Below are positions 1-64,000 of a stretch of DNA of 64,000 bases, in pieces. A model generated the notes under the pieces. That model searched no databases, was not told the DNA's origin, and was given only the letters and a program-made list of their open reading frames with translations. The DNA is from Elusimicrobiota bacterium. Lineage in GTDB: Bacteria > Elusimicrobiota > Elusimicrobia > UBA1565. The stretch spans positions 32,001 to 96,000 of the forward strand of contig JBDRPD010000087.1 of NCBI GenBank assembly GCA_043827405.1, given 5' to 3'. The stretch's first letter is position 1. The number at the start of each line of letters is the position of its first letter. Both the position numbers and the translations under genes were made by a program.

Positions 1-95
1 ATATTCGACTAATTAAAGACCCAACCCGATAGGCCGTACACCAGCACGCTGATCAAGGCGACGGCGGGCGAAGCGAAGAGGCCGAGACGCCGCAT

Positions 96-815
96 CTACC
101 CGGAGGTCCGGGCGCAGCGCATGATGAGCAGCGTAATCTCGAACAGAATAATCGTCGGAACCGCGAGCGCGATCTGGGAGACCACGTCGGGCCCGGGGGT
201 GAGCATCGCGGCCGCAACCACGCCGGCGAAATAGATGTAGCGGCGCTTGGCGGCGAGCATCTCATAAGTAATGATGCCGGCGCGGTGCAGAAACAGCAGC
301 ACCAAAGGGATCTGAAACACCAGACCGAAAGCCAGCGCGAGCAAAGTGACGAACTCCAAATACGCCCCGACGGCGAAAAGCGGCTGCACCTGGTCGGAGC
401 CGTAGGCCATAAGGAAGTGCACGGCGTTGGGGATGACGAAGAATACGGCCAAAGACACCCCCGCCAGGAACAGAAAGTACGACGCCGGCAGGATGATCAG
501 CACCCCCTTGCGCAGGTCCTTGCCGATCGCGCAGGCGGTGAAGGTCCAAACCTGATGCAGGACCACCGGCAGGGAAAGAAGAAGCCCCCCGAATGCCGCC
601 ACTTTAAAGCGGGTAAAGAATGCCTCGGTCGGGGCGAGGAAAATCAACCCGCCGACCGGCCGCGCCAGCCAAGCGAGAAAATCTCCCGACCAGTTCCAAA
701 CGACAGCCGTCCCGACGAAGATCACCAGCAGAGAGATAATAAGACAGCGGCGCAGAGCCTCCAGATGCTCGGTGAGCGTCATCTCCCGGTCCTCGTAGCG
801 CTCAGGATTAAACAT
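96..815 (-). CDS. tatC: Twin-arginine translocase subunit TatC
   Basis: MTLTEHLEALRRCL N-terminus, PTEAFFTRFK, FQIPLV and TPGPDVVSQIALAVP motifs; about 6 hydrophobic segments. Confidence 0.95.
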   Translation of the reverse strand: MFNPERYEDREMTLTEHLEALRRCLIISLLVIFVGTAVVWNWSGDFLAWLARPVGGLIFLAPTEAFFTRFKVAAFGGLLLSLPVVLHQVWTFTACAIGKDLRKGVLIILPASYFLFLAGVSLAVFFVIPNAVHFLMAYGSDQVQPLFAVGAYLEFVTLLALAFGLVFQIPLVLLFLHRAGIITYEMLAAKRRYIYFAGVVAAAMLTPGPDVVSQIALAVPTIILFEITLLIMRCARTSG

Positions 816-1296
816 GGTCGTCCCCCGCCATCATTTGCAGCGCATGCGGCAGGAGGTCGGCGATGCTGGCGAGGGACTCCTCCGCACCCCGGGGGCTGCC
901 CGGCAGGTTGAGAATCAGGGTGCGCCGGCGCTGGCCGCAAACAGCGCGCGACAACACCGCGAACGGCGCGGCCTTCTCGCCTTCGCGCCGCATGCGCTCG
1001 ACAAGTCCGGGCACCTCGCGCTCGACCACCGCGCGCGTGGCCTCCGGAGTGACATCCCGCGGCCCCAAGCCCGTCCCGCCGCAAGTCAGCACGATATCCG
1101 GCGGCGCCGGGCGATCGCACCAGTCGCGCAGACAGGCGGCGACGGCAGCCTGCTCGTCCGCCACAACCGCCTGCTCAACGACGGACCAGCCGCGCGCCGC
1201 CGCCGCCCGGGCCAGGGCGGGGCCGCTTAAATCCTCGCGCTTCCCCGCAGCCGAACGGTCGCTGACGACGAGCACGGCAATGGATAGTTTCGACAT
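808..1296 (-). CDS. mogA: MogA/MoaB-family molybdopterin adenylyltransferase
   Basis: VSDR, DLSGP, TCGGTGLGPRDVTPEAT and NLPGSP motifs. Confidence 0.9.
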   Translation of the reverse strand: MSKLSIAVLVVSDRSAAGKREDLSGPALARAAAARGWSVVEQAVVADEQAAVAACLRDWCDRPAPPDIVLTCGGTGLGPRDVTPEATRAVVEREVPGLVERMRREGEKAAPFAVLSRAVCGQRRRTLILNLPGSPRGAEESLASIADLLPHALQMMAGDDHV

Positions 1297-1337
1297 TTTT
1301 GGATTATAGCAATTTGAAAATTTGGTATTCTTCGTCG

Positions 1338-2198
1338 ATGTCGACGGGCAATTTCCTCAGAACCGCGCTCTGCGCCGGCCTGCTCGCCGGAAGCGGGACC
1401 GCCGCCGCATTTGAAGTGCGCCTGACGCCGCCCGATCCGCGGCCCGGCGATATTCTGCAAGTCGAAGTCATCGGCCTCGACAACCCCGTCCGCGCCGAGT
1501 GCCTGTTTCGCGCGACCGCTTATCCGCTCTACCCCGTCGCCCCCGGCCGCCTGCGGGCTCTTATCGGCCTGCCGGCCCACACCCCTCCAGGGGAATACCC
1601 CCTGCGGGTGCGGCGCAAAGGCTTCCTCCTTCCCGCAGCGGTCAAAACCGCGCTCGTCACGGTGCCGAACCGGAAGTTCACCCACCAGCGCATTACCATG
1701 ACGCAGCAGAAAGCGCGCCTGCCCGGCGGACCTTCGGCGCGCGACGCGCTCCAGCTCATCCGCAGAACGCTGCAGGTCGAGAGCCGGAAGCAGTTGTGGC
1801 GCGGTCGCTTTCTGCGGCCGGCCAAAGGCCGGCAGACCTCCGACTACGGACACAGCCGGACGGTCAACGACAAGGCGTCATGGGCTTGGCATAAAGGCGT
1901 TGATTACTCCGCCCGCCTCGGCAGCGAAATAATCGCTCCGGCCGCGGGCCGCATCATTCTGCGCGGGCACTTCCCCATCCAGGGCCGCCTGCTTATTCTC
2001 GACCACGGGCAAGGACTCATGTCGGCCTTTATGCATCTCAAGACCTTCCGGGTCGACCACGGCGATACGGTACGCGCGGGAGCCCGCCTGGGAGATATCG
2101 GGACCAGCGGCTTCTCAACCGCGCCGCATCTGCACTGGGGAGTCTATCTGCACGGCGCGCCGGTGGACCCGGTGCCGCTGCTGGAGCGAAAGCTGTAG
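1338..2198 (+). CDS. M23-family Zn metallopeptidase, secreted
   Basis: Signal peptide from ATG 1338; HKGVD (HxxxD) and PHLHWG (HxH) motifs; start chosen from TG-G-TATTCT -10 box at 1323-1331. Confidence 0.9.
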   Translation: MSTGNFLRTALCAGLLAGSGTAAAFEVRLTPPDPRPGDILQVEVIGLDNPVRAECLFRATAYPLYPVAPGRLRALIGLPAHTPPGEYPLRVRRKGFLLPAAVKTALVTVPNRKFTHQRITMTQQKARLPGGPSARDALQLIRRTLQVESRKQLWRGRFLRPAKGRQTSDYGHSRTVNDKASWAWHKGVDYSARLGSEIIAPAAGRIILRGHFPIQGRLLILDHGQGLMSAFMHLKTFRVDHGDTVRAGARLGDIGTSGFSTAPHLHWGVYLHGAPVDPVPLLERKL

Positions 2199-2211
2199 CG
2201 CCCGCCGCCGG

Positions 2212-2538
2212 CTACCAGGTAACGGTGTAGACCGCCAGCTTGCCGTCGGCGGCATTCGAGGCATCCTTGCAGGCGATGCTTACGGTCGGCCCCTTGTCCC
2301 CGGAAAAGTCGCAGGAGGTCGCGCTCTTCGCCGCCGGGTTGCAGGGGGTGCCCTTCCACTCCTCGTTTTTCTGCGCCATGCAGGCTTCCACCCAGCTCCG
2401 GTTCTCTTCGCTGGCCTTGGTGCGGGAAAACAGGATATGGCTGCCGAATATGATCTGCAGCACCCCGGTCGCGAACAGCAGCAGGACCATGGACATCACC
2501 AGGACCTGCACCAGCGCGACGCCCGATTCGTTTCTCAT
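2212..2538 (-). CDS. Minor type IV pilin, PilX/GspK-like
   Basis: MRNESG|VALVQVLVM class III signal lacking Glu5; paired cysteines; coupled to upstream pilins. Confidence 0.7.
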   Translation of the reverse strand: MRNESGVALVQVLVMSMVLLLFATGVLQIIFGSHILFSRTKASEENRSWVEACMAQKNEEWKGTPCNPAAKSATSCDFSGDKGPTVSIACKDASNAADGKLAVYTVTW

Positions 2539-3203
2539 GGCGACTGTGAGAACTCCATATTAAACGTCGAATCCACTTTATGCTGGATCATCGGACTCTG
2601 GATATTAAGCGCGGGGATGATCATCTTGAAGTTCACCCGCACCTGATTGCGCTCTTGCACATCGTCGCCGGTGGCGCGGGAAAAAACGTTATTCATCTCA
2701 TCCTTTTCGACCTTGGAGGCAAGGAGCATGCCGCCGGAATCGACTCCACAGGCGCCGATGGACGGCGCCGCCGTGCCGGTACCGGAATAGCGCCACAGGC
2801 AGCGCGGCTCATGCTGCCCGCCGGCCGTACAGCGTCCCGGCACCTCGTCGCTCACGCAGTAGTAGAACCAGGAGACGTTCTCGCTGGCGGCCACCTGCGT
2901 CCAAGCATTCGGCGCCGGCTCATACGTGGGCGCGTAGTTTTTAAATCCGCTGAGCACGTCGTTCCGGCCCCCGAGCACCGGAGTGTCGAGCCGCGTCGCA
3001 GCGTGCAAATCCTTGTCTATCCAACGCATCGCCACCAGCCCCATATTTCGCAGCCTGGTCTCCCGCAGTATGCGGTAGCCCTGGCGGTAGGCCGTCGAAT
3101 AGATGACCGAAAGCCCGGCGATGACCATGGCGAATATAAAGATCGCGATCATCAGCTCGATGAGGGTGAAGCCGCGCCGCCGGAATAGCATGGTCCGCAT
3201 CAT
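2535..3203 (-). CDS. Type IV prepilin-like protein, PilW-like
   Basis: RRRG|FTLIELMIAIFIF prepilin cleavage/methylation motif. Confidence 0.85.
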   Translation of the reverse strand: MMRTMLFRRRGFTLIELMIAIFIFAMVIAGLSVIYSTAYRQGYRILRETRLRNMGLVAMRWIDKDLHAATRLDTPVLGGRNDVLSGFKNYAPTYEPAPNAWTQVAASENVSWFYYCVSDEVPGRCTAGGQHEPRCLWRYSGTGTAAPSIGACGVDSGGMLLASKVEKDEMNNVFSRATGDDVQERNQVRVNFKMIIPALNIQSPMIQHKVDSTFNMEFSQSP

Positions 3204-3661
3204 TGCTGCCAGGTCACGTTGAAGATGACCTTATGTCCATCGCCGACCTTGGTCACCGTATAAGTCAGGCGCATCTGAATACTTGAATCGTCGCGCTCAC
3301 GCACCGGCAGCAGCTTGGTCACATTATGCTGGCAGACATCGAGCGCATAGCAGTCGGCGGGACAGTTGCCCACGGCGTAATTCCCCGAGGGGCCGCACTC
3401 GTCCTCGGGAATTTTCCACTTGGCCGTGGGTCCGGAAATATTCTGGTCGTCGGTCACATAGGCCTTGATTTTCTCTCTCGCCTGGGCGATAGCCAGCAGC
3501 GCCGCGGTCCGGCGCTCGGTTCGGACCCCCGAGATTTTGGACGTCAGCGCCAGCGAGAACACCGAGGTGACGACCACGGCGATCAACAGCACCGCTATCA
3601 TGGTCTCCACCAACGAAAACCCTTTGCGGCTTTTTAGTTTTTTTCTTATTATTGCTGGCAT
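3200..3661 (-). CDS. Type IV prepilin-like protein, PilV-like
   Basis: KSRKG|FSLVETMIAVLLI motif; start placed at ATG 3661 downstream of a sigma70-like promoter. Confidence 0.85.
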   Translation of the reverse strand: MPAIIRKKLKSRKGFSLVETMIAVLLIAVVVTSVFSLALTSKISGVRTERRTAALLAIAQAREKIKAYVTDDQNISGPTAKWKIPEDECGPSGNYAVGNCPADCYALDVCQHNVTKLLPVRERDDSSIQMRLTYTVTKVGDGHKVIFNVTWQQ

Positions 3662-3711
3662 TTTCTTAAACAAATACCAAGCAGCCCAGCAAGCGATGGG
3701 AGCCCATTTGA

Positions 3712-3740
3712 AGTTTAACAGCATCGTATAGCACCGTCAA
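3712..3740 (-). promoter_or_regulatory. Sigma70-like promoter of the minor pilin operon
   Basis: TTGACG-N17-TAAACT on the minus strand. Confidence 0.65.
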
Positions 3741-3750
3741 TACCCTGCTG

Positions 3751-3780
3751 TTGTCAGAGCCCGGGATAGAATGATAAAAT
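3751..3780 (+). promoter_or_regulatory. Sigma70-like promoter of tRNA-Cys
   Basis: TTGTCA-N18-TAAAAT with extended TGn, 9 nt before the tRNA. Confidence 0.6.
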
Positions 3781-3789
3781 CACCGTATT

Positions 3790-3863
3790 GGTGCGATACC
3801 CAAGTGGTTTAAGGGGCGAGTCTGCAAAACTCGTATTCATGGGTTCGAATCCCATTCGCACCT
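3790..3863 (+). tRNA. tRNA-Cys (GCA)
   Basis: Acceptor stem GGTGCGA/TCGCACC, anticodon arm CGAGT-CTGCAAA-ACTCG, T-arm ATGGG-TTCGAAT-CCCAT, U73 discriminator; CCA not encoded. Confidence 0.97.
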
Positions 3864-3899
3864 AAATTTTTTCTCAAAACCCGCGAAAAACCTGTTTTC

Positions 3900-3929
3900 T
3901 TGCTCTATTTCCGGCAAATTTGATACTAT
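3900..3929 (+). promoter_or_regulatory. Sigma70-like promoter of the nucleotide biosynthesis operon
   Basis: TTGCTC-N18-TACTAT with extended TGn. Confidence 0.6.
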
Positions 3930-4011
3930 TTTCCTCGACGAGAACGCCGATATTCACGGCGTCCCGAGAGGGAGCAAGGGCCGTTACCTTTTAATGCCCC
4001 ATCCGATCCTC

Positions 4012-4059
4012 AAAACCGCCGGCAGCACCTGCGTCCCGTTGTTGCCGCGCGGTTTTTTT
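4012..4059 (+). terminator. Intrinsic terminator/attenuator in the guaB leader
   Basis: Stem AAAACCGC-CGGCAGCA / TGTTGCCG-C-GCGGTTTT followed by a T7 run, just upstream of the AGGAGG RBS. Confidence 0.75.
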
Positions 4060-4082
4060 ACATCTCCAGGAGGTTGCACAAT

Positions 4083-5246
4083 ATGCCCGTCTTTATAGGT
4101 CGCGATCGGGAAGCCCGGCGCTGCTACGGCTTTGATGAGATCGCCATTGTCCCCGGCAATGTCACCGTGGACCCGGAAGAGGTCGATACCACTCTGCGCT
4201 TCGGCGATGTTGAGCTAAAAATACCTTTTCTCGCCTCGGCGATGGACGGCGTTGTCGACGTCGACTTCGCGATCGCTTTCGGCAAATGCGGCGGACTCGG
4301 AGTGCTCAACCTCGACGGCATCAATACCCGCTACGAGAAGCCCAAAGAGGTGCTCGCCGCCATCGCTTCGGCCAAGCCGGATGAGGCGACCAAGCTGGTC
4401 CAGGAGCTCTACCAGGAACCGACCAAAGAGCATCTGATCGCCCAGCGCGTCGAGGAGATCTGCAAAGCCAAGGTTCACTGCGCGGTGAGCACGATCCCCC
4501 AGAACGCGGACAAGTACGGCCCGATCGCCGAGGAGGCCGGCTGCGATGTCTTCGTCGTGCAGTCCACGGTCACCACGGTCCGCCACAAGTCGACGCGCTA
4601 CACTCCGTTTGACATCACCCAATTCTGCAAAGCGCGCAGGATCCCCGTCATCGTCGGCAACTCCGTCGGCTACAACGTGGCCATCGAACTCATGGAAGCC
4701 GGCATCAGCGGCCTGCTCGTCGGCGTGGGGCCCGGCGCCGCCTGCACTACCCGCGGCGTTCTCGGCCTCGGAGTCCCGCAGGTGACCGCGACCGTCGACA
4801 GCGCGGCGGCGCGCGACTTCTACTTCAAGAAGACCGGCCGCTACGTGCCCATCATCACCGACGGCGGCATGTCGACCGGCGGCGATATCTGCAAGGCGAT
4901 CGCCTGCGGCTCCGACGGCGTCATGGTGGGCTCCGCCTTCGCCCGCACCAAGGAGGCGCCGGGCCGCGGCTTTCACTGGGGCATGGCGACGCCGCACCAG
5001 AACCTCCCGCGCGGCACCCGCATCCGCGTCGGAGTCACGGGAACGCTCGAGGAGATACTCTTCGGCCCCTCCCGCCTGGACGACGGCAGCCAGAACCTGG
5101 TCGGCGCGCTCAAAACCTGCATGGGCTCGATCGGCGCCTCCAGCATCAAGGAGATGCAGCTGACCGAGGTTATTATCGCCCCGTCGATCCGCACCGAGGG
5201 GAAGATATTCCAAAAGGCCCAGCAGATCGGCATGGGGAAGTTCTGA
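4083..5246 (+). CDS. guaB: IMP dehydrogenase family protein, GuaB3-like with no CBS domains
   Basis: YGFDEIAIVP, ASAMDGV, GVGPGAACTTR (catalytic Cys), DGG and WGMA motifs; AGGAGG at 4068-4073. Confidence 0.9.
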   Translation: MPVFIGRDREARRCYGFDEIAIVPGNVTVDPEEVDTTLRFGDVELKIPFLASAMDGVVDVDFAIAFGKCGGLGVLNLDGINTRYEKPKEVLAAIASAKPDEATKLVQELYQEPTKEHLIAQRVEEICKAKVHCAVSTIPQNADKYGPIAEEAGCDVFVVQSTVTTVRHKSTRYTPFDITQFCKARRIPVIVGNSVGYNVAIELMEAGISGLLVGVGPGAACTTRGVLGLGVPQVTATVDSAAARDFYFKKTGRYVPIITDGGMSTGGDICKAIACGSDGVMVGSAFARTKEAPGRGFHWGMATPHQNLPRGTRIRVGVTGTLEEILFGPSRLDDGSQNLVGALKTCMGSIGASSIKEMQLTEVIIAPSIRTEGKIFQKAQQIGMGKF

Positions 5247-5250
5247 ACGC

Positions 5251-6777
5251 ATGATACTCATCCTGGATTTCGGCTCGCAGTACACCCAGCTCATCGCGCG
5301 CCGGCTGCGCGAGCTGGAAATCTACGCCGAAATCCTGCCCTACAACGCCGACCCCGCGCGCATCCGCGCGCTCAAGCCCAGCGGCTTGATCCTGTCGGGA
5401 GGACCGTCGAGCGTACACGCCGCGAAAGCCCCGCGTATTAGTAAAGAGCTGCTCGACGGCGGTATCCCGGTCCTGGGCATCTGCTACGGCATGCAGCTCA
5501 TGATCCAGATGCACGGCGGGCGCGTGCGCGCCGCCAAGGAGCGCGAATACGGCCACTCCCGAATCCGCGTATGCGGCGACGATCCGCTGTTTAAGGGCCT
5601 GCCGCGCGACATGGACGTATGGATGAGCCACGGCGACGGCGCGCAAGCGCTGGGCAACGGCTTCCGCGTTCTCGCCCGCACCCCCGCCGCCCCTTACGCC
5701 GCCATCGGCGATCCGGCACGGCGCTTCTACGGCGTGCAGTTTCACCCGGAAGTCGCGCATACGCCGCAGGGGGCGCGCCTGCTGCGCAACTTCGCGCGCG
5801 GCATCTGCGGACATAAGCCGCGCTGGACGCTGTCCAGCTTCCTGCACGACGCCGTCTCCGACATCCGCCGCACCGTCAGCCAAAAGAAGGTTGTGCTCGG
5901 GCTCTCGGGCGGCGTCGACTCTTCGGTCGCGGCGGCGCTCCTGCATCGGGCGATCGGCCGCCGCCTGCACTGCATCTTCGTCGACACCGGCCTGCTGCGC
6001 AAAAACGACCGCGAGCGGATGCGCGGCGTCTTCGCCAAAAACCTGGGCCTGAACCTGCGCATCGCCGACGCATCATCGCTGTTTTTACGGCGCCTGCGGG
6101 GCGTCGCCGATCCCGAACGCAAGCGCAAAATTATCGGCCGCGCCTTCATCGAGGTATTTCAGCAAGAGGCGAAAAAGCTGGGCGGCGTCGAATTCCTTGC
6201 GCAAGGGACGCTCTACCCCGACGTTATCGAATCGGTCTCGGTCCACGGACCCTCAGCGGTCATCAAGAGCCACCATAACGTCGGCGGCCTGCCCAAGCGC
6301 ATGAAGCTCAAACTCGTTGAGCCGCTGCGCATGCTGTTCAAAGACGAAGTGCGCAGCCTGGGCCGGGAACTGCGGCTGCCGGAAGAAGTCCTCGGCATGC
6401 ATCCTTTTCCCGGGCCGGGACTTGCGATCCGCGTACTGGGCTCCGTCACGCCGGCCGCGGTCAAGACCCTGCGCCAGGCCGACTGGATCATGCAGGAAGA
6501 GCTGCGCGCCGCCGGCTGGTACAACAAGATTTGGCAGGCCTTCGTCGTCCTGCTGCCGGTACGCAGCGTCGGGGTAATGGGCGACGCCCGCACCTACGAG
6601 AACGCGGCGGCGCTGCGCATGGTGGGCTCCAACGACGGCATGACCGCCCACTGGACGCGCCTGCCTTATGACCTGCTGGCCAAGATCTCGAGCCGTATCG
6701 TCGGCGAAGTTCGCGGCATCAACCGCGTAGTCTACGACATCAATTCCAAGCCGCCGTCCACGATTGAATGGGAGTGA
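5251..6777 (+). CDS. guaA: GMP synthase (glutamine-hydrolysing)
   Basis: LDFGSQY, GICYGMQ, QFHPE, SGGVDS and KPPSTIEWE motifs. Confidence 0.98.
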   Translation: MILILDFGSQYTQLIARRLRELEIYAEILPYNADPARIRALKPSGLILSGGPSSVHAAKAPRISKELLDGGIPVLGICYGMQLMIQMHGGRVRAAKEREYGHSRIRVCGDDPLFKGLPRDMDVWMSHGDGAQALGNGFRVLARTPAAPYAAIGDPARRFYGVQFHPEVAHTPQGARLLRNFARGICGHKPRWTLSSFLHDAVSDIRRTVSQKKVVLGLSGGVDSSVAAALLHRAIGRRLHCIFVDTGLLRKNDRERMRGVFAKNLGLNLRIADASSLFLRRLRGVADPERKRKIIGRAFIEVFQQEAKKLGGVEFLAQGTLYPDVIESVSVHGPSAVIKSHHNVGGLPKRMKLKLVEPLRMLFKDEVRSLGRELRLPEEVLGMHPFPGPGLAIRVLGSVTPAAVKTLRQADWIMQEELRAAGWYNKIWQAFVVLLPVRSVGVMGDARTYENAAALRMVGSNDGMTAHWTRLPYDLLAKISSRIVGEVRGINRVVYDINSKPPSTIEWE

Positions 6778-6787
6778 ACCTGTGACC

Positions 6788-7675
6788 ATGACCCTAGAAC
6801 GCTCAGAAGAAATCGGACTCAAGCTGGTGGCGCGCGGCAAGGTCCGCGACATCTACGCCCTCGGCGGCGACCGGCTGCTCCTGATCGCAACCGACCGCAT
6901 CTCGGCTTTCGACCATGTGCTGTCCCCGGCCATCCCCGGCAAGGGACGCATCCTCACCCAAACCTCCGCTTTCTGGTTTAACAAGATGCGGAAGGTGGTC
7001 CCTAATCACTTCATCTCGGCGGACCTCGGCGATATTCGCCGCTCCCTGCCGAAGACCGCCCGCCTGGACTCCGCGGAGTACGCCGGGCGCGTCACCCTGG
7101 CGCACCGCGCCCGGCGCATCGACACGGAGTGCGTTGTCCGGGGATATCTCGCGGGCTCCGCCTGGAGCGAATACCGGAAAACCGGCGCGGTCTGCGGCCA
7201 CCGGCTGCCCAAGGGGCTGCGCATGGGCGAGCGCCTCAAGCTGCCGATCTTCACGCCTGCGACCAAGGCCGATACGGGCCACGATGAGAACATCAGCCGC
7301 GAGCGGCTTGCCGACCTGGTCGGCTCCGAGCTGGCGTACGAGCTGGAAGTATACAGCATCCGCCTCTATACCGAAGCCGCGCAGTATCTGGACGAGCGCG
7401 GCCTAATCCTCGCCGACACCAAATTTGAATTCGGCTTTATCGACAACCGGCTTTCGGTCATTGACGAGATGCTGACGCCGGACTCTTCGCGCCTATGGGA
7501 AAAAGCGAAGTATCGGATCGGCCGGTCGCCGGCCAGCTTCGACAAGCAGTTCGTGCGCGACTATCTCGAAAAACAGGCCTGGAACAAGCAGCCCCCGGCT
7601 CCGACGCTCCCGCCGTCGGTCGTCGCCGGCACCACCCAGCGCTACCAAGAGGCGTATGAGAGGCTGACCCAATGA
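6788..7675 (+). CDS. purC: SAICAR synthetase
   Basis: GKVRDIY, TDRISAFD, ECVVRGY, DTKFEFG, DEMLTPDSSR and FDKQFVR motifs. Confidence 0.97.
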   Translation: MTLERSEEIGLKLVARGKVRDIYALGGDRLLLIATDRISAFDHVLSPAIPGKGRILTQTSAFWFNKMRKVVPNHFISADLGDIRRSLPKTARLDSAEYAGRVTLAHRARRIDTECVVRGYLAGSAWSEYRKTGAVCGHRLPKGLRMGERLKLPIFTPATKADTGHDENISRERLADLVGSELAYELEVYSIRLYTEAAQYLDERGLILADTKFEFGFIDNRLSVIDEMLTPDSSRLWEKAKYRIGRSPASFDKQFVRDYLEKQAWNKQPPAPTLPPSVVAGTTQRYQEAYERLTQ

Positions 7676-8190
7676 GCATCCAGCATAAACACAACGGCAC
7701 GGCGGTCAAGGTCCCCCCCCGCTACCGCATCGAAGTGGCGGCGAAATACGGACAGGATGACCCGCACGGCGCCGCCCTGAGCTCGCAGCTCGCGTCCATC
7801 GGGCTGCCCGCCAGCCTCGACGTCCGCGTCTCCTCGCTCTACGAGCTGATCGGAACGATGACCAAGCATCACATTCAGACGCTGTCCCGGGACCTGCTGA
7901 CTGATCCCATAACCCAGGAATTTCGCCTGGACGATACCGCCTCATCACCGGCCTTCCTCATCGGGCCCCACTGGCGCGTGGAGGTGTGGCTTAAACCCAC
8001 GGTGACCGATCCGACCGGCGAGAGCGTGCGCGAGGCGGTCGGCGATCTCGGTCTGCCGCGGCCGGAACAGGTGCGTACAGGAACGGCCTACCGCATCCTC
8101 GGCAACGCCCGGCGCCCGCAGATCGACAGGCTCCTCAACAAGCTGCTGTCCAACCCGCTGATCCACGAGACGATCGTGCAGGAGCTATGA
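7672..8190 (+). CDS. purS: FGAM synthase PurS subunit with two tandem PurS domains
   Basis: Two repeats (DDPHG..LLTDPI and TDPTG..LLSNPL); located between purC and purL. Confidence 0.85.
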   Translation: MSIQHKHNGTAVKVPPRYRIEVAAKYGQDDPHGAALSSQLASIGLPASLDVRVSSLYELIGTMTKHHIQTLSRDLLTDPITQEFRLDDTASSPAFLIGPHWRVEVWLKPTVTDPTGESVREAVGDLGLPRPEQVRTGTAYRILGNARRPQIDRLLNKLLSNPLIHETIVQEL

Positions 8191-10661
8191 AGACCGCTGC
8201 GCCGCCGCCGCCCGTCAAGACCGTCGCCGCCAGCCCTTGGGAGGAGCCTTGGCTCACCGCGCCCCTGGCGAAACTGACGGCGGCCGACGCCCGCTGCGGC
8301 TGGTCGCTCAACGCCGAAGAGCTCAAGACGATACAGGCGCACTTCCGCACCCTCGACCGCGAGCCGACGCACGCCGAGATAGAGACCATCGCCCAGACCT
8401 GGTCGGAGCACTGCAAGCACAAGACCTTCACCAGTCCCATTTGCTATCAGGAAGGCCGCAGCAAAAAGCGCTATAAAAGCCTGCTCGACGAAACGATCAA
8501 GGCCGCGACCAAGCGCCTCAATAGAAGTTGGTGCCTCTCCGTCTTTTCCGACAACGCGGGGGTCGTGCAATTCGACAAGAAATGGGCCCTCGCCTACAAA
8601 GTCGAGACGCACAACCATCCCTGCGCCATAGAACCGTACGGCGGCGCGGAAACGGGCGTGGGCGGCGTGATCCGCGACATTCTCGGCGTAGGTTTGGGCG
8701 CGAAACCCATACTCAATACCGATATCTTCTGCTTCGCCCCGCCCGACTATAAGGGCACGCTGCCCAACGGCACCCTGCACCCGCGCCGCACCATGAAGGG
8801 CGTGGTCTCAGGCGTCCGGGACTACGGCAACCGCATGGGCATCCCGACGGCCTCCGGAGCGATCTGGTTCGACGAAGCCTACCGGTTCAACCCCCTCATT
8901 TTTGTGGGCACGGTCGGTCTGATGCCGATCGGCGCCGTCAAGAAGCGCGTCGCCCCCGGCGACATCATCCTGGCGGTCGGCGGCCGCACCGGCCGCGACG
9001 GCATCCACGGCGCGACGTTCTCCTCCGCCGACCTCAACGGAAGCGAGGGAGCGTCCGTGGTTCAGATCGGACACGCGATCAATGAGAAGCGCATGCTCGA
9101 CGCCCTGCTGCGCGCGCGCGACCTAAAGCTCTACCGCGCGCTGACGGATTGCGGCGCCGGCGGCTTCTCTTCGGCGATCGGAGAACTGGCCGTTGACGCC
9201 GGCGCCCGCGGCGGCGCGAACGTTCAGCTCAAAGGCTCCCTACTGAAGGCGGCGGATCTCGATCCTTGGGAGATATGGATATCCGAATCGCAGGAGCGCA
9301 TGGTCCTGGCCGTCCCGCCCAAGAATCTTAAAGCGATCCAGGACCTGTTCGCGACGGAAGGCGTCGAAACCTGCGCCCTGGGCGCCTTCGCCAACACCGG
9401 ACGGCTTACCGTCCGCCACGATGGAGAAACCCTCGTGGATCTGGACCTGCGTTTCCTGCACAACGGCCTGCCGCGGCGCGAACGCAGCGCCGTATGGAAC
9501 CCGCCGGCGAAAAACGGCGCGGTCAAACGCGGCGGCCGGGAAGACGTACGCCGCCAAATACCCGATATTCTGCGGTGGATGCTCGCGCACCCCAACGTTT
9601 GCAGCCGCGAATGGGTCATCCGCCAGTATGATCACGAGGTTCTGGCCGGCACGGTAGTCAAACCGCTGCACGGCCTGCACCATGACGGCCCGGGCGACGC
9701 CAGCGTTTTCTGGCCGACCGCCGTCACCGGCGAAACGAAATCCTATAGGGGGCTGGCGGTCTCCCACGGCATCAACCCCAACTACGGCAAGATCGATCCG
9801 CACGCCATGGCGCTGCTCGCGGTTGACGAGGCCCTAGGCAACCTGGTCTGCGTGGGCGCGGATGTAAGCCGGGCGTCCATGCTTGATAACTTTTGCTGGG
9901 GCAACCCGGACGACCCGCAGACTTTGGGCGCGCTGGTGCGGGCCGCCCAAGGCTGCCACGATGCCTCGATCGGCTATGGCGTGCCGTTTATTTCCGGCAA
10001 GGACAGCCTCAATAATGAGTACACCGACCCCAAGGGCGTCCGGCACGCGATCCCGGGCACGCTGCTAATATCCGCGCTCGCCCCGGTACCCGATATCCGC
10101 AAAGCGGTCACCATGGATTTCAAGAATCCGGGCAACCCCATCTACCTGGTCGGCGCCACGCGCGACGAGCTCGGCGCGTCCCTATACGCCGAGTGGAGCG
10201 GGAAGCACGAAGGACGCCTGCCCGCGGTCGACTGCAAATGCGCCCGCGCGACGCTGGCGGCGGTACAGAACGCGAGCGCCAAAGGCGTTGTGCGCAGCGC
10301 CCACAACCTCTCCGAGGGCGGGCTGGCGGTCGCACTCTCCGAAATGGCGTTCTCGGGAGACATCGGCGCCCAGATCGACCTTGACCGCATGCTCCGCGCC
10401 AAGGAAATCTGCGACGAGGCGACGCTGCTGTTCTCGGAATCGCCGAGCCGGTTCCTGCTTGAAATAGACGCCGATAAGGAAAAGACCATCGCCAAGCTGT
10501 TCCGGGGAGTCCCGCTGGCGCGTATCGGCGCCACCATCGCCAACCCCGTCCTGCGCATCGTCAGCCTCGACGGACGGCTGTTGATGGAGGAAGGAGTACG
10601 CGAGCTCAAGGCCGCCTGGAAAGAGACGCTGCCGACCATGCTCGACGGGAGGAAACGATGA
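8187..10661 (+). CDS. purL: FGAM synthase synthetase subunit
   Basis: TWSEHCKHK, ETHNHP, GRDGIHGA, DCGAGG, SESQERM and ISGKDS motifs. Confidence 0.97.
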   Translation: MKTAAPPPPVKTVAASPWEEPWLTAPLAKLTAADARCGWSLNAEELKTIQAHFRTLDREPTHAEIETIAQTWSEHCKHKTFTSPICYQEGRSKKRYKSLLDETIKAATKRLNRSWCLSVFSDNAGVVQFDKKWALAYKVETHNHPCAIEPYGGAETGVGGVIRDILGVGLGAKPILNTDIFCFAPPDYKGTLPNGTLHPRRTMKGVVSGVRDYGNRMGIPTASGAIWFDEAYRFNPLIFVGTVGLMPIGAVKKRVAPGDIILAVGGRTGRDGIHGATFSSADLNGSEGASVVQIGHAINEKRMLDALLRARDLKLYRALTDCGAGGFSSAIGELAVDAGARGGANVQLKGSLLKAADLDPWEIWISESQERMVLAVPPKNLKAIQDLFATEGVETCALGAFANTGRLTVRHDGETLVDLDLRFLHNGLPRRERSAVWNPPAKNGAVKRGGREDVRRQIPDILRWMLAHPNVCSREWVIRQYDHEVLAGTVVKPLHGLHHDGPGDASVFWPTAVTGETKSYRGLAVSHGINPNYGKIDPHAMALLAVDEALGNLVCVGADVSRASMLDNFCWGNPDDPQTLGALVRAAQGCHDASIGYGVPFISGKDSLNNEYTDPKGVRHAIPGTLLISALAPVPDIRKAVTMDFKNPGNPIYLVGATRDELGASLYAEWSGKHEGRLPAVDCKCARATLAAVQNASAKGVVRSAHNLSEGGLAVALSEMAFSGDIGAQIDLDRMLRAKEICDEATLLFSESPSRFLLEIDADKEKTIAKLFRGVPLARIGATIANPVLRIVSLDGRLLMEEGVRELKAAWKETLPTMLDGRKR

Positions 10662-11431
10662 AAGCTCCCAAGATAATGATCCTCCGCACCGCGGGCACGA
10701 ATTGCGACGTGGAGACCGCCGCCGCCTTCAAGCTGGCCGGCGGCGCCCCCGAGATGGTCCATATCCGCGAGCTGAAAACCGGGAAGAAAAAGGTCTTCGA
10801 CTACGCCATCCTGGCCATCCCCGGGGGCTTCTCCTACGGAGACGACGTCAGCGCCGGCAGAATCCTCGCCAACGAGATCCGCAACCGGGTAAAGGATATC
10901 CGCGCCTTTATCCGCAGCGGCCGCCCGGTACTGGGTATTTGCAACGGCTTCCAGGCGCTGGTCAAGGCGGGCATCCTGCCGTACTCTCCCTCCGGCGAGC
11001 AGGTAGCATCGCTCGCCCACAACGACACCAACCGTTTCGAAACGCGCTGGGTACGGCTGCGGCTCAATCTGCAGAGCCAGTCGCTGTTCACGCAGGGGCT
11101 GCCGGAAATCATCGAGCTGCCCGTCGCGCACGCGGAAGGCAGGTTCGTCGTGAAGTCGCCCAAGATTCTGGAGACGCTGAAGAAGAGCCGCGCGATCATC
11201 ATGCAGTACGTCAACGAAGAGGGCAAATTTTCCGGCTTCCCCTACAACCCCAACGGCTCGCTGTTTAATATCGCCGCCATCACGAACCCCGAAGGGAACT
11301 GTCTGGGGATGATGCCGCATCCCGAGCGCTACACCACGCGCTACCATCATCCGAGCTGGACCCGGCACACGTTCGTGAAGGACGGGGTCGGTCTGGAAAT
11401 TTTCCGCAACGCCGTAAAGTACGTAAATTAG
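10658..11431 (+). CDS. purQ: FGAM synthase glutaminase subunit
   Basis: GTNCD, PGGFSYGD, GICNGFQ and GMMPHPER motifs. Confidence 0.97.
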   Translation: MKAPKIMILRTAGTNCDVETAAAFKLAGGAPEMVHIRELKTGKKKVFDYAILAIPGGFSYGDDVSAGRILANEIRNRVKDIRAFIRSGRPVLGICNGFQALVKAGILPYSPSGEQVASLAHNDTNRFETRWVRLRLNLQSQSLFTQGLPEIIELPVAHAEGRFVVKSPKILETLKKSRAIIMQYVNEEGKFSGFPYNPNGSLFNIAAITNPEGNCLGMMPHPERYTTRYHHPSWTRHTFVKDGVGLEIFRNAVKYVN

Positions 11432-11454
11432 CCGGCCCAGGAGGTGGCGGATCG

Positions 11455-12891
11455 ATGTGCGGTATCGTCGGCATTGCCGATCACAAGGATGCGTCTCAAC
11501 TCGCCTATCTAGGCCTGTTCGCGCTGCAGCACCGCGGCCAGGAGGCCGCCGGCATCATCATGTCCCATCGCGGACGGCTCGCCGGCCGCATCGCGCTGGG
11601 GCTGGTCGCGGAAGCGTTTCCGGAAGCGGCGCTCAGGAGCCTTAAGGGACGCACGGCCGTCGGCCACGTGCGCTACGCGACGGCGGGCGGCGGGGGTTTG
11701 CGCAACGCCCAGCCGCTCGTTTTCGCCACCCGCCACGGCCAAATCTCCGTATCGCACAACGGCACGCTGACCAATGCGCTGTCGCTGCGCCGCCGCCTGG
11801 AGCGCGACGGCGCGATCTTTCGCAGCACGACCGACAGCGAGGTCGTGGTGCACTTGATCGCCCGCCGCCAGGGAACGGTGGAGCAGGCGATCGCGGAATC
11901 CCTGCGCCTCCTGGAAGGCGCCTACTCCTTCATCTTCCAAACTCCCGACAAGCTCATCGCCGCGCGCGACCCCCTGGGCTTCCGTCCGCTGTGTCTCGGC
12001 CGGATCGGGCGCGCCTACGTCTTCGCCTCCGAGACCACGGCGCTTAATCACATGGGCGCGCGGCTGGTGCGCGAGATCGAGCCCGGCGAGATCGTGATTG
12101 TCGAAGGGCGCAAGCTGCGCAGCCTGCGCATTCTCGCTCCCCGCCGTGCTTCCGCCTTTTGCGTGTTCGAGCAGATTTACTTCGCGCGGCCCGACTCCAC
12201 CGTCTTCGGCCGCAGCGTACACGCCACGCGCCGCGCCCTCGGCCGGGAGCTGGCCCGCGAGATGTGGGGGCTGGAAGCGGACATCGTTGTTCCCGTCCCC
12301 GACTCCGGAGTCACCGCGGCTCTGGGATTCGCCGGCGAGTCCGGCGTACCGCTTGAGCTGGGCTTCGTACGCAGCCACTACGTTGGACGCTCCTTCATTC
12401 AGCCGGCGCAGATCCTGCGCGACAGCGCGGTATCTCTCAAGCTGGCGCCGGTGCGGGAGATTCTTAAGGGCAAGCGCATCGTGCTGGTGGACGACTCACT
12501 GGTGCGCGGAACAACATCGCAGCGCATCTGCCGCACCCTGCGCGAAGTCGGCGCCAAGAGCATCCACGTGGCGGTCTCCTCGCCGCCGATCATCTCTCCC
12601 TGCTACTACGGGATAGATACCCCGAGCGAGAACGAGCTGCTGTCGGCCAACAATACGCTGGAGCAGACCCGCCGCTTCCTGCATGCGGACTCCATCCACT
12701 TCCTGAGCATCGAGGGGATGCTGCGCGCCGCGAACGCGCCGTGCCGGCGGCGGATCTTCTGCACCGCCTGCTTCACCGGCCGCTATCCGACGCGCATCAC
12801 CGATTTCAGGATCGGGGAAAGCGCGCGCTGCATCGCGCTGCGCAACGGCCGAGCCGCCGCGCAGCCGCCGGACCCGGCGGTCAGGGCATGA
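11455..12891 (+). CDS. purF: Amidophosphoribosyltransferase
   Basis: N-terminal MCGI, LQHRGQE, GHVRY, VDDSLVRGTT; Fe-S cysteines. Confidence 0.97.
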   Translation: MCGIVGIADHKDASQLAYLGLFALQHRGQEAAGIIMSHRGRLAGRIALGLVAEAFPEAALRSLKGRTAVGHVRYATAGGGGLRNAQPLVFATRHGQISVSHNGTLTNALSLRRRLERDGAIFRSTTDSEVVVHLIARRQGTVEQAIAESLRLLEGAYSFIFQTPDKLIAARDPLGFRPLCLGRIGRAYVFASETTALNHMGARLVREIEPGEIVIVEGRKLRSLRILAPRRASAFCVFEQIYFARPDSTVFGRSVHATRRALGRELAREMWGLEADIVVPVPDSGVTAALGFAGESGVPLELGFVRSHYVGRSFIQPAQILRDSAVSLKLAPVREILKGKRIVLVDDSLVRGTTSQRICRTLREVGAKSIHVAVSSPPIISPCYYGIDTPSENELLSANNTLEQTRRFLHADSIHFLSIEGMLRAANAPCRRRIFCTACFTGRYPTRITDFRIGESARCIALRNGRAAAQPPDPAVRA

Positions 12892-14168
12892 ACGTCTTAC
12901 TCATCGGCTCGGGCGGCAGGGAGCATGCGCTGGCGTGGAAGATCGCACAGAGCCCGCGGCTGGACAAGCTCTACGCCGCCCCCGGATCGAGCGCCATCGG
13001 CGCGCTCGCCGAATGCGTCGAGCTCAGCGTTGCGGACCATGGCGCAACGACGGCCTTTTGCCGCGAGCACCGGATTCATCTCGTCGTCATCGGCCCGGAA
13101 GAGCCGCTGGCCGCCGGGCTGGCGGACGCTCTGCATGCGGCCGGCGTCCCGGTCTTCGGCCCCGCGCGCGCGACCGCGCGCCTGGAATCATCCAAGGCTT
13201 TCGCCAAGGATTTCATGCAGCGTCACGGCATACCGACCGCCGCCGGCGCCGACTTTTCCGATCCGGGCCTGGCGCGACGAGCTCTGGCCGCCTCCGATTT
13301 TCCGCTCGTTATCAAGGCGGACGGCCTGGCCGCCGGCAAGGGCGTAATTGTCTGCCGGGACATGGCGGAGGCCGAGGCGGCCGTCGAAGACCTCATGCTC
13401 AAGGGCGCCCACGGCGGCGCCGGCCGCCGTCTTATTATTGAGGAATGCCTTACCGGACCGGAAGTATCGATCATGGGCCTATGCGACGGCAAGAGGTTCC
13501 TCGCCCTGCCCCCGAGCTCGGATCACAAGCGCCTGCTCGAAGGCGACCGGGGGCCGAACACCGGCGGCATGGGCGTCATCGCGCCGACGCCGCACCTGAG
13601 CGGGGAGCTCGCCCGCCGCGTGCACCGCGAGATCATCGACCCCGTGCTCGCGGGGATGCGGGCCGACGGCCTGCGCTTCAACGGAGTACTTTACTGCGGG
13701 CTGATGCTGACGGCCGACGGGCCGAAAGTCCTCGAATTCAACGTCCGCTTCGGCGACCCCGAAACCCAGGCGGTTCTGCCGCTGCTGCGCTGCGACCTGC
13801 TGGAATGCCTCGACGCGGCCGCCTGCGGCGATTTAAACGAACGCATTCTGCCGTGGGACGGCGCCGCCTTTAATGTGGTGCTGGCCGCGGAAGGCTATCC
13901 GGAAGAACCCATCACCGGACGCATCATCGAGGGCCTCGACGCCGAGATGGACGACGAGGCGCTGGTCTTTCACGCCGGCACGGTGCGGGTGAACGGAGAG
14001 TGGAAAACGAAGGGCGGCCGGGTCCTGAGCGTTACCGGGCTGGGCCGCAACCTGGCGGACGCCCGTGAACGGGCCTACGCCGCGGCGGGCAGGATCCGTT
14101 TCGCCGGAGCGCAGTACCGCCGCGATATCGGGCATCAGGCCATCCGGCCTATGGAGAAAACGGCATGA
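12888..14168 (+). CDS. purD: Phosphoribosylamine-glycine ligase
   Basis: GSGGREHAL, KADGLAAGKGV, GPNTGGMG and EFNVRFGDPETQ motifs; ATGA overlap with purF. Confidence 0.97.
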   Translation: MNVLLIGSGGREHALAWKIAQSPRLDKLYAAPGSSAIGALAECVELSVADHGATTAFCREHRIHLVVIGPEEPLAAGLADALHAAGVPVFGPARATARLESSKAFAKDFMQRHGIPTAAGADFSDPGLARRALAASDFPLVIKADGLAAGKGVIVCRDMAEAEAAVEDLMLKGAHGGAGRRLIIEECLTGPEVSIMGLCDGKRFLALPPSSDHKRLLEGDRGPNTGGMGVIAPTPHLSGELARRVHREIIDPVLAGMRADGLRFNGVLYCGLMLTADGPKVLEFNVRFGDPETQAVLPLLRCDLLECLDAAACGDLNERILPWDGAAFNVVLAAEGYPEEPITGRIIEGLDAEMDDEALVFHAGTVRVNGEWKTKGGRVLSVTGLGRNLADARERAYAAAGRIRFAGAQYRRDIGHQAIRPMEKTA

Positions 14169-14656
14169 GCGGAATCGGCGCAGCGATCATAATGGGAAGC
14201 GACTCGGACCTGCCGGTGATGAAGAAAGCCGCCGAACTGCTGGACGATTTCGCCGTCGGCTACCGGATGACGATCGGCTCGGCGCATCGCAGCCCGGAAT
14301 ACGTAGCGGAGTTTGTACGCGCCGCGGAACAGGACGGGGTCGGCGTTTTCATCGCCGCCGCCGGCATGGCCGCGCACCTGGCGGGCGCCGTGGCCGGCCT
14401 CACGACGCGCCCGGTCATCGGCGTGCCCATGGGCTCCAAGCTGGCGGGCTTCGACTCCCTGCTTTCCACGGTACAGATGCCCCGCGGGGTGCCGGTCGCC
14501 ACGGTGGCGATCGACGGCGGCGCCAACGCCGCCCTTCTTGCCGTGCAGATTCTGGCCCTGTCCGACAAGACGCTCGCCGAGCGGCTCACCGCGCACAAGA
14601 AGGAAATGGCGGCGGCGGTCCGCCGCCAAGCCGAAGCTTTGCATTCGCATGCCTGA
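14165..14656 (+). CDS. purE: N5-CAIR mutase / AIR carboxylase
   Basis: MGSDSD, SAHRSP, AAHLAG and [11 protein letters not shown] motifs. Confidence 0.95.
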
Positions 14657-15941
14657 CCTGCGCATCGCCAACGGCCTCATCATCGACCCCGCATCGGGGC
14701 TGGAAGCCCGCCGCGACCTGCTGGTCCGCCGGGGCAAGGTCGCCGCCATCATCCCCCCGCGCAGCAAAACGCCGACGGCCAGGATCATTGATGCCGCGGG
14801 CTGCTGGGTCGTCCCCGGACTGATCGATATGCATGTGCACCTGCGCGATCCGGGTACGCCGGAAGACGAGACCCTGGAGACCGGCACGCGGGCGGCAGCC
14901 GCCGGCGGCGTGACCACGGTGCTGGCGATGGCCAATACCCGGCCCGTCATCGACACCCCCCAACGAGTCCGCCGCGTCCGCGCGCATGCCCGGCGCCGCG
15001 CCGTCGTCAATGTCCTGGTCGCCGGCGCGGTAACCCGCGGCCTGCGCGGCGAGCGCCTCACCGCCCTCGAGCAGCTCGCCGCCGCCGGCGTCGCCGCCTT
15101 CTCCGATGACGGCCGTCCGGTCATGAACGCGGAGCTCATGCGGCAAGCGCTCCTGCGTGCCCGGCGGCTCAACCTGCCGGTGCTCGACCATGCGGAAGAC
15201 GACCATCTAACCGGCGACGGCGTTATGCACGCGGGCCGCCGCGCGACCCGGCTGGGGCTGCCCGGAATCCCCGCCGCCGCGGAAACTTTGATGGCCATGC
15301 GGGATATCGCGCTCGCCGAGCTCACGGGCGGCCGCCTCCACATCTGCCATGTCAGCTGCGCCGGCACGGTCCAGCTCATCCGGAAAGCAAAGAAGCGCGG
15401 AGCGCCGGTGACCGGCGAGGCCGCGCCGCACCACTTCACTTTGACCGACGCCGATATCCCGCGCGCGGGCGCCGATTACAAGATGAAGCCTCCGCTGCGC
15501 GGGCGCGCCGACCGCAAGGCTATCATCGCCGGCCTGGCGGACGGGACCCTGGACGCCATCGCGACCGATCACGCGCCTCACGCGCCCGCGAAAAAGGCGC
15601 GCGGCCTGCGCACGGCGCCGTTCGGCATCATCGGCCTGGAAACTTTGCTCCCCCTGTCGCTGGCGCTCGTCAGGCGCGGACAGCTGACCCGCCGGCGTCT
15701 GATCGAATTGCTCTCCGCCGCTCCGGCCGCGATCCTCGGCCTAAAGACCAAGGGGCATCTCCGCCCGCACCGTGCCGACGCTGATATTACGATTATCGAC
15801 CCGCAAGCGTGCTGGCGAGCCCCGCGCCGCGGCGCCTCGCGCAGCCGCAATACGCCGTTTGCCGGACGCCGGCTGCGCGGACGGGCCCGCGCCACTATCG
15901 TCGGCGGCGAAGTCGTCCATCTGCAGGAGGCCGTGCGATGA
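14649..15941 (+). CDS. pyrC: Dihydroorotase, class I
   Basis: [28 protein letters not shown] and ATDHAPH motifs. Confidence 0.93.
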
Positions 15942-16633
15942 GAAAATGCGCCCTCGGGCTGCTGCTCCTCGGCGCCGCTTTGGCCGCCTGCGATGACGGA
16001 GCATCGCAGCAGGAACCCGCGGAGGAAGCCGCGCCGGCGGGAAATGTCTCCTCGTCCGGCGGCGGCGGCGGACAGGTCAGCGTGCAGCGCAACCCCCAGG
16101 CGCGCGGCGCGATCGAAGAGCGCTACGAAAAGGCCCTGCAGTCCATAAAGAAGCGCGAGTGGGACAATGCGCATGACGAGCTGACCGACGCCCTCAAGCG
16201 CGGACAAGGCCACGCGATGGAAAGCGATATTCGCCAGCAGATCAAGGTCGCCGAGCAGGGCCTCCTCGCTCAGCCGACCTACGAGGCGGCCGACCTGATG
16301 CAGAACTCCGCCAATTTCTTTGGCCGCCGGGTCTCGGTGCGAGGAACCCTTGTCCCCGGCGGTAAAGTCGGCCGGGCATCCCATTACTTTTGGATCCGTA
16401 CCGCCCGGCGCAAAATCCAGGCCCGCTACGGCAAGCTCTCCCTCGACGACAAGAAGACCATCCTCCTGCTGAAGGAAGGAGCGCTCGTGCTGGGACGCGG
16501 CTCCCTGAAGGAGCCCTGGGGCACCAACCCCAACCCCTACCTCGAACTCTCTTATTTCCGGCTGGAAAAGCTCTCGCCGGAGCGCGCGGCGGCGCAAAAG
16601 AAGCGCCGCGCCGGCGAGCAGGATGCGCCATGA
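15938..16633 (+). CDS. Hypothetical lipoprotein
   Basis: [18 protein letters not shown] lipobox; ATGA overlaps on both sides; helical region followed by a beta-rich OB-like C-terminus. Confidence 0.75.
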   Translation: MRKCALGLLLLGAALAACDDGASQQEPAEEAAPAGNVSSSGGGGGQVSVQRNPQARGAIEERYEKALQSIKKREWDNAHDELTDALKRGQGHAMESDIRQQIKVAEQGLLAQPTYEAADLMQNSANFFGRRVSVRGTLVPGGKVGRASHYFWIRTARRKIQARYGKLSLDDKKTILLLKEGALVLGRGSLKEPWGTNPNPYLELSYFRLEKLSPERAAAQKKRRAGEQDAP

Positions 16634-17718
16634 GCCTCTACGAGCAGGTCCTGCGGCCGCTGCTCTTCCGCCTCGACCCGGAGACGGCGCACGACTGCGC
16701 GGCCCGCGTACTTGAGCTGGCCGGACGCACGCCCTTCGCATATGACCTGATCGCCGCCTCCCGCACCTTCAGCGACCCCGCGCTCAAGAGCGAAACGGCG
16801 GGGCTGCGCTTCCCCAACCCCGTGGGTCTGGCCGCCGGCTTCGACAAGGACTGCCGCCTCGCGGATATCCTGCCGGCTTTCGGTTTCGGCTTTCTGGAGC
16901 TGGGCACGGTCACCGCCCGCCCGCAGCCGGGCAATCCCAGGCCGCGCCTGTTCCGGTTCCCGAAATCCCGGGCGCTGATCAACCGCTTCGGCTTCAACGG
17001 CGCGGGCGCCGACGCGGCCCGCGAGCACCTGCGGCTCCGGCGACGGCGCCTGGTCCCGGTCGGGATCAATATCGGGCTCAACGCCGACGCGGCGCAGCAA
17101 GACGCTCCCGAGGAGTACGCGCGGACCTTCGCCAAGCTTTACCCGCACGGCGACTATTTCGCGGTCAACGTCAGCTCGCCCAACACCAGCGGCCTGCGCC
17201 GCCTGCAGGACAAGCTCGAGCTGGAACGTATCCTGCGCCGCCTGCAGGACCTCAACGGCGACCGCAAGCCGATCTTCGTCAAGCTCTCGCCCGATCTGGA
17301 CCTCGCGGCGCTCGACTCGCTGCTGCCCATGCTCGAAGCGCACGCCGCCGGCGTCATCTGCACCAATACCACGACCTCGCGGCCGGACGTTGACGACGAA
17401 GCCGCCGCCACCCGCGGCGGCCTGAGCGGCGCGCCGCTGCGCGACCTCTCCACCCTCATGATCCGTGAGATTTATCGCCGAACCGGCGGGCGGCTGCCCA
17501 TTATCGGCGTCGGCGGAATCTTCACCGCCGAAGACGCCTACCAAAAGATCTGCGCCGGCGCGAGCATTGTCCAGATTTACACTTCTTTCATCTACCGCGG
17601 CCCCGGGCTGCCGGCGGCCATCAACCGCGGCCTGGCGCGCATCCTGCGCGAGCAGGGGCTCAAGAATATCGGCGCGGCGGTCGGCCGCTCGCATACCGTG
17701 GGAACGGGGGCCGGATGA
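16630..17718 (+). CDS. pyrD: Quinone-dependent dihydroorotate dehydrogenase, class 2
   Basis: DPETAH, GLAAGFDK, NRFGFN, NVSSPNT, KLSPD and GGLSG motifs. Confidence 0.96.
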   Translation: MSLYEQVLRPLLFRLDPETAHDCAARVLELAGRTPFAYDLIAASRTFSDPALKSETAGLRFPNPVGLAAGFDKDCRLADILPAFGFGFLELGTVTARPQPGNPRPRLFRFPKSRALINRFGFNGAGADAAREHLRLRRRRLVPVGINIGLNADAAQQDAPEEYARTFAKLYPHGDYFAVNVSSPNTSGLRRLQDKLELERILRRLQDLNGDRKPIFVKLSPDLDLAALDSLLPMLEAHAAGVICTNTTTSRPDVDDEAAATRGGLSGAPLRDLSTLMIREIYRRTGGRLPIIGVGGIFTAEDAYQKICAGASIVQIYTSFIYRGPGLPAAINRGLARILREQGLKNIGAAVGRSHTVGTGAG

Positions 17719-18479
17719 CCGACGTTATCGTCGCGCTCGATGTGGACACCATACAGGAAGAGGAGCGCCTCCTGGATCAGCTGAAGGGGACGATCCGCTA
17801 CTACAAGATCGGGCTGCGGCTGTTCACCGCGCACGGCAAGCGCGCGGTTGATCTTGTGCACCGGCAGGGCGGACGGGTTTTTCTCGATCTCAAGTTCCAC
17901 GATCTGCCGCAGACCGTATCCGACGCCGTGCACGAAGCGCAGAAAATGCACGTCTATTCCTTAAGCCTGCACCTATCGGGAGGAATCGACATGCTGCACG
18001 CCGCGGCCGCGGTCCATCCGCGGCCGAAGCTATGGGGCGTGACGGTGCTGACCAGCTTAACCACGACCGACCTCCGCATTCTGCATCCCAAAGCCGCGGT
18101 GCACCCGACGGTACAGCGTCTGGCCAAGACGGGCGTCGCGCATAAAATCGACGGGATCATCTGCTCGGGGCAGGAGGTCGACCTCCTGCGCAAAAAGCTC
18201 GGGCCCGACACCTGCTTTATCACGCCGGGCATACGCCCGAAAGGCTACCAGCGCCACGATCAGAAGCGCATCATTACGCCGGGCGAGGCGGCGCGCCTGG
18301 GCATCCGCTTTGTGGTGATCGGACGGCCGATCACCAAGGCGAACAGCCCGCTCGCCGAGGCGCAGAAAATCCTCACCGAGATGAAGAACGCCGCGCCCGC
18401 GAGCCTTCTGGAAGGACCCGCGCGCGAAAGCGCGCCGGAGCTCGGCCGCAACCGGGAATTCAAAACGGAGGACGCGTGA
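17715..18479 (+). CDS. pyrF: Orotidine-5'-phosphate decarboxylase
   Basis: VALD, DLKFHDLPQT, VTVLTS, TPGIRP and GRPIT motifs. Confidence 0.95.
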   Translation: MTDVIVALDVDTIQEEERLLDQLKGTIRYYKIGLRLFTAHGKRAVDLVHRQGGRVFLDLKFHDLPQTVSDAVHEAQKMHVYSLSLHLSGGIDMLHAAAAVHPRPKLWGVTVLTSLTTTDLRILHPKAAVHPTVQRLAKTGVAHKIDGIICSGQEVDLLRKKLGPDTCFITPGIRPKGYQRHDQKRIITPGEAARLGIRFVVIGRPITKANSPLAEAQKILTEMKNAAPASLLEGPARESAPELGRNREFKTEDA

Positions 18480-19066
18480 ACAGCGACGAGCTCAAGGGCA
18501 TATTCCGCGACGCGGGCGCGCTTCTCAGCGGACACTTCAAGCTGTCGTCGGGCCGGCACAGCGGCCAGTATTTCCAGTGCGCGCTCGTCCTGTCCGACAC
18601 CCGGACCGCGCGCCTCCTCGGCGAAGAGCTCGCCGCCCTGCTGCCCCGCGAATGGGGCCGGCCGGAAACGGTCGTCGGGCCGGCCCTGGGCGGGGTGATC
18701 ATCGGCCACGAGACGGCCCGCGCCCTGAACGCCCGCTCGATCTTCACTGAAAGAAAGGACGGAAAGATGTCTTTGCGGCGGGGCTTCGCGGTGCGCCCGG
18801 GAGAGAAAGTCCTCATCGTCGAGGATGTCGTCACCACCGGAAAATCCTCCGGCGAAACAGCCGCGCGGCTGCGCGAACACGGCGCCGTTGTTATCGGCAT
18901 CCTCGGCATCGTTCAGCGCGGAGCGGAAGACCCCGAGCTCGGCCTCCCCGTCCGCTGTCTGGCCCACCTGCCCGCGGTGAGCTATGAGGAAGCGGACTGC
19001 CCGCTGTGCGCCAAAGGCATTCCCGTTGTTAAGCCGGGCAGCCGCACAAAGGAGACCCCATGCTGA
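18476..19066 (+). CDS. pyrE: Orotate phosphoribosyltransferase
   Basis: GHFKLSSGRHS, VEDVVTTGKS and KPGSR motifs. Confidence 0.95.
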   Translation: MNSDELKGIFRDAGALLSGHFKLSSGRHSGQYFQCALVLSDTRTARLLGEELAALLPREWGRPETVVGPALGGVIIGHETARALNARSIFTERKDGKMSLRRGFAVRPGEKVLIVEDVVTTGKSSGETAARLREHGAVVIGILGIVQRGAEDPELGLPVRCLAHLPAVSYEEADCPLCAKGIPVVKPGSRTKETPC

Positions 19067-20028
19067 CCTACAAGAAGTCCGGAGTGGACATCGACAAGGC
19101 GGACTCGCTGGTAAGTTATCTAAAGAAGAAGGCGCCGTCGATCGGCGGCTTCGCCGGGCTTTACCCGCTGAAGCTCGACGGCAAGGGCCCGCACTGCCTT
19201 GTCGCCTCCACCGACGGAGTCGGCACCAAGCTGAAGGTCGCCCTGCTGATGCGGCGGCACCAGACCATCGGCATCGACCTTGTCGCCATGTGCGTCAACG
19301 ACCTGATCACCTGCGGCGCCAAGCCGCTGATTTTCCTCGACTACTACGCCACCGGCAAGCTCGACGTCAAGCGCTCGCAGGACATCTTCCAGGGCATCCT
19401 GAACGGCTGCCGGCAGTCGGGCGCCGCGCTTCTGGGCGGCGAAACCGCCGAGATGCCGGGCTGCTACCCCCGCGGCGAGTACGACCTCGCGGGCTTCGCC
19501 GTCGGCATCGTGAACAGCAAAGATGTTATCGACGGCAGCAAAATCTTTCCCGGCGACCTGCTCCTGGGCCTGCCGTCTAACGGCGTGCACTCCAACGGCT
19601 TTTCACTGGTGCGCCGGGTATTCAAGGGCCGGATGCTCAAAACGCTGGGGCGCAAGCTGCTGACGCCGACCAAGATCTACGTCGATGAAATCGCCTCTCT
19701 GCTGCAGGGCTTGCGCAAGGAGAAGCAGATCGTCCTCGGCATGGCGCATATCACCGGCGGCGGCCTGCCCGGCAACGTAGTGCGCATACTGCCCCGCCGG
19801 TGCCGCGCCGTGATCCGGACCGGCTCCTGGAAGACGCCCCGCATCTTCCAGGAAATCCAGCAGCGCGGACGCGTGCCGGATGCGGACATGTGGCGAACTT
19901 TTAATATGGGAATCGGCATGGTCATCGTGATCCGTCCCAACGCTTTGGAGCCGGCGCGCCGCATCCTGCCGCAGGCCAAACTGATCGGCGAGATCGTCGC
20001 AGGACGCCGGGAAGTCACCCTCAACTAA
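19060..20028 (+). CDS. purM: AIR synthase
   Basis: YKKSGVDI, TDGVGTK, AMCVND, GGETAEMP, HSNGFSL, HITGGG and FNMGIG motifs. Confidence 0.97.
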   Translation: MLTYKKSGVDIDKADSLVSYLKKKAPSIGGFAGLYPLKLDGKGPHCLVASTDGVGTKLKVALLMRRHQTIGIDLVAMCVNDLITCGAKPLIFLDYYATGKLDVKRSQDIFQGILNGCRQSGAALLGGETAEMPGCYPRGEYDLAGFAVGIVNSKDVIDGSKIFPGDLLLGLPSNGVHSNGFSLVRRVFKGRMLKTLGRKLLTPTKIYVDEIASLLQGLRKEKQIVLGMAHITGGGLPGNVVRILPRRCRAVIRTGSWKTPRIFQEIQQRGRVPDADMWRTFNMGIGMVIVIRPNALEPARRILPQAKLIGEIVAGRREVTLN

Positions 20029-20032
20029 TGCC

Positions 20033-20110
20033 GGTACCGGTTATTAACATTAACTTTTGGTTCGAATTATTTATGGATATGCTCAAAAGTTAATGTTAAT
20101 AACCGGTACC
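20033..20110. repeat. Perfect 27-bp inverted repeat with a 24-nt loop, AT-rich
   Basis: GGTACCGGTTATTAACATTAACTTTTG (20033-20059) and its exact reverse complement (20084-20110). Confidence 0.95.
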
Positions 20111-20129
20111 AAAGGCTAGGAGTTTAATT

Positions 20130-22316
20130 ATGCTTAAGATCGCGGTTTTCGCTTCCGGCGACGGCACCAATCTCCAGGCGCTCATTGACGCCTGCAAGAG
20201 CCGCCGCATCCCCGGGGAGATCGTACGGGTAATCTCTTCGCGCAAAGACGCGGGCGCCCTGCGGCGGGCCGCGGCGGCGGGGATCGAGCACCGCGCCATC
20301 CTGCCGGCGGACTTCGACTCCCCCGAAGCCTTCGACGCGGAGCTCGCCGCCGAGTGCCGGCGGGCGGACGCCGGCCTCATCTGCCTGGCGGGCTTCATGC
20401 GCAAGCTCCGCCGGCCGATGCTCGACGCCTACCCCGGACGCATCGTGAATATCCACCCCGCGCTGCTGCCGTCTTTCGGCGGCAAGGGGATGTATGGGCC
20501 GCGGGTCCACGAAGCCGTACTCAAATCCGGAGTGAAAATATCCGGCTGCACGGTGCACGCGGTTGATGAGCTCTACGACCATGGCGCGATCCTGGCGCAA
20601 ACCTCGGTACCGGTCCTATCCGACGATACGGCGGAGTCTTTGGCGGCGCGCGTACTGGTCCAGGAGCATTGGCTCTATCCCGAAGTGGTAAAGCTCTTCG
20701 CCGAGGACCGCGTCGAGATCGACGGCCCGCGCGCCGCGATCCGCCCGTCCCGCCACGAAGACTCGCCGCGCATCCGGCGCGCCATCCTTTCAGTCTCCGA
20801 TAAAGAGGGGCTCGTCGACTTCGCCAAGGGCCTGGAAGAGCTGGGCATCGAGATCGTCTCCACTTCCGGCACCGCCCGGGCTTTGCGCGAAGCCGGCGTA
20901 GAGGTGCGTTCGCTCGACTCCTTGACCGGCTTCCCGGAAATCCTCAGCGGCCGCGTAAAAACCCTGCATCCGAAAATTCACGGCGGCATCCTCCTGCGCC
21001 GGGGCGATCCGGAGCAGGCTCGGGAAGCGTCCATCCACGGACTCGAACCGATCGACCTGGTCGCCGTGAACCTTTATCCGTTCGCGAAAGCGGCCGCCAA
21101 GGCGAGCTCGCCCTACAGCCGGGAAGCGCTGGAGAATATCGATATCGGCGGCGTGACCCTGATCCGCGCCGCGGCCAAGAACTTTGAAGACGTCGCCGTG
21201 GTCGTTTCTCCGTCCGATTACGGCGCGCTGCTCAAGGAACTAGGCGACTCATCCTGCCAGCTCAGCCTCGAGTCGCGGCGGCGGCTGGCGCTGACCGCCT
21301 TCCGCCATACCGCGGGCTACGACGCCATGATCTCCACCGCCTGGGGCTCGGCGGACAAGAACGCGGGGCCGTTTCCCGACAAGCTCGAGGTCGGCCTGCG
21401 GCGGGTGCAGACCCTGCGCTACGGCGAGAACCCGCACCAGAAAGCCGCGCTTTACGTGCGGGAGGAAAAAGGCGAGCCCTCTTATACCCAGCTGCAGGGC
21501 AAGGAGCTCTCCTACAACAACCTGCTCGACGCCTTCGGCACCTGGGACGCGGTAAATGAATTTCAGGAACCGGCGGCGGTGATCTTTAAGCATGTGACGC
21601 CGTCCGGCATCGGCACGGCACCGGCCCTGCTGGAAGCCTTCGACCGCGCCTGGGCTTCGGACCCCCTAAGCGCCTTCGGCGGCATCCTCGCCGTCAACCA
21701 GCGTTTCACCCGGGACATCGCCGAGCGCCTCGCCAAGCGCTTCATGGAAGTGATCGTCGCGCCCGAGTTCGCGCCGGAGGCGCTCGAGCTGCTGGAAAAA
21801 AAGAAGAACCTGCGCCTGCTGGTCATGAAGAATCCTCCGACGCGCACGCACCTGCTGCGCTCGCTGGGCGATGAGGTGCTGGTAACCGAGCCCGACCGCA
21901 TGACGTTCGGCGGCGACCTCAAGGTCGCGACCAAGCGCCGGCCGACGAAAGACGAGGAGGCGGCCCTGCGCTTTGCCTGGATCGTCTGCAAGCATGTGCG
22001 CTCCAACGCCATCGTGCTGGCCGATCCCAACGGCACCGTGGGCATCGGAGCGGGGCAGATGTCGCGCGTCGACTCGGTGCATATGGCGGGAGTCAAGTTC
22101 GCGGAGTACAAGAAGGATTACGGCGCGCCCAAGACCCTCGTAATGGCTTCGGACGCTTTCTTCCCCTTTCGCGACGGCATTGACGCCGCCTGCCGCTACG
22201 GCATCACGGCGGTGATCCAGCCGGGAGGCTCCATCCGCGACGAGGATGTGATCAAGGCGGCCGATGAGCATGCTCTGGCCATGGTCTTCACCGGCATGCG
22301 GCATTTCCGGCACTAA
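20130..22316 (+). CDS. purH: PurN-PurH fusion (GAR transformylase + IMP cyclohydrolase/AICAR transformylase)
   Basis: N-terminal [21 protein letters not shown] (PurN); then [32 protein letters not shown] (PurH) in one frame. Confidence 0.95.
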
Positions 22317-22353
22317 CTGACACCAAGCCGCTTGGCGGATTTCCACCGGGGCT

Positions 22354-24180
22354 TCAGGACCGCGGGTCTTCGGCGAATACTTCGAGCGCCTGCGGCGTCA
22401 CGGCGCCGAAAAACCGCGCGAAATACCGGGACGCGGCGCGACGGCGCGACGCCAGGTCCGCGAGCGTCAGAGCGGATATCTCCTCGAGCGCGGCGCGCAG
22501 CTCCGCGGGCGTGCGGGCGATCCATTTCAAATCCGTAAACCCCGGCAGCGGATCGGTGCGCAAAAACGTCGTCAAGTCCAGAAACACGACCGGCAGCCCC
22601 TGGCGCGCCGCCTCCACCCCCGCGGTCGAGGAGGCGAAAAGGACGGTATCCGCCCAGTCCAGGCATTCCTGAAGGCTCATTTCTGACGCTATCCGGTACG
22701 GAAAACCGACAGATGAACGCACAGCGCGGCTCAAAGATAGGGGGTTCGACGGATGCGGCCGCACAAGAAGCTCGGGGGCGCCGGCGGCGAAAGTGCGGTC
22801 GAGCAAATCGAACACCTGTGGGGGTTCGCTCGGTTTTGTCGCGAGGGCCACCAGCAGCCTCTCGCCTTTCGGCGTTCTCTCTTTTGGGGCGGCGTTTGCC
22901 GGCAGCATGCGCAGCGCGCAGCTGCGGCGCAGGAGCCGCGCGGGGAAGTTCCCGCGCTCAAGCAGGTGGTGCGAGACCGCGCCGTTTGTAATGATCCGGT
23001 CGGGTAGGGGAAGGTCTCGCTCTTCGCCGCGGCCGAGGAGCAGGTTAAGGTGATAATCGGTCAGGGTAGAGTGCTGATAGCCGATCACCGCCGGACGATC
23101 AACGGCGGCGCGGGCGGCGAGTGTGATCATGCGCCCCCAGGTATGATTCTCGTAAGGCAAGAAGATGCGGTCAGCGGCGAGCGCTTTCAACAGCGCGTCC
23201 ATGCATTCATAGTGCCACATATCATAAAACAGGCTGCTGTTACGGGCGTTCGCCGCCAGCTCTTCGGTGATGAACGGCGCCGCATCGAGCCCGCAGAATG
23301 ATTGATCGCCGACTACGGGAAAAGCAAAATAGCGCCGCTTGAGGGCGCGGCCCAATAGGCGCAGCAAGGCCGCAAAACCGAGGAAAGTATCGATGGGAAT
23401 CACCGGAGACTCGGGGTCCGGTGCGGCGATGCGCGACAGACTGCGCCGAAAATCATGCGTGATCCAGCCGATCGTGAGCGGCGCGAGCCCGCGCTCGGAT
23501 AAGTATCGACGGAGCTCGCCGAAATAGGTGTCCCGATAGCGACCGCTGTTGTCGAAGGACTGGTGGTTGATTAGGGTGGCGATAACCGAATAGCGGATCG
23601 AGGGATCGGGCCTGAAACGCATCGCCATCCGCACCCGCAGCAACCTCCAGGCCGCGCGGAAAAAACCCACCATCGGTCCGCCGGGAAGAATGCGGTTGAG
23701 GCGGGCCTTTAGCGGCTCCTGCAGGCGCGTCGTTCCGAAAACGCGAACGCCCCGATCTTCCCCCCACCGCTTCAACTGGGCCAGCAGCAGAGGGTCGGCG
23801 CAGGCGATAATCAGCGTTCCCCCTTGCTCCCTTAAGGCCAGCCCGGTTAGCAGAGAAAGACGGAAACAGCGTTCCGGCAGTAGCCCGAACGCCGGATTCT
23901 TGTCGGGCAGGCGAAATCCCCACCAGGTACGGCTGGCGTTGGCCCTGCCGAGGGCGGCCACAAACTCGGCGTACTCTTGGGGGAAATCCACGGCGCGCTC
24001 CGCCGCTAGGGAATGGGCGTCCAGTTCACGCGCCTCGGGCAGGTGGTGGAGGCGGGAACGCAGCGCCGCCGCCGCCGCTCCCTTGTCAAGGATGAGAAGG
24101 CGGGCCGGCCGCGCTCTCAAGACCTCGCTTGGCACGCGGCCGTCTATCGGGTCGAAGAAGTGAATCTCAGGTGGGGGCAT
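22354..24180 (-). CDS. Hypothetical surface-carbohydrate/glycosyltransferase-like protein
   Basis: Long ORF with YEN..W, GYQH, LPDRI, VRPHP and SSTAGVEA..G.PV motifs typical of GT-B capsule proteins; start 24180 (alternative 24189). Confidence 0.55.
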   Translation of the reverse strand: MPPPEIHFFDPIDGRVPSEVLRARPARLLILDKGAAAAALRSRLHHLPEARELDAHSLAAERAVDFPQEYAEFVAALGRANASRTWWGFRLPDKNPAFGLLPERCFRLSLLTGLALREQGGTLIIACADPLLLAQLKRWGEDRGVRVFGTTRLQEPLKARLNRILPGGPMVGFFRAAWRLLRVRMAMRFRPDPSIRYSVIATLINHQSFDNSGRYRDTYFGELRRYLSERGLAPLTIGWITHDFRRSLSRIAAPDPESPVIPIDTFLGFAALLRLLGRALKRRYFAFPVVGDQSFCGLDAAPFITEELAANARNSSLFYDMWHYECMDALLKALAADRIFLPYENHTWGRMITLAARAAVDRPAVIGYQHSTLTDYHLNLLLGRGEERDLPLPDRIITNGAVSHHLLERGNFPARLLRRSCALRMLPANAAPKERTPKGERLLVALATKPSEPPQVFDLLDRTFAAGAPELLVRPHPSNPLSLSRAVRSSVGFPYRIASEMSLQECLDWADTVLFASSTAGVEAARQGLPVVFLDLTTFLRTDPLPGFTDLKWIARTPAELRAALEEISALTLADLASRRRAASRYFARFFGAVTPQALEVFAEDPRS

Positions 24181-24268
24181 GACATACATTCTAGCAAGCC
24201 CCTAGGTCCTATGCCCGGCGGGACCATCGCCCCTGGTTGACCGGACCCGCGGCCGCTACCTTTGTAGT

Positions 24269-26254
24269 ATGCGCATCTCCAAGCTGGCCGTCCTGGCGCT
24301 GAGCGCGGCGCTTGCCGCCTTCGGCGCCCGGCCCGCCGCCGCTGATGAACGGCCGCCCGACCGGCCGGCCTCATACCACATCTATCTGCATGTACCCCCC
24401 CTCCCGGACGCCTCCAAAGAGGACCAGCAGGCCCGACGCCAAGCCGTCGAGGTGCGGCTGACGGCCATTGTGGACGGGGGCGCCCTTGGCGACCGCATCG
24501 AGCAGACGCTCGACGGCCAATGGATCGTCCGCTGGAGCGCAAAGACATGGACCCCTCGCGACGCCGGCGCGCGTATCGCCCGGGCGAAAGCGGCCTTCGC
24601 TCCGGCCGAGAAGGTCTCGATCGCGCTCGTCCCGGTAGAGCACCAGACCGTCGAGGTGCGGGACCCGGCCGAGATCGAGCAGCGCCTGCGAACCGATACC
24701 GGCGCGGTCCACGAATGGTACCGGGAACGCTTCGGACCGTCCTTCCCGCGCGAGCTCCTGGTCTCCGCGGACGGCGGGGCCGTCTTCGATTTTTCCGCCG
24801 TCCGGCAGGACGCCCCCGGCCTCGACTCGGCCGGGGTCTTGTTCGACGCCACCGGGCGCCCGCGAGACGCCGCGGCCGTTACCGAACGCATCCGTCTCGC
24901 CCGGGCGAAGCCCGGCGCCCAATCCGGCGTGAACTCCCGGATCAAGGAGCCCCCCGCGCCGCCGAAGTTCGACGGCGCGGTCATCGCCGCGGCCGAAGAC
25001 GCCGAGACGCAGGACGCCTTAAGGGCCCTGATCTACGCCTCGCGGGGCTACGAAAACGGTTTTGGGAAGGGCAGCGGCCTCCACGGACCGATGGGATTAA
25101 GCAACGCGACTTTCCAATGGGCGCAAAAGGAGGCCGGCGCCGAGCAGAAGAAGATCCTGGAGCAGGGCATCGACGACGATCGGGCCAACATCCTCGCGGG
25201 CGCCATCGTCTTCGACCGCCTGAAGACGCAGTTCGGAGGCAATACCAGCCGCGCCGTCGCGGCGTTCCACGTCGGCGCGGGCAATGTCCGCAAGCATGGC
25301 GGCATCCCTGCCGACGCGCAGCACTACCTCGCCCGCTTTCATTTGGCCCACCAGCAGGGCATACGCCGAGCATTGGATCCGGCCTCGCCGAAAGCCGCGC
25401 GCAAGAAGGTTGTCGCGGAGAAGCCCGTTTCCCCCATCGGAGCCATTCTCCGCCGCATCCGGGAGGAAGCCACCGCCCTCCTCCGGGGCGAGCCGCCCAC
25501 CGGCCGCCGGGACTCATTCAAGAACGTCCCCAAGAGCCTGGTCGAGGACATCTGGGAGGAAGCCACCAGCGGAAAGTGGCAGACCGACCCCAATGCCCTG
25601 ATCGCGCTGTCGGAAGCCGAGGGCGGCGTCAACGCCGGGACCTCGCACGCGAACGCCCGCGGCGTCCTGCAGATCACGCCGGAGACCGCGCTCTGGGAGT
25701 GCGGGCTGTCGCGCGCGGAGCTGGCCGACCGGGCAAAGAACATCGCCTGCGCCGAGAAGGTCTTCGCGCGCCGGCTAAAAAATGCGGACGGGGACATCGT
25801 CCTTGCCTGGGCGCTCTACAACACCAAGGTCAAGTGGCACCGGCAGATGATCGCGGAGAAGCGCGTCGCCAATATCAAGGAGACCGTCCGCCACGTAACC
25901 CGCGCCGCCTACCGCTACTACCAGCTCACCGGAAACCCGGCGTTTGACCCCGGCTCACGGGCCTTCCGTGAGAAGTACTTTAAAACCGTCCAAGCCCTGC
26001 GCTGGTCGGCGGAGTCCTACCTCGACATCCAGCGGTGGGACCGCAACGAAGGCTACAAGGGCGAGATCCGCTACGCCGAAAAAGTTCCGGCGCTGGAAGG
26101 GACTCTCGCCGCGGGTCCAAACAGCGCGCCCGGCCGCTGGCGCCGCAACAGCACCGGGACGCACTGGTACCGCAGCTCGCGCGCCCAGGGGCAGCGCTGG
26201 GACGTCTACCCCTACCGCGACCAGAACGGCCGCGTGACCGACCCGCCTGTTTAA
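24269..26254 (+). CDS. Secreted protein with two lytic transglycosylase (SLT)-like domains
   Basis: Signal peptide; NILAGA..AVAAFHVGAGNV..GGIP and EAEGG..ARGVLQI..NIACA..ALYN..ETV motif sets. Confidence 0.75.
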   Translation: MRISKLAVLALSAALAAFGARPAAADERPPDRPASYHIYLHVPPLPDASKEDQQARRQAVEVRLTAIVDGGALGDRIEQTLDGQWIVRWSAKTWTPRDAGARIARAKAAFAPAEKVSIALVPVEHQTVEVRDPAEIEQRLRTDTGAVHEWYRERFGPSFPRELLVSADGGAVFDFSAVRQDAPGLDSAGVLFDATGRPRDAAAVTERIRLARAKPGAQSGVNSRIKEPPAPPKFDGAVIAAAEDAETQDALRALIYASRGYENGFGKGSGLHGPMGLSNATFQWAQKEAGAEQKKILEQGIDDDRANILAGAIVFDRLKTQFGGNTSRAVAAFHVGAGNVRKHGGIPADAQHYLARFHLAHQQGIRRALDPASPKAARKKVVAEKPVSPIGAILRRIREEATALLRGEPPTGRRDSFKNVPKSLVEDIWEEATSGKWQTDPNALIALSEAEGGVNAGTSHANARGVLQITPETALWECGLSRAELADRAKNIACAEKVFARRLKNADGDIVLAWALYNTKVKWHRQMIAEKRVANIKETVRHVTRAAYRYYQLTGNPAFDPGSRAFREKYFKTVQALRWSAESYLDIQRWDRNEGYKGEIRYAEKVPALEGTLAAGPNSAPGRWRRNSTGTHWYRSSRAQGQRWDVYPYRDQNGRVTDPPV

Positions 26255-26284
26255 CGGCTCAAGAAGAAGCTCCTGCGGGGCGAA

Positions 26285-27745
26285 CTAGCTCTCCGGGCGC
26301 CGCCATGAGCGTTCGTCGCCCATAAGCTTGTCGGCCTCTTCCGGCCCCCAGCATCCCGCCGGATAGAGGCCGGGCGCCGCGTCGTCCTCTTGGAGCAGTG
26401 GATCGAAAAAAGCCCAGGTATCGCGAACCGCGTCATCGCGGATGAAGAGCGTCTGATCTCCCAGCATGGCGTCCAGCAGCAGCCGGTGGTATGCTTCCGG
26501 CGGGTCCGCGCCGAAAATTTCTCTATAGTGGACATCCATCGTCAGCGAGCCCAGACAGAGCTTCGGTCCGGGCTTCTTCGCCTCGAGAGTCAGGGAAATG
26601 CCTTCGTCCGGCTGGATGCGGAAGGTTAAAACGTTCGCCGCCAAATCTTCGGGAGTCAGGCCGGGAATGATCGAGTGCGGAACACTTTTGAACACGACCG
26701 CGATCTCGGCGACCCGGCGGGCGAGCTTTTTCCCGGAACGCAGGAATATGGGAACTCCCTTCCAGCGCCAGTTGTCTATCTCCAGGCGCATCGCGGCATA
26801 GGTCGGCGTCCGCGAACCTTCCGCGACGCCCGGCTCTCGCGCATAACCCGCGTACTGACCGAGCACGACATGCTCGGCGCGCGCCCGCTTATCCAACGGC
26901 AGGAGCGACTGGAAAACCTTGGCCTTCTCATTGCGTATCGCATCGGCGCCGAACCCCGACGGGGGCTCCATGGCGGTCAGGGCAAGAAGCTGCGTCATAT
27001 GGTTCTGAAACATATCGCGCAGGACGCCCGACGAGTCGTAATAGCCCGCCCGGCTCTCGACCCCGAGGCTTTCAAGGACCGAGATTTGGATATGGTCCAC
27101 ATGCTCACGGTTCCATACCGGCTCGAATATGGAGTTGGCGAAACGAAACATCATAATGTTCTGAACCGTCTCTTTCCCCAAGTAGTGGTCGATGCGGTAT
27201 ATCTGCTCCTCGCGTAAAAACTTCCCGATCTCGCCGCTCAGGCTGCGGGCGCTCTCGAGATCACGGCCGAATGGTTTTTCCACGACCACGCGGGAACGGC
27301 CCTTCCCGCCGACCCCTTCCAGCAGGCCGGCCTCGGCCAACCGGCGCGGGATGACGGGATAAAGCGCGGGCGGGACGGCCAGATAGTAGACCACGTTGCC
27401 CGCGGAGCCGAATTTCCGGTCCAGCTCTTCGAGCTTCGACTTCAGCGAGGCGTAGGTGGCCGGATCGTCGTAGGAGCCGCTGAGATAATAAAGGGCGTTA
27501 AGGCCGGGGGCGCGCGAACGGAAGGCCTCATCGCTGAGACTGCTGCGGGCGATGCCGAGCGCGTAGAAGCCTTGCGGCAGGAGCTTTCCTTTTTGCAGAG
27601 AAAGCAGCGCCGGCAGCAGTTTACGCGCGGCAAGATCGCCGGAGGCGCCGAAGATGACAAGTCCGCAGGGCTCCGGCCGCGTCTCGACGCAGAGGCGCTC
27701 TCTGACGCGGATGCGGGAGCGGGACTCCTTTTCCGCTTCGTTCAA
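26285..27745 (-). CDS. zwf: Glucose-6-phosphate dehydrogenase
   Basis: GASGDLA, EKPFG, RIDHYLGKE and DMFQNH motifs. Confidence 0.98.
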   Translation of the reverse strand: MNEAEKESRSRIRVRERLCVETRPEPCGLVIFGASGDLAARKLLPALLSLQKGKLLPQGFYALGIARSSLSDEAFRSRAPGLNALYYLSGSYDDPATYASLKSKLEELDRKFGSAGNVVYYLAVPPALYPVIPRRLAEAGLLEGVGGKGRSRVVVEKPFGRDLESARSLSGEIGKFLREEQIYRIDHYLGKETVQNIMMFRFANSIFEPVWNREHVDHIQISVLESLGVESRAGYYDSSGVLRDMFQNHMTQLLALTAMEPPSGFGADAIRNEKAKVFQSLLPLDKRARAEHVVLGQYAGYAREPGVAEGSRTPTYAAMRLEIDNWRWKGVPIFLRSGKKLARRVAEIAVVFKSVPHSIIPGLTPEDLAANVLTFRIQPDEGISLTLEAKKPGPKLCLGSLTMDVHYREIFGADPPEAYHRLLLDAMLGDQTLFIRDDAVRDTWAFFDPLLQEDDAAPGLYPAGCWGPEEADKLMGDERSWRRPES

Positions 27746-28647
27746 GTCCGCCCCTTCCGGCGGACCGCGTGGCCGCCGAACTCGCCGCGCAGCGCAGACA
27801 AGAGCTTGTCCGAGAATGCGTCCTTTTGGCGGGAACGGAAGCGGCGGAAAAGGGCAAGCGCGATCGTCGGCACGGGCACGGCCGCCTCCACCGCCTCCTG
27901 GACGGTCCAGCGGCCCTCGCCCGAATCCGGCACGTAGCCCGCGACCGATTTCAGCTCCGGGTCTTTTTGCAGCGCGCTCTCGATGAGCTCCAGCAGCCAG
28001 GAGCGCACGACGCTCCCCCGGTTCCAGAGGCCGGCGATTCGGCGGAGATCCATTTTCGCCGGATGGGAGCGCAGGAGCTCAAAGCCCTCGGCGTAGGCCT
28101 GCATGAGCGCATATTCGATACCGTTGTGGATCATTTTGACGAAATGCCCGGTTCCGGCCGGACCGACATGCGCATAGCCGTTCTTGGGCGCCAAGGTCTT
28201 GAACACCGGCTCAAGCGTCCTGAAGGCGCGCCGCTCGCCGCCGATCATGAGGCAGTACCCCTCTTTGAGCCCCCATATGCCGCCGCTCACCCCCGCGTCG
28301 AGGTAATGGATTCCTTGGCGGCCGAGAACACGCACATGCTCGGCGTCGTCTTTGTATAGGGAGTTCCCTCCGTCCACGACGATATCCCCCTTATCGAGAA
28401 GCGCGGAAAGCTCGCGGACCGCCGCCCGAACGGGCTCGCCGGCCGGGATCATGAGCCATACCGATCTCGGCGCCTTGAGCTTGGCCACAGCTTCCTTGAT
28501 GGTCCGGGCTCGCGATGCGCCGAAGCGAACCGCGGCGGTCACGGCCTTCCCGTCGCGATCGCATCCCACGACCTGATGCCCGCCTTTAATGAGGCGGCGC
28601 GTCATGTTTAAGCCCATCTTGCCCAACCCGATCATCGCTATGCGCAT
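27742..28647 (-). CDS. gnd: 6-phosphogluconate dehydrogenase, decarboxylating, short type
   Basis: GLGKMG, DGGNS, VSGG, KMIHNGIEY, DSGEGRW and FGGH motifs. Confidence 0.96.
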   Translation of the reverse strand: MRIAMIGLGKMGLNMTRRLIKGGHQVVGCDRDGKAVTAAVRFGASRARTIKEAVAKLKAPRSVWLMIPAGEPVRAAVRELSALLDKGDIVVDGGNSLYKDDAEHVRVLGRQGIHYLDAGVSGGIWGLKEGYCLMIGGERRAFRTLEPVFKTLAPKNGYAHVGPAGTGHFVKMIHNGIEYALMQAYAEGFELLRSHPAKMDLRRIAGLWNRGSVVRSWLLELIESALQKDPELKSVAGYVPDSGEGRWTVQEAVEAAVPVPTIALALFRRFRSRQKDAFSDKLLSALRGEFGGHAVRRKGRT

Positions 28648-28729
28648 AAAATCCCCCTGCCAGTGCCGACTGACAATCAGTTTCCCATACTACCTGGGTA
28701 TAAGTGAAGCGCCGCGGCCGCGGCGCTCC

Positions 28730-29671
28730 TCACGCCAAGCCGCGCAGACAGGCCTGCGCGATGTGTTCGCTGGACAGTCCGTGTTTTCGGTACAGTTCGG
28801 CGCCGTCCGCGGATTCCCCGAAGTCGCGGACGCCGAGGCGCACAACGGGACAGGCCGCGCCCTGTTCAGCCAGCGCCTCGCTGACGGCGCTGCCGAGGCC
28901 GCCGATGACGTTGTGGTCCTCGACGGTGACGATGCGGCCGCTTTCCGCCGCCGCCGCCGCCACGGCGCCGCCGTCGAACGGCGCGATGGTCGCGGCGTTG
29001 ACGACGCGGACCGCGGTTCCTTGACGCTCGAGTTCGCGCGCCGCGGCGAGCGCTTCGCCGACCGTCCCGCCGGAGGCGAATATCGTCGCCTGCAGGGGAG
29101 CGCCGCCGCGCCGGGGCTCGAACAGGGTATCGGCAACGCCGACCTTGAACACGTAGTCGCGCGCATGGACATCGTCCATCTTTTGCCGCGTCAGACGGAT
29201 ATAGACCGGCCCGGGGTACGTGATCATCCACTCGACCGCCTGCTGCGTCTCCCGGTCGTCGGCGGGCTGCAGGATGGTGACATGCGGGAGCGAGCGCATC
29301 GCGCCCAAGTCCTCCAAACCCATCTGTGAGGCCCCGTCCTCGCCGATGCCGATGCCCGCATGCGTACCGACGAGCTTGACGTCGGCGCGGTTGTAGGCGA
29401 CGGCGACCCGGATCGTCTCCAAGCGGCCGACGAGGAAGCAGGCGAAGCTCGTCGCCACCGCGGTCTTGCCGCACAGCGCCAGTCCCGCCGCGGCGCCGAT
29501 CATGTTCTGCTCGGCGATGCCGAACTCGAAGTGCCGGTCGGGGAATTCCTTTTGAAAATCGACGGTCATGGTCGATTTAGCCAAGTCGGCGTCGAGGACG
29601 ACGAGGTTCTTGTGCTTGCGTCCGAGCCGCGCCAATGCTTCGCCGAAGGAGCTGCGCGTCGCCCTACCCAT
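28730..29671 (-). CDS. tkt: Transketolase C-terminal subunit
   Basis: DADLAKST, GIAEQNM, GEDGASQ and EDHNVIGGLG motifs. Confidence 0.92.
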   Translation of the reverse strand: MGRATRSSFGEALARLGRKHKNLVVLDADLAKSTMTVDFQKEFPDRHFEFGIAEQNMIGAAAGLALCGKTAVATSFACFLVGRLETIRVAVAYNRADVKLVGTHAGIGIGEDGASQMGLEDLGAMRSLPHVTILQPADDRETQQAVEWMITYPGPVYIRLTRQKMDDVHARDYVFKVGVADTLFEPRRGGAPLQATIFASGGTVGEALAAARELERQGTAVRVVNAATIAPFDGGAVAAAAAESGRIVTVEDHNVIGGLGSAVSEALAEQGAACPVVRLGVRDFGESADGAELYRKHGLSSEHIAQACLRGLA

Positions 29672-30500
29672 TGCGCAGCTCCTTGACGGCGCGGTCCGCC
29701 TCGTCTTTGCCGGGGACCTTGCCGTGCCAGCCGATGTCGTTTTCCATAAATGAGACGCCCTTCCCTTTTACCGTTTTTGCGATGATCGCCAACGGCCGCT
29801 GCTGTTCCCGCCGCGCCTCGCCCAGCGCCCGCCGGATCGCGGCGAAATCGTGGCCGTTGATCTCGGCCGTATTCCAGTTGAAGGCCTGGAACTTGGCGGC
29901 GAGGGGCGCGATATCCATGATCTCCGCGACCGGTCCGTCGATCTGCCCGCCGTTGCAGTCGACGATTGCCGTCAGATTGCCCAGCTTGAACTTCGGCGCC
30001 GACATGACCGCCTCCCACACCTGGCCCTCCTGCATCTCGCCGTCTCCGAGGATGCACCAAGTGCGGTAGTCCAGCTTATCCAGACGGGCGGCCAATGCCA
30101 TGCCGACGCCGATGGATAGGCCTTGTCCCAGTGAACCGGTTGAGACCTCGATGCCGGGCAGGCGCAAGCGGTCCGGGTGTCCCTGCAGCGGGCTGTCCAG
30201 CCGGCGCAGGCGCAGCAGTTCCGTTTTAGGGAAATAGCCCGCGTGCGCCATGATGCTGTAAAGCGCCGGGCAGGCGTGCCCCTTCGAGAGGATGACACGG
30301 TCGCGCTCCGGCCAGCCGGGTTCGTCCGGCCGGTGGCGGATGAACTCGGTATAAAGCACGGACAGGATGTCGATGATCGACAGGGAGCCCCCAGGATGTC
30401 CGGAGCCGGCCCGCTCCAGCATGCGGATGATGTCGATGCGCAGTTCGCGCGTGAGCGCTTCGAGGTCGGTATTCCGTCGTTCATTCCGGACGTCGGCCAT
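29664..30500 (-). CDS. tkt: Transketolase N-terminal subunit
   Basis: GHPGGSLS, LSKGH, LQGHP, TGSLGQG and GDGE motifs; ATG at 30500. Confidence 0.93.
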   Translation of the reverse strand: MADVRNERRNTDLEALTRELRIDIIRMLERAGSGHPGGSLSIIDILSVLYTEFIRHRPDEPGWPERDRVILSKGHACPALYSIMAHAGYFPKTELLRLRRLDSPLQGHPDRLRLPGIEVSTGSLGQGLSIGVGMALAARLDKLDYRTWCILGDGEMQEGQVWEAVMSAPKFKLGNLTAIVDCNGGQIDGPVAEIMDIAPLAAKFQAFNWNTAEINGHDFAAIRRALGEARREQQRPLAIIAKTVKGKGVSFMENDIGWHGKVPGKDEADRAVKELRNG

Positions 30501-30689
30501 AAGTCTGATTCTACAATAATGCGGAATCGCGAAAATTAAATGCGCATCAATAAATCCGTCGCAAGAGCCCGCCGGTGGAAACCGCCCAAGCCGAGGCCTT
30601 CCGGGCAATAAAAACTGGGCCCAAAGCCGCCCGCCCCTGGGGCCAAATACCCTTAACCAAGAGAACGGCGCCGCTATCCTATACGCAGA

Positions 30690-31988
30690 GTGATCCAAAT
30701 AAGAACAAACGGCAAGCGCATTATCGCGTGTCTGCTCGTCCGCGCCCTGCTGCTGAATGTCGCCTGGGCCGCCGTAAAAGCGCCGAAAGCGGCGCCCGTC
30801 GGCCAAACCGGCGCCGTCCCGGTCCATATCGCCGCGCTCGGCGGCCTGCTCTCATCCCAACACGGTTTTCAGCCGGCGCTCAATACGTCGCTCCCCTCTC
30901 TCGCCGGACCGCAGAGCCCGCATACCCTGACGCCGGTCGGTATTAGAGCATCAGACCTCAAAGTGCTGACGGTATTGCCAAGCCATACCGTCAAGCCGGT
31001 CGAGACCGCGGCCAAAGCGCCGGCGCGAACGCTCACCCGCCTGCAGAAATGGTTCGGCAAGTCCGGTTCCAATAAAGAGAAAGTAAGGAATGTATGGGAC
31101 GGTGGGGGATTCCAGAACACCGCCGGAGCCGTCTCCGGGAACTACCGCGCCCCGAACCCCGGCTGGCGGTCCAGCCACGACACGCGAACCGAGGCCGAGA
31201 AGTTCACCAGCGTCCCCGGCAGCGTCTTCGACTGGAAATCCGTGGAGGACTCACCCGGCCACGGCATCCCCCCCCTGGACTGGCTCATCCGCAGGATTTA
31301 CGGCCGCAAAGACTCGCGCTTCACCCAAGGATTCGAGATGTCAAATACCGCGCGGCGGGAAGACGCGCGGGTGTTCCTCTACGGCGAGAAGCACACCGAC
31401 AAAGGGCTGATCGCCGAGAACTTCCGCCGGCTCGCACAGGACACCACGCCGGGCCGGCGCGCCGTCGTCATGGTCGAGGCCTACCTCGGTCCCAATCTCT
31501 TCGGCAGCGAGGCGCTGGGCTACCTGGCCGCGCGCGGGATGGATGTGCGCGGGATATCCCCGGAAGACGTCGAGCTGCGCACCTGGGAGACTCCCGAGAT
31601 CTACCGGGAGACCAGCCACAGCGTGCTCCAGCACCACATGAACCAGTACGATCTCAACCAGCTCATCGGCGGCGGCGGCCGCTGGTTCTCCTACTATCCG
31701 CGCCTGGCGGCCAAGATGACGCGCAACTTCCTAAGCTGGTTCACGATGCGCCGCCAAGCCATCACCCGGCGCAACGCCGAGCTCGACAAGAACCTGGGAG
31801 CGGCGCTAGGCGAGGCGGAGCGCACAGGCGGCAGCGTGCACCTGATCACCGGCGCCGAGCACCTCCTGGAACGCCCGCTCATGGCGAACATGCCCCTGCT
31901 CGGCGGCTATAAGCTCAGAAAGAGCCTGGGCGCCGTTCTCGGCGCAGTGCCCTACCAGATCAGCCGCCCTCCCGATTCGCCGGAGTAA
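30690..31988 (+). CDS. Secreted hypothetical protein with a possible EreA/ChaN/TraB-like domain
   Basis: Signal-like N-terminus and low-complexity linker, then LYGEKH..MVE..RRN..TGAEHL motif order. Confidence 0.55.
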   Translation: MIQIRTNGKRIIACLLVRALLLNVAWAAVKAPKAAPVGQTGAVPVHIAALGGLLSSQHGFQPALNTSLPSLAGPQSPHTLTPVGIRASDLKVLTVLPSHTVKPVETAAKAPARTLTRLQKWFGKSGSNKEKVRNVWDGGGFQNTAGAVSGNYRAPNPGWRSSHDTRTEAEKFTSVPGSVFDWKSVEDSPGHGIPPLDWLIRRIYGRKDSRFTQGFEMSNTARREDARVFLYGEKHTDKGLIAENFRRLAQDTTPGRRAVVMVEAYLGPNLFGSEALGYLAARGMDVRGISPEDVELRTWETPEIYRETSHSVLQHHMNQYDLNQLIGGGGRWFSYYPRLAAKMTRNFLSWFTMRRQAITRRNAELDKNLGAALGEAERTGGSVHLITGAEHLLERPLMANMPLLGGYKLRKSLGAVLGAVPYQISRPPDSPE

Positions 31989-32018
31989 GCCGGCGGCGCT
32001 TTTTGCTAATCTCCATCC

Positions 32019-34136
32019 ATGATCATCCGACCAATATTTGTTCTGCTGGCCGCTGTCGCGGCCGTCATCCTGCCGGCGCAAGCCGGCGCCGAGCAGCCCC
32101 GCCCGCCGCAAGCGAAGCGCGTATTCCAGAAGCTGGAAAAGCACGGAGTGACGCGGGTCGATCCCTACTACTGGCTCAAAGAGCGCGACAACCCGGAGGT
32201 CCTCGCCTACCTCAAAGCGGAAAACGAATACGCCGAGGCCATGCTCAAGCCGGTGCGCCGGCTGCGCCGGAAGCTGTTCGCCGAGTTCAAATCGCGCATC
32301 AAGGAAAACGAAGCCTCCGCGCCCGTCCGCAGCGGCCCCTACGTCTACTACACGCGCTACCAGAAAGGGAAGGAGTACTCCCTGCACTGCCGGCGCCGGG
32401 GCGGCATGGACGGCGCCGAAGAGGTGCTGCTCGACGTCAACAAGCTCGCCAAGGGCCACAAGTTCTTCCAGCTCGGCGCCTTCGAGATATCCGACGACCA
32501 CAACCTTGCGGCCTACTCATTCGATACCGAGGGCCGGCGCATCCACACCATCCGCGTGCGCGACCTGCGCACCGGAAAGGACCTTCCCGACCGGATCGAA
32601 AAGGTGACCAGCAACGCCGCCTGGGCCGCCGACAACAAAACGCTGTTCTACACCAAGCAGGACTCCAGCACTCTGCGCGCGGACGAGATCTACCGGCATA
32701 CGCTCGGCGGCGCGCAGGATGAGCTGGTCTACCGCGAGCAGGACGAGACCTTCTCGGTAAGCGTTTTCCGCACGCTCTCGAAACGGCACCTGCTGATTCC
32801 GTCGCAAGCGACGCTGACCACGGAGTGGCGCTACCTGCCGGCGGCCGAGCCGGACAGCGAGCCGCGCCTGTTCGCCGCCCGCCGGCGCGGCCACGAGTAC
32901 TCCGTCAGTCACGGCGGCGACCGCTGGTACGTCCTTTCCAACGACGGGGCGCGCAACTTCAAGCTCATGGAGGCGCCCGAAGACCAGACGGAGGAGAAGC
33001 ACTGGCGGGAACTGGTCGCGCACCGCCAGGACGTCTTTATCTCCGGCTTCGCGGCGTTCAAGGATTACCTCGTCCTGCAGGAGCAGGAAAACGCCCTCAA
33101 CCAGCTGCGCGTCCTGCCGCGCGGCGGCGGCGCGCCCTTCCGGCTGGATTTCCCCGACCAAGTCTACAGCGCCATGCTCGGACATAACGAGGAGTACGAC
33201 GCCGCGGCCTTCCGGCATACCTACGAGTCTTTGACCACGCCGTTCTCGCAGTACGACTTCGATCCGGCGTCGCGCCGCAGCGTCCTGGTCAAGCGCAAGG
33301 CCGTCCTCGGCGGCTTCCGGGCGGAGAACTACGATTCCCGGCGCGTCTGGGCGACGGCCGCCGACGGGGCGAAGATCCCGGTCAACCTGGTCCACAAAAA
33401 AGGCATCCAGCCCGACGGAAAGAACCCGCTGCTGCTCTACGGCTACGGCTCCTACGGGGTCAACCTCGATCCCTGGTTCAGCGCGCAGCGGCTTTCCTGG
33501 CTGGACCGCGGCGGCGTCTACGCCATCGCGCAGACCCGCGGCGGCCAGGATCTGGGACGCAAGTGGTACGAGGACGGACGGCAGATGAATAAATGGAACA
33601 CCTTCAACGACTTCATCGCCGCCGCCGAGCATCTCCAGGCGGCCGGCTGGGCGGACCCGGCGCGGACCTACGCGGAAGGCGGCAGCGCCGGCGGCCTGCT
33701 GATGGGCGCGGTGGCCAACAAGCGTCCCGACCTGTTTCACGGCCAGCTGGTCGAGGTCCCTTTCGTCGATGTCGTCACCACCATGCTCGACGACAGCATC
33801 CCGCTGACCACCTCCGAGTACGATGAATGGGGCAACCCCAACGAGAAACCGGCCTTCGACTATATGCTGTCCTACTCGCCCTACGACAATATCGAAGCCA
33901 AGGACTACCCGCACCTGCTGGTGACGGCGGGGCTGACGGACTCGCAGGTCCAGTACTGGGAGCCGGCAAAATACGCGGCCCGGCTGCGCGCCCGAAAAAC
34001 CGGCGATTCCCAGCTGCTGCTGTGGACCGAGATGAAAGCCGGGCACTCGGGCCAGGCCGGGCGCTATGAAAGCCTCAAGCTGCTGGCCATGGAGTATGCC
34101 TGGTTTATGGGGTTGGCCGGGCTGGACAAGCGGTGA
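32019..34136 (+). CDS. ptrB: Oligopeptidase B (S9A), secreted
   Basis: DPYYWL, YGYGSYG, GGSAGG, DEWGNP, DSQVQYWEPAK and AGH motifs. Confidence 0.95.
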   Translation: MIIRPIFVLLAAVAAVILPAQAGAEQPRPPQAKRVFQKLEKHGVTRVDPYYWLKERDNPEVLAYLKAENEYAEAMLKPVRRLRRKLFAEFKSRIKENEASAPVRSGPYVYYTRYQKGKEYSLHCRRRGGMDGAEEVLLDVNKLAKGHKFFQLGAFEISDDHNLAAYSFDTEGRRIHTIRVRDLRTGKDLPDRIEKVTSNAAWAADNKTLFYTKQDSSTLRADEIYRHTLGGAQDELVYREQDETFSVSVFRTLSKRHLLIPSQATLTTEWRYLPAAEPDSEPRLFAARRRGHEYSVSHGGDRWYVLSNDGARNFKLMEAPEDQTEEKHWRELVAHRQDVFISGFAAFKDYLVLQEQENALNQLRVLPRGGGAPFRLDFPDQVYSAMLGHNEEYDAAAFRHTYESLTTPFSQYDFDPASRRSVLVKRKAVLGGFRAENYDSRRVWATAADGAKIPVNLVHKKGIQPDGKNPLLLYGYGSYGVNLDPWFSAQRLSWLDRGGVYAIAQTRGGQDLGRKWYEDGRQMNKWNTFNDFIAAAEHLQAAGWADPARTYAEGGSAGGLLMGAVANKRPDLFHGQLVEVPFVDVVTTMLDDSIPLTTSEYDEWGNPNEKPAFDYMLSYSPYDNIEAKDYPHLLVTAGLTDSQVQYWEPAKYAARLRARKTGDSQLLLWTEMKAGHSGQAGRYESLKLLAMEYAWFMGLAGLDKR

Positions 34137-34813
34137 ACGCCAAAAGTTCCGAGAGCGAACTAAAGTTCGCCCTCGCCGACGGCGAGGAGTGGCTGCGCCT
34201 GGTCGATAATATCCGGCCGGTCCGCGCGACGCGGGTGCAGACCAACATCTTTCTCGACTCCCCCGGCGGGGATATCGTCGACGCCCGCGGCGCCCTGCGC
34301 GTACGGCATGAGCGGGTGTACCTCCCCGGCGGGGTCAGCCGTCCGCAAGAACACATCCTGCTGACCCTCAAGCACAGCGGCCGCAGAAAGGACGCGCTCT
34401 TCGAGCGCTTCGAGCATGAGTGCGAGATCGCGACCCCGCTGCTGGAAGTGCGGGCCAACCCCTCCCAGCTCCTCGCGCTCGACCTCGCCCCGATCACGGC
34501 GCTCAAGTCGCTGGTGCCCGATATCCGCGAGCTCAAAGTCCTCGGCGGGTTCGAGAACCTGCGCTACGAAGCCGCGGGCGAACTCGAGCTTAAAGGCAAG
34601 AAGCTGTCGATCGTCTGGGAAGCGGACCGCACGACCTTCGGCGAAGGCCGCACCGACTACGAGGTCGAGATCGAGCTCACGGACGCCGCGCAGGCGAAGA
34701 CGGTAACGGCGGCGGTGCGCGGCCGCCTGCGCGCGCTCGGCATCAAGGAACTCCCCACCCCGGAGAGCAAGTTCCGGCGCTTCCTCGGAGTTCTTAAAGA
34801 AACCTCCGCATGA
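34133..34813 (+). CDS. CYTH-domain (triphosphate tunnel) protein
   Basis: ESELKF (ExExK), FLDSP, ALRVR, LTLK and YEVEIE motifs. Confidence 0.85.
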   Translation: MNAKSSESELKFALADGEEWLRLVDNIRPVRATRVQTNIFLDSPGGDIVDARGALRVRHERVYLPGGVSRPQEHILLTLKHSGRRKDALFERFEHECEIATPLLEVRANPSQLLALDLAPITALKSLVPDIRELKVLGGFENLRYEAAGELELKGKKLSIVWEADRTTFGEGRTDYEVEIELTDAAQAKTVTAAVRGRLRALGIKELPTPESKFRRFLGVLKETSA

Positions 34814-35373
34814 GCTGGCCCGTGCTGCTCGCCGTCGCGGTCGGCCTGGCGATGGACGCCATGTCGGTCGCCTTGGCCGTGGGCGCGACGCGGCGCGAGC
34901 TCTCCCGCGGGCAGCTGTTCCGCCTGTCCTGGCACTTCGGCCTGTTTCAGGCCTTCATGCCGGCGATCGGCTGGGGCGTCGGGCAGACGATCCTGCCGTG
35001 GATTGAACGCTGGGACCACTGGGTCGCCTGCGCCCTGCTGACGCTCGTCGGCCTCAAGGCGATCCGCGAATCGCTCACCGGCGAAAGCTATGAGGCCGCG
35101 GCGGAAGATCCCACCCGCGGCTGGACGCTGCTGGCGCTCTCGGTGGCGACCAGCATCGACGCCCTGGCGGTCGGACTGAGCTTCGCGGCGCTGGGGCTCA
35201 ATATCGTCGCCCCCTGCCTGGTTATCGGCGTCGTGACCGGAGCGCTGACGCTCGCGGGCATGCTGGCCGGCGGACGCCTGGGAAAGCGTTTCGGCAGCGG
35301 TATGGGGGTGCTGGGCGGCGTGGTCCTAATCGCAATCGGAATCAAAATCGTGCTCGAGCATATGGCGGGCTAG
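34810..35373 (+). CDS. mntP: Manganese efflux pump MntP family
   Basis: GLAMDAMSV, FGLFQAFMP, DHWVA and ATSIDALAVG motifs. Confidence 0.92.
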   Translation: MSWPVLLAVAVGLAMDAMSVALAVGATRRELSRGQLFRLSWHFGLFQAFMPAIGWGVGQTILPWIERWDHWVACALLTLVGLKAIRESLTGESYEAAAEDPTRGWTLLALSVATSIDALAVGLSFAALGLNIVAPCLVIGVVTGALTLAGMLAGGRLGKRFGSGMGVLGGVVLIAIGIKIVLEHMAG

Positions 35374-35437
35374 GCCGCCCGCTTGGCCGGCCGGCACAGC
35401 GAGCGCGTCTCCGGCTTCTCGTCGAGCTTCTTCGGCA

Positions 35438-36082
35438 TCAGATCCAGGACTCCTTCTTGCGGTACTTGCGACGGGCACGCACGCTGACCAGCCGCCGCTC
35501 GGGCAGGATGAGGGCGGTCAGTGCGCCGCCGTTGACGCAGCCGGTGTCGAGGCCGACGGCATTGTCGCGGAAGACCGGCCTCTTCTTGACCCAGTGGCCG
35601 AAAACCACGAGACGCTCACCGTCATAGAGCTCGTACCAGGGAATCCCCGCCTTGCCGAGGCGCCGCAGGTTGACGAGCTCGGAGACGGGCTGGTCCATGA
35701 TCGGCACCTGCGGGTCGAAGCCGGCGTGCACGACGATGAGGTCTTTATAGAGCACGAAAGCCGGCCACGAGGCGATGTAGCGCATATAGACATCGAACTT
35801 GCGCCCCATCTGCCGGACCACCTCGAGGTCGTAGGACTTCTCGTCGGGCGTCATGCCCTTCTTCCAGTGCTTGAGAAAGCGGTACTCGTGGTTTCCCACG
35901 ACCACCTGCAGATTCCGCGTCTTCATGGCCCAATCGAGAACCGCCCGCGAGTTCGGCCCCTTGCAGATCAGGTCGCCGACGCTGATCAAGCGGTCGTCCG
36001 GCCGCAGCCGCGCCTTGCGCAGCAGCGCCAGCAGCTCGTGATAGCAGCCGTGAATATCGCCGATGATGATGGTCCGGCTCAC
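35438..36082 (-). CDS. Metallophosphoesterase, ApaH/PrpE-like
   Basis: GDIHG, GDLICKG, GNHE, VHAG, FGHW and LDTGC motifs. Confidence 0.9.
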   Translation of the reverse strand: MSRTIIIGDIHGCYHELLALLRKARLRPDDRLISVGDLICKGPNSRAVLDWAMKTRNLQVVVGNHEYRFLKHWKKGMTPDEKSYDLEVVRQMGRKFDVYMRYIASWPAFVLYKDLIVVHAGFDPQVPIMDQPVSELVNLRRLGKAGIPWYELYDGERLVVFGHWVKKRPVFRDNAVGLDTGCVNGGALTALILPERRLVSVRARRKYRKKESWI

Positions 36083-38226
36083 GGCGCGACCGCCTTGAGC
36101 GGAATGCGGTTTTCCAGGACCGTGCCCCGGTACTGCTTTTTCGCCAGCTCCTCGAGCTGAAACTGCGAGCGCACCTGCTTGTCCTCGGCCGGCAGGGGAG
36201 GCTTGAAATACGTGCCGTCCGCTCGCAGGTGCCAGGCCTTGACGTTGTCGGCGAGCGCCTTGTTGAGGATGACGTCGCGGATGTAGCGCTTGAGCGCCTC
36301 GTCCTTGACCGGGAAGGCCAGCTCGAAGCGGTTGTAGAAGTTGCGCGGCATCCAGTCGGCGCTGGAGAGATAGAGCTTGCCCTTGCCGCCGGCGCGGAAG
36401 TAGTAGATGCGGCTGTGCTCGAGAAAGCGGTCGATGATGCTGACGACGCAGATATTCTCGCTTAAGCCCCGGATGCCGGGCCGCAGGCAGCAGATGCCGC
36501 GCACCAGGAGCTCCACCTTGACCCCCGCCTGCGAGGCGTCGTAGAGCTTCCCGATGACGTCCTTGTCGACCAGCGAGTTCATCTTGGCGATGATGTGCCC
36601 GCGGCCGCCCTGGCGCTGGATTTCGATCTCGCCGTCGATAAAGGACGCCATCTTCTGGTGCAGGTTGATGGGCGCGACCAGGAGCTCGGCGAAGTCCGCG
36701 GGCTCCTGGTGGCGGATGAGCGCCGAGAAGAAAGCCGACACGTCGCGGCCCAGGGTCTCGTCGCTGGTGAGCAGCCCCGCGTCGGTGTACTGGCGCGACG
36801 TCGTCTCGTGGTAGTTGCCCGTTCCCAGGTGCAGGTAGGATATGTCCTTCCCGTCCTCGACGCGGATGATCTGGGTCGCCTTGCTGTGCACCTTGCGCCG
36901 GCCCATGGGCCGGACGACGCGGGCGCCGAAGCTGCGCAGCTCGGCGGCCCAGCGCAGGTTGTTCTGCTCGTCGAAGCGCGCCTTGATCTCGATGTAGACC
37001 GTGACCCGCTTGCCGTTCTGCGCCGCGGTCTTGAGCGCCTCCATGACCTGCGAGCGGATGCCGGTCCGGTAGAGCGTATGATAGATATGGGTAACCTGGG
37101 GGTCTTCCGCCGCCAGCTGGATGAAGTTCAGGACGATGTCGAAGGAATCGTAGGGATGGTGCAGGAGCACGTCGTGCTTGCGCACGATATCGAACAGGCG
37201 CTCCTTGCGCTGCAGCGGCGCCGGCGTCTGCGGGACCACCGCCGGGTAGCGCAGCTTGGGCTTCTGCTGATAGATGTCGGCCAACGCGCGCAGGTCGAGC
37301 GGCAGGTTGAAGCGGTAGAGCGAGCCGGAGTCCAGCCTCAGCCCCGTGGCCAAAAACAGCGCCCCCTCCGAGTAGGAAGACGCGTCGACCTCGAGGCGCA
37401 CCACCTTGGCGCGGGCCCGGCGGCCGACCGCCTCCCGGATCTGCTCCTCCAGGGTTTCGAGCTCGTCCGGACGGTACCGCAGGTCCGCCTCGCGGATCAC
37501 CTTGAAGGGGAAAGCCTCGATCACGTCCTTGCCCTTGAACAGCCGGTCCGCCCGCGCCGCCAGCCAGCGCTCGAGCAGGACGAAGTGGCTGCGGTTGCCC
37601 GGCATCTGCAGCAGCCGCGCCTCCCGGTCCCGGATGGTGATGATGGCGAACTCGCCGGGAAAGCCGACGTAGATATGCAGGCGCTCGCTGGCCAGATGCG
37701 GCAGGCCCTGGGTGCTGCGCCGCAGCACCAGCTCGAGCTCCGGCAGGTTCTCCAGAATGGTCTTGTCCAGCGGGGTTATGCGGCCGAACTCGGCGTCGAG
37801 GCGCATGCCGTGCTGGCGCAGCCCCTCGACGATCTCCTTGAAGACCACGGCCTGCCGCCCTTTCTGCCGCAGAACATGCTCGCGGACCTGGGCGTAGGTA
37901 TGCGCGGCCGTCATGCCGTCGGGCGTGCGCGCCTCGGGCTCGCGGACGGCCTTGTTCTGGAGGCCCGCTACGCGGACCATGAAGAACTCGTCGAGGTTGG
38001 AGCTGACGATGGCGGCGAAGCGCAGCCGCTCGAGCGGCGGCACCGTCGGATCGGCCGCCTCGCTGAGCACCCGGTCGTTGAACTGCAGCCAGCTCAGTTC
38101 CCGGTTGAAGAGAGTCTCCTGATACGGGATCTTCGCGGGATCGGCCGGCTGACCGGTCGGCGCTACCTGCAGGCGGCGCGTCAGCACGTCCCAGTCGATC
38201 TCCTCCGGATTGTCGCTCGCGACCAT
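36079..38226 (-). CDS. ppk1: Polyphosphate kinase 1
   Basis: NRELSWLQFNDRV, SNLDEFFMVRV, HHPYDSF, KARFDE, KVHSK, GTGNY, RFLEHSR and SADWMPRN motifs. Confidence 0.97.
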   Translation of the reverse strand: MVASDNPEEIDWDVLTRRLQVAPTGQPADPAKIPYQETLFNRELSWLQFNDRVLSEAADPTVPPLERLRFAAIVSSNLDEFFMVRVAGLQNKAVREPEARTPDGMTAAHTYAQVREHVLRQKGRQAVVFKEIVEGLRQHGMRLDAEFGRITPLDKTILENLPELELVLRRSTQGLPHLASERLHIYVGFPGEFAIITIRDREARLLQMPGNRSHFVLLERWLAARADRLFKGKDVIEAFPFKVIREADLRYRPDELETLEEQIREAVGRRARAKVVRLEVDASSYSEGALFLATGLRLDSGSLYRFNLPLDLRALADIYQQKPKLRYPAVVPQTPAPLQRKERLFDIVRKHDVLLHHPYDSFDIVLNFIQLAAEDPQVTHIYHTLYRTGIRSQVMEALKTAAQNGKRVTVYIEIKARFDEQNNLRWAAELRSFGARVVRPMGRRKVHSKATQIIRVEDGKDISYLHLGTGNYHETTSRQYTDAGLLTSDETLGRDVSAFFSALIRHQEPADFAELLVAPINLHQKMASFIDGEIEIQRQGGRGHIIAKMNSLVDKDVIGKLYDASQAGVKVELLVRGICCLRPGIRGLSENICVVSIIDRFLEHSRIYYFRAGGKGKLYLSSADWMPRNFYNRFELAFPVKDEALKRYIRDVILNKALADNVKAWHLRADGTYFKPPLPAEDKQVRSQFQLEELAKKQYRGTVLENRIPLKAVAP

Positions 38227-38313
38227 AGGCCTTTATTATATAATTCCTCGTCGATCCTCTGGTGACGACCGCTTGACCGACAGCGACAAAATTCTAATTT
38301 TTGCAGTAATAAT

Positions 38314-38829
38314 ATGAATATTCTTATTATCAGACATGCCCCGGCGGGCAACTCTGAGCAATGGCTGTCGCAGGGAAAGAAGGACTCCCTGCGGCCGCTG
38401 ACCCCCGAGGGCCGGGAGAAGATGCAGAAGACCGCCGCCGGCCTCAAGAGCCAGCTCGACGGGATCGATCTCATCGTCTCCAGCCCTTATGTCCGCTGCC
38501 GGCAGACTGTGGAAATCCTGGCGCTCGCCTTCCCCGAGGCCAAGAAAATCGAGTGGGCGGCCCTGCGCCCGGGCGGCGGCTTTAAAGATATCCCCGCCAA
38601 GCTCGCGGCCCTCAATGACGTCGCGAGCGTCGCCCTAGTCGGCCACGAGCCGACGCTGAGCCTCCTCGGCAGCCATCTGCTCTCCGGCCGGCAGGGAGCG
38701 TTCATCCGGCTGAGAAAAGGCGGCTGCGCGCTGCTGGAAGCCCCCGTGCCCGTCCGCCCGGGACGCGCCGTTCTGCAGTGGCTGCTCCAGTCCAAACAGC
38801 TCAGGAAGCTGGGTAAGAAAGCCGATTGA
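38314..38829 (+). CDS. sixA: Phosphohistidine phosphatase SixA
   Basis: RHA, RPLT, SSPYVRCRQT and VGHEP motifs. Confidence 0.9.
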   Translation: MNILIIRHAPAGNSEQWLSQGKKDSLRPLTPEGREKMQKTAAGLKSQLDGIDLIVSSPYVRCRQTVEILALAFPEAKKIEWAALRPGGGFKDIPAKLAALNDVASVALVGHEPTLSLLGSHLLSGRQGAFIRLRKGGCALLEAPVPVRPGRAVLQWLLQSKQLRKLGKKAD

Positions 38830-39869
38830 TGAAGCTTCCCGCCGACCTCCTGCGGCGGCCGGCCGCGCGCGGCGCCCGCCTGGTCTGCCTGCACCAGCTG
38901 GATATGGCCGTGCACAATGCGCCGCGCCTGCGCAACCCTGAGGACGCCGAGTCGCTGCACGATTTCCGGGTATCCCTGCGCCGGCTGCGCAGCCTCCTGA
39001 AGTGCTTCCGCCGGACCCTGCGGCCGCCCTTCCCCAGAAAGCACCTCCGCCGCATCAAGAAGATCGCCGCCGCCACCGGACAGGGCCGGGACGCCGAGGT
39101 GCAGGCGGCCTATCTCCGAAGCTGGGAAAAAAGCTTCTCTCCGGCGCACCGCAAAGGCGTCGCCTGGCTGCGCGCCCGGCTGGAGCGGCTCGCGGCCGAG
39201 AACTGCGCCGCCGCCGTCGAAGCGGCGCGGCTGGCCTTTCTGGAGTCCGCGCCGGTCCTGCGCGAAGCCTTGCCCCTGCCGGCGCGCGTCCGGCGCCCGC
39301 CGGGAGCGCCGCCCGAGCCGTGCTTCGGCGGGGAGGCGGGGAAGGCGGCGCTAAAGACCGCCGCTCTGCTCAACCGGCGGCTGACCGTCATCGGCTCGGA
39401 GCGGGATGTTGAACGCGCGCATGAAGCGCGCATCCAGGGCAAGCGCCTGCGCTACCTGCTCGAGCCGCTGCGGGACTATTCGCCGGCCTGGAAGAGGCTC
39501 CTGACGCGGCTCAAGAGCCTGCAGGATATCCTCGGCGAGCTCCACGACATGCATGTCTTGGAGGACGAGAGCGTCCGCATCGTCGAGGAGCTGGCGCTCG
39601 GCGGCGTGCGCCGGAGGCTGCGGCGGGCGCTGGGCGAAACGCCGCCGCGCGCCGCCGGCGGCGAACGCCCGTTCGATCCGACGACGGGACTGCTGCGGCT
39701 GGCGCGGCGCGTACGCGAGCGCGAGAAGCTGCTTTTCCGCCGCCTCAAGCGCAGCTGGAACGATGCGCGCCGCGCCCGGTTTTTTGGCGAGCTGAGCGCC
39801 CTGGCCGAAGGCCTCCGCCTGATGGAGCCGCTGCCTCTCCCCGCAGCGCCCCCCCGCGCACAGCGGTAA
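38826..39869 (+). CDS. CHAD-domain polyphosphate-binding protein
   Basis: LHDFRVSLRRLRS, RDAEV, HEARIQGKRLRY and LQDILGELHD motifs. Confidence 0.92.
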   Translation: MMKLPADLLRRPAARGARLVCLHQLDMAVHNAPRLRNPEDAESLHDFRVSLRRLRSLLKCFRRTLRPPFPRKHLRRIKKIAAATGQGRDAEVQAAYLRSWEKSFSPAHRKGVAWLRARLERLAAENCAAAVEAARLAFLESAPVLREALPLPARVRRPPGAPPEPCFGGEAGKAALKTAALLNRRLTVIGSERDVERAHEARIQGKRLRYLLEPLRDYSPAWKRLLTRLKSLQDILGELHDMHVLEDESVRIVEELALGGVRRRLRRALGETPPRAAGGERPFDPTTGLLRLARRVREREKLLFRRLKRSWNDARRARFFGELSALAEGLRLMEPLPLPAAPPRAQR

Positions 39870-39899
39870 CCTCCACGCGATAACTATTAGAATCTTTCC

Positions 39900-40772
39900 A
39901 TGAACAGAACAGCTTTCCCGGTTTTTATCGCCGTGATCTTCGCCCTTGGCTGCAGCATGACCGCCGAGGAAATGAAGAAGGGCATCCATGCCGCCGGCGA
40001 CGCCAAGCTGGTCGCCAAAATACTCAAGCAGGACAAGGAGTACGCAACCGACATTTCCGACGACAAGAACAAGACTCCGCTGCACACGGCGACGACCCCG
40101 GAAGTCGCGCAGCTGCTCATCGATCACGGCGCCGACGTCAACGCCATGGACGCCGAGCTCAATACCCCCCTGCATCTAGCCAAGACCGCGGCCATGGTCA
40201 ACCTCCTGCTTGATAAGGGCGCCGACATCAACGCGTCCAACGTCAACCTCGCCAAACCGATTGAGACCGCCGCCAACCCCGAGGTCATCAAGGCCCTGGT
40301 CGGCCGCGGCGCCAAGCTCAACGTCGACCCAAAGGCGGTTTTTCGGGCGGCCGGCGGAGGCCAGGCGGCGCTGCTCGACATCCTGCTGGCCAACGGCGGC
40401 GACGCCAATGCCCGGACCGGAAGCGGCAAATACGGCGACACCCTGCTCCACGTCGCGGCCAAGAACGACCGCCCCGAGGTCATAAAGATTCTGCTCAAGC
40501 ACGGCGCCGACGTCGATGCCCGGGCGAGCTACGACGCCACGCCGCTGCATCACGCGGCGATGAACGGCAAGGTGGACGCGGCGCGCGCGCTGCTCGACGG
40601 CGGGGCGAACATCAACGCGGAACTCAGCGGGAACGTGGCGGTGCAGAGGTTTGATCCCAACCGCATAAAGGGCTTCATGCGGCCGGATCAGGACGCCGGC
40701 GGCGGCACGCCGCTGAAGATCGCGGCCGATCCCGGCATGCGCGGCCTGCTCAAAGAGCGCGGCGGGCGCTAG
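39900..40772 (+). CDS. Ankyrin-repeat lipoprotein
   Basis: ALGC lipobox; repeated TPLH..A..L...GADVN units. Confidence 0.9.
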   Translation: MNRTAFPVFIAVIFALGCSMTAEEMKKGIHAAGDAKLVAKILKQDKEYATDISDDKNKTPLHTATTPEVAQLLIDHGADVNAMDAELNTPLHLAKTAAMVNLLLDKGADINASNVNLAKPIETAANPEVIKALVGRGAKLNVDPKAVFRAAGGGQAALLDILLANGGDANARTGSGKYGDTLLHVAAKNDRPEVIKILLKHGADVDARASYDATPLHHAAMNGKVDAARALLDGGANINAELSGNVAVQRFDPNRIKGFMRPDQDAGGGTPLKIAADPGMRGLLKERGGR

Positions 40773-40780
40773 CCGCCGAC

Positions 40781-42259
40781 CTAGTACGCCTCGTCTATCT
40801 TCTCCACCACGGTGCGGATGACCTTGATGCGGGCCCCGCGCTTGTCGTTGCCTTCGACCAGCGTCCAGGGCGCGCAGTCGGTGCTGGTCTTCTCGATCAT
40901 ATCGCAGGCCGCCGCCTCATAGGCGTCCCACTTCTTGCGGTTGCGCCAGTCCTCCTCGGTCAGCTTGTACTGCTTATAGGGCTTGAGGTTGCGGTCCTTA
41001 AAGCGCTGGAGCTGCTCCTGCGGCGTGATGGCGATCCAGAACTTGAGGAGGATGATCCCGAAGTCGGTGAGCTGTTCCTCGAAAGCGTTGATCTCGCCGT
41101 AAGCGCGCGTCCATTCATCGGGGGAGCAGAAGCCCTCCAGACGCTCGACGAGCACGCGCCCGTACCAGGAGCGGTCGTAGACCGCCATCCGCCCGGTGCG
41201 CGGCAGGTCGCGCCAAAAACGCCACAGGTAGGGGTGCGCGCGTTCGATCTCGTCCGGCGCCGAAGTCGATATAACGCGGTAGAGCCGCGCATCCATGGCC
41301 CGCGTCATGCGCCGGATCGAGCCGCCCTTGCCGGCCGCATCCGGCCCCTCAAAAAGCAGCAGCACCGACTTCTTGCGGCCGCGCAGGCGCCGCGTCAGGT
41401 CCGCGAGCCGGCCCTGCCACCGGGGAAGCTCCTTGTCGTAATCCTCCCGGCTCAGCGCTTTCGTGAAATCGAGGCGGCGCAGGATATTGACCGGCTTGGG
41501 CCTGGGGACCGTCGGTTTGGCGTCAGGCTGCAGCTTATTGGATTTCAACTTATTGTTGATCGCCTTGATCAGCGCCTTGGCGGCGGTCAAAGCGGTATGC
41601 CGGCGGTCCGCCGCCTCGACGATCTGCCACGGGACCGCGGCCGTGCCGGTCTTGCGCAGCGTCTGCTCCGATACTTCACGGAAACGGTCGTAGCGCTTGA
41701 GGAAGCGCCAGTCCTTGGCGGTAACGCGCCAGCGCGTTTCAGGATCCTTCTCGAGCTTATTGAAGCGCCGCCGCTGATCCTTCTTGGATAGATGCAGCCA
41801 CAGCTTGACCACCAGGACTTTCTCATCGGCCAGCAGCGTCTCGAAATCCTTGATGTGCCCCAGTTCCTTATAGAAGGAAGCCTTCTTCTTGCGGTGAAAG
41901 ACGCGGTCCACTATCAGGTCGCTGTACCAGGATCCCAGAAAAACCGCCATTTTCCCCTTGGGCGGGAGCATCCGCCAGTAGCGCCAGAAGCGCGGCCGCT
42001 CCTTTTCCTCATCCGAGGGCTCCCACGGCGCGTGGACCTCAACGCCGCGCGCGTCCATCCACTCGACAAGAAGGTTGACAAGCTGGGTCTTGCCGGCGCC
42101 TTCCACTCCGGAGACCAGGAGCGCCACCGAGAAGTCCGCCTTGGAGAGCTGCTTTTGCGCCTCCAGCAGGGCCAGGCGCAGCTTGGGGACCTCCTTGTCG
42201 AAGGTCTCCTTGTCGGTCTTTATTCCAAGCTCGGCGATTTCGAACATGATGCCCCCCAT
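40781..42259 (-). CDS. pap: Polyphosphate:AMP phosphotransferase (two-domain PPK2)
   Basis: Two PPK2 domains (GVEGAGK..GSWY and EGPDAAGKGG..DRSWYGRVLVER); start may be 42247. Confidence 0.93.
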   Translation of the reverse strand: MGGIMFEIAELGIKTDKETFDKEVPKLRLALLEAQKQLSKADFSVALLVSGVEGAGKTQLVNLLVEWMDARGVEVHAPWEPSDEEKERPRFWRYWRMLPPKGKMAVFLGSWYSDLIVDRVFHRKKKASFYKELGHIKDFETLLADEKVLVVKLWLHLSKKDQRRRFNKLEKDPETRWRVTAKDWRFLKRYDRFREVSEQTLRKTGTAAVPWQIVEAADRRHTALTAAKALIKAINNKLKSNKLQPDAKPTVPRPKPVNILRRLDFTKALSREDYDKELPRWQGRLADLTRRLRGRKKSVLLLFEGPDAAGKGGSIRRMTRAMDARLYRVISTSAPDEIERAHPYLWRFWRDLPRTGRMAVYDRSWYGRVLVERLEGFCSPDEWTRAYGEINAFEEQLTDFGIILLKFWIAITPQEQLQRFKDRNLKPYKQYKLTEEDWRNRKKWDAYEAAACDMIEKTSTDCAPWTLVEGNDKRGARIKVIRTVVEKIDEAY

Positions 42260-42304
42260 ATAGAAAGCATACTCCGCGCGGCGCGATCAAGCGGACGAGG
42301 GGCC

Positions 42305-42973
42305 TTAGTAGCAGCCGTCTATGCCGCGAAACGACCTGAGCAGGATGTTCCCCGCCGGGACGGTCCGCACGAGCTCGAGCTCGAGGTGGTACTTGTTGCC
42401 TGCCGGGTCTTCGGTATCGCCCTTGATGACGACCTGATACAGCGTCTCCGCGGGTCCCGGAACGGCCGCCTGCCGACTAACGACCAGGAGCTCGTCGTAG
42501 TAGAGGTTAGGACAATGCTTACGGACCTGGGCATGCACGGCGATCTGCAGCGGCGGCGGGATCACGGAGTCGTCGAAGAACTCGATGATGCCGGTCAGCT
42601 CCGCGCTCTGGGCACTGAAGCCGCCGGAGCCATCCGCGGGAACGATCATCTGCGGGCAGGCGCGCAGGTCGCCGCGCGGGGCGCCGGGCGGCAGCGCGTG
42701 CCGGTATGTGCCGCCGTAGCGGCAGGCGTAGAGGCAGACGCCGTCATCCACGCTCCGCAGGTAGCAGGCCCGGCGAACGAGGTCCCCGTTCATCACCAGC
42801 GGCGCGAACGCCGGGGAGGCGGCCTTCATCTCCGCCACGATCTTTTTGATGCTGAAGTCCTGCTGGTCGAAATCTAAAGCCGGCTGACCGGCCCTGGCGG
42901 CGGTTCCGTTCGCGGCCAGACCGAAGGCCGCGCCGAGAACTACGGTCTTTACTACGTGCGCTACTCTGCTCAT
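42305..42973 (-). CDS. Secreted cysteine-containing hypothetical protein
   Basis: GGAGG RBS, signal peptide MSRVAHVVKTVVLGAAFGLAA; TATAAT at 43032-43037 upstream. Confidence 0.6.
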   Translation of the reverse strand: MSRVAHVVKTVVLGAAFGLAANGTAARAGQPALDFDQQDFSIKKIVAEMKAASPAFAPLVMNGDLVRRACYLRSVDDGVCLYACRYGGTYRHALPPGAPRGDLRACPQMIVPADGSGGFSAQSAELTGIIEFFDDSVIPPPLQIAVHAQVRKHCPNLYYDELLVVSRQAAVPGPAETLYQVVIKGDTEDPAGNKYHLELELVRTVPAGNILLRSFRGIDGCY

Positions 42974-43403
42974 TCCACCTCCGTTCGCTGCGCTCCCCCG
43001 GGCTCTGCGGCTGCCCGAAGGTTGCAGGAACATTATAGGCGCATCACCCCATCAACATCATGAGCCGTTGGGCCCAGAGCGATCTTGACGCCTGCGCGCG
43101 AACGAGCCTCTTCCCCCTACTACAGCAACCCCAGGATAAAAACGTAAACGCTCACCAGGATGAGATGAACGACGGCGAACGGCAGCGCCTTTTTTTCGAC
43201 CAAATCAGTAACCAGCAGGACCTTGGGGAAATGGACTTCCTGATATTCATAGGGCTCCCGCATGGCGCGCTTGAAGACAGATTCGAATACATCTAATTTT
43301 GCCATTATCATATTAATTAACTTTTTTATGGCTTTTTCCAAATCATCCCATTGGCTGTTTTGTTGCAATTTGATTAGCCGACACCTGACTCCTCGCATCG
43401 CTA

Positions 43404-44276
43404 ATGACTACACAGGCATTTATCACCGCAACCTCTTTTATGGTAGGCCTTGGCGCGACGCTGGCGATCGTGCTGGCCCTGGCCAATAAGCGGCTCCATG
43501 TTGAGGAAGACCCGCGCATCGACGAAGTGGAAGAGAAGCTTCCCGGCAATAACTGCGGCGCCTGTGGACTGCCGGGCTGCCGGGCCTTCGCCGAAAAAGC
43601 CGTGGCCGGCGAGGTAAACCCCGCCAAGTGCACGGTGAGCCCACCGGAAGAGATCGATGCCATCGCCGCCCTGCTCGGCGTCGAGGCCGAGGCCGAAGAA
43701 AAACGCGTCGCGCGGCTGGCCTGCGCCGGCGGCGACAACGTCGCACGTCAGCGCGTGCACTACCAGGGCATGGCATCCTGCCAGGCCGCCGCGCTGGCCA
43801 CCGGCGGCGGCAAGGGCTGCGTCTGGGGCTGTCTCGGCTTCGGCGACTGCGGCGACGTCTGCACCTTCGAAGCCATCAAGATGGACGCCAACGGCCTGCC
43901 CATCGTCGACCCCGATAAGTGCACGGCCTGCGGCGACTGCGTCGAAATCTGTCCCAAATCCCTGTTTTCCCTGCAGCCGGTGAGCCGCAAGCTCTGGGTC
44001 GCCTGCATGAACGGGGCCGCGGGCGACGCCGCCGAGAACGAATGCGCCGTCGCCTGCACCGCCTGCGGCCTATGCGCCGCCGACGCGGCCGAAGGCCTTA
44101 TCACAATGCGCAACAACCTCCCTTTTATCGATTACCGCAAAAACGAACAGGCTTCGGACGACGCCATCGAGCGCTGCCCCACGGGCGCGATCGTATGGCT
44201 GGAAAGCCGGACTCGCCGCGTGAAAGGCGCCAGCGCCAAGCGGATCGTCCGCGAGACCCCTCTGCCGGTCGGATAG
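43404..44276 (+). CDS. rnfB: Rnf complex subunit B
   Basis: N-terminal TM, EDPRI..LPGNNCGACGLPGC, multiple ferredoxin CxxCxxC motifs. Confidence 0.93.
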   Translation: MTTQAFITATSFMVGLGATLAIVLALANKRLHVEEDPRIDEVEEKLPGNNCGACGLPGCRAFAEKAVAGEVNPAKCTVSPPEEIDAIAALLGVEAEAEEKRVARLACAGGDNVARQRVHYQGMASCQAAALATGGGKGCVWGCLGFGDCGDVCTFEAIKMDANGLPIVDPDKCTACGDCVEICPKSLFSLQPVSRKLWVACMNGAAGDAAENECAVACTACGLCAADAAEGLITMRNNLPFIDYRKNEQASDDAIERCPTGAIVWLESRTRRVKGASAKRIVRETPLPVG

Positions 44277-44280
44277 AACC

Positions 44281-47200
44281 ATGATGAGCTTTTTTCGCCG
44301 CAAAGAAACCCAGCGTGCCCCCTTCCCGGGAATACGCACGGCGCAGTCGGGCCGCGCCGCGGCCATAGTATGGACCAAAGACGGCGCCCCATCGGTCGCA
44401 CGCTTGGCCGGAATCGCGATGACCGGCGCGCGCGCCAGCGCCTGGATCGACGGCGAGACGCTCCTCGCCGAATTCGGCATGCTGCGCGAAGCGGCCGCGC
44501 GCCACATCCCCTTCGTGCTCCACCTGGAGCGCGGCGCGGCCTCCTCCGGCGGCCTGTCCGATTTCCCCGCTTTCGACGACGCGGGCTGCTTTCTCATGCA
44601 CGCCCGCAGCGCCCAGGAAGCCGCCGACTTCTCGCTTATCGCGCACCGGATCGCGGAGCGCGCCCTCGTTCCCGGCGTGGTAATCCAGGACGCGCCGCTG
44701 ACCACCCAGACCACGGCCTCCATCCTGCGGCCGGAAGACGATCTGGTCAAAGAGTACCTCGGCTCGGCGGACGACCTGGTGGCGGCGCCCACAGGGGCGC
44801 AGAAGATTCTATTCGGCGGCCGCCGGCGGCGGATTCCCGAGCTGTGGTCCGTGGACCGCCCGCTGGTCGCCCCGTCCTCGTACGGCGAGGACTCTCTTGG
44901 TGAGAGCCGGGTCGGCGGGCGCCTGTTCTTCCTCGACCACGTAGCCGGAATCGCCGACGAGGCGATGCGGCGCTTCGAGGAGCTTACCGGCCGCGGCTAC
45001 GACCGCGCGGCGGCGGTGCTCAACGGCGACGCCGAATATACGATCCTCTGCACGGGAGCCGAGACCGGCACCGCGGAGGCCGCCGCCGCCGACTTCAGCC
45101 GCAAGCGCTGCGGCATGGGCCTGGTCAGCCTGTCGATGCTGCGGCCGTTTCCGGCCGAAGACCTGCGGCGCCTGCTGGCGGGACGCAAGGGCATCCTGGT
45201 GTTGGAGAACCGCGACGCCGCCCTGGCCGAGGACCCGCCGCTGACCCGCGAAACGCGCGCGGCGCTCGGCGCCTCCTGCCCGCCGCTCTACACCGCCGTC
45301 CATGGGCTCGGCGGCAGCGCGCTCCGTCCCGGCGAGCTGTACCCGGCGCTGGAGAACATCCTCGCCCAAGGCAGCCGCCGGCGCAGCGTCTACCTGTCGC
45401 TTTCCCAGCCCGCACCGCGGTCGCCCAAGCAGGAGATCGAACAGCAGGCGGTGCTCGACGCCTATCCCGAAGCCGCCGAGCGCATGCCCGCCCCGGCGCC
45501 CGCCGCCGACCTGCTGCCGGCGGGCGCGTTCACGATCCGTTTATTGGGCGCCGCCCCCGCGCTGCGCGACGCCGCCGGCGAGCGCCTCGGCGCGCTGCTC
45601 GCGGAGCTTTTCGAGCACCGCCTGCGGGCGCACGCCGAGCCGGAAAGCGGCTCCTACCGGATCACGGTGGCGCACGAGGAAATCCGCACCGCCGCCGCTC
45701 CCGCCGCGGCCGACATCGCGATCATTCTCGACCCCGCGCTGCTGCGCGGCGGCGCGCTCGACGGCGTGCGCAAAAGCGGCTGCGTCATCCTGCAGAGCGT
45801 CGCCGACAAGCCCGAGCATGTCCGCGACGCCCTCCCCCCGCGAGCCCTGCGCACCGCCCGCGACCGGATGCTGCGGCTGTTCGCCGCCGACATCCGCGCG
45901 CTGTCGAGCATGCAGAATCCCGAAGAACTGGCCTACGTACTCCTGGGCTGCGCGACGGCGGCGATGAACTCCCTCGTTTACGCCGCCCCCCCCGAAGCGC
46001 GCCTAAAAGAGACCTTGCGCCAGCCGCTCGTCAAGCGCGGCCACAACGCGCTTATCGAGCTCGGCGAGATCCCCGGCGCCGCATCCGCCCCGGAAACCGG
46101 GAAGGAGCCGGAGCTTCCGCTGCGCCTAAATACGCACCCCTGCGCCGACGTCCCGGTCGCGGACATCCACCGCTTCTATGCGCAAACCGGACATCGTTAC
46201 GCCGCCGACAGCGGCGGCAACCCCGTGGACCCCTTCCTCGCTTCGGGCCATGCTCCCGCCGCGACCGGCATCCTGCGCAGCCACAGCGCCGAGCGCGACA
46301 GCTACCCGCGTCTCAACCCGGAGAAGTGCAGCGGCTGCGGCGACTGCTGGCTCGCCTGCCCGGACGCCGCTCTGCCGGCGCGCGTCAACGACTTCTCCGA
46401 GATCTGCGAGTGCGCGATCAGCCAGCTGGAAACGGAAGGCCACAAGATTGAGCACCTGCCGACGACCCTGCGCCAGGTCCAAGCCGAGTACGAGGCGCTG
46501 GCAGGAGACCTGCCGGCCGGCCGCTCGTTCCAGGAGCTGCTGCGCCGCGCGATCGAACGAACGGCAACGGCGTCCCGGCTCGCCGGCGGCGCGCGCGCGG
46601 AATTCGAAGCCGAGCTCGCCCTCTTCCAGGACAAGCTCAAGAATTTCCCGGCCGCGATGACCGAGCCTTTTTACGCCCAAGGCGGCGGCGGGCTGCTGTC
46701 GATCGCCGTCGACGCCGATGCCTGCCGCGGCTGCCTGAGCTGCGTCGCGGTATGCCGGGAAAACGCGCTCGTCCCCGCCAAGCAGACGCCGGCGGCGGAC
46801 ATGGAGCTGCGCCGCAGCTTCGCTTTTGCCCAGTCGCTGCCGGGCACCGACACGCGGCACATCCTCAGCGTCGATACGGAAGGGGACGCCAAGGGAGCGG
46901 CGACGCTGCTCCTTGATGCCCGAGCCCACGGCGCGACCGTCGGCGGCGGCGGCGGCGAAGCAGGCGCGGGCGAGCGCACGGCGCTGCGGCTCTTCGCGGC
47001 GGCGACGACCGCCACGCTCCGGCAGCGTCTCAACCGGAAGGCGGCCGTGCTCAAAGGGCTTATCGAAAGACTTGAGAACCACATTCGCCTGGGGCTGTCG
47101 GTCGATATCCAGGACCCCTCCGCCCTCGCCGACATCCTGAAGGACCCGGAAGGCGGGGCCGTCACGCTGGCGGAAATATCCGCGCGGCTCGACCGCGAAA

Positions 47201-48414
47201 ACAAGCCGCTCGATAAAGAGTGGCTCAAGCGGGTCACCGGCGCGCTCGCGGAGCTCAAATCCTGGCGCGCGCGCATCATAACCGGCGGGACCGCGCGCGC
47301 GGATTTCGGCGCCGTGCTCGTCGGCGCGGGACAGCTCGCCCGCTACCCCTACAACCCCTTCGCTTTCCCCTGCGCCCGGGTCGACAAGAACGGCGGCGTC
47401 GACCTCGCGCTCGGGCTGTTCACGGGACATATGCGCAAGATGGCCGCGGGGATCAAGGCCTGCCGCATCGCCGAGCTTGAGCTCGACGGAAAATACAAGC
47501 CGAAGATCCATGACGAGGTATTCCGGCGCTTCGACTGGCGCTCCTTCAGCGATGACGAGCGGCGCCTGTGCCCGCCCGTCGCCGTATTCGGCGCGGCGCG
47601 CGACCTTTTCGGGCCGGCCTTCCAAAGCCTCAGCGCCGCGCTGTCCTCCGGGTGCCCGATTAAAATAATCGCCTTCGCCGCTGCGGGGGACCTGCCGGAG
47701 AACGCGCTGATCGCGGCGGCGCACCCCGAAATCTACGTCCTGCAAAGCGGCATTGCCGATCCCGTGCATCTTATTAACGGCTTCATCGCCGGCATCTCCT
47801 CGCGGCGCCCCGCGCTCTTTCAGGTCTTTGCCGGCGGCGCCGGGGACACCGCCGCCCGCCAGGCGCGCGGGGCGCGGGACGCGCGCGCCCTGCCCTATCT
47901 GCGCTACGATCCCGAGCAGGGAGCGGGCGACGATGAGCGTCTGGATCTCTCCGGCAATCCCGAACTTGAGGCCGACTGGACCACCCGCAAGCTGCACCAC
48001 ATCGACGAAGAAGGCCGTCCGGCCACCCTGGACATACCTTATACGTTCGCCGACTACGCCGCGACCGAGCCGGCCTTCCGCGACGAGTTCGTCGAGGTTC
48101 CGCCGCGCTCCTGGGGCTCCGACATGGTCCCGGTCGCCGACTATCTCGAAATGGACGCCGACGAGCGCGCCGAAGCGGTCGCCTTTGTCTGGGCGGTGGA
48201 CTGGTCCGGCACACTCAAACGTCTCAAGGTCTCCGCCGCCATACTGCGGACCTGCGAGCGCCGGCTGGTTTTCTGGCGGGGACTCAAACGCCGCAAGCGC
48301 CTGGATATCGCGACCGTCGACGAAAACGTCATCGCGGAGAAGGCCCGCGGCGAGATGGTGGAAAAATTGACGCAGTCCCTCATGGAACTGGCGCAGAGCG
48401 GTAGGAGCGGATGA
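44281..48414 (+). CDS. Degenerate pyruvate:ferredoxin oxidoreductase-like protein with two 4Fe-4S motifs
   Basis: PFOR-like segments (QEAADFSLIAHRIAE, CSGCGDCWLACP, CRGCLSCVAVC, YPYNPF, DLSGNP) with catalytic motifs missing. Confidence 0.75.
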   Translation: MMSFFRRKETQRAPFPGIRTAQSGRAAAIVWTKDGAPSVARLAGIAMTGARASAWIDGETLLAEFGMLREAAARHIPFVLHLERGAASSGGLSDFPAFDDAGCFLMHARSAQEAADFSLIAHRIAERALVPGVVIQDAPLTTQTTASILRPEDDLVKEYLGSADDLVAAPTGAQKILFGGRRRRIPELWSVDRPLVAPSSYGEDSLGESRVGGRLFFLDHVAGIADEAMRRFEELTGRGYDRAAAVLNGDAEYTILCTGAETGTAEAAAADFSRKRCGMGLVSLSMLRPFPAEDLRRLLAGRKGILVLENRDAALAEDPPLTRETRAALGASCPPLYTAVHGLGGSALRPGELYPALENILAQGSRRRSVYLSLSQPAPRSPKQEIEQQAVLDAYPEAAERMPAPAPAADLLPAGAFTIRLLGAAPALRDAAGERLGALLAELFEHRLRAHAEPESGSYRITVAHEEIRTAAAPAAADIAIILDPALLRGGALDGVRKSGCVILQSVADKPEHVRDALPPRALRTARDRMLRLFAADIRALSSMQNPEELAYVLLGCATAAMNSLVYAAPPEARLKETLRQPLVKRGHNALIELGEIPGAASAPETGKEPELPLRLNTHPCADVPVADIHRFYAQTGHRYAADSGGNPVDPFLASGHAPAATGILRSHSAERDSYPRLNPEKCSGCGDCWLACPDAALPARVNDFSEICECAISQLETEGHKIEHLPTTLRQVQAEYEALAGDLPAGRSFQELLRRAIERTATASRLAGGARAEFEAELALFQDKLKNFPAAMTEPFYAQGGGGLLSIAVDADACRGCLSCVAVCRENALVPAKQTPAADMELRRSFAFAQSLPGTDTRHILSVDTEGDAKGAATLLLDARAHGATVGGGGGEAGAGERTALRLFAAATTATLRQRLNRKAAVLKGLIERLENHIRLGLSVDIQDPSALADILKDPEGGAVTLAEISARLDRENKPLDKEWLKRVTGALAELKSWRARIITGGTARADFGAVLVGAGQLARYPYNPFAFPCARVDKNGGVDLALGLFTGHMRKMAAGIKACRIAELELDGKYKPKIHDEVFRRFDWRSFSDDERRLCPPVAVFGAARDLFGPAFQSLSAALSSGCPIKIIAFAAAGDLPENALIAAAHPEIYVLQSGIADPVHLINGFIAGISSRRPALFQVFAGGAGDTAARQARGARDARALPYLRYDPEQGAGDDERLDLSGNPELEADWTTRKLHHIDEEGRPATLDIPYTFADYAATEPAFRDEFVEVPPRSWGSDMVPVADYLEMDADERAEAVAFVWAVDWSGTLKRLKVSAAILRTCERRLVFWRGLKRRKRLDIATVDENVIAEKARGEMVEKLTQSLMELAQSGRSG

Positions 48415-49757
48415 GCCTGCCGACCTTTCCGCACGGCATCCATCCCCCGGAGGCCAAGGAGATTTCAAACTCCAAGCCCATCCGGCGCTTCCCCTTCGCC
48501 CCCTACCTGGTCATTTTCCTGTCCCAGCATACGGGCAAGCCCGCCCGCGCCCTGGTCCGCGCCGGGCAGGAGGTGCGCCGCGGCGACAAAATCGCGGAGG
48601 CCGACGGCTTCGTCTCCGTCCCGCATTACGCGCCCGCGACCGGCAGGATCAAGGCCGTAACCCAGGCGATGAATTTCGACGGCAAAATGGCGGATGCCAT
48701 CATCCTCATCCCCCATCCCGGCTCGCCGCAGGAGCTCGCGCCGAGCAAGCAGATCGACGTCACGCGGCTCACGCCAGCGCAGATCGTCGCCGGCATCCAG
48801 AACATGGGCATGGTGGGCCTCGGCGGGGCGGCTTTTCCGACGCATGTAAAGCTCACCCCCCCCAAGGGCCGCAAGATCGACACCCTAATCATCAACGGCT
48901 GCGAATGCGAGCCCTACCTGACCAGCGACCACCGCGTCATGCTTGAGCGCTCGGCTGAGATTATCCTCGGCGCGCGGCTGCTGGCGAAAGCCCTGATGGT
49001 CAAGCGCACCATTATCGCCGTCGAGTCGAACAAGCCGGACGCCATTGAGGTCCTCCGGCGCGCCGCGGCCGGAGCGGAGAAGATCGAGGTCGCCGCGCTG
49101 GAAACCAAGTACCCGCAGGGCGCGGAGAAGATGCTGACCAAGGCGCTGCTGGACCGCGAAATTCCCTCCGGCGGACTGCCGGCCGACATCGGGACCATGG
49201 TCTCCAACGTGGCCACCGCCGCCGAGATCGGCGAGCTCCTGCCCGCCGGCCGCGGCCTCTTTGAGCGGGTCGTAACGATCAGCGGCGAGGGGATAGAGCG
49301 GCCCGGCAACTACATCATTCCCATCGGCACGCCGCTCGACTTCATCCTCGACACCGTCGGCTTCCGGGGCCGGGCCAAACAGGTCCTCTTCGGCGGGCCG
49401 ATGATGGGCAAGGCCGTGGTGTTCCTGGAGACGCCGACGATCAAGGGGCTGACCGGCATCGTGGTCCTCGCCAAAGAGGAGCTTGCCGAGAAGAAACAGA
49501 TTTACTCCTGCATCCGCTGCGCGGCCTGCGTCAACGCCTGCCCCATGCACCTCAATCCCACGCGCCTGGGCCTCCTGGCGCGGGTACACGCCTTTGACAA
49601 GATGAAGGATGAGTTCCATCTCCTCGACTGCTTCGAATGCGGCTGCTGCGCCTATGTCTGCCCATCCAATATCCCGCTGGTGCAGCACTTCCGGCTCGCC
49701 AAGGGCATCCTGCGCAAGCGCCAACTGGCGGCGGCCGCGAACGGAGCCGCCAAATGA
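48411..49757 (+). CDS. rnfC: Rnf complex subunit C
   Basis: GIHP, GLGGAAFPTHVK, ECEPYLTSD, YPQGAEK, GGPMMG, CIRCAAC and CFECGCC motifs. Confidence 0.96.
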   Translation: MSLPTFPHGIHPPEAKEISNSKPIRRFPFAPYLVIFLSQHTGKPARALVRAGQEVRRGDKIAEADGFVSVPHYAPATGRIKAVTQAMNFDGKMADAIILIPHPGSPQELAPSKQIDVTRLTPAQIVAGIQNMGMVGLGGAAFPTHVKLTPPKGRKIDTLIINGCECEPYLTSDHRVMLERSAEIILGARLLAKALMVKRTIIAVESNKPDAIEVLRRAAAGAEKIEVAALETKYPQGAEKMLTKALLDREIPSGGLPADIGTMVSNVATAAEIGELLPAGRGLFERVVTISGEGIERPGNYIIPIGTPLDFILDTVGFRGRAKQVLFGGPMMGKAVVFLETPTIKGLTGIVVLAKEELAEKKQIYSCIRCAACVNACPMHLNPTRLGLLARVHAFDKMKDEFHLLDCFECGCCAYVCPSNIPLVQHFRLAKGILRKRQLAAAANGAAK

Positions 49758-50779
49758 CCATGCCGGCGAAGTATCTCGACATGGAGCTGCGCATCTCGCC
49801 GCACGGCAAGCGCCCCGTCGACACCGTCGCCATTATGCGCACCGTGGTGCTGGCCCTGCTCCCGGTCGCCGCCGCCGCCGTATACATCTTCGGCGCCGGC
49901 GCGCTGCTGCTGCTGCTGAGCACCGTCGCCTCCTGCCTCGCGGCGGAAGCCGCCGCCTGCCGGGTGAGCGGCCGCGCCTCTTCGCTGCCGGACTACTCCG
50001 CAGTCATCACCGGCCTGCTCCTCGGCCTGACTTTGCCGCCCGGTTTTCCGTTATGGATGGCGGCGGTCGGCGGCTTTGTCTCCATCGGGCTGGGCAAAAC
50101 CCTGTTCGGCGGCCTAGGCTTCAATATCTTTAATCCCGCGCTGGTCGGCCGCGCCTTCCTGCAGGCGGCCTTTCCGGTCGCCATCACCAGCTGGTCGCCG
50201 GTCCTGTCCGCGGCCCGCTTCCGGAGCCTGCCGCCGGGGACGCTGACAGTGCCGTTCACGCACCCGACCGCCGACGCCTTCTCCGGCGCCACCCCTCTGG
50301 CGGCGATGAAGTTCGACCATGCGGCGGCGCCGCTGGGCGACCTGCTCTTCGGCGGCGTGCCGGGCTCAATGGGCGAGACCTGCGCCGCGGTTATCCTGCT
50401 CTGCGGCCTCTACCTGGCGCTGCGCCGGATGCTGGACTGGCGCATCCCGGCCGGCATCTTCACCGCGGTCATCGTGACCAGCGCGATGGTGCGCCTGATC
50501 GTCCCCTCCGCGCCGACGCCCGGATTCATGCTGCTCTCGGGAGGCCTCATGCTGGGCGCGGTATTTATGGCGACGGACATGGTCACCTCCCCCGTCACCT
50601 CCCGCGGCGTATGGCTCTACGCCGGCCTCATCGGCATGCTGGTCGTCATCATCCGCGTCTGGGGCGGCCTGCCGGAGGGCGTGATGTACGCCATCCTTAT
50701 CGGCAACGCCGTGACGCCGGGACTCAACCGCATCACCCAGCCCAGAGTTTACGGGACCTCGTGCAGGAGCGTGAAGTGA
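49754..50779 (+). CDS. rnfD: Rnf complex subunit D
   Basis: SPH, FGGLGFNIFNPAL, SGATPL (FMN-Thr), GSMGET and FMATD motifs. Confidence 0.95.
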   Translation: MTMPAKYLDMELRISPHGKRPVDTVAIMRTVVLALLPVAAAAVYIFGAGALLLLLSTVASCLAAEAAACRVSGRASSLPDYSAVITGLLLGLTLPPGFPLWMAAVGGFVSIGLGKTLFGGLGFNIFNPALVGRAFLQAAFPVAITSWSPVLSAARFRSLPPGTLTVPFTHPTADAFSGATPLAAMKFDHAAAPLGDLLFGGVPGSMGETCAAVILLCGLYLALRRMLDWRIPAGIFTAVIVTSAMVRLIVPSAPTPGFMLLSGGLMLGAVFMATDMVTSPVTSRGVWLYAGLIGMLVVIIRVWGGLPEGVMYAILIGNAVTPGLNRITQPRVYGTSCRSVK

Positions 50780-51432
50780 AAGGCAAGAGCGCGGAGATGA
50801 TCGGCGTCCTCACGGGAGTCGCGACGATCTGCGGCGTCCTCATCGTCGGCGCCTACCAGACCACTTTACCGCTGATCAACGCCAATAAGGCGGCCTACCT
50901 CAAAGCGGCCGTCTTCAAGGTCATCCCGGGCGCGGTGAAGACCGCCGCCTTCACTGTGGACGCCGACGGCAGCTTGACCCCGGCGGGCGAAGGGCAGCCG
51001 GCCGCGGCCCATGCGGTTTATGACGAGAACGGCGGCCTCCTCGGCATCGCCCTGGAGGCCAGCGGCCAGGGCTTCCAGGAAATCATCCGGGTGCTCTACG
51101 GCTATTCGCCGGCGCAGCGCGCGGTCGTCGGCTTCATGGTGCTGGAAAGCAAAGAGACGCCGGGGCTCGGCGACAAGATCGAGAAAGACCCCGCCTTCCT
51201 GGCGAATTTCAACGCCCTCGACGTCGCCCTGGACGCCGGCGGCGACCAGCTCGCGCACCCGATCACGGTGGTAAAGCCCGGCAAGAAGACCTCGGCCTGG
51301 GAGATCGATGCGATCTCCGGGGCGACGATCTCCTCTAAAGCCATCGGCCGCCTGCTCGATGAAAGCACCCGCGTGAAGATTCCCCTGGTGCACCGGAACC
51401 TGCAGCGGCTTAAGGAAGGCGCCGGCGGATGA
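50776..51432 (+). CDS. rnfG: Rnf complex subunit G
   Basis: N-terminal TM, ETPGLGDKI and DAISGATISS (FMN-Thr); GTGA overlap. Confidence 0.93.
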   Translation: MKGKSAEMIGVLTGVATICGVLIVGAYQTTLPLINANKAAYLKAAVFKVIPGAVKTAAFTVDADGSLTPAGEGQPAAAHAVYDENGGLLGIALEASGQGFQEIIRVLYGYSPAQRAVVGFMVLESKETPGLGDKIEKDPAFLANFNALDVALDAGGDQLAHPITVVKPGKKTSAWEIDAISGATISSKAIGRLLDESTRVKIPLVHRNLQRLKEGAGG

Positions 51433-52037
51433 GCGAAAAGAACGCGGACGTATTCCTTAAGAAGCTGTGGGAGGAAAACCCCGTCTTCGTGCATCTCCTC
51501 GGCATGTGCCCGACGCTGGCGGTGTCCAACTCAGTGATCAACGCGCTGGCGATGGGGCTGGCCACGCTGTTCGTGCTCGTAATGTCGAGCATGCTGATCT
51601 CCATGCTGCGCCGGCTGATCCCCAAGCAGGTGCGCATCGCCACCTTCATCATGATCATCGCCACCTTTGTCACCCTGGCCGAGTACGTCATCCAGGCGGT
51701 CAGCCTCGAGATCCACAAGAGCCTCGGCGCCTTCATCTCGCTGATCGTCGTCAACTGCATCATTCTGGGGCGCGCCGAGTCCTTCGCCTACAAAAAACCG
51801 GTCATCCCGTCGATCCTCGACGCCCTCGGCACCGGCATCGGCTTCACTCTGGCCATCCTGGCCATGGGCTCGATCCGCGAAATCCTCGGCTCGGGCTCTT
51901 TCGCCGGCGTCCCGCTGTTCGGGCCGTCGTTTGAGCCCTGGGTCGTCATGATCCTGCCGGGCGGCGGCTTCTTCGTCCTCGGCCTGCTGCTGCTGGCCGT
52001 CAATAAAATCAACCTGCTCCGGGGGAAGAAGCAATGA
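51429..52037 (+). CDS. rnfE: Rnf complex subunit E
   Basis: ENPV, GMCPTLAV, IVVNCIILGRAE and PGGGFF motifs. Confidence 0.95.
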   Translation: MSEKNADVFLKKLWEENPVFVHLLGMCPTLAVSNSVINALAMGLATLFVLVMSSMLISMLRRLIPKQVRIATFIMIIATFVTLAEYVIQAVSLEIHKSLGAFISLIVVNCIILGRAESFAYKKPVIPSILDALGTGIGFTLAILAMGSIREILGSGSFAGVPLFGPSFEPWVVMILPGGGFFVLGLLLLAVNKINLLRGKKQ

Positions 52038-52621
52038 ACAGCGATCCCCTGTGGCTGATCTTCGTCAACGCCTGCTTCGTCAATAACTTCGTGCTGGCCT
52101 ACTTCCTCGGCATCTGCCCCTTCCTCGGCGTATCCGGGAAGCTCGAAACAGCGAGCCGCATGGGCATCGCCGTCACCTTCGTGATGCTGGTCAGCTCGAC
52201 CTGCGCCTTCGGCATCCACACCTTCCTGGTGCGCATCGACGCGCAGTATCTGCAGCTGATCGCCTATATCGCCGTGATCGCCTCCTCGGTGCAGCTGGTC
52301 GAAATGTTCATCAAGAAGTTCAGCCCGGCGCTGTTCCGGGCGCTCGGAATTTTCCTGCCGCTGATCACGACCAACTGCGCTATCCTCGGCCTGGCGCTCT
52401 TCCAGACCAGCCGCGCCTACAGTCTGCCGCAGTCGCTGGCCTTCGCGGTCGGCGCCGGCGCCGGCTTCACCCTCGCCCTGGTGATCATGGCGGGGATACG
52501 CGAGGAGCTCGAGCTCGCGGACGTCCCCGACGTGGTCCGCGGCGCCGCGATCACGCTGATGATCGCGGGCGTGCTGTCTTTGGCGTTCATGGGCTTCGCC
52601 GGACTCGGAGGCGGAGCATGA
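52034..52621 (+). CDS. rnfA: Rnf complex subunit A
   Basis: NNFVL, GICPFLG, LPLITTNCAILG and AFMGF motifs. Confidence 0.95.
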   Translation: MNSDPLWLIFVNACFVNNFVLAYFLGICPFLGVSGKLETASRMGIAVTFVMLVSSTCAFGIHTFLVRIDAQYLQLIAYIAVIASSVQLVEMFIKKFSPALFRALGIFLPLITTNCAILGLALFQTSRAYSLPQSLAFAVGAGAGFTLALVIMAGIREELELADVPDVVRGAAITLMIAGVLSLAFMGFAGLGGGA

Positions 52622-52773
52622 TCCGCGACCTCCTCATCGCTATCGGCGGCATCGCGGTCTTATCGATTTTTTGGGTCGTCGTCGAACACCTGCGCTGTTC
52701 CGTCATCGGCCGCCCCGCATCCTCATGCGCGGGCTGCCCGGACACGGACTGCGGGAAGCAACCAATCCCATGA
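52618..52773 (+). CDS. 51-aa membrane-anchored Cys-rich protein, absent from the ORF track
   Basis: MIRDLLIAIGGIAVLSIFWVVVEHLRCSVIGRPASSCAGCPDTDCGKQPIP; ATGA overlap with the rnfA stop, fills the gap to the next gene. Confidence 0.7.
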   Translation: MIRDLLIAIGGIAVLSIFWVVVEHLRCSVIGRPASSCAGCPDTDCGKQPIP

Positions 52774-52786
52774 AAGGACGGGCGCA

Positions 52787-54703
52787 ATGAAAAAACCACG
52801 CAAGATCAGGAAAGAAGAACACATCGTTGAGATTGTCAGCGACGCCGGCGAGGGCGCGCAAAAGGCCGCCGTGGCTTTCGCCCAGACCTGCGCCCGGATG
52901 GGCAACGGCCTGTGGACGGTCGAGATCATCCCCTCGGAGATCCAGCCGCCGCCGCATACCACCGGCAGCGCCAGCGGCAACCGCATCCGCCTGTCCGAAA
53001 AGCCGCTGGTAACCAATGCCGGCGACAAGGCGAATTTGGTCCTGGCCTTCAACGAGATGGCTTTCCTATCACGCATCGAAGCCAACTCGGTGGCCGACGA
53101 CGTCATCCTGGTCATCGACAGCATGTGGGCCGAGCACGACGACCCGGAAATCCGCAAGAACTACGCCCAGATCACCGAGGACGTGCGCCAGAAGGGCGGC
53201 ACGGTCCTGGAGATCCCGTTCGAGAAAGAGACCCTAAAGATCGTGGAAGACCCGCGGCGCGGCAAGAACATGTTCGCCTACGGCTTCCTCTGCGCCCTCT
53301 ACTGCCGCGACAAGGAAGTGATGCTCGAGGTGGTAAAGACGACCTTCGGCAAAAAATCGCAAAAAGTGATCGACACCAACGTCGCCCTGGCCGACAAGGG
53401 CTACCAGTACGGAGAGGAGCACCTGGAGTACCAGTTCGAGATCCTCGCCAAGCCCTCCGACAAGCAAATGGTGGCGATGAACGGCAACCTCGCGATCGCG
53501 CTGGGCGCGATCGCCGCCGGCTACGAGATGTGCTCGATGTATCCGATCACGCCGGCGACCTCGGCCTCGCACTTCCTGTCCGACATCTTCGAGGACCTGG
53601 GCGGCTTCGTGCACCAGGCCGAAGACGAGATCGCCGCCATCGGCGTGGCCATCGGCGCCTCTTATGCCGGCAAGGCGGCCATCACCATCACCTCGGGCCC
53701 GGGCATGGCGCTCAAAACCGAGTTCCAGGGCCTGGCCGTCATGACCGAAACGCCGCTGGTCATCGTCGACGTACAGCGCGGCGGACCGAGCACCGGCCTG
53801 CCGACAAAGATCGAGCAGGGCGATCTCTTGTCCTCGATCTTCGGCACCCCGGGAGACGCCCCCAAGGTGGTCTTGGCCGCGAGCAACATCGAGGACTGCT
53901 TCTACATCCTGGCAACGGCGCGCAAGATCTCCGAAGAGTTTCGGACTCTGGTTATCGTCCTGACCGACGCCAACCTGGCCACCGGCCAGCAGATCTTCCA
54001 GCGGCCGGAGCTCTCCGAGGCGACCCTGCCGCCGCCGATGGACCTCAACCCCGTCCCCAAGGGGACTTTGCCTTTCGACTGGGACGAAAAGACCGGCCTG
54101 TCGCGGCGGCTGATCCCGGGCCAGGCCAACGGCATGTCGGTGATCACCACGCTCAACCACGCAAAGGACGGCAAGGCCTGCTACGACTACGAGAGCAACC
54201 AGCACGGCCACCGCATGCGCAGCCGCAAGCTGGCCACCCTGCAGAAGACGCTCAAGACCCCGCCGATCTACGGACCGGACGAGGGCGACCTGCTGATCGT
54301 CGGCTGGGGCAGCACGCGCGGCGCGATCGAGGAGGCGGTGGACCGGGCGCAGGCGGAAGGCTACCACGTGTCTTCGATGAACATCCAGTTCCTCAACCCG
54401 CTGCCGTCGGGGCTCAAGCAGGCCTTCTCGCGCTTCGATAAGGTGATGACGATCGAGCTCAACTACAGCGACGACGCGGACGATCCGGAGATCACCGCGG
54501 AAAACCGCCGCTACAGCCAGCTCTGCCTGCTGCTGCGCGCGAATACGCTCATGGATATCGACACCTGGTCCCGCGTACCGGGCCGGCCCTTCATGCCCTT
54601 TGAGCTGACGGAAGTGATTCGACATGAGCTGGGCGAACCGAGGAAGCCCGGTGAGGAACGCAAGAAGAAACCCAAGCAGACCGCGGTACGAGGTGCGAAA
54701 TGA
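52787..54703 (+). CDS. korA: 2-oxoacid:ferredoxin oxidoreductase alpha subunit (gamma-alpha fusion, KorA-like)
   Basis: YPITP, AEDEIAA, TSGPG, QRGGPSTGLPT and GWGST motifs. Confidence 0.9.
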   Translation: MKKPRKIRKEEHIVEIVSDAGEGAQKAAVAFAQTCARMGNGLWTVEIIPSEIQPPPHTTGSASGNRIRLSEKPLVTNAGDKANLVLAFNEMAFLSRIEANSVADDVILVIDSMWAEHDDPEIRKNYAQITEDVRQKGGTVLEIPFEKETLKIVEDPRRGKNMFAYGFLCALYCRDKEVMLEVVKTTFGKKSQKVIDTNVALADKGYQYGEEHLEYQFEILAKPSDKQMVAMNGNLAIALGAIAAGYEMCSMYPITPATSASHFLSDIFEDLGGFVHQAEDEIAAIGVAIGASYAGKAAITITSGPGMALKTEFQGLAVMTETPLVIVDVQRGGPSTGLPTKIEQGDLLSSIFGTPGDAPKVVLAASNIEDCFYILATARKISEEFRTLVIVLTDANLATGQQIFQRPELSEATLPPPMDLNPVPKGTLPFDWDEKTGLSRRLIPGQANGMSVITTLNHAKDGKACYDYESNQHGHRMRSRKLATLQKTLKTPPIYGPDEGDLLIVGWGSTRGAIEEAVDRAQAEGYHVSSMNIQFLNPLPSGLKQAFSRFDKVMTIELNYSDDADDPEITAENRRYSQLCLLLRANTLMDIDTWSRVPGRPFMPFELTEVIRHELGEPRKPGEERKKKPKQTAVRGAK

Positions 54704-55668
54704 CCCCCCTGAATATCGAAGAACTGGTAGAGAAAGACTGCGCCACCAAGAACTACAAGCTCGAGGACTACGAGGCGCCTTATCCGGCACGCTGGTGCAA
54801 AGGCTGCGGCGACTTCGGCGTTCTGACGGCCATCCAGAAAGTGCTGCGCGACGCCAATATGGCTCCGGAAAACGTGGTCTGCTGCTCGGGCATCGGCTGC
54901 TCCAGCCGCCTGCCCCACTACCTGAAGACCTACGGCTTCCACGGCATCCACGGCCGGGCGCTGACGCTGTCGACCGGCGTATCGCTGGCCCGGCCGGACC
55001 TGAAAGTCATCACCATCATGGGCGACGGCGACTGCTTCTCGATCGGCGGCAACCACTGGCTGCACGCGATCCGCTACAACGTGGATCTCACGGTCCTGGT
55101 GCTCGACAACGAGGTCTACGCCCTGACCAAGAAGCAGGCATCGCCCACGACGCCCCAAGGCGGGATAACCAATACGACGCCGCGCGGCTCGTATCTCAAG
55201 CCGCTCAATCCCATCAGCACCATGATGGGAATCGCCAATGTCTCATTTTTGGCGCAGACGGCGACGTGGTTTCCGACGCACCTGGAAGCGACCATCCAGA
55301 AGGCCTGGAAGCACAAAGGCCTGTCCTTCGTGCGCGTGCTGCAGCGCTGCCCGGCGTACATGCCAGCCGCCTTCGGCAACGGCGGCCTGCAGTATCCGGC
55401 CGCCTTCCTCAAAAACGACAACGGCATACCGTTTGACGCCGACGACGCGGCCGCCGCCAAGGTGCAGGAGCATGACCAGCACGACCTCAACATGGCCCTG
55501 CGCGTCGCGGCCGTCACCGATCCGGCGCCCATGGGACTCATCTACTGGAACCCCGATCTGCCGACGTACAACGAAACGCGGCTGTCGCGCGTGCGCAAGC
55601 ATGACCGCAAGACGCTGCTGGCCCGGCTCGACGGGGAGCTGGATAAATACGCCGTAAAACGCAAGTAG
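54700..55668 (+). CDS. korB: 2-oxoacid:ferredoxin oxidoreductase beta subunit (KorB-like)
   Basis: WCKGCGD, GIGC, HGIHGR, GDGD..DN TPP motif and QRCP. Confidence 0.9.
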   Translation: MTPLNIEELVEKDCATKNYKLEDYEAPYPARWCKGCGDFGVLTAIQKVLRDANMAPENVVCCSGIGCSSRLPHYLKTYGFHGIHGRALTLSTGVSLARPDLKVITIMGDGDCFSIGGNHWLHAIRYNVDLTVLVLDNEVYALTKKQASPTTPQGGITNTTPRGSYLKPLNPISTMMGIANVSFLAQTATWFPTHLEATIQKAWKHKGLSFVRVLQRCPAYMPAAFGNGGLQYPAAFLKNDNGIPFDADDAAAAKVQEHDQHDLNMALRVAAVTDPAPMGLIYWNPDLPTYNETRLSRVRKHDRKTLLARLDGELDKYAVKRK

Positions 55669-55675
55669 GCCCAAA

Positions 55676-57490
55676 ATGAAACAGCAGGAAGTCACCCAAC
55701 AAATCGAAACGTGCTCAGAGCACGCGCAGGCGGACCTGATGGAACGCCTGCATACGGCGCACCGCGAGATCGACGACCTTCTGACGCTCGAAGAGCATCA
55801 CCGCACCGGACATCAGAGCGAGAGGCTGCAGACCTCGATGCGCGGCTTCGGCGACGGAGTCCTCGACACCCGGGCCCTCTCCGCGGTCCTCGACCAAGGC
55901 GACGAGAGCCGGCGCATGAACAAGGACCGCCACCAGCGCATCCTCAAGGTGCGCGACGAGCTCAAGGCCCTCATCGAGAGCTACGAGAAGAGTCCGCCCA
56001 AGCCGGCGACCATGCCGCTGGGCGCCGATGCCGACGCGATCCTCAAGCGCGCAGAGGACCATCTCAACAAGATGGCCAAGGCCTTCCGCCTGATACGGAT
56101 CGTGCGCCTCGAGGTCCGCGCCCAGTACCAGAAGGAGCTCCACGATCCGTTCTTCAAGCGCTTCAACTGGGAGCATCTGAGCAACGACGAAGTCGCCCTC
56201 TGCCCGCCTTTCCTCGTGACGGACGAGCCGGCGGGAGAGCTCGACATCGCCAAGGTGCTGCACCTCATCTCCAGCGGCCGCCCGGTAAAGCTGCTGCTGC
56301 TGCGCACCGAACTGCGCAAGCGGCCGGGGACCACCGGCCGCTCGTCGGCGCTGCAATGCGTAATGGATCTGGAAATGCTGCCGGTCGCCATGCGCGGCGT
56401 CTACTTCATCCAGACCACGACCGCCCGCCAGGACCTCGACGCCCTGCTGGAGGCGGGGCTTCGCTCACCCCGGCCGGCGCTGTTCTCGCTGTTCGGCGCC
56501 GACGCCGCGCACGAGAACGGCTTTCGCACCCGCGCCGAGCGGGCGCTGTCCTCAAGGGCCCATCCGCATATCGTATACGACCCCGACCGCTCGCCCCAGT
56601 TCGTCGCCTGCTTTGACCTCTCGGGCAACCCGGCCATGGACCGCAACTGGACCAACGCTCAGCTCGAACACCGCACGGACAAGGGCGACGCCGAGACCCT
56701 GGAACGGGAGTTCACCTTCGCCGACTTCGCGGTGCAGGAAGCCGCGTTTTCGGGCGAGTTCTCGGTGCTGCCCGCCGACCTGGAAGGCCGGGAGCCCGTC
56801 ACGCTGGCGGAATACATCTCCCTGCCCGCCGACCAGCGCAGCGGCAAGCTGCCCTTCGTCTATTCGCTCAACGAAAAGCAGCGCCTCACCAAGCTCGTGC
56901 CTTCGCGCGCCATGATCGTACAGACCGCCGAGCGGCTCAAGCTGTGGCGGGCGCTGCGCGAAATGGCGGGCGTCGAAAACCCCTTCGTCAAGGAAGCCGA
57001 GAAGCGGGTCAAGACCCGCCTCACCGACGAGAAGGAAGCCTCGCTAAAGGAGCTGCAGGGCCGCATGGAGACGCAGATCGCGGCCCGGCAGAAGGAGGCG
57101 GTCACGACGGCGATGCGCAACCTCGCCCGCCAGTTGACCGGCCTGGAGGCGCTCGCGCCGGCGCCGGAGACGGCGCCCGCGGCGTCGGCGACCACTGAGG
57201 CCGCGCCGGCCGCCGCCGCGCCGGCCAAGCCGACGGGAACCAGCGACCTGCCGTGGATCCAAAGCAAGAAGTGCACGACCTGCGACGAATGCACCAATAT
57301 CAATAAAAAGATATTCGCCTATAACGAGAACAAGCAGGCCATCATCGCCGACCCCAAGGGCGGACCTTTCCGGGATATCGTCAAGGCGGCCGAGAAGTGC
57401 TCGGCGCGCATCATCCATCCCGGCAGGCCGCAGGACCCGAGCGAGAAGAACCTCGATAAGTGGGTTAAGAAGGCCGAAGCGTTTCAGTAA
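55676..57490 (+). CDS. PFOR C-terminal-like protein with a C-terminal ferredoxin domain
   Basis: CPPFLV, RPALFSLF, DLSGNP and FTFADFA segments shared with the 44281 protein; CTTCDEC...AAEKC after an Ala/Pro linker. Confidence 0.75.
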   Translation: MKQQEVTQQIETCSEHAQADLMERLHTAHREIDDLLTLEEHHRTGHQSERLQTSMRGFGDGVLDTRALSAVLDQGDESRRMNKDRHQRILKVRDELKALIESYEKSPPKPATMPLGADADAILKRAEDHLNKMAKAFRLIRIVRLEVRAQYQKELHDPFFKRFNWEHLSNDEVALCPPFLVTDEPAGELDIAKVLHLISSGRPVKLLLLRTELRKRPGTTGRSSALQCVMDLEMLPVAMRGVYFIQTTTARQDLDALLEAGLRSPRPALFSLFGADAAHENGFRTRAERALSSRAHPHIVYDPDRSPQFVACFDLSGNPAMDRNWTNAQLEHRTDKGDAETLEREFTFADFAVQEAAFSGEFSVLPADLEGREPVTLAEYISLPADQRSGKLPFVYSLNEKQRLTKLVPSRAMIVQTAERLKLWRALREMAGVENPFVKEAEKRVKTRLTDEKEASLKELQGRMETQIAARQKEAVTTAMRNLARQLTGLEALAPAPETAPAASATTEAAPAAAAPAKPTGTSDLPWIQSKKCTTCDECTNINKKIFAYNENKQAIIADPKGGPFRDIVKAAEKCSARIIHPGRPQDPSEKNLDKWVKKAEAFQ

Positions 57491-57898
57491 TCAGTCGGCG
57501 GGGCCGACGTCGGTGAGGTACGCCTTTTGGATCGCGTCCATTTCGCGCGCGCCATGGCGTTTTAGCGCGGTGAAAAATTCCTGAAGCTCGGCGCAGACAT
57601 CGTCGCCGCCCTTCGCGCAGAGCTCCGTCAGGCGGCCGATCAGCTCGTCGTGTTCTTTATATATGCGGGCGAAGGTGCTGCGCATCTCCGGCGATTCCTG
57701 GGAGAACTCCTCAAACTTCTCGATCGACTCCTCGTACGCGAAGTGCTTGCGCATCAGCTCGCGAAAAACGGCCAGCTCACGGCGGAACTCATCGGACGGC
57801 CCACCGCCGGCCAGCGCCTTTAGGCGCGAGACGACCGTATCGATCTCCGCATGCTGCCGGTCCAGCTCCTGCCTTATCTTTTCGCTTTTCTCGTCCAT
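57491..57898 (-). CDS. Hemerythrin/HHE-domain protein
   Basis: QH, HFAYEE, EH and HGARE motifs in a helical 135-aa protein. Confidence 0.8.
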   Translation of the reverse strand: MDEKSEKIRQELDRQHAEIDTVVSRLKALAGGGPSDEFRRELAVFRELMRKHFAYEESIEKFEEFSQESPEMRSTFARIYKEHDELIGRLTELCAKGGDDVCAELQEFFTALKRHGAREMDAIQKAYLTDVGPAD

Positions 57899-57922
57899 AT
57901 CAGCCCTTAATATTACAGCAAA

Positions 57923-59293
57923 TTAGTACCAGACCAGCCTGAGCCCCAATTGTCCGGCCAGCGCGCGGATACCCCCCTCGGCGGGCGTGCCGCGGTAGGC
58001 GCGGTGCGCGGCCATGCGCTCGACGTCGTCTTTGAGCCGCACTTCGTCAAAAATCTGGACCTCGGGGTTGGTGCGCACGTCCGGGCGCGGCCCGACCCGC
58101 CCGCCGGCCACCCAGCGGAAGAGCTCGAGCAGATTCTCCCGGGGCATGTCGTTAAGGGCATAGGCGGCATTATCGAAGGTCCCCACGGGGACGGTGCCCA
58201 TATTATCGAGCGTGTCGCGCGCGGTCAGAGTCGCGCGCCGCTTGAGGCCGTCTTTTAACACGAAGTAGACGCCTTTCTCACCTTTGCTGTAGTCGGAGTA
58301 GCGCGGCGCGCCGCCGGCGGGATCTTCGGTGACGTTTACGGAAGCGTACTTCGGCCGCTTCTCGGGGGCGGCGCCCGCGAGGCCTTCGAACATTTTATCT
58401 TCCGCCACCGCCCGCTGCTTGGTCGCGATTCCCTGGGTCACGCCGGTCTGCGCGTAGTTCTTGTAGACGCCGTCGGCCATGAAGCCGTCTATGATGGAAC
58501 GGCCGTCGGGCAGCTTCATATTGGGGTCGAAATTGATGGTGAGCTCGGCGTTTTGTACGTGGCTAATAAAATTCTCCATCGCGGCGTCGGCTTCTGCTTT
58601 TGGGAAGTAGGCGTCGATTAGGGCTTCGAGGCTTAGGTCTTGGAGCCGGTTGCTCTCCTTGATCAATTCTTTTTTCCGCTCTTCAGGGACGGTCTTAATT
58701 TGTTCCTGTACGTTCTTGAGCTGGGCGTTGCGGCGCTCGACGGCGATGCTGCGGCGCAAAAATTCTCCGATCTCATTTTGCGCGGCCTGTTCTTTGGTTG
58801 CGGCTTTTTTGTTCGCGGCGGCTACGGGTGCGGGGAGAGTCTTGTTTGCGGAGTCAAAGAGGATGCTGCTTTCATGCGCGGCTTTTATGCCGCTGAGGTC
58901 GCTGAACTTGGCGGACTCTTCGGCGGTTTTTTCCGCTTGGCCGTGGACGCCGGGGTTTTGTTCGGCGTTCGACTGCTCTCTCTTGCCGAAGGTTTTGACG
59001 GGATTTATTGTTTTGGCCGGGATTATGGTGCTGTTGGGTAGTGTTTTGATTTGGGCGGTATTGGTTTGCGGCCCGTTGATCGCCGTATTTACGGTGGGGA
59101 GTACGCCGGGGGCGCCGATGGCCATGTTTAGCGGCTGGATATTGGTTATTCCGCTATTTGTGCTAGTAGCGGCTCCGGCGGCGCCGGTTGGGGTCGCTGC
59201 TTTGCCCGCGGCGGTCCCGAGGCGAATGGCGGCCCCGGCCGGCGGGGCAAAGCAGAGCGCGGCCGTTAGGATGACGCGGCCTATATATTCCAT
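57923..59293 (-). CDS. Secreted protein with a C-terminal DUF3626-like domain
   Basis: Signal peptide and low-complexity linker; TINFDP, YKNYAQTG, RPKYASVN, GGAPRY, RATLT and EVQI..VRL..DVE motif order. Confidence 0.6.
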   Translation of the reverse strand: MEYIGRVILTAALCFAPPAGAAIRLGTAAGKAATPTGAAGAATSTNSGITNIQPLNMAIGAPGVLPTVNTAINGPQTNTAQIKTLPNSTIIPAKTINPVKTFGKREQSNAEQNPGVHGQAEKTAEESAKFSDLSGIKAAHESSILFDSANKTLPAPVAAANKKAATKEQAAQNEIGEFLRRSIAVERRNAQLKNVQEQIKTVPEERKKELIKESNRLQDLSLEALIDAYFPKAEADAAMENFISHVQNAELTINFDPNMKLPDGRSIIDGFMADGVYKNYAQTGVTQGIATKQRAVAEDKMFEGLAGAAPEKRPKYASVNVTEDPAGGAPRYSDYSKGEKGVYFVLKDGLKRRATLTARDTLDNMGTVPVGTFDNAAYALNDMPRENLLELFRWVAGGRVGPRPDVRTNPEVQIFDEVRLKDDVERMAAHRAYRGTPAEGGIRALAGQLGLRLVWY

Positions 59294-59408
59294 ATACCTA
59301 ATAGTGCACGGAAAACGCTGCTATTACAATGGTCATGGGGGTACGGGCGGGGCGGGTCGATGGGCCCAATTGCCATTTTCGACCTGGGCGTTAGGCGCGA
59401 ATTAGCCC

Positions 59409-59439
59409 TTGCGAAAGTATACCCTACAGTGTATACTTT
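59409..59439 (+). promoter_or_regulatory. Toxin-antitoxin promoter with overlapping palindromic operator
   Basis: TTGCGA-N17-TATACT; inverted repeat AAAGTATAC (59414-59422) / GTATACTTT (59431-59439). Confidence 0.8.
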
Positions 59440-59454
59440 GATTAGGAGGCGACG

Positions 59455-59727
59455 ATGACCAAAACCATCACACTAAAGGCCCTCCGCCCCGGGCTGCCTA
59501 AAGTAGCAGACGCCATCGAATCCAAGCTGGATCGGTATATCGTTACACGGCGAGGCGAGCCGGTAATGATGCTCATTAGCCCGGAGGATTACGAAGGCCT
59601 TCTCGAGACCATTGAGATACTTTCCGACAAAGCCTCAGTTAAGCGTATTCGAAAATCTCAGAAAGAGGCTCGCACGGGCAAGACGATATCTCTCGAAGCG
59701 CTTCGGCGAAAACTAGAGGGTGTATAG
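59455..59727 (+). CDS. Phd/YefM-family antitoxin
   Basis: IVTRRGEPVMMLISPEDYEGLLETIEIL; AGGAGG RBS. Confidence 0.93.
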   Translation: MTKTITLKALRPGLPKVADAIESKLDRYIVTRRGEPVMMLISPEDYEGLLETIEILSDKASVKRIRKSQKEARTGKTISLEALRRKLEGV

Positions 59728-59980
59728 CCTTAGTCTGAGCCGTCAGGCTGGGAAGGACCTGGAGCGGGTATATCGGGCGGATCGAAAACTATATCAGCGC
59801 TTTCTAAATGCCTTCGAAGCTATTGCCGCGGACCCCGACCAGGGCAAACCGCTTCATGGCGAACTCCGGGGCATGTTGTCGTATCGCCTAGGGAGCTATC
59901 GAATTCTTTATGAGATTCATCGGGGGAAGCTCCTGGTTATTGTTATTGACCTAGGCCATCGAGGAGAAATTTACAGATAA
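59720..59980 (+). CDS. RelE/ParE-family toxin
   Basis: A.KDL, GKPLHGEL, YRLGSYRILY and GHRGEIY motifs; overlaps the antitoxin. Confidence 0.93.
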   Translation: MYSLSLSRQAGKDLERVYRADRKLYQRFLNAFEAIAADPDQGKPLHGELRGMLSYRLGSYRILYEIHRGKLLVIVIDLGHRGEIYR

Positions 59981-60059
59981 AAACAACTGCCGCCGACCGC
60001 GCTTCTAAGGCAGGCTGCGGGGCGGCGGCGGCAGAGCGTAAGAAAACCGACTTTAGGAA

Positions 60060-60884
60060 ATGAAAAACTACCCACGGACGCTTGTCTGTGTCGGCATCGG
60101 GATTCAGGTCTTCTGCAATACCTTTGAAGCGGCCGGAGGATGGCTTCAATTCCTCACGCCGCTAGGGATGGCTGTTTCTGGCGTCGGGCTCTATGCCTTT
60201 CATAAGTCGAAAAGCCACTCCAACCGCTATGTGATTTTTGGAACAACCTCAGCGGTAGTCCCCTTCGTCGGTCCGGTTATAGGCCTAATTCTTAAGCCAC
60301 CGAAGCCGACCCAGGATTCTCGCCCAACGTCTTACGCGAGCTGGGGCTTCTTCATGGTCGGCTGCGCGTTGCTTTGGGCGATATGCCCTGCTTACGAGGC
60401 GCAGGCGTTTGCTCTGGGCAGTCTCTTTGCGGCTGGTTTTTCCTTCGCAGCCTGGGGCGCCGATCACTTCAATCGGCCCCGGATGGCGCTCCTCCTCTTT
60501 ATCTCAAGCTTCGGGGGCTGTGTTGTCGGTGCCGGGCTGGGCGCCGTGATCAATCCATCACTGATTCGAAAATCTAATGCGGGCGCGACTAAGGATAATC
60601 TTGGCGCCATTCGCACAGCGCTGAGCATCTACTATGAGGATTCACAGGGGATGTACCCTGCCGGGCTCGAATCGCTCACCATATCGGGGGAGTCCATGCG
60701 CCAGATGCCACCGGCGCGGGTCTACCCCCACCACTCGGACAGTTCTGCTGTTATTATTGGGAAGACGTCTACCGATATGGGAGGGTGGCTCTACAATAAT
60801 GACACCACGGACGACGGATTCGGTTCCTTGCAGGTGAACTGCACACACACGGATACCCGGAGTATCGTCTGGAGCTCATATTGA
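60060..60884 (+). CDS. Membrane protein with a C-terminal pilin/GspG-like domain
   Basis: Several TM segments, then ATKDNLGAIRTALSIYYEDSQGMYP...GGWLY...NCTHTD. Confidence 0.65.
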   Translation: MKNYPRTLVCVGIGIQVFCNTFEAAGGWLQFLTPLGMAVSGVGLYAFHKSKSHSNRYVIFGTTSAVVPFVGPVIGLILKPPKPTQDSRPTSYASWGFFMVGCALLWAICPAYEAQAFALGSLFAAGFSFAAWGADHFNRPRMALLLFISSFGGCVVGAGLGAVINPSLIRKSNAGATKDNLGAIRTALSIYYEDSQGMYPAGLESLTISGESMRQMPPARVYPHHSDSSAVIIGKTSTDMGGWLYNNDTTDDGFGSLQVNCTHTDTRSIVWSSY

Positions 60885-60897
60885 TGACCCAATCGCG

Positions 60898-60974
60898 TCC
60901 CGACAAGCGCTTCTGCCGGCCGCACTTCATGGGCTCGGCTTCGACCCAGCGGCAGTTGCGCCCCAGCGTTAGAG
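60898..60974 (+). mobile_element. Degenerate attC-like recombination site
   Basis: TCCCGAC-AAGCG-CTTCTGCCGGC...GCGGCAGTTGCGC..AGC-GTTAGAG imperfect palindrome between two co-oriented genes. Confidence 0.5.
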
Positions 60975-60981
60975 TTCGATA

Positions 60982-61782
60982 ATGGGACAGCACAAAACAG
61001 GACAGGGGATGCCACAAGAGTCCGAAGACCAATCCAGCAACAAGACCCATTGGCGGCGCACTCTTCTCAAGCGACTGGCGATACTGGCTCTCTGCGTCTT
61101 CGGGGTTGTGGCCGCAATGTTTGGACCGAGAGCGCTCCGCTTGTACAAGCACATGAAGAGCTATGGCGAAGAAGTATCGACTCAGATGGAGCTTAAATTG
61201 ATGAACAGCAGGATCGCGCTGTTTCGCTTTCTCCATAATGGGAAATCACCGCCGGCACTCGACCACCCCGAATTCTTGGCTCTCATGAGAACCTATCCCA
61301 TGGCACAGAAAGCACTCGGGAGAAGTGACTACAACTGGTACTACAATCCAGAAGACTCCGACCCCTATTTTTATCCAGATGACTCAGACCCAACGTTTCT
61401 CGCGACCCTAAAACCCATGCTTGCCCAAGATATGGGGCGAAACAAGGCCGGGCTTCCATCGGTTAGGTTAAAGCATCTAGGACACCCATCATCGTCAATA
61501 GCCGAGACGCACTCCTTTGTGGGCGCGTCGGGGAAGATCGACCCGGCGCTGCTTAATGATTCAGGACACTGGATATATGATTCCAAGGAAGGCGTAGCAA
61601 TAATCGACTGCACCCATATTCGCTACAGTGAGACCAATACCCCGCCGATATCGAAGACGATGTGCTTCACGGGGAAGTCTAGTTTAGGCCCGGCGTACAC
61701 ATTAAGGGCCCAGCCGAACAGCACGCCAAAACATAGCGCCGAAATCATTCCCATCCGCCGTGTATTCATACCGCCCCCATGA
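60982..61782 (+). CDS. Pilin/GspG-like protein, paralogous domain, probably 3'-disrupted
   Basis: One TM, then ELKLMNSRIALF..P, H.SS, DSGHWIYD and IDCTH shared with the upstream gene; tail is antisense to another gene fragment. Confidence 0.55.
   Translation: MGQHKTGQGMPQESEDQSSNKTHWRRTLLKRLAILALCVFGVVAAMFGPRALRLYKHMKSYGEEVSTQMELKLMNSRIALFRFLHNGKSPPALDHPEFLALMRTYPMAQKALGRSDYNWYYNPEDSDPYFYPDDSDPTFLATLKPMLAQDMGRNKAGLPSVRLKHLGHPSSSIAETHSFVGASGKIDPALLNDSGHWIYDSKEGVAIIDCTHIRYSETNTPPISKTMCFTGKSSLGPAYTLRAQPNSTPKHSAEIIPIRRVFIPPP
61623..61769 (-). pseudogene. Truncated HAD-family hydrolase (signal peptide + motif I only)
   Basis: MNTRRMGMISALCFGVLFGWALNVYAGPKLDFPVKHIVFDIGGVLVSL then stop. Confidence 0.5.
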
Positions 61783-62001
61783 TCGGGAATTTGCCCACTA
61801 TACAGAAATAACTGCCCGTCGCCCAAACCAACGGCGCCTTAAAGATCACAGTTCCCCGGCTAAAAAGAGTGCTGTCCGAACTTTCCAGCTGTCACCAAAA
61901 GGCGAGCGGTCCCGGCAGCCGGAAGTTTTGGGAGAAGATCGATGGAAGCTGCGGATGAGTTTTACGCTTCGCGGGCGGCTGAGCCCTCGCGCTGACGCTC
62001 C

Positions 62002-62892
62002 CTATCTCCCGGTAAAGAAATCCTCTGCGGCCGAGACCGGCGGGGTATAGGCCGCCGAGGAGCGTACGACGACGGGAGAAGACGGGACAGCGGGGGGCGG
62101 CGCGCCGATCTTCCCGCGCAGACGCTCGACGCGCTCGCGCTCGCCGGGGTGGGTGCGGAAATAGTCGACGAGCGCCTCGGCCAGGAACTCGTCCGGCCGC
62201 CGGTGCGTGCCCGCTTCCTCGCTGCTGCCGCGCGCCAAGCGCGCGAAAAACTCGACCGAAGCCTCCAGCCGGTAGTCGCAGCGCCGCATCATCTCAAAAG
62301 CGAAGGCGTCGGCCTCAAGCTCCTGGCCCGGCGCGAAGGAAAGCGCCGCCAGCTCGCGCAGGGCTTGACCGATATTCGCGCCGGGCAGACGCCATTTTGT
62401 CAGCCACGCCTTATAGCGGACGCGGTCCGCGGTGTGGCCGAGCTCGGCATGGGCGATCTCATGGCCGAGCACGAAGGCGATCCGGTCCGGATCATGCTCC
62501 ATGGCGTCAAGCAGGCCTTGCGAGACGTAGACGAAGCCGCCGGGAGCGGCGAAGGCGTAGACGCCGCGGCCCGGAATCACCCGGTACTCGTAGCGCCCGG
62601 CGAAACGCTTGACCATGCCGCTGCGCTCGAGACGGGCCGCGATCTCCTCGAGGCGGGCGTCGCGGACGGCGCCGTGCGCGCAGATGCGTCCGATCTCGCG
62701 GCCGAGCTCCCGCTCGGCCGCCGCGTCGACCGGCATTCCCAGCGCCGCCGCCCGCTCGACCTGCTTTACATGATCCTGCCCGGTGCGCATCAGCGGCAGC
62801 AGGCTCTCACGGGTCCTCCCGGCCCGGGCCGCCAGCAGCCCGGTCGAGGCGAATAGAAACGCTATCAGGATCATCGCGGCTTTACGAGGCAT
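62002..62892 (-). CDS. M48-family Zn metallopeptidase
   Basis: AFAAPGG, VLGHEIAH (HExxH), ELEAD and THP motifs. Confidence 0.9.
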   Translation of the reverse strand: MPRKAAMILIAFLFASTGLLAARAGRTRESLLPLMRTGQDHVKQVERAAALGMPVDAAAERELGREIGRICAHGAVRDARLEEIAARLERSGMVKRFAGRYEYRVIPGRGVYAFAAPGGFVYVSQGLLDAMEHDPDRIAFVLGHEIAHAELGHTADRVRYKAWLTKWRLPGANIGQALRELAALSFAPGQELEADAFAFEMMRRCDYRLEASVEFFARLARGSSEEAGTHRRPDEFLAEALVDYFRTHPGERERVERLRGKIGAPPPAVPSSPVVVRSSAAYTPPVSAAEDFFTGR

Positions 62893-64000
62893 AGGATTTC
62901 TCCTCCTCACGCTTCACGCGGACGTAGATATAAGACGAAAGGACGAGTAGGGCGCCCAATACAATGTAGCTCAGCACGCGGTAGGGCAGTTCGAGCCCCG
63001 TCAGATCCATAAACAGCGCCTTCAGCACGCAGATGCCGAGAAGTCCAAGTCCGGGCAGTCTCATACAATGCTTATCGCTGCAGAGTCCGGCGATCAGATA
63101 GACGGCTCCCGCGAGTGAGCAGCCGAGCGTCACGTAAAAGTCATGCGCTTCCTTGGCGATAAAGAGCGCGACGAGCGCGAGGCTCAGGATGGCGAAGAGA
63201 TGCTCGGCGGCCGTCTCCTCGATCTCCTCGGCGCGATCTTGCGCCCACTTCGGCCAGGCGACCGGCAAGAGCAGCAGCGCGGCCGAACCGCAGTAGATCA
63301 CGCCCTTGAGCCAGCCGAGCTCGCCGATCAAGGCGCCCGGATAGAGCAGGTAGGAAAGAACGCCTTCCGCCGCGGTTGCGGCCGTCACCAGGTAGGCCAT
63401 GGCCCGCAGATCGGCGCCGAACTCCCCCCGCCTGCGCCCCAGATAGAGCAGCGCGAGCGCGGCGAGCCCCCAGACCGGCAGACGCATGCGCGGATCGAAC
63501 TCGTGATAGACGCCGAAAGCCGCGACGGACGTCATCAGCCACGGCAGGATGCGCCGCAGCTTCGCGTGCGGAGCATCCAGCAGGTTTCCTTCCGGCGTCC
63601 TCTCGCGCAGGAAAGCAAGCGCGGCGAAAGCCGCCGTCAACGATACCGTAACGATTATGCGCGGAGTGAACTCCCACCATACGGGGAGGTTCGAACCATA
63701 GTCGATGACGAAGCTATAAGTACCGATGAAAACCGCGACCATAAACCCCTGCTGAAACAGCGGCACCGCCGCGAACTCTTCGGACGCCCAGTCGAGCATG
63801 ATCGCGAAAGAAATCGCCGCGACGGCGAACGGCGCCGGCTCGAACCAGGTGGCCAAAGCGAGCAGGATATAGGCCATGCCGCCGTAGAGCCACGCCCCGC
63901 GAAGCCAGCGCTCGCCCCGGCCGGACCGCTGGGACAAGGCGGCCAAGACGTAGCCCGCGGCGCCGAGGAAAAAGAGGCTCGCGCCGATGACGGTCTTGAG
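62882..64000 (-). CDS. Polytopic membrane protein, DUF2339-like, 5'-partial
   Basis: Many TM segments; C-terminal KALFMDLTGLELPYRVLSYIVLG; frame stays open to the window end. Confidence 0.7.
   Translation of the reverse strand, partial: LKTVIGASLFFLGAAGYVLAALSQRSGRGERWLRGAWLYGGMAYILLALATWFEPAPFAVAAISFAIMLDWASEEFAAVPLFQQGFMVAVFIGTYSFVIDYGSNLPVWWEFTPRIIVTVSLTAAFAALAFLRERTPEGNLLDAPHAKLRRILPWLMTSVAAFGVYHEFDPRMRLPVWGLAALALLYLGRRRGEFGADLRAMAYLVTAATAAEGVLSYLLYPGALIGELGWLKGVIYCGSAALLLLPVAWPKWAQDRAEEIEETAAEHLFAILSLALVALFIAKEAHDFYVTLGCSLAGAVYLIAGLCSDKHCMRLPGLGLLGICVLKALFMDLTGLELPYRVLSYIVLGALLVLSSYIYVRVKREEEKSYAS

Follow-up and report, generated by a model that had tools for sequence, protein, structure and literature searches.

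Attenuation in which a ribosome coupled to RNA polymerase senses a nucleoside triphosphate (NTP) is described for UTP in pyrBI and for ATP in mgtM (PMC5021804, PMC3641672). The pyrBI operon of Escherichia coli, with its leader pyrL, combines UTP-sensitive pausing with coupled translation, and tight coupling prevents the hairpin (PMC5021804, PMC3641672). In Salmonella, mgtM of the mgtCBR leader senses ATP by coupling, with conserved positions and a peptide that is not conserved (PMC3641672). Start-site switching is described for pyrC and pyrD of E. coli, and GTP-dependent start selection together with attenuation for the yeast IMP dehydrogenase gene (PMC6524683, PMC6620469). No bacterial guaB or purine operon under such control was found in a full-text literature search that reached few subscription papers, and Elusimicrobia are unmentioned in the part of PMC13323073 available.

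The leader described here precedes guaB3 in an Elusimicrobiota genome of 4.33 Mb and 63% G+C; "the window" denotes the whole stretch of 64,000 nucleotides that was analysed. As in pyrBI, a short leader ORF overlaps an intrinsic terminator ahead of nucleotide synthesis genes; unlike pyrBI, the AUG lies only 7 codons from the stem, there is no clear Shine-Dalgarno sequence and no U-rich pause stretch, the first gene encodes IMP dehydrogenase in a mixed pur/pyr run, the predicted signal is GTP or NTPs in general, and the sequences are not alike. With mgtM the leader shares an unconserved peptide at conserved positions and, as proposed here, the sensing of a purine NTP through coupling, whereas mgtM lacks an intrinsic terminator, carries a conserved A run and alternative stem-loops, induces on high ATP, and controls virulence and transport genes. 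The pyrC/pyrD and yeast IMP dehydrogenase systems resemble it in a G start among pyrimidines near the -10 box and in GTP sensing at an IMP dehydrogenase gene, but they act at initiation and predict no fixed AUG-to-stem distance, and the conserved partner of a 5' hairpin is not seen here. PyrR attenuators, the IMPDH motif and the purine, ZTP and ykkC-type riboswitches also place a leader terminator before nucleotide synthesis genes, whereas this locus has no Rfam match and no PyrR was found in its genome. The leader may well be a ribosome-coupled attenuator of the pyrBI kind that responds to shortage of an NTP, most likely GTP, a reading whose chance falls just short of even.

Gene run and neighbouring elements

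The features of the locus, all on the forward strand, are as follows.

3790-3863, forward: tRNA-Cys(GCA), the gene next upstream, preceded by a promoter-like site of its own (3751-3780); found in only some relatives
3900-3929, forward: predicted sigma-70-type promoter, -35 box TTGCTC (3900-3905), extended -10 TG (3921-3922) and TACTAT (3924-3929)
3937-3940, forward: predicted transcription start, GACG following a pyrimidine run
3944-3962, forward: 5' hairpin in the fold of the leader, with a conserved GCCGA motif (3946-3950)
3978-3999, forward: GGGC/GCCC hairpin (3978-3981 with 3996-3999), closing over the leader AUG
3994-4098, forward: leader ORF of 34 codons, its AUG 22 nt before the terminator stem; it spans the terminator and stops 13 nt into guaB3, in a different frame
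4016-4059, forward: hairpin shaped like an intrinsic terminator, stem 4016-4052 and U7 4053-4059, -20.3 kcal/mol
4041-4051, forward: weak putative match to the elemental pause consensus in the 3' arm, G-10 at 4041, C-1 at 4050 and G+1 at 4051, which would predict a pause ahead of GTP addition
4069-4073, forward: Shine-Dalgarno sequence GGAGG of guaB3
4083-5246, forward: guaB3 (IMP dehydrogenase), first gene of the run, TIGR01304 at 439.6 bits, over the cut-off
5251-22316, forward: rest of the run, namely guaA, purC, purS, purL, purQ, purF, purD, purE, pyrC, an ORF without family, pyrD, pyrF, pyrE, purM and purN-purH

The run comprises 16 genes (4083-22316), which we infer from their abutting arrangement to form one transcript. 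The titled protein records closest to its GuaB3 are 77-83% identical and come mostly from Elusimicrobia or Elusimicrobiota. The order of the run is kept among relatives: guaB3 is followed by guaA in 31 of 33 loci tested, of the 16 family genomes with guaB3, 15 have purC downstream on the guaB3 contig, and pyrF shares a contig with guaB3 or guaA in 8 of 17 genomes, many of these assemblies being fragmented. The original prediction of a regulatory leader with a premature terminator before a mixed purine/pyrimidine operon is supported, hairpin and operon order both being kept across the family. Its wording, the "whole" operon, goes too far: the further pathway genes looked for, pyrB, pyrG and purA, lie outside the guaB3 run, so that the run holds most, not all, of both pathways. 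By eye, pyrB has no leader of the guaB3 type, and pyrG and purA each lie within another gene run.

Several other elements of the neighbourhood were recorded. The ORF between pyrC and pyrD (about 15938-16633) looks by eye to carry a lipoprotein-like signal and matches no Pfam or NCBIfam family, and PurS (7672-8190; 172 aa) contains two PurS-domain stretches. Divergent type IV pilin-like genes with prepilin cleavage motifs occupy the minus strand at 2535-3724. An AT-rich element of about 80 nt (20033-20110), with terminal inverted repeats of about 27 bp and a variable centre, lies between purM and purN-purH; its arm has 34 matches in the genome at up to 3 mismatches, which make up about 16 paired elements, spread over 13 contigs, and in addition a tandem pair on contig C36. 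From its sequence it looks like a member of a MITE- or REP-type family, and it could interrupt or modulate the operon.

Promoter and 5' part of the leader

The predicted promoter boxes were read from the sequence and are kept in homologues; a consensus promoter scanner did not pick up the site at 3900-3929. In the 22 leaders extracted, a start motif G(A/T)CG (GCAG in one genus) lies 6-8 nt past the -10 box, and families f1 and f3 have in common a promoter-like TG-n-TAnnnT box, a pyrimidine run and a G start. Counted from the predicted start G3937, the window's leader is 146 nt long. In f1 and f3 the part ahead of the AUG measures anything from 7 nt, in one genus, to about 100 nt.

The window's leader is structured, as had been proposed: it folds better than 200 of 200 shuffles (z -3.96), and the hairpins reported as ACGCCG/CGGCGT (3944-3962), TCCC-GAGA-GGGA (3962-3973) and GGGC..GCCC are correct in letters and coordinates. 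Hairpins similar by eye to GGGC/GCCC occur in L002, L011, L139 and L181 and are missing from short leaders; covariation was looked for in this hairpin (3978-3999) and none was seen.

Terminator and search for an antiterminator

The terminator originally placed at 4012-4059 is confirmed as a G-C stem followed by a U tract. Its counterparts in f1 and f3 are hairpins of 34-42 nt with energies of -17.5 to -26.4 kcal/mol and 5-9 U in the next 10 bases, the U tracts being weak (5-7 of 10) in genera g2 and g10; the hairpin is lost in g7 and two other leaders. In alignment A2, both bases have changed in 8 of 12 stem pairs; pairing holds in 75.7% of cells and falls to 34-53% when the partners are slid. 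None of 500 shuffles reaches the covariation score of the A2 stem, but a slide of +3 equals it. RNAalifold on a MAFFT alignment gave no consensus structure because the stems were out of register, and a first RNA model gave no pairs either. By its sequence, the leader terminator is real and conserved in the family; it most likely works in the manner of pyrBI, through the conserved AUG, and membership of the pyrBI type would hinge on translation and NTP dependence.

Folds that avoid the terminator were worse by 6.3-15.7 kcal/mol in all 18 leaders compared, and for the window's leader the best such fold of any kind is about 16 kcal/mol worse. In permutation tests, neither the AUG region nor the whole upstream part paired better with its own 5' arm than with those of swapped lineages (p = 0.47 and 0.48 with 12 leaders; p = 0.50 and 0.65 with f1 leaders alone), and an antiterminator formed by AUGCC or GCCG pairing was rejected on these results. 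The cost of terminator-free folds and the lack of covarying upstream pairing together indicate that the hairpin needs a blocker other than RNA pairing. A riboswitch, as originally suggested, is unlikely: no covarying antiterminator was found, conservation is confined to short motifs, and in one genus only 7 nt precede the AUG.

The switch first envisaged rested on an octamer occurring twice, with the segment 3970-3979 able to pair with either copy. Both copies are present, at 3959 and 4031, but such a repeat is no more frequent than chance, being found in 15% of 5000 dinucleotide shuffles and in 31% of 5000 random 128-nt windows of the genome. The two folds are mutually exclusive on paper, but the alternative is energetically uncompetitive with the terminator: with the 3' end at 4040, when the 3' arm has yet to be made, pairing of GGGA (3970-3973) with the terminator loop falls 2.8 kcal/mol short of the best fold, and after completion of the stem the shortfall is 19-20 kcal/mol. 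The octamer occurs in none of 21 homologous leaders, nor does TCCCGAGAGGGA at up to 2 mismatches; GGGAGCAAGG was found in two of the 21 at two mismatches, both by eye downstream of terminators. With a chance-level repeat, a poor alternative fold and no carrier among 21 homologous leaders, the octamer switch was rejected.

Leader AUG and its reading frame

The best-conserved element of the leader, overlooked in the original prediction, is the AUG at 3994. Its position and the promoter-like boxes, hairpin and U tract around it can be read directly from the sequences, as can their conservation. In 17 of 17 f1 leaders with an intact hairpin, representing nine of the ten genera plus one unassigned lineage, an AUG lies 21-23 nt ahead of the first stem C. 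This count leaves out eight duplicate leaders and five without an intact hairpin, namely L006 (3' arm lost), L026, L032 (leader deleted), L141 and L155, and its stem anchor was picked by eye. When the best hairpin was called blind in 16 leaders, the distance was 21-23 nt for only 11 and 20 nt for one; in the remaining four it differed, either because the stem ran into the U tract or because another hairpin won. The G003 leader, outside the training set of the model and located by it 260 nt further upstream, has its AUG at 23 nt, and the three f3 leaders have theirs at 25, 24 and 14 nt.

The background for such spacing is low: 51 of 1315 terminator-like hairpins in the genome (3.9%) have an AUG at this distance, as do 1-14% of shuffles of the individual leaders. 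Three of 57 leader-type candidates in the window's own genome show it, the guaB3 locus among them. The AUG is invariant in nine of nine representatives, where the 12 nt upstream are 22% identical and the spacer 42%. Since the leaders are related by descent, these counts overstate the evidence.

The AUG would be a weak start. No real Shine-Dalgarno sequence precedes it, and its pairing with the anti-Shine-Dalgarno motif (the general motif, not one taken from this genome) is worth +1.5 to -5.0 kcal/mol, against -6.6 to -11.6 for guaB3. Of 12 representatives, 10 have an open leader frame (5 and 7 in the other two frames), no significant excess over the 8.2 that shuffles predict. Stop codons before the stem are absent from 20 of 20 leaders, which is not beyond chance, and a second reading frame is equally stop-free there. 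Neither the peptide nor its frame relative to the stem is conserved. The AUG is probably translated, to judge by its invariance, the variable third base of codon 2 and a fusion found in G013.

This fusion speaks for the AUG as a start codon. The locus concerned, L155 (G013:C13; leader at 32621-32721 on the minus strand), has lost guaB3, and its leader ORF continues in frame into guaA, for a protein of 540 aa that is extended by 33 residues; its terminator has decayed or been rearranged. The leader AUG, here with a better ribosome-binding site (-6.6 kcal/mol), is the only in-frame ATG, GTG or TTG before the conserved start of the single guaA of this genome. A match of canonical guaB type lies elsewhere in it, and the fusion is known from one assembly.

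Distribution and variants among relatives

The guaB3 upstream regions were gathered by protein or coding-pattern searches, independently of the leader. Family f1, that of the window, comprises 17 genomes in 10 genera; the leader model matched 14 of the other 16 of these, none of six f3 genomes and 5 of 38 f2 genomes, the last weakly and away from guaB3. Among 33 of the 35 other loci (mostly f2), 25 have a recognisable -10 box and just 35-50 nt to the guaB3 start, and in these 25 a terminator is absent by eye. In the window's genome, BLAST and pattern searches found no second copy of the leader, and leader RNA model R2 had a single match; a look-alike on contig C50 was dismissed, as it follows a tRNA.

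Individual loci depart from the common arrangement in several ways. In L032 (G012:C16, before 12928) the promoter and leader are wholly missing and guaB3 begins about 25 nt after tRNA-Cys, from whose promoter, to judge by the sequence, it would be transcribed. In L034/L181 (G003:C235, 15823-16086) about 260 nt separate the terminator from guaB3; this gap has a direct repeat at both ends and a palindromic centre and resembles an inserted element, and guaB3 is not followed by guaA in this genome. At the guaB3-guaA junction of L033 (G007), guaA carries an extension of about 50 residues from tandem duplication of about 50 nt. In f2 loci such as L014, L019 and L030 the leaders are short, 40-46 nt before guaB3; their first bases GTCG could pair with CGAC beside the Shine-Dalgarno sequence, a possible translational switch of the pyrC type.

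Search for known regulators

As originally judged by eye, the leader does not match purine, ZTP or ykkC-type riboswitches. A search against Rfam 15 gave no matches at E<=10 on 3860-4120, and scans of the window and ten homologous loci returned only tRNA, no leader matching at the gathering score. The locus is likewise unmatched by RF02994, the Rfam IMPDH motif; IMPDH is not mentioned in the main text of PMC5737381, as far as available. The best match to PurR of the Bacillus subtilis type reaches 37 bits against a cut-off of 259. Rho is encoded in the genome. There is no run of control codons of the trp type, and with peptides and frames that differ among genera, only proline at codon 2 being frequent, neither the conserved control codons nor the alternative antiterminator of an amino-acid leader-peptide attenuator was found. 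Three RNA runs from the same study gave only short matches to the region, mostly less than 90% alike and none on the leader, and are uninformative either way.

Proposed mechanism and alternatives

A ribosome covers about 15 nt past its P-site codon; one parked on the leader AUG would therefore just miss the stem, and a few codons further on would cover the 5' arm. The AUG probably acts through a ribosome. With NTPs plentiful, polymerase would clear the roughly 45 nt from the AUG to the U tract before a ribosome loads on the weak start, the hairpin would form, and the transcript would be released near 4059. With GTP (or CTP) low, polymerase would dwell at the C-before-G steps of the stem while a ribosome loads and advances a few codons; close behind polymerase, this ribosome would cover the 5' arm and block termination, and the 16 genes would be transcribed. 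The position of the AUG would count, and the peptide and frame would not.

Two further observations bear on this scheme. Distance of terminators from stop codons is used as a proxy for coupled transcription and translation (PMC7858274, in the part available). Gene-end terminators in the window's genome lie at a median of 26 nt from the stop, 23% of 69 of them within 12 nt (a stricter set of 24 gives 12%, and two looser and noisier sets, of 167 and 321, give 34% each). Terminators away from stops lean towards coupling rather than runaway transcription in this genome. The elemental pause consensus is G-10 Y-1 G+1 (PMC12288461, in the part available), and all 11 representatives, which are kin, have a match within the final 8 bases of the stem, against 53-66% of terminators matched for YG steps. 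With C4050 before G4051, low GTP would be the likeliest trigger, and the sign of the response would be right for a guaB-first operon, but a G-rich run answering to the U runs of pyrBI or the A run of mgtM was not seen. Given an AUG that acts through the ribosome, an NTP pool is the probable signal. A minimal form of the scheme is distinctly more tentative: an AUG and a terminator at 22-nt spacing might suffice as a GTP timer that switches on purine and pyrimidine synthesis with no aptamer, protein or conserved peptide.

The same translated AUG could instead serve a signal on the side of the ribosome, and all evidence for its translation applies equally to this alternative, which is unlikely and yet survives best. 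The ribosome would be uncoupled, and the operon shut at low translation capacity, whenever initiation or formation of the first peptide bond was slow, be it through a Met-Pro start, through ppGpp or through shortage of fMet-tRNA or amino acids. Codon 2 is proline in 8 of 10 lineages (CCC, CCT or CCG, the CC mostly kept and the third base variable), and proline is the slowest residue in peptidyl transfer (PMC5021804, in the part available); the dedicated G run that sensing of GTP might use was not seen, and the spacer from AUG to stem is G-poor. In the other two lineages, however, codon 2 encodes Ile or Leu and the spacing is unchanged, and Gln, Gly and Asp codons are not conserved. Nor would such a signal report purine supply back to the operon, a feedback that would seem necessary where guaB comes first and both PurR and PyrR are lacking.

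Next in rank, and also unlikely, is a small riboswitch or protein-bound element made of GCCGA and AUGCC, in which the AUG would be part of the motif and a weak antiterminator, GCCG or UGCC with GGC/GGU of the 5' arm, would be stabilised. Sixteen copies of GCCGA were counted in 12 leaders, against 2.7 in shuffles (none of 500 as high), up to three per leader and often in hairpin loops, an enrichment that the ribosome-coupled model leaves unexplained; several terminator-free folds allow the 5' arm to pair with UGCC or GCCG. Yet own partners pair no better than swapped ones, L003 and L033 lack AUGCC and still have the AUG at 22 nt (L033 also without an upstream GCCGA), and neither the variable length of the 5' part nor the Rfam result for the window's leader and the ten homologous loci suits such an element.

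It is improbable that the terminator is constitutive and leaky, capping expression or ending the tRNA-Cys transcript, with the AUG kept by descent alone. By eye there is no other terminator between tRNA-Cys and the leader in the window, and family f2 lacks the element and some f1 leaders have decayed, as this account would allow. The hairpin, however, sits behind the operon's own predicted promoter and 10 nt before the Shine-Dalgarno sequence, it is present where no tRNA was found (L004, L005, L011, L139, L181, L008 and L009), and the AUG and its distance stayed unchanged while the adjoining bases diverged.

Start-site switching of the pyrC type is more improbable again. The CTP/GTP ratio would select a C or a G start, altering a hairpin at the 5' end and access of the ribosome to the leader AUG (in f2, to the guaB3 start), the mechanism being as for pyrC in the available part of PMC6524683. 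In f1, f3 and part of f2 the predicted start retains a G with nothing but pyrimidines ahead of it, and a hairpin from bases 1-3 forms in many leaders, but by eye an extra 5' C lengthens it in few of them, the place of the partner strand is not fixed, and the window's 5' hairpin begins at base 8.

A PyrR-dependent attenuator, the other form of regulation first proposed, can be set aside as very improbable, since the loose likeness of 3961-3979 to the PyrR loop then quoted is outweighed by a binding-loop consensus unmet at 2 mismatches in 22 of 22 leaders, by RF00515 matching nowhere in the genome, and by a PyrR search that reached the cut-off in none of 17 family genomes (the window's own assembly, which lacks 2% of the genome, giving HPRT as its best match).

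Significance

If the reading as a ribosome-coupled attenuator is true, 16 nucleotide genes would be under feedback control by about 70 nt in a lineage without PurR, PyrR or a purine riboswitch. The leader would be a very small, portable regulatory element, and the fixed distance from AUG to stem suggests a search rule for regulators missed by structure-based motif searches. It would also provide an argument from sequence for tight coupling of transcription and translation in a little-studied phylum.

Follow-up and report, generated by a model that had tools for sequence, protein, structure and literature searches.

An Rnf operon with two non-catalytic PFOR relatives and a tethered ferredoxin: a candidate route for electrons from a 2-oxoacid oxidoreductase

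Genes for PFOR have been described beside rnf genes in two symbionts, where the sections concerned read the arrangement as an ordinary PFOR plus Rnf (PMC4287430; PMC6315080). The rnf2 operon of the Solemya velum symbiont has the order rnfBCDGEA with one or more PFOR genes between rnfB and rnfC, and is interpreted as containing an active pyruvate donor (PMC4287430). In the Escarpia laminata symbiont, 'rTCA cycle cluster 2' of Table S1 comprises adjacent por, rnfB, por-like, korB and korA genes, all of them transcribed, with a ferredoxin gene listed nearby; Text S1 reports that rnf clusters are co-transcribed with por genes, and PFOR and OGOR are interpreted as dependent on ferredoxin recycling by Rnf (PMC6315080). 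The Rnf complexes of C. tetanomorphum (7ZC6, PMC9588780) and A. woodii (9ERI, PMC11889175) have six subunits, among them a long RnfB with both clusters of its domain FdIII, and the structural accounts in these two papers report no PFOR-derived subunit. For A. woodii RnfB, the C-terminal region has been described as a basic ferredoxin hook, and natural RnfB proteins carry three to eight clusters (PMC11889175). RnfB length also varies widely among organisms.

Here we analyze an operon within a 64,000-nt stretch of DNA from an Elusimicrobiota bacterium (the window; GCA_043827405.1, JBDRPD010000087.1:32001-96000), whose genome is 98% complete. Between positions 43404 and 57490 of the + strand, Pfam and NCBIfam scans identify eleven co-oriented genes in the order rnfB, P1 (PFOR-like), rnfC, D, G, E, A, a 51-aa gene, korA, korB and P2 (PFOR-like):

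43404..44276, +, rnfB, long type, 290 aa, 20 Cys
44281..48414, +, P1, 1377-aa PFOR, catalytically dead by its motifs, without C-terminal ferredoxin
48411..49757, +, rnfC, two [4Fe-4S] motifs
49754..50779, +, rnfD, flavinylation motif present
50776..51432, +, rnfG, from a GTG start, with its flavinylation motif
51429..52037, +, rnfE, membrane Fe-S cysteine pair retained
52034..52621, +, rnfA, membrane Fe-S cysteine pair retained
52618..52773, +, 51-aa protein, one hydrophobic helix followed by a Cys-rich tail
52787..54703, +, korA, alpha subunit of a two-subunit OFOR, intact, domains III-I-II
54700..55668, +, korB, intact beta subunit with proximal-cluster cysteines, TPP motif and an Arg after the second cysteine motif
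55676..57490, +, P2, 604 aa, cofactor-less PFOR domain VI plus tethered single-cluster ferredoxin

An initial annotation of this DNA had proposed an eleven-gene co-oriented run with tight junctions, and this is confirmed: with rnfD starting at ATG 49754 and rnfG at GTG 50776, neighbouring genes overlap by 4 nt at seven of the ten junctions and are separated by 4, 13 and 7 nt at the others. GC3 is high in all eleven genes (0.77-0.91). A divergent ORF lies upstream, and a convergent hemerythrin gene abuts the last stop. Neither regulatory scan was informative: 1 promoter site was predicted where 1.6 were expected, and 18 terminators where 12.0 +/- 3.2 were. The annotation had given rnfCDGEAB or rnfABCDGE as the usual order of the Rnf genes; rnfBCDGEA is itself a third known order, recorded for Bacteroidota and Chlorobi (PMC4014512), so the oddity lies in the inserted P1 and not in the Rnf order. 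The insertion site is that of the Solemya rnf2 operon, compared here by description, and the E. laminata cluster matches, by gene names alone, the order that we find to be common among relatives of the window (see below). Unlike the PFOR of rnf2 as interpreted in PMC4287430, P1 appears to be catalytically dead, and the account of rnf2 given there does not mention korAB, a dead paralogue, a tethered ferredoxin or changes in RnfB; 'por-like' is given as a name, without analysis, in the material on the E. laminata cluster (PMC6315080). Our literature search, with most subscription journals outside its coverage, found no earlier report of the dead state of the paralogue, the one-arm rule or the RnfB change described below.

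All six Rnf subunits (A, B, C, D, E and G) are encoded. RnfB, C, D, E and A score above their TIGRFAM cut-offs, and RnfG, at 79.9 against a TIGR01947 cut-off of 102 (E 2.5e-22), has its FMN motif. The cofactor motifs are complete, with the two RnfC clusters, the flavinylated threonines of RnfD and RnfG and the N-terminal RnfB cluster, and the membrane Fe-S cysteines are kept in RnfA and RnfE. Judged by these motifs, the Rnf core is intact and shares its six subunits, cofactor motifs and long RnfB with the complexes of C. tetanomorphum and A. woodii, the window RnfB matching 7ZC6 and 9ERI with E values of 5e-54 and 5e-57, respectively (PMC9588780; PMC11889175). Whereas the RnfB proteins of these two complexes keep both FdIII clusters, alignment to 9ERI and 7ZC6 reveals that the window RnfB is missing four cysteines of this domain, a complete four-ligand set. 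The same cluster is lost in 108 of 108 loci of the gene cluster studied here (cluster loci) and in none of 14 comparable controls, of which seven fit the canonical pattern and seven keep the cysteines at a longer spacing, as judged by eye; these controls come from the sample of one phylum, and two fusion proteins of some 700 aa were excluded. The lost cluster would be the outer one, at which ferredoxin enters. The net charge of RnfB residues 201-230 ranges from -7 to +1 in cluster loci versus +2 to +6 in controls, so that, by calculated charge, the basic patch is turned acidic around the missing cluster, in contrast to the basic C-terminal region of A. woodii RnfB (PMC11889175). These changes probably reflect one ancestral event, and the 108 loci are therefore not 108 independent tests. 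Moreover, since the number of RnfB clusters varies in nature, the loss of one need not imply a private partner.

P1 has the domain architecture of PFOR and, for the part that was folded (residues 604-1377; pLDDT 87, pTM 0.88), the fold as well, matching PFOR structures. Domain order and fold are common to the single-chain PFORs of D. africanus (1B0P) and M. thermoacetica (6CIN), to P1 and to the core of P2; 1B0P and 6CIN have TPP, substrate and proximal-cluster sites, whereas P1 and P2 are devoid of them and contain helical insertions. PFOR catalysis depends on a substrate loop, a catalytic Glu, an Arg, an Asn, a TPP/Mg motif and four proximal-cluster cysteines. In an alignment of P1 to relatives and to the intact nifJ-type PFOR encoded by the same genome, none of the eight catalytic motifs is kept, and the CoA loop is absent too. 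Both [4Fe-4S] motifs of domain V (Cys 683-693 and 815-825) are retained. P1 is an active PFOR in most relatives, and an active sister family of 1650-1700 aa, alike in domain order and fold, ends in a C-terminal ferredoxin that the window P1 is missing. All eight domain-V cysteines are present in 17/17 dead and 30/30 active P1 proteins, whereas the four proximal cysteines occur in 0/17 dead and 30/30 active ones. Dead P1 has often lost domains I-III (35-61% occupancy), whereas occupancy reaches 95-100% at positions 751-1200 of the active reference, a span covering domain V and the greater part of domain VI. A functioning relay would be expected to retain the eight cysteines in this way while neighbouring domains erode.

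P2 shares about 30% identity with the C-terminal part of P1. In its model (pLDDT 93), a domain-VI core leads into a roughly 50-residue helix, and a disordered linker (residues 492-517) then connects to a ferredoxin. Four cysteines (Cys 533, 536, 539 and 575) and the fold, which superimposes on 1FXR with a TM-score of 0.85 by target length, identify the tail as a single-cluster ferredoxin, with a Pfam Fer4_13 score of 24.3 bits against a cut-off of 24.5. Each of these cysteines is present in 120-121 of the 133 rows of the family alignment, the other rows having gaps. The window P2 has neither a TPP motif nor a proximal cluster; across the 133 rows, a GDG-like string occurs in 8 and each of the other two motifs in 1. 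The view in the initial annotation that both PFOR-like proteins are catalytically dead yet carry Fe-S clusters is thus borne out, by the loss of all eight P1 motifs, the retention of the two domain-V clusters and the conserved cysteines of the P2 ferredoxin. Its treatment of the two relics as alike holds for their lack of catalysis and not for their affiliations: P1 goes with Rnf and P2 goes with KorAB.

KorA passes TIGR03710, KorB scores 237.7 against a cut-off of 261.9 on TIGR02177, and catalytic and cofactor motifs are present in both subunits. Among cluster loci, five of six KorB motifs are found in 70/70 and one in 69/70, and the KorA motifs in 81, 81, 80 and 68 of 81. The best solved match of KorA is the M. 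marinus OGOR (6N2N, E 1e-79), an enzyme of two subunits like KorAB; korB in the window is followed by P2, which would supply a tethered ferredoxin. Thr227, Arg303 and Ile46 of the alpha subunit and Arg63 of the beta subunit, which we take to be involved in substrate binding, are matched in KorAB, and we infer that 2-oxoglutarate is most likely the substrate.

A pattern scan of GTDB returned at least 529 relatives, of which the best 80 were kept, a set biased to active P1 in Gemmatimonadota. Two samples of 251 genomes, one drawn from the phylum of a Geobacter-named genome and the other from that of a Planctomycetota-named genome, yielded matches in 38 and 33 genomes under a stricter first look, the weakest of which belong to another PFOR family. 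Sixty stretches were fetched, 57 from these samples and three from a relative, G011. The common order is korA-korB-P2-rnfB-P1-rnfCDGEA, of which the window and G011 carry a circular permutation. Of the 84 loci holding all three genes, 83 have P1 between rnfB and rnfC, and P2 is flanked by korB and rnfB in 64/64, figures into which adjacency is partly built since the loci were found through P1 or P2. The synteny check suggested in the initial annotation, run here across genomes, returns a conserved linkage with a permuted order. A search of 121 genomes with RnfB, which starts from neither P1 nor P2 and is free of this built-in bias, gave 32 places; the top 11 are all cluster loci, and of the 21 others, the 16 fetched had no PFOR-like neighbour within the stretch taken.

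The operon divides into two modules, rnfB-P1-rnfCDGEA and korAB-P2, each of which also occurs alone and therefore does not need the other. Armed korAB-P2, that is, with the ferredoxin tail (hereafter the arm) on P2, occurs without cluster-type RnfB or P1 in 5/5 genomes tested, which are incomplete MAGs, and 4/4 genomes tested have Rnf with active P1 and lack P2. The stand-alone korAB-P2 loci have no shared partner among the 14 neighbouring ORFs scanned. Gemmatirosa kalamazoonensis has the active-P1 form with korAB-P2, and Persicobacter psychrovividus has the active-P1 form with korAB-P2 not nearby. All 11 full-length dead P1 proteins from fetched loci adjoin korAB-P2. P1 alone as query detected no relatives among 73 stretches, and an alignment of dead-type P1 found 2 loci among 497 metagenome stretches. 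The operon is patchily distributed: among 401 genomes from the phylum of the window, P2 was found in only 2. Two plasmid records carry no annotation over the locus.

To count arms, we considered the 74 loci in which P2 is whole and P1 is complete at its 3' end, leaving out five with a frameshifted P1. In 58 loci an active P1 bears a C-terminal arm and P2 is arm-less, 46 of these coming from the search biased to active P1 in Gemmatimonadota (best 80 of at least 529 relatives); in 11 loci P1 is dead and arm-less and P2 is armed, and the window is the twelfth of this kind. No locus counted has an arm on both proteins. Three genomes encode arm-less korAB-P2 and an armed active P1-Rnf on separate contigs; where an arm-less P2 occurs without any P1 match, in one genome, that P2 is broken. 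Locus L089 encodes its ferredoxin, acidic and 107 aa long, in a gene of its own. The arm of the window has a net charge of +5, compared with a mean of +1.4 for P1-borne arms (n = 74), -4.2 for the acidic P2-borne arms of other lineages (n = 18) and -10 for the genome's free ferredoxin.

On average, the arm of the window is 54% and 60% identical to arms borne by P1 and 48% identical to those of other P2 proteins, which fits transfer from a P1 tail without naming the donor. The body of the window P2 is closest to the arm-less 500-aa P2 of a ten-locus active group (35-39% over about 480 residues). A quick tree of RnfCDGEA, free of long branches, sets the window and G011 next to ten active loci, away from eight other dead-P1 loci, and rejects a single origin of the dead-P1 loci (p-AU 6.6e-9). 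The tree of P1 itself gives two dead-P1 origins under a mixture model (also a quick tree) and one under LG+G4, and as this outcome is model-dependent, we rely on the RnfCDGEA tree. P1 catalysis was probably lost at least twice, each time with the arm on P2. Two such events are suggestive and do not amount to a statistic. We propose that an active, arm-bearing P1 is the ancestral state and that the arm came to reside on P2 where P1 catalysis was lost.

The host genome encodes a single Rnf, Nqr-like genes, the intact nifJ-type PFOR, a second korAB and a four-subunit OFOR-like set. According to the initial annotation, the locus has no standalone ferredoxin gene: screening every ORF shorter than 150 aa for cysteine patterns indeed gave none on the contig of the operon, but the genome does encode one clear free ferredoxin, acidic and 104 aa long, at C32:19415-19729. 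Citrate synthase and a haem-copper oxidase are present; searches of the genome gave no match to SucA or flavodoxin, nor to ATP-citrate lyase, for which the controls of the search were also silent. Because SucA has no match while citrate synthase and a terminal oxidase are present, oxidative use, with KorAB replacing 2-oxoglutarate dehydrogenase, is likelier, and oxidation of 2-oxoglutarate coupled to ion pumping would be the likelier direction in this genome.

We lean towards interpreting the operon as a privately wired, ion-pumping 2-oxoglutarate:NAD+ oxidoreductase, a reading that we consider somewhat probable. KorAB, intact by sequence, would oxidize a 2-oxoacid, most likely 2-oxoglutarate. 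P2 would act as its non-catalytic partner, the ferredoxin on a modeled flexible linker of about 30 residues taking electrons from KorB. P1, as the dedicated partner of Rnf, would receive these electrons from the arm through its two clusters, which would stand in for the lost entry cluster of RnfB; alternatively, the arm may reduce RnfB directly. By the established Rnf mechanism, electrons would then pass from RnfB through RnfAE, G, D and C to NAD+, with pumping of Na+ or H+. P1 and P2 may hold the Rnf and KorAB halves together. The presence of one tethered ferredoxin per system and the remodelled entry domain of RnfB point to a path that would bypass free ferredoxin. A stable supercomplex, physical contact between the parts, the flow direction and an operation independent of soluble ferredoxin are predictions of this model, drawn from sequence and modeled folds. 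The occurrence of each module without the other, the separate ferredoxin of L089, the acidic P2 arms elsewhere and the presence of a second korAB and a free ferredoxin in the genome speak against it. A broader version, which we advance tentatively and rate as rather doubtful, is that these loci define a distinct Rnf class refusing soluble ferredoxin, in which P1 would be an obligate seventh subunit replacing the RnfB entry cluster and the P1-P2 pair would recruit KorAB through one swinging ferredoxin arm, like a lipoyl arm. This class would be a membrane-bound, energy-conserving substitute for 2-oxoglutarate dehydrogenase (and also for pyruvate dehydrogenase where P1 is active), and its dead-P1 form would have arisen at least twice.

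The occurrence of each module alone, their location on different contigs in three genomes, the free ferredoxin of the genome and the free-standing one of L089 would also be compatible with two co-regulated, physically separate machines, KorAB-P2 reducing its own arm and meeting Rnf by collision or through soluble ferredoxin, and P1 being an accessory of Rnf unlinked to KorAB. We judge this unlikely, as it leaves unexplained why exactly one of P1 and P2 bears an arm, why an intact arm-less P2 is seen only in genomes with an armed P1 and why dead P1 retains its clusters. The same wiring could also run backwards, the ion gradient and NADH driving, via Rnf, succinyl-CoA's reductive carboxylation: the closest solved KorA is from the carboxylating OGOR of M. 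marinus, the supplement of PMC6315080 reads the tubeworm-symbiont cluster as supporting rTCA carboxylases, and the second korAB could cover oxidation. However, the combination of an unmatched SucA with citrate synthase and a terminal oxidase would make oxidation necessary, ATP-citrate lyase has no match (in a search with silent controls), and a dimeric KorAB is likely also oxidative according to the same supplement, so that we regard the reverse direction as quite improbable.

Two further readings bear on P1 and P2 themselves. Active or dead, P1 accompanies the remodelled RnfB, and loss of its proximal cluster leaves one end of the domain-V pair without a known partner, as might be the case for a structural cap or assembly factor of this Rnf type with structural or sensory clusters; the invariance of eight ligands in all 17 dead P1 proteins amid eroding domains makes this very improbable in our estimation. 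The long branches and variable N-terminal deletions of dead P1 could even suggest that P1 and P2 are decaying duplicates devoid of present function, an idea that we find hardly credible given a P1 reading frame open over 4.1 kb (GC3 0.86), confident folds for both proteins, selective cysteine retention and 817 protein clusters matching P2 at E values up to 1e-30 (a count that includes P1 relatives).

If the privately wired reading is correct, many genomes annotated with a PFOR beside Rnf hold no such enzyme there, and metabolic reconstructions counting it for pyruvate synthesis or rTCA would be wrong in those cases. Rnf would be hard-wired to a TCA-cycle step, the ion gradient conserving energy that an ordinary dehydrogenase dissipates, about 0.2 V. 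With a tethered, non-acidic carrier, electrons of low potential could be shielded from other users of ferredoxin, and perhaps from oxygen. The missing RnfB cluster, the charge swap and the single arm per system are sequence signatures amenable to direct mutational tests.

The 51-aa protein encoded after rnfA has no meaningful Pfam match; a small-enterotoxin motif (E 0.029, under the cut-off) was rejected as a chance consequence of cysteine content. NqrM/DUF539, the Nqr maturation factor that the protein may resemble, gave no match at E values up to 10 when this single protein was scanned. An ORF of the same kind follows rnfA in most cluster loci.

Three relative P1 proteins (P0007, P0009 and P0011), members of the PFOR-like family encoded in the window between rnfB and rnfC, carry the C-terminally tethered ferredoxin, or arm, and have lost their catalytic motifs only in part; they may represent intermediates. 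A short amphipathic helix forms the C-terminal end of both armless P1 and armless P2, the PFOR-like protein encoded after korB (L009–L141), and a similar helix precedes the linker in three armed P1 proteins, those in which the search pattern matched. We consider this short terminal helix of P1 and P2 a candidate P1–P2 pairing element.

Gene order varies among the relatives. Locus L089 (5192–14840) reads korAB, P2, an active P1 without arm, a free ferredoxin encoded as a separate 107-aa gene, rnfB and a further PFOR-like gene. The 1.07-Mb replicon of Persicobacter (L091, 12518–24544) encodes an active armed P1 followed by rnfCDGEA, with rnfB at the end, and korAB was not found in the 33 kb retrieved around it. 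One genome (G643) harbors two Rnf clusters (L093 and L126), one with a dead P1 and korAB–P2 and a separate one with an active P1.

A sister family of intact, armless PFORs of 1550–1580 aa occurs at L129, L130, L131, L146 and L147, with no rnf genes in the retrieved stretches. At two rnfCDGEAB loci (L167 and L168), RnfB comprises ~700 aa and a different C-terminal domain replaces FdIII, the last ferredoxin domain of long RnfB.

Family scans delineated a polyphosphate cluster upstream of the operon, followed by an ORF divergent from rnfB, for which Pfam yielded no hits with E ≤ 10. Downstream, the P2 and hemerythrin stop codons abut directly (gap of 0), and a stretch of GC content 0.56–0.58, versus ~0.65 in its surroundings, follows.

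Features flanking the operon (window coordinates)
36079–42259, polyphosphate cluster: ppk1, sixA-like phosphatase, CHAD protein, ankyrin protein, two-domain PPK2
42305–43033 (−), 242-aa ORF
57491–57898 (−), hemerythrin gene
58001–62000, low-GC stretch: DUF3626 gene, Phd/YefM antitoxin, two ORFs without Pfam family
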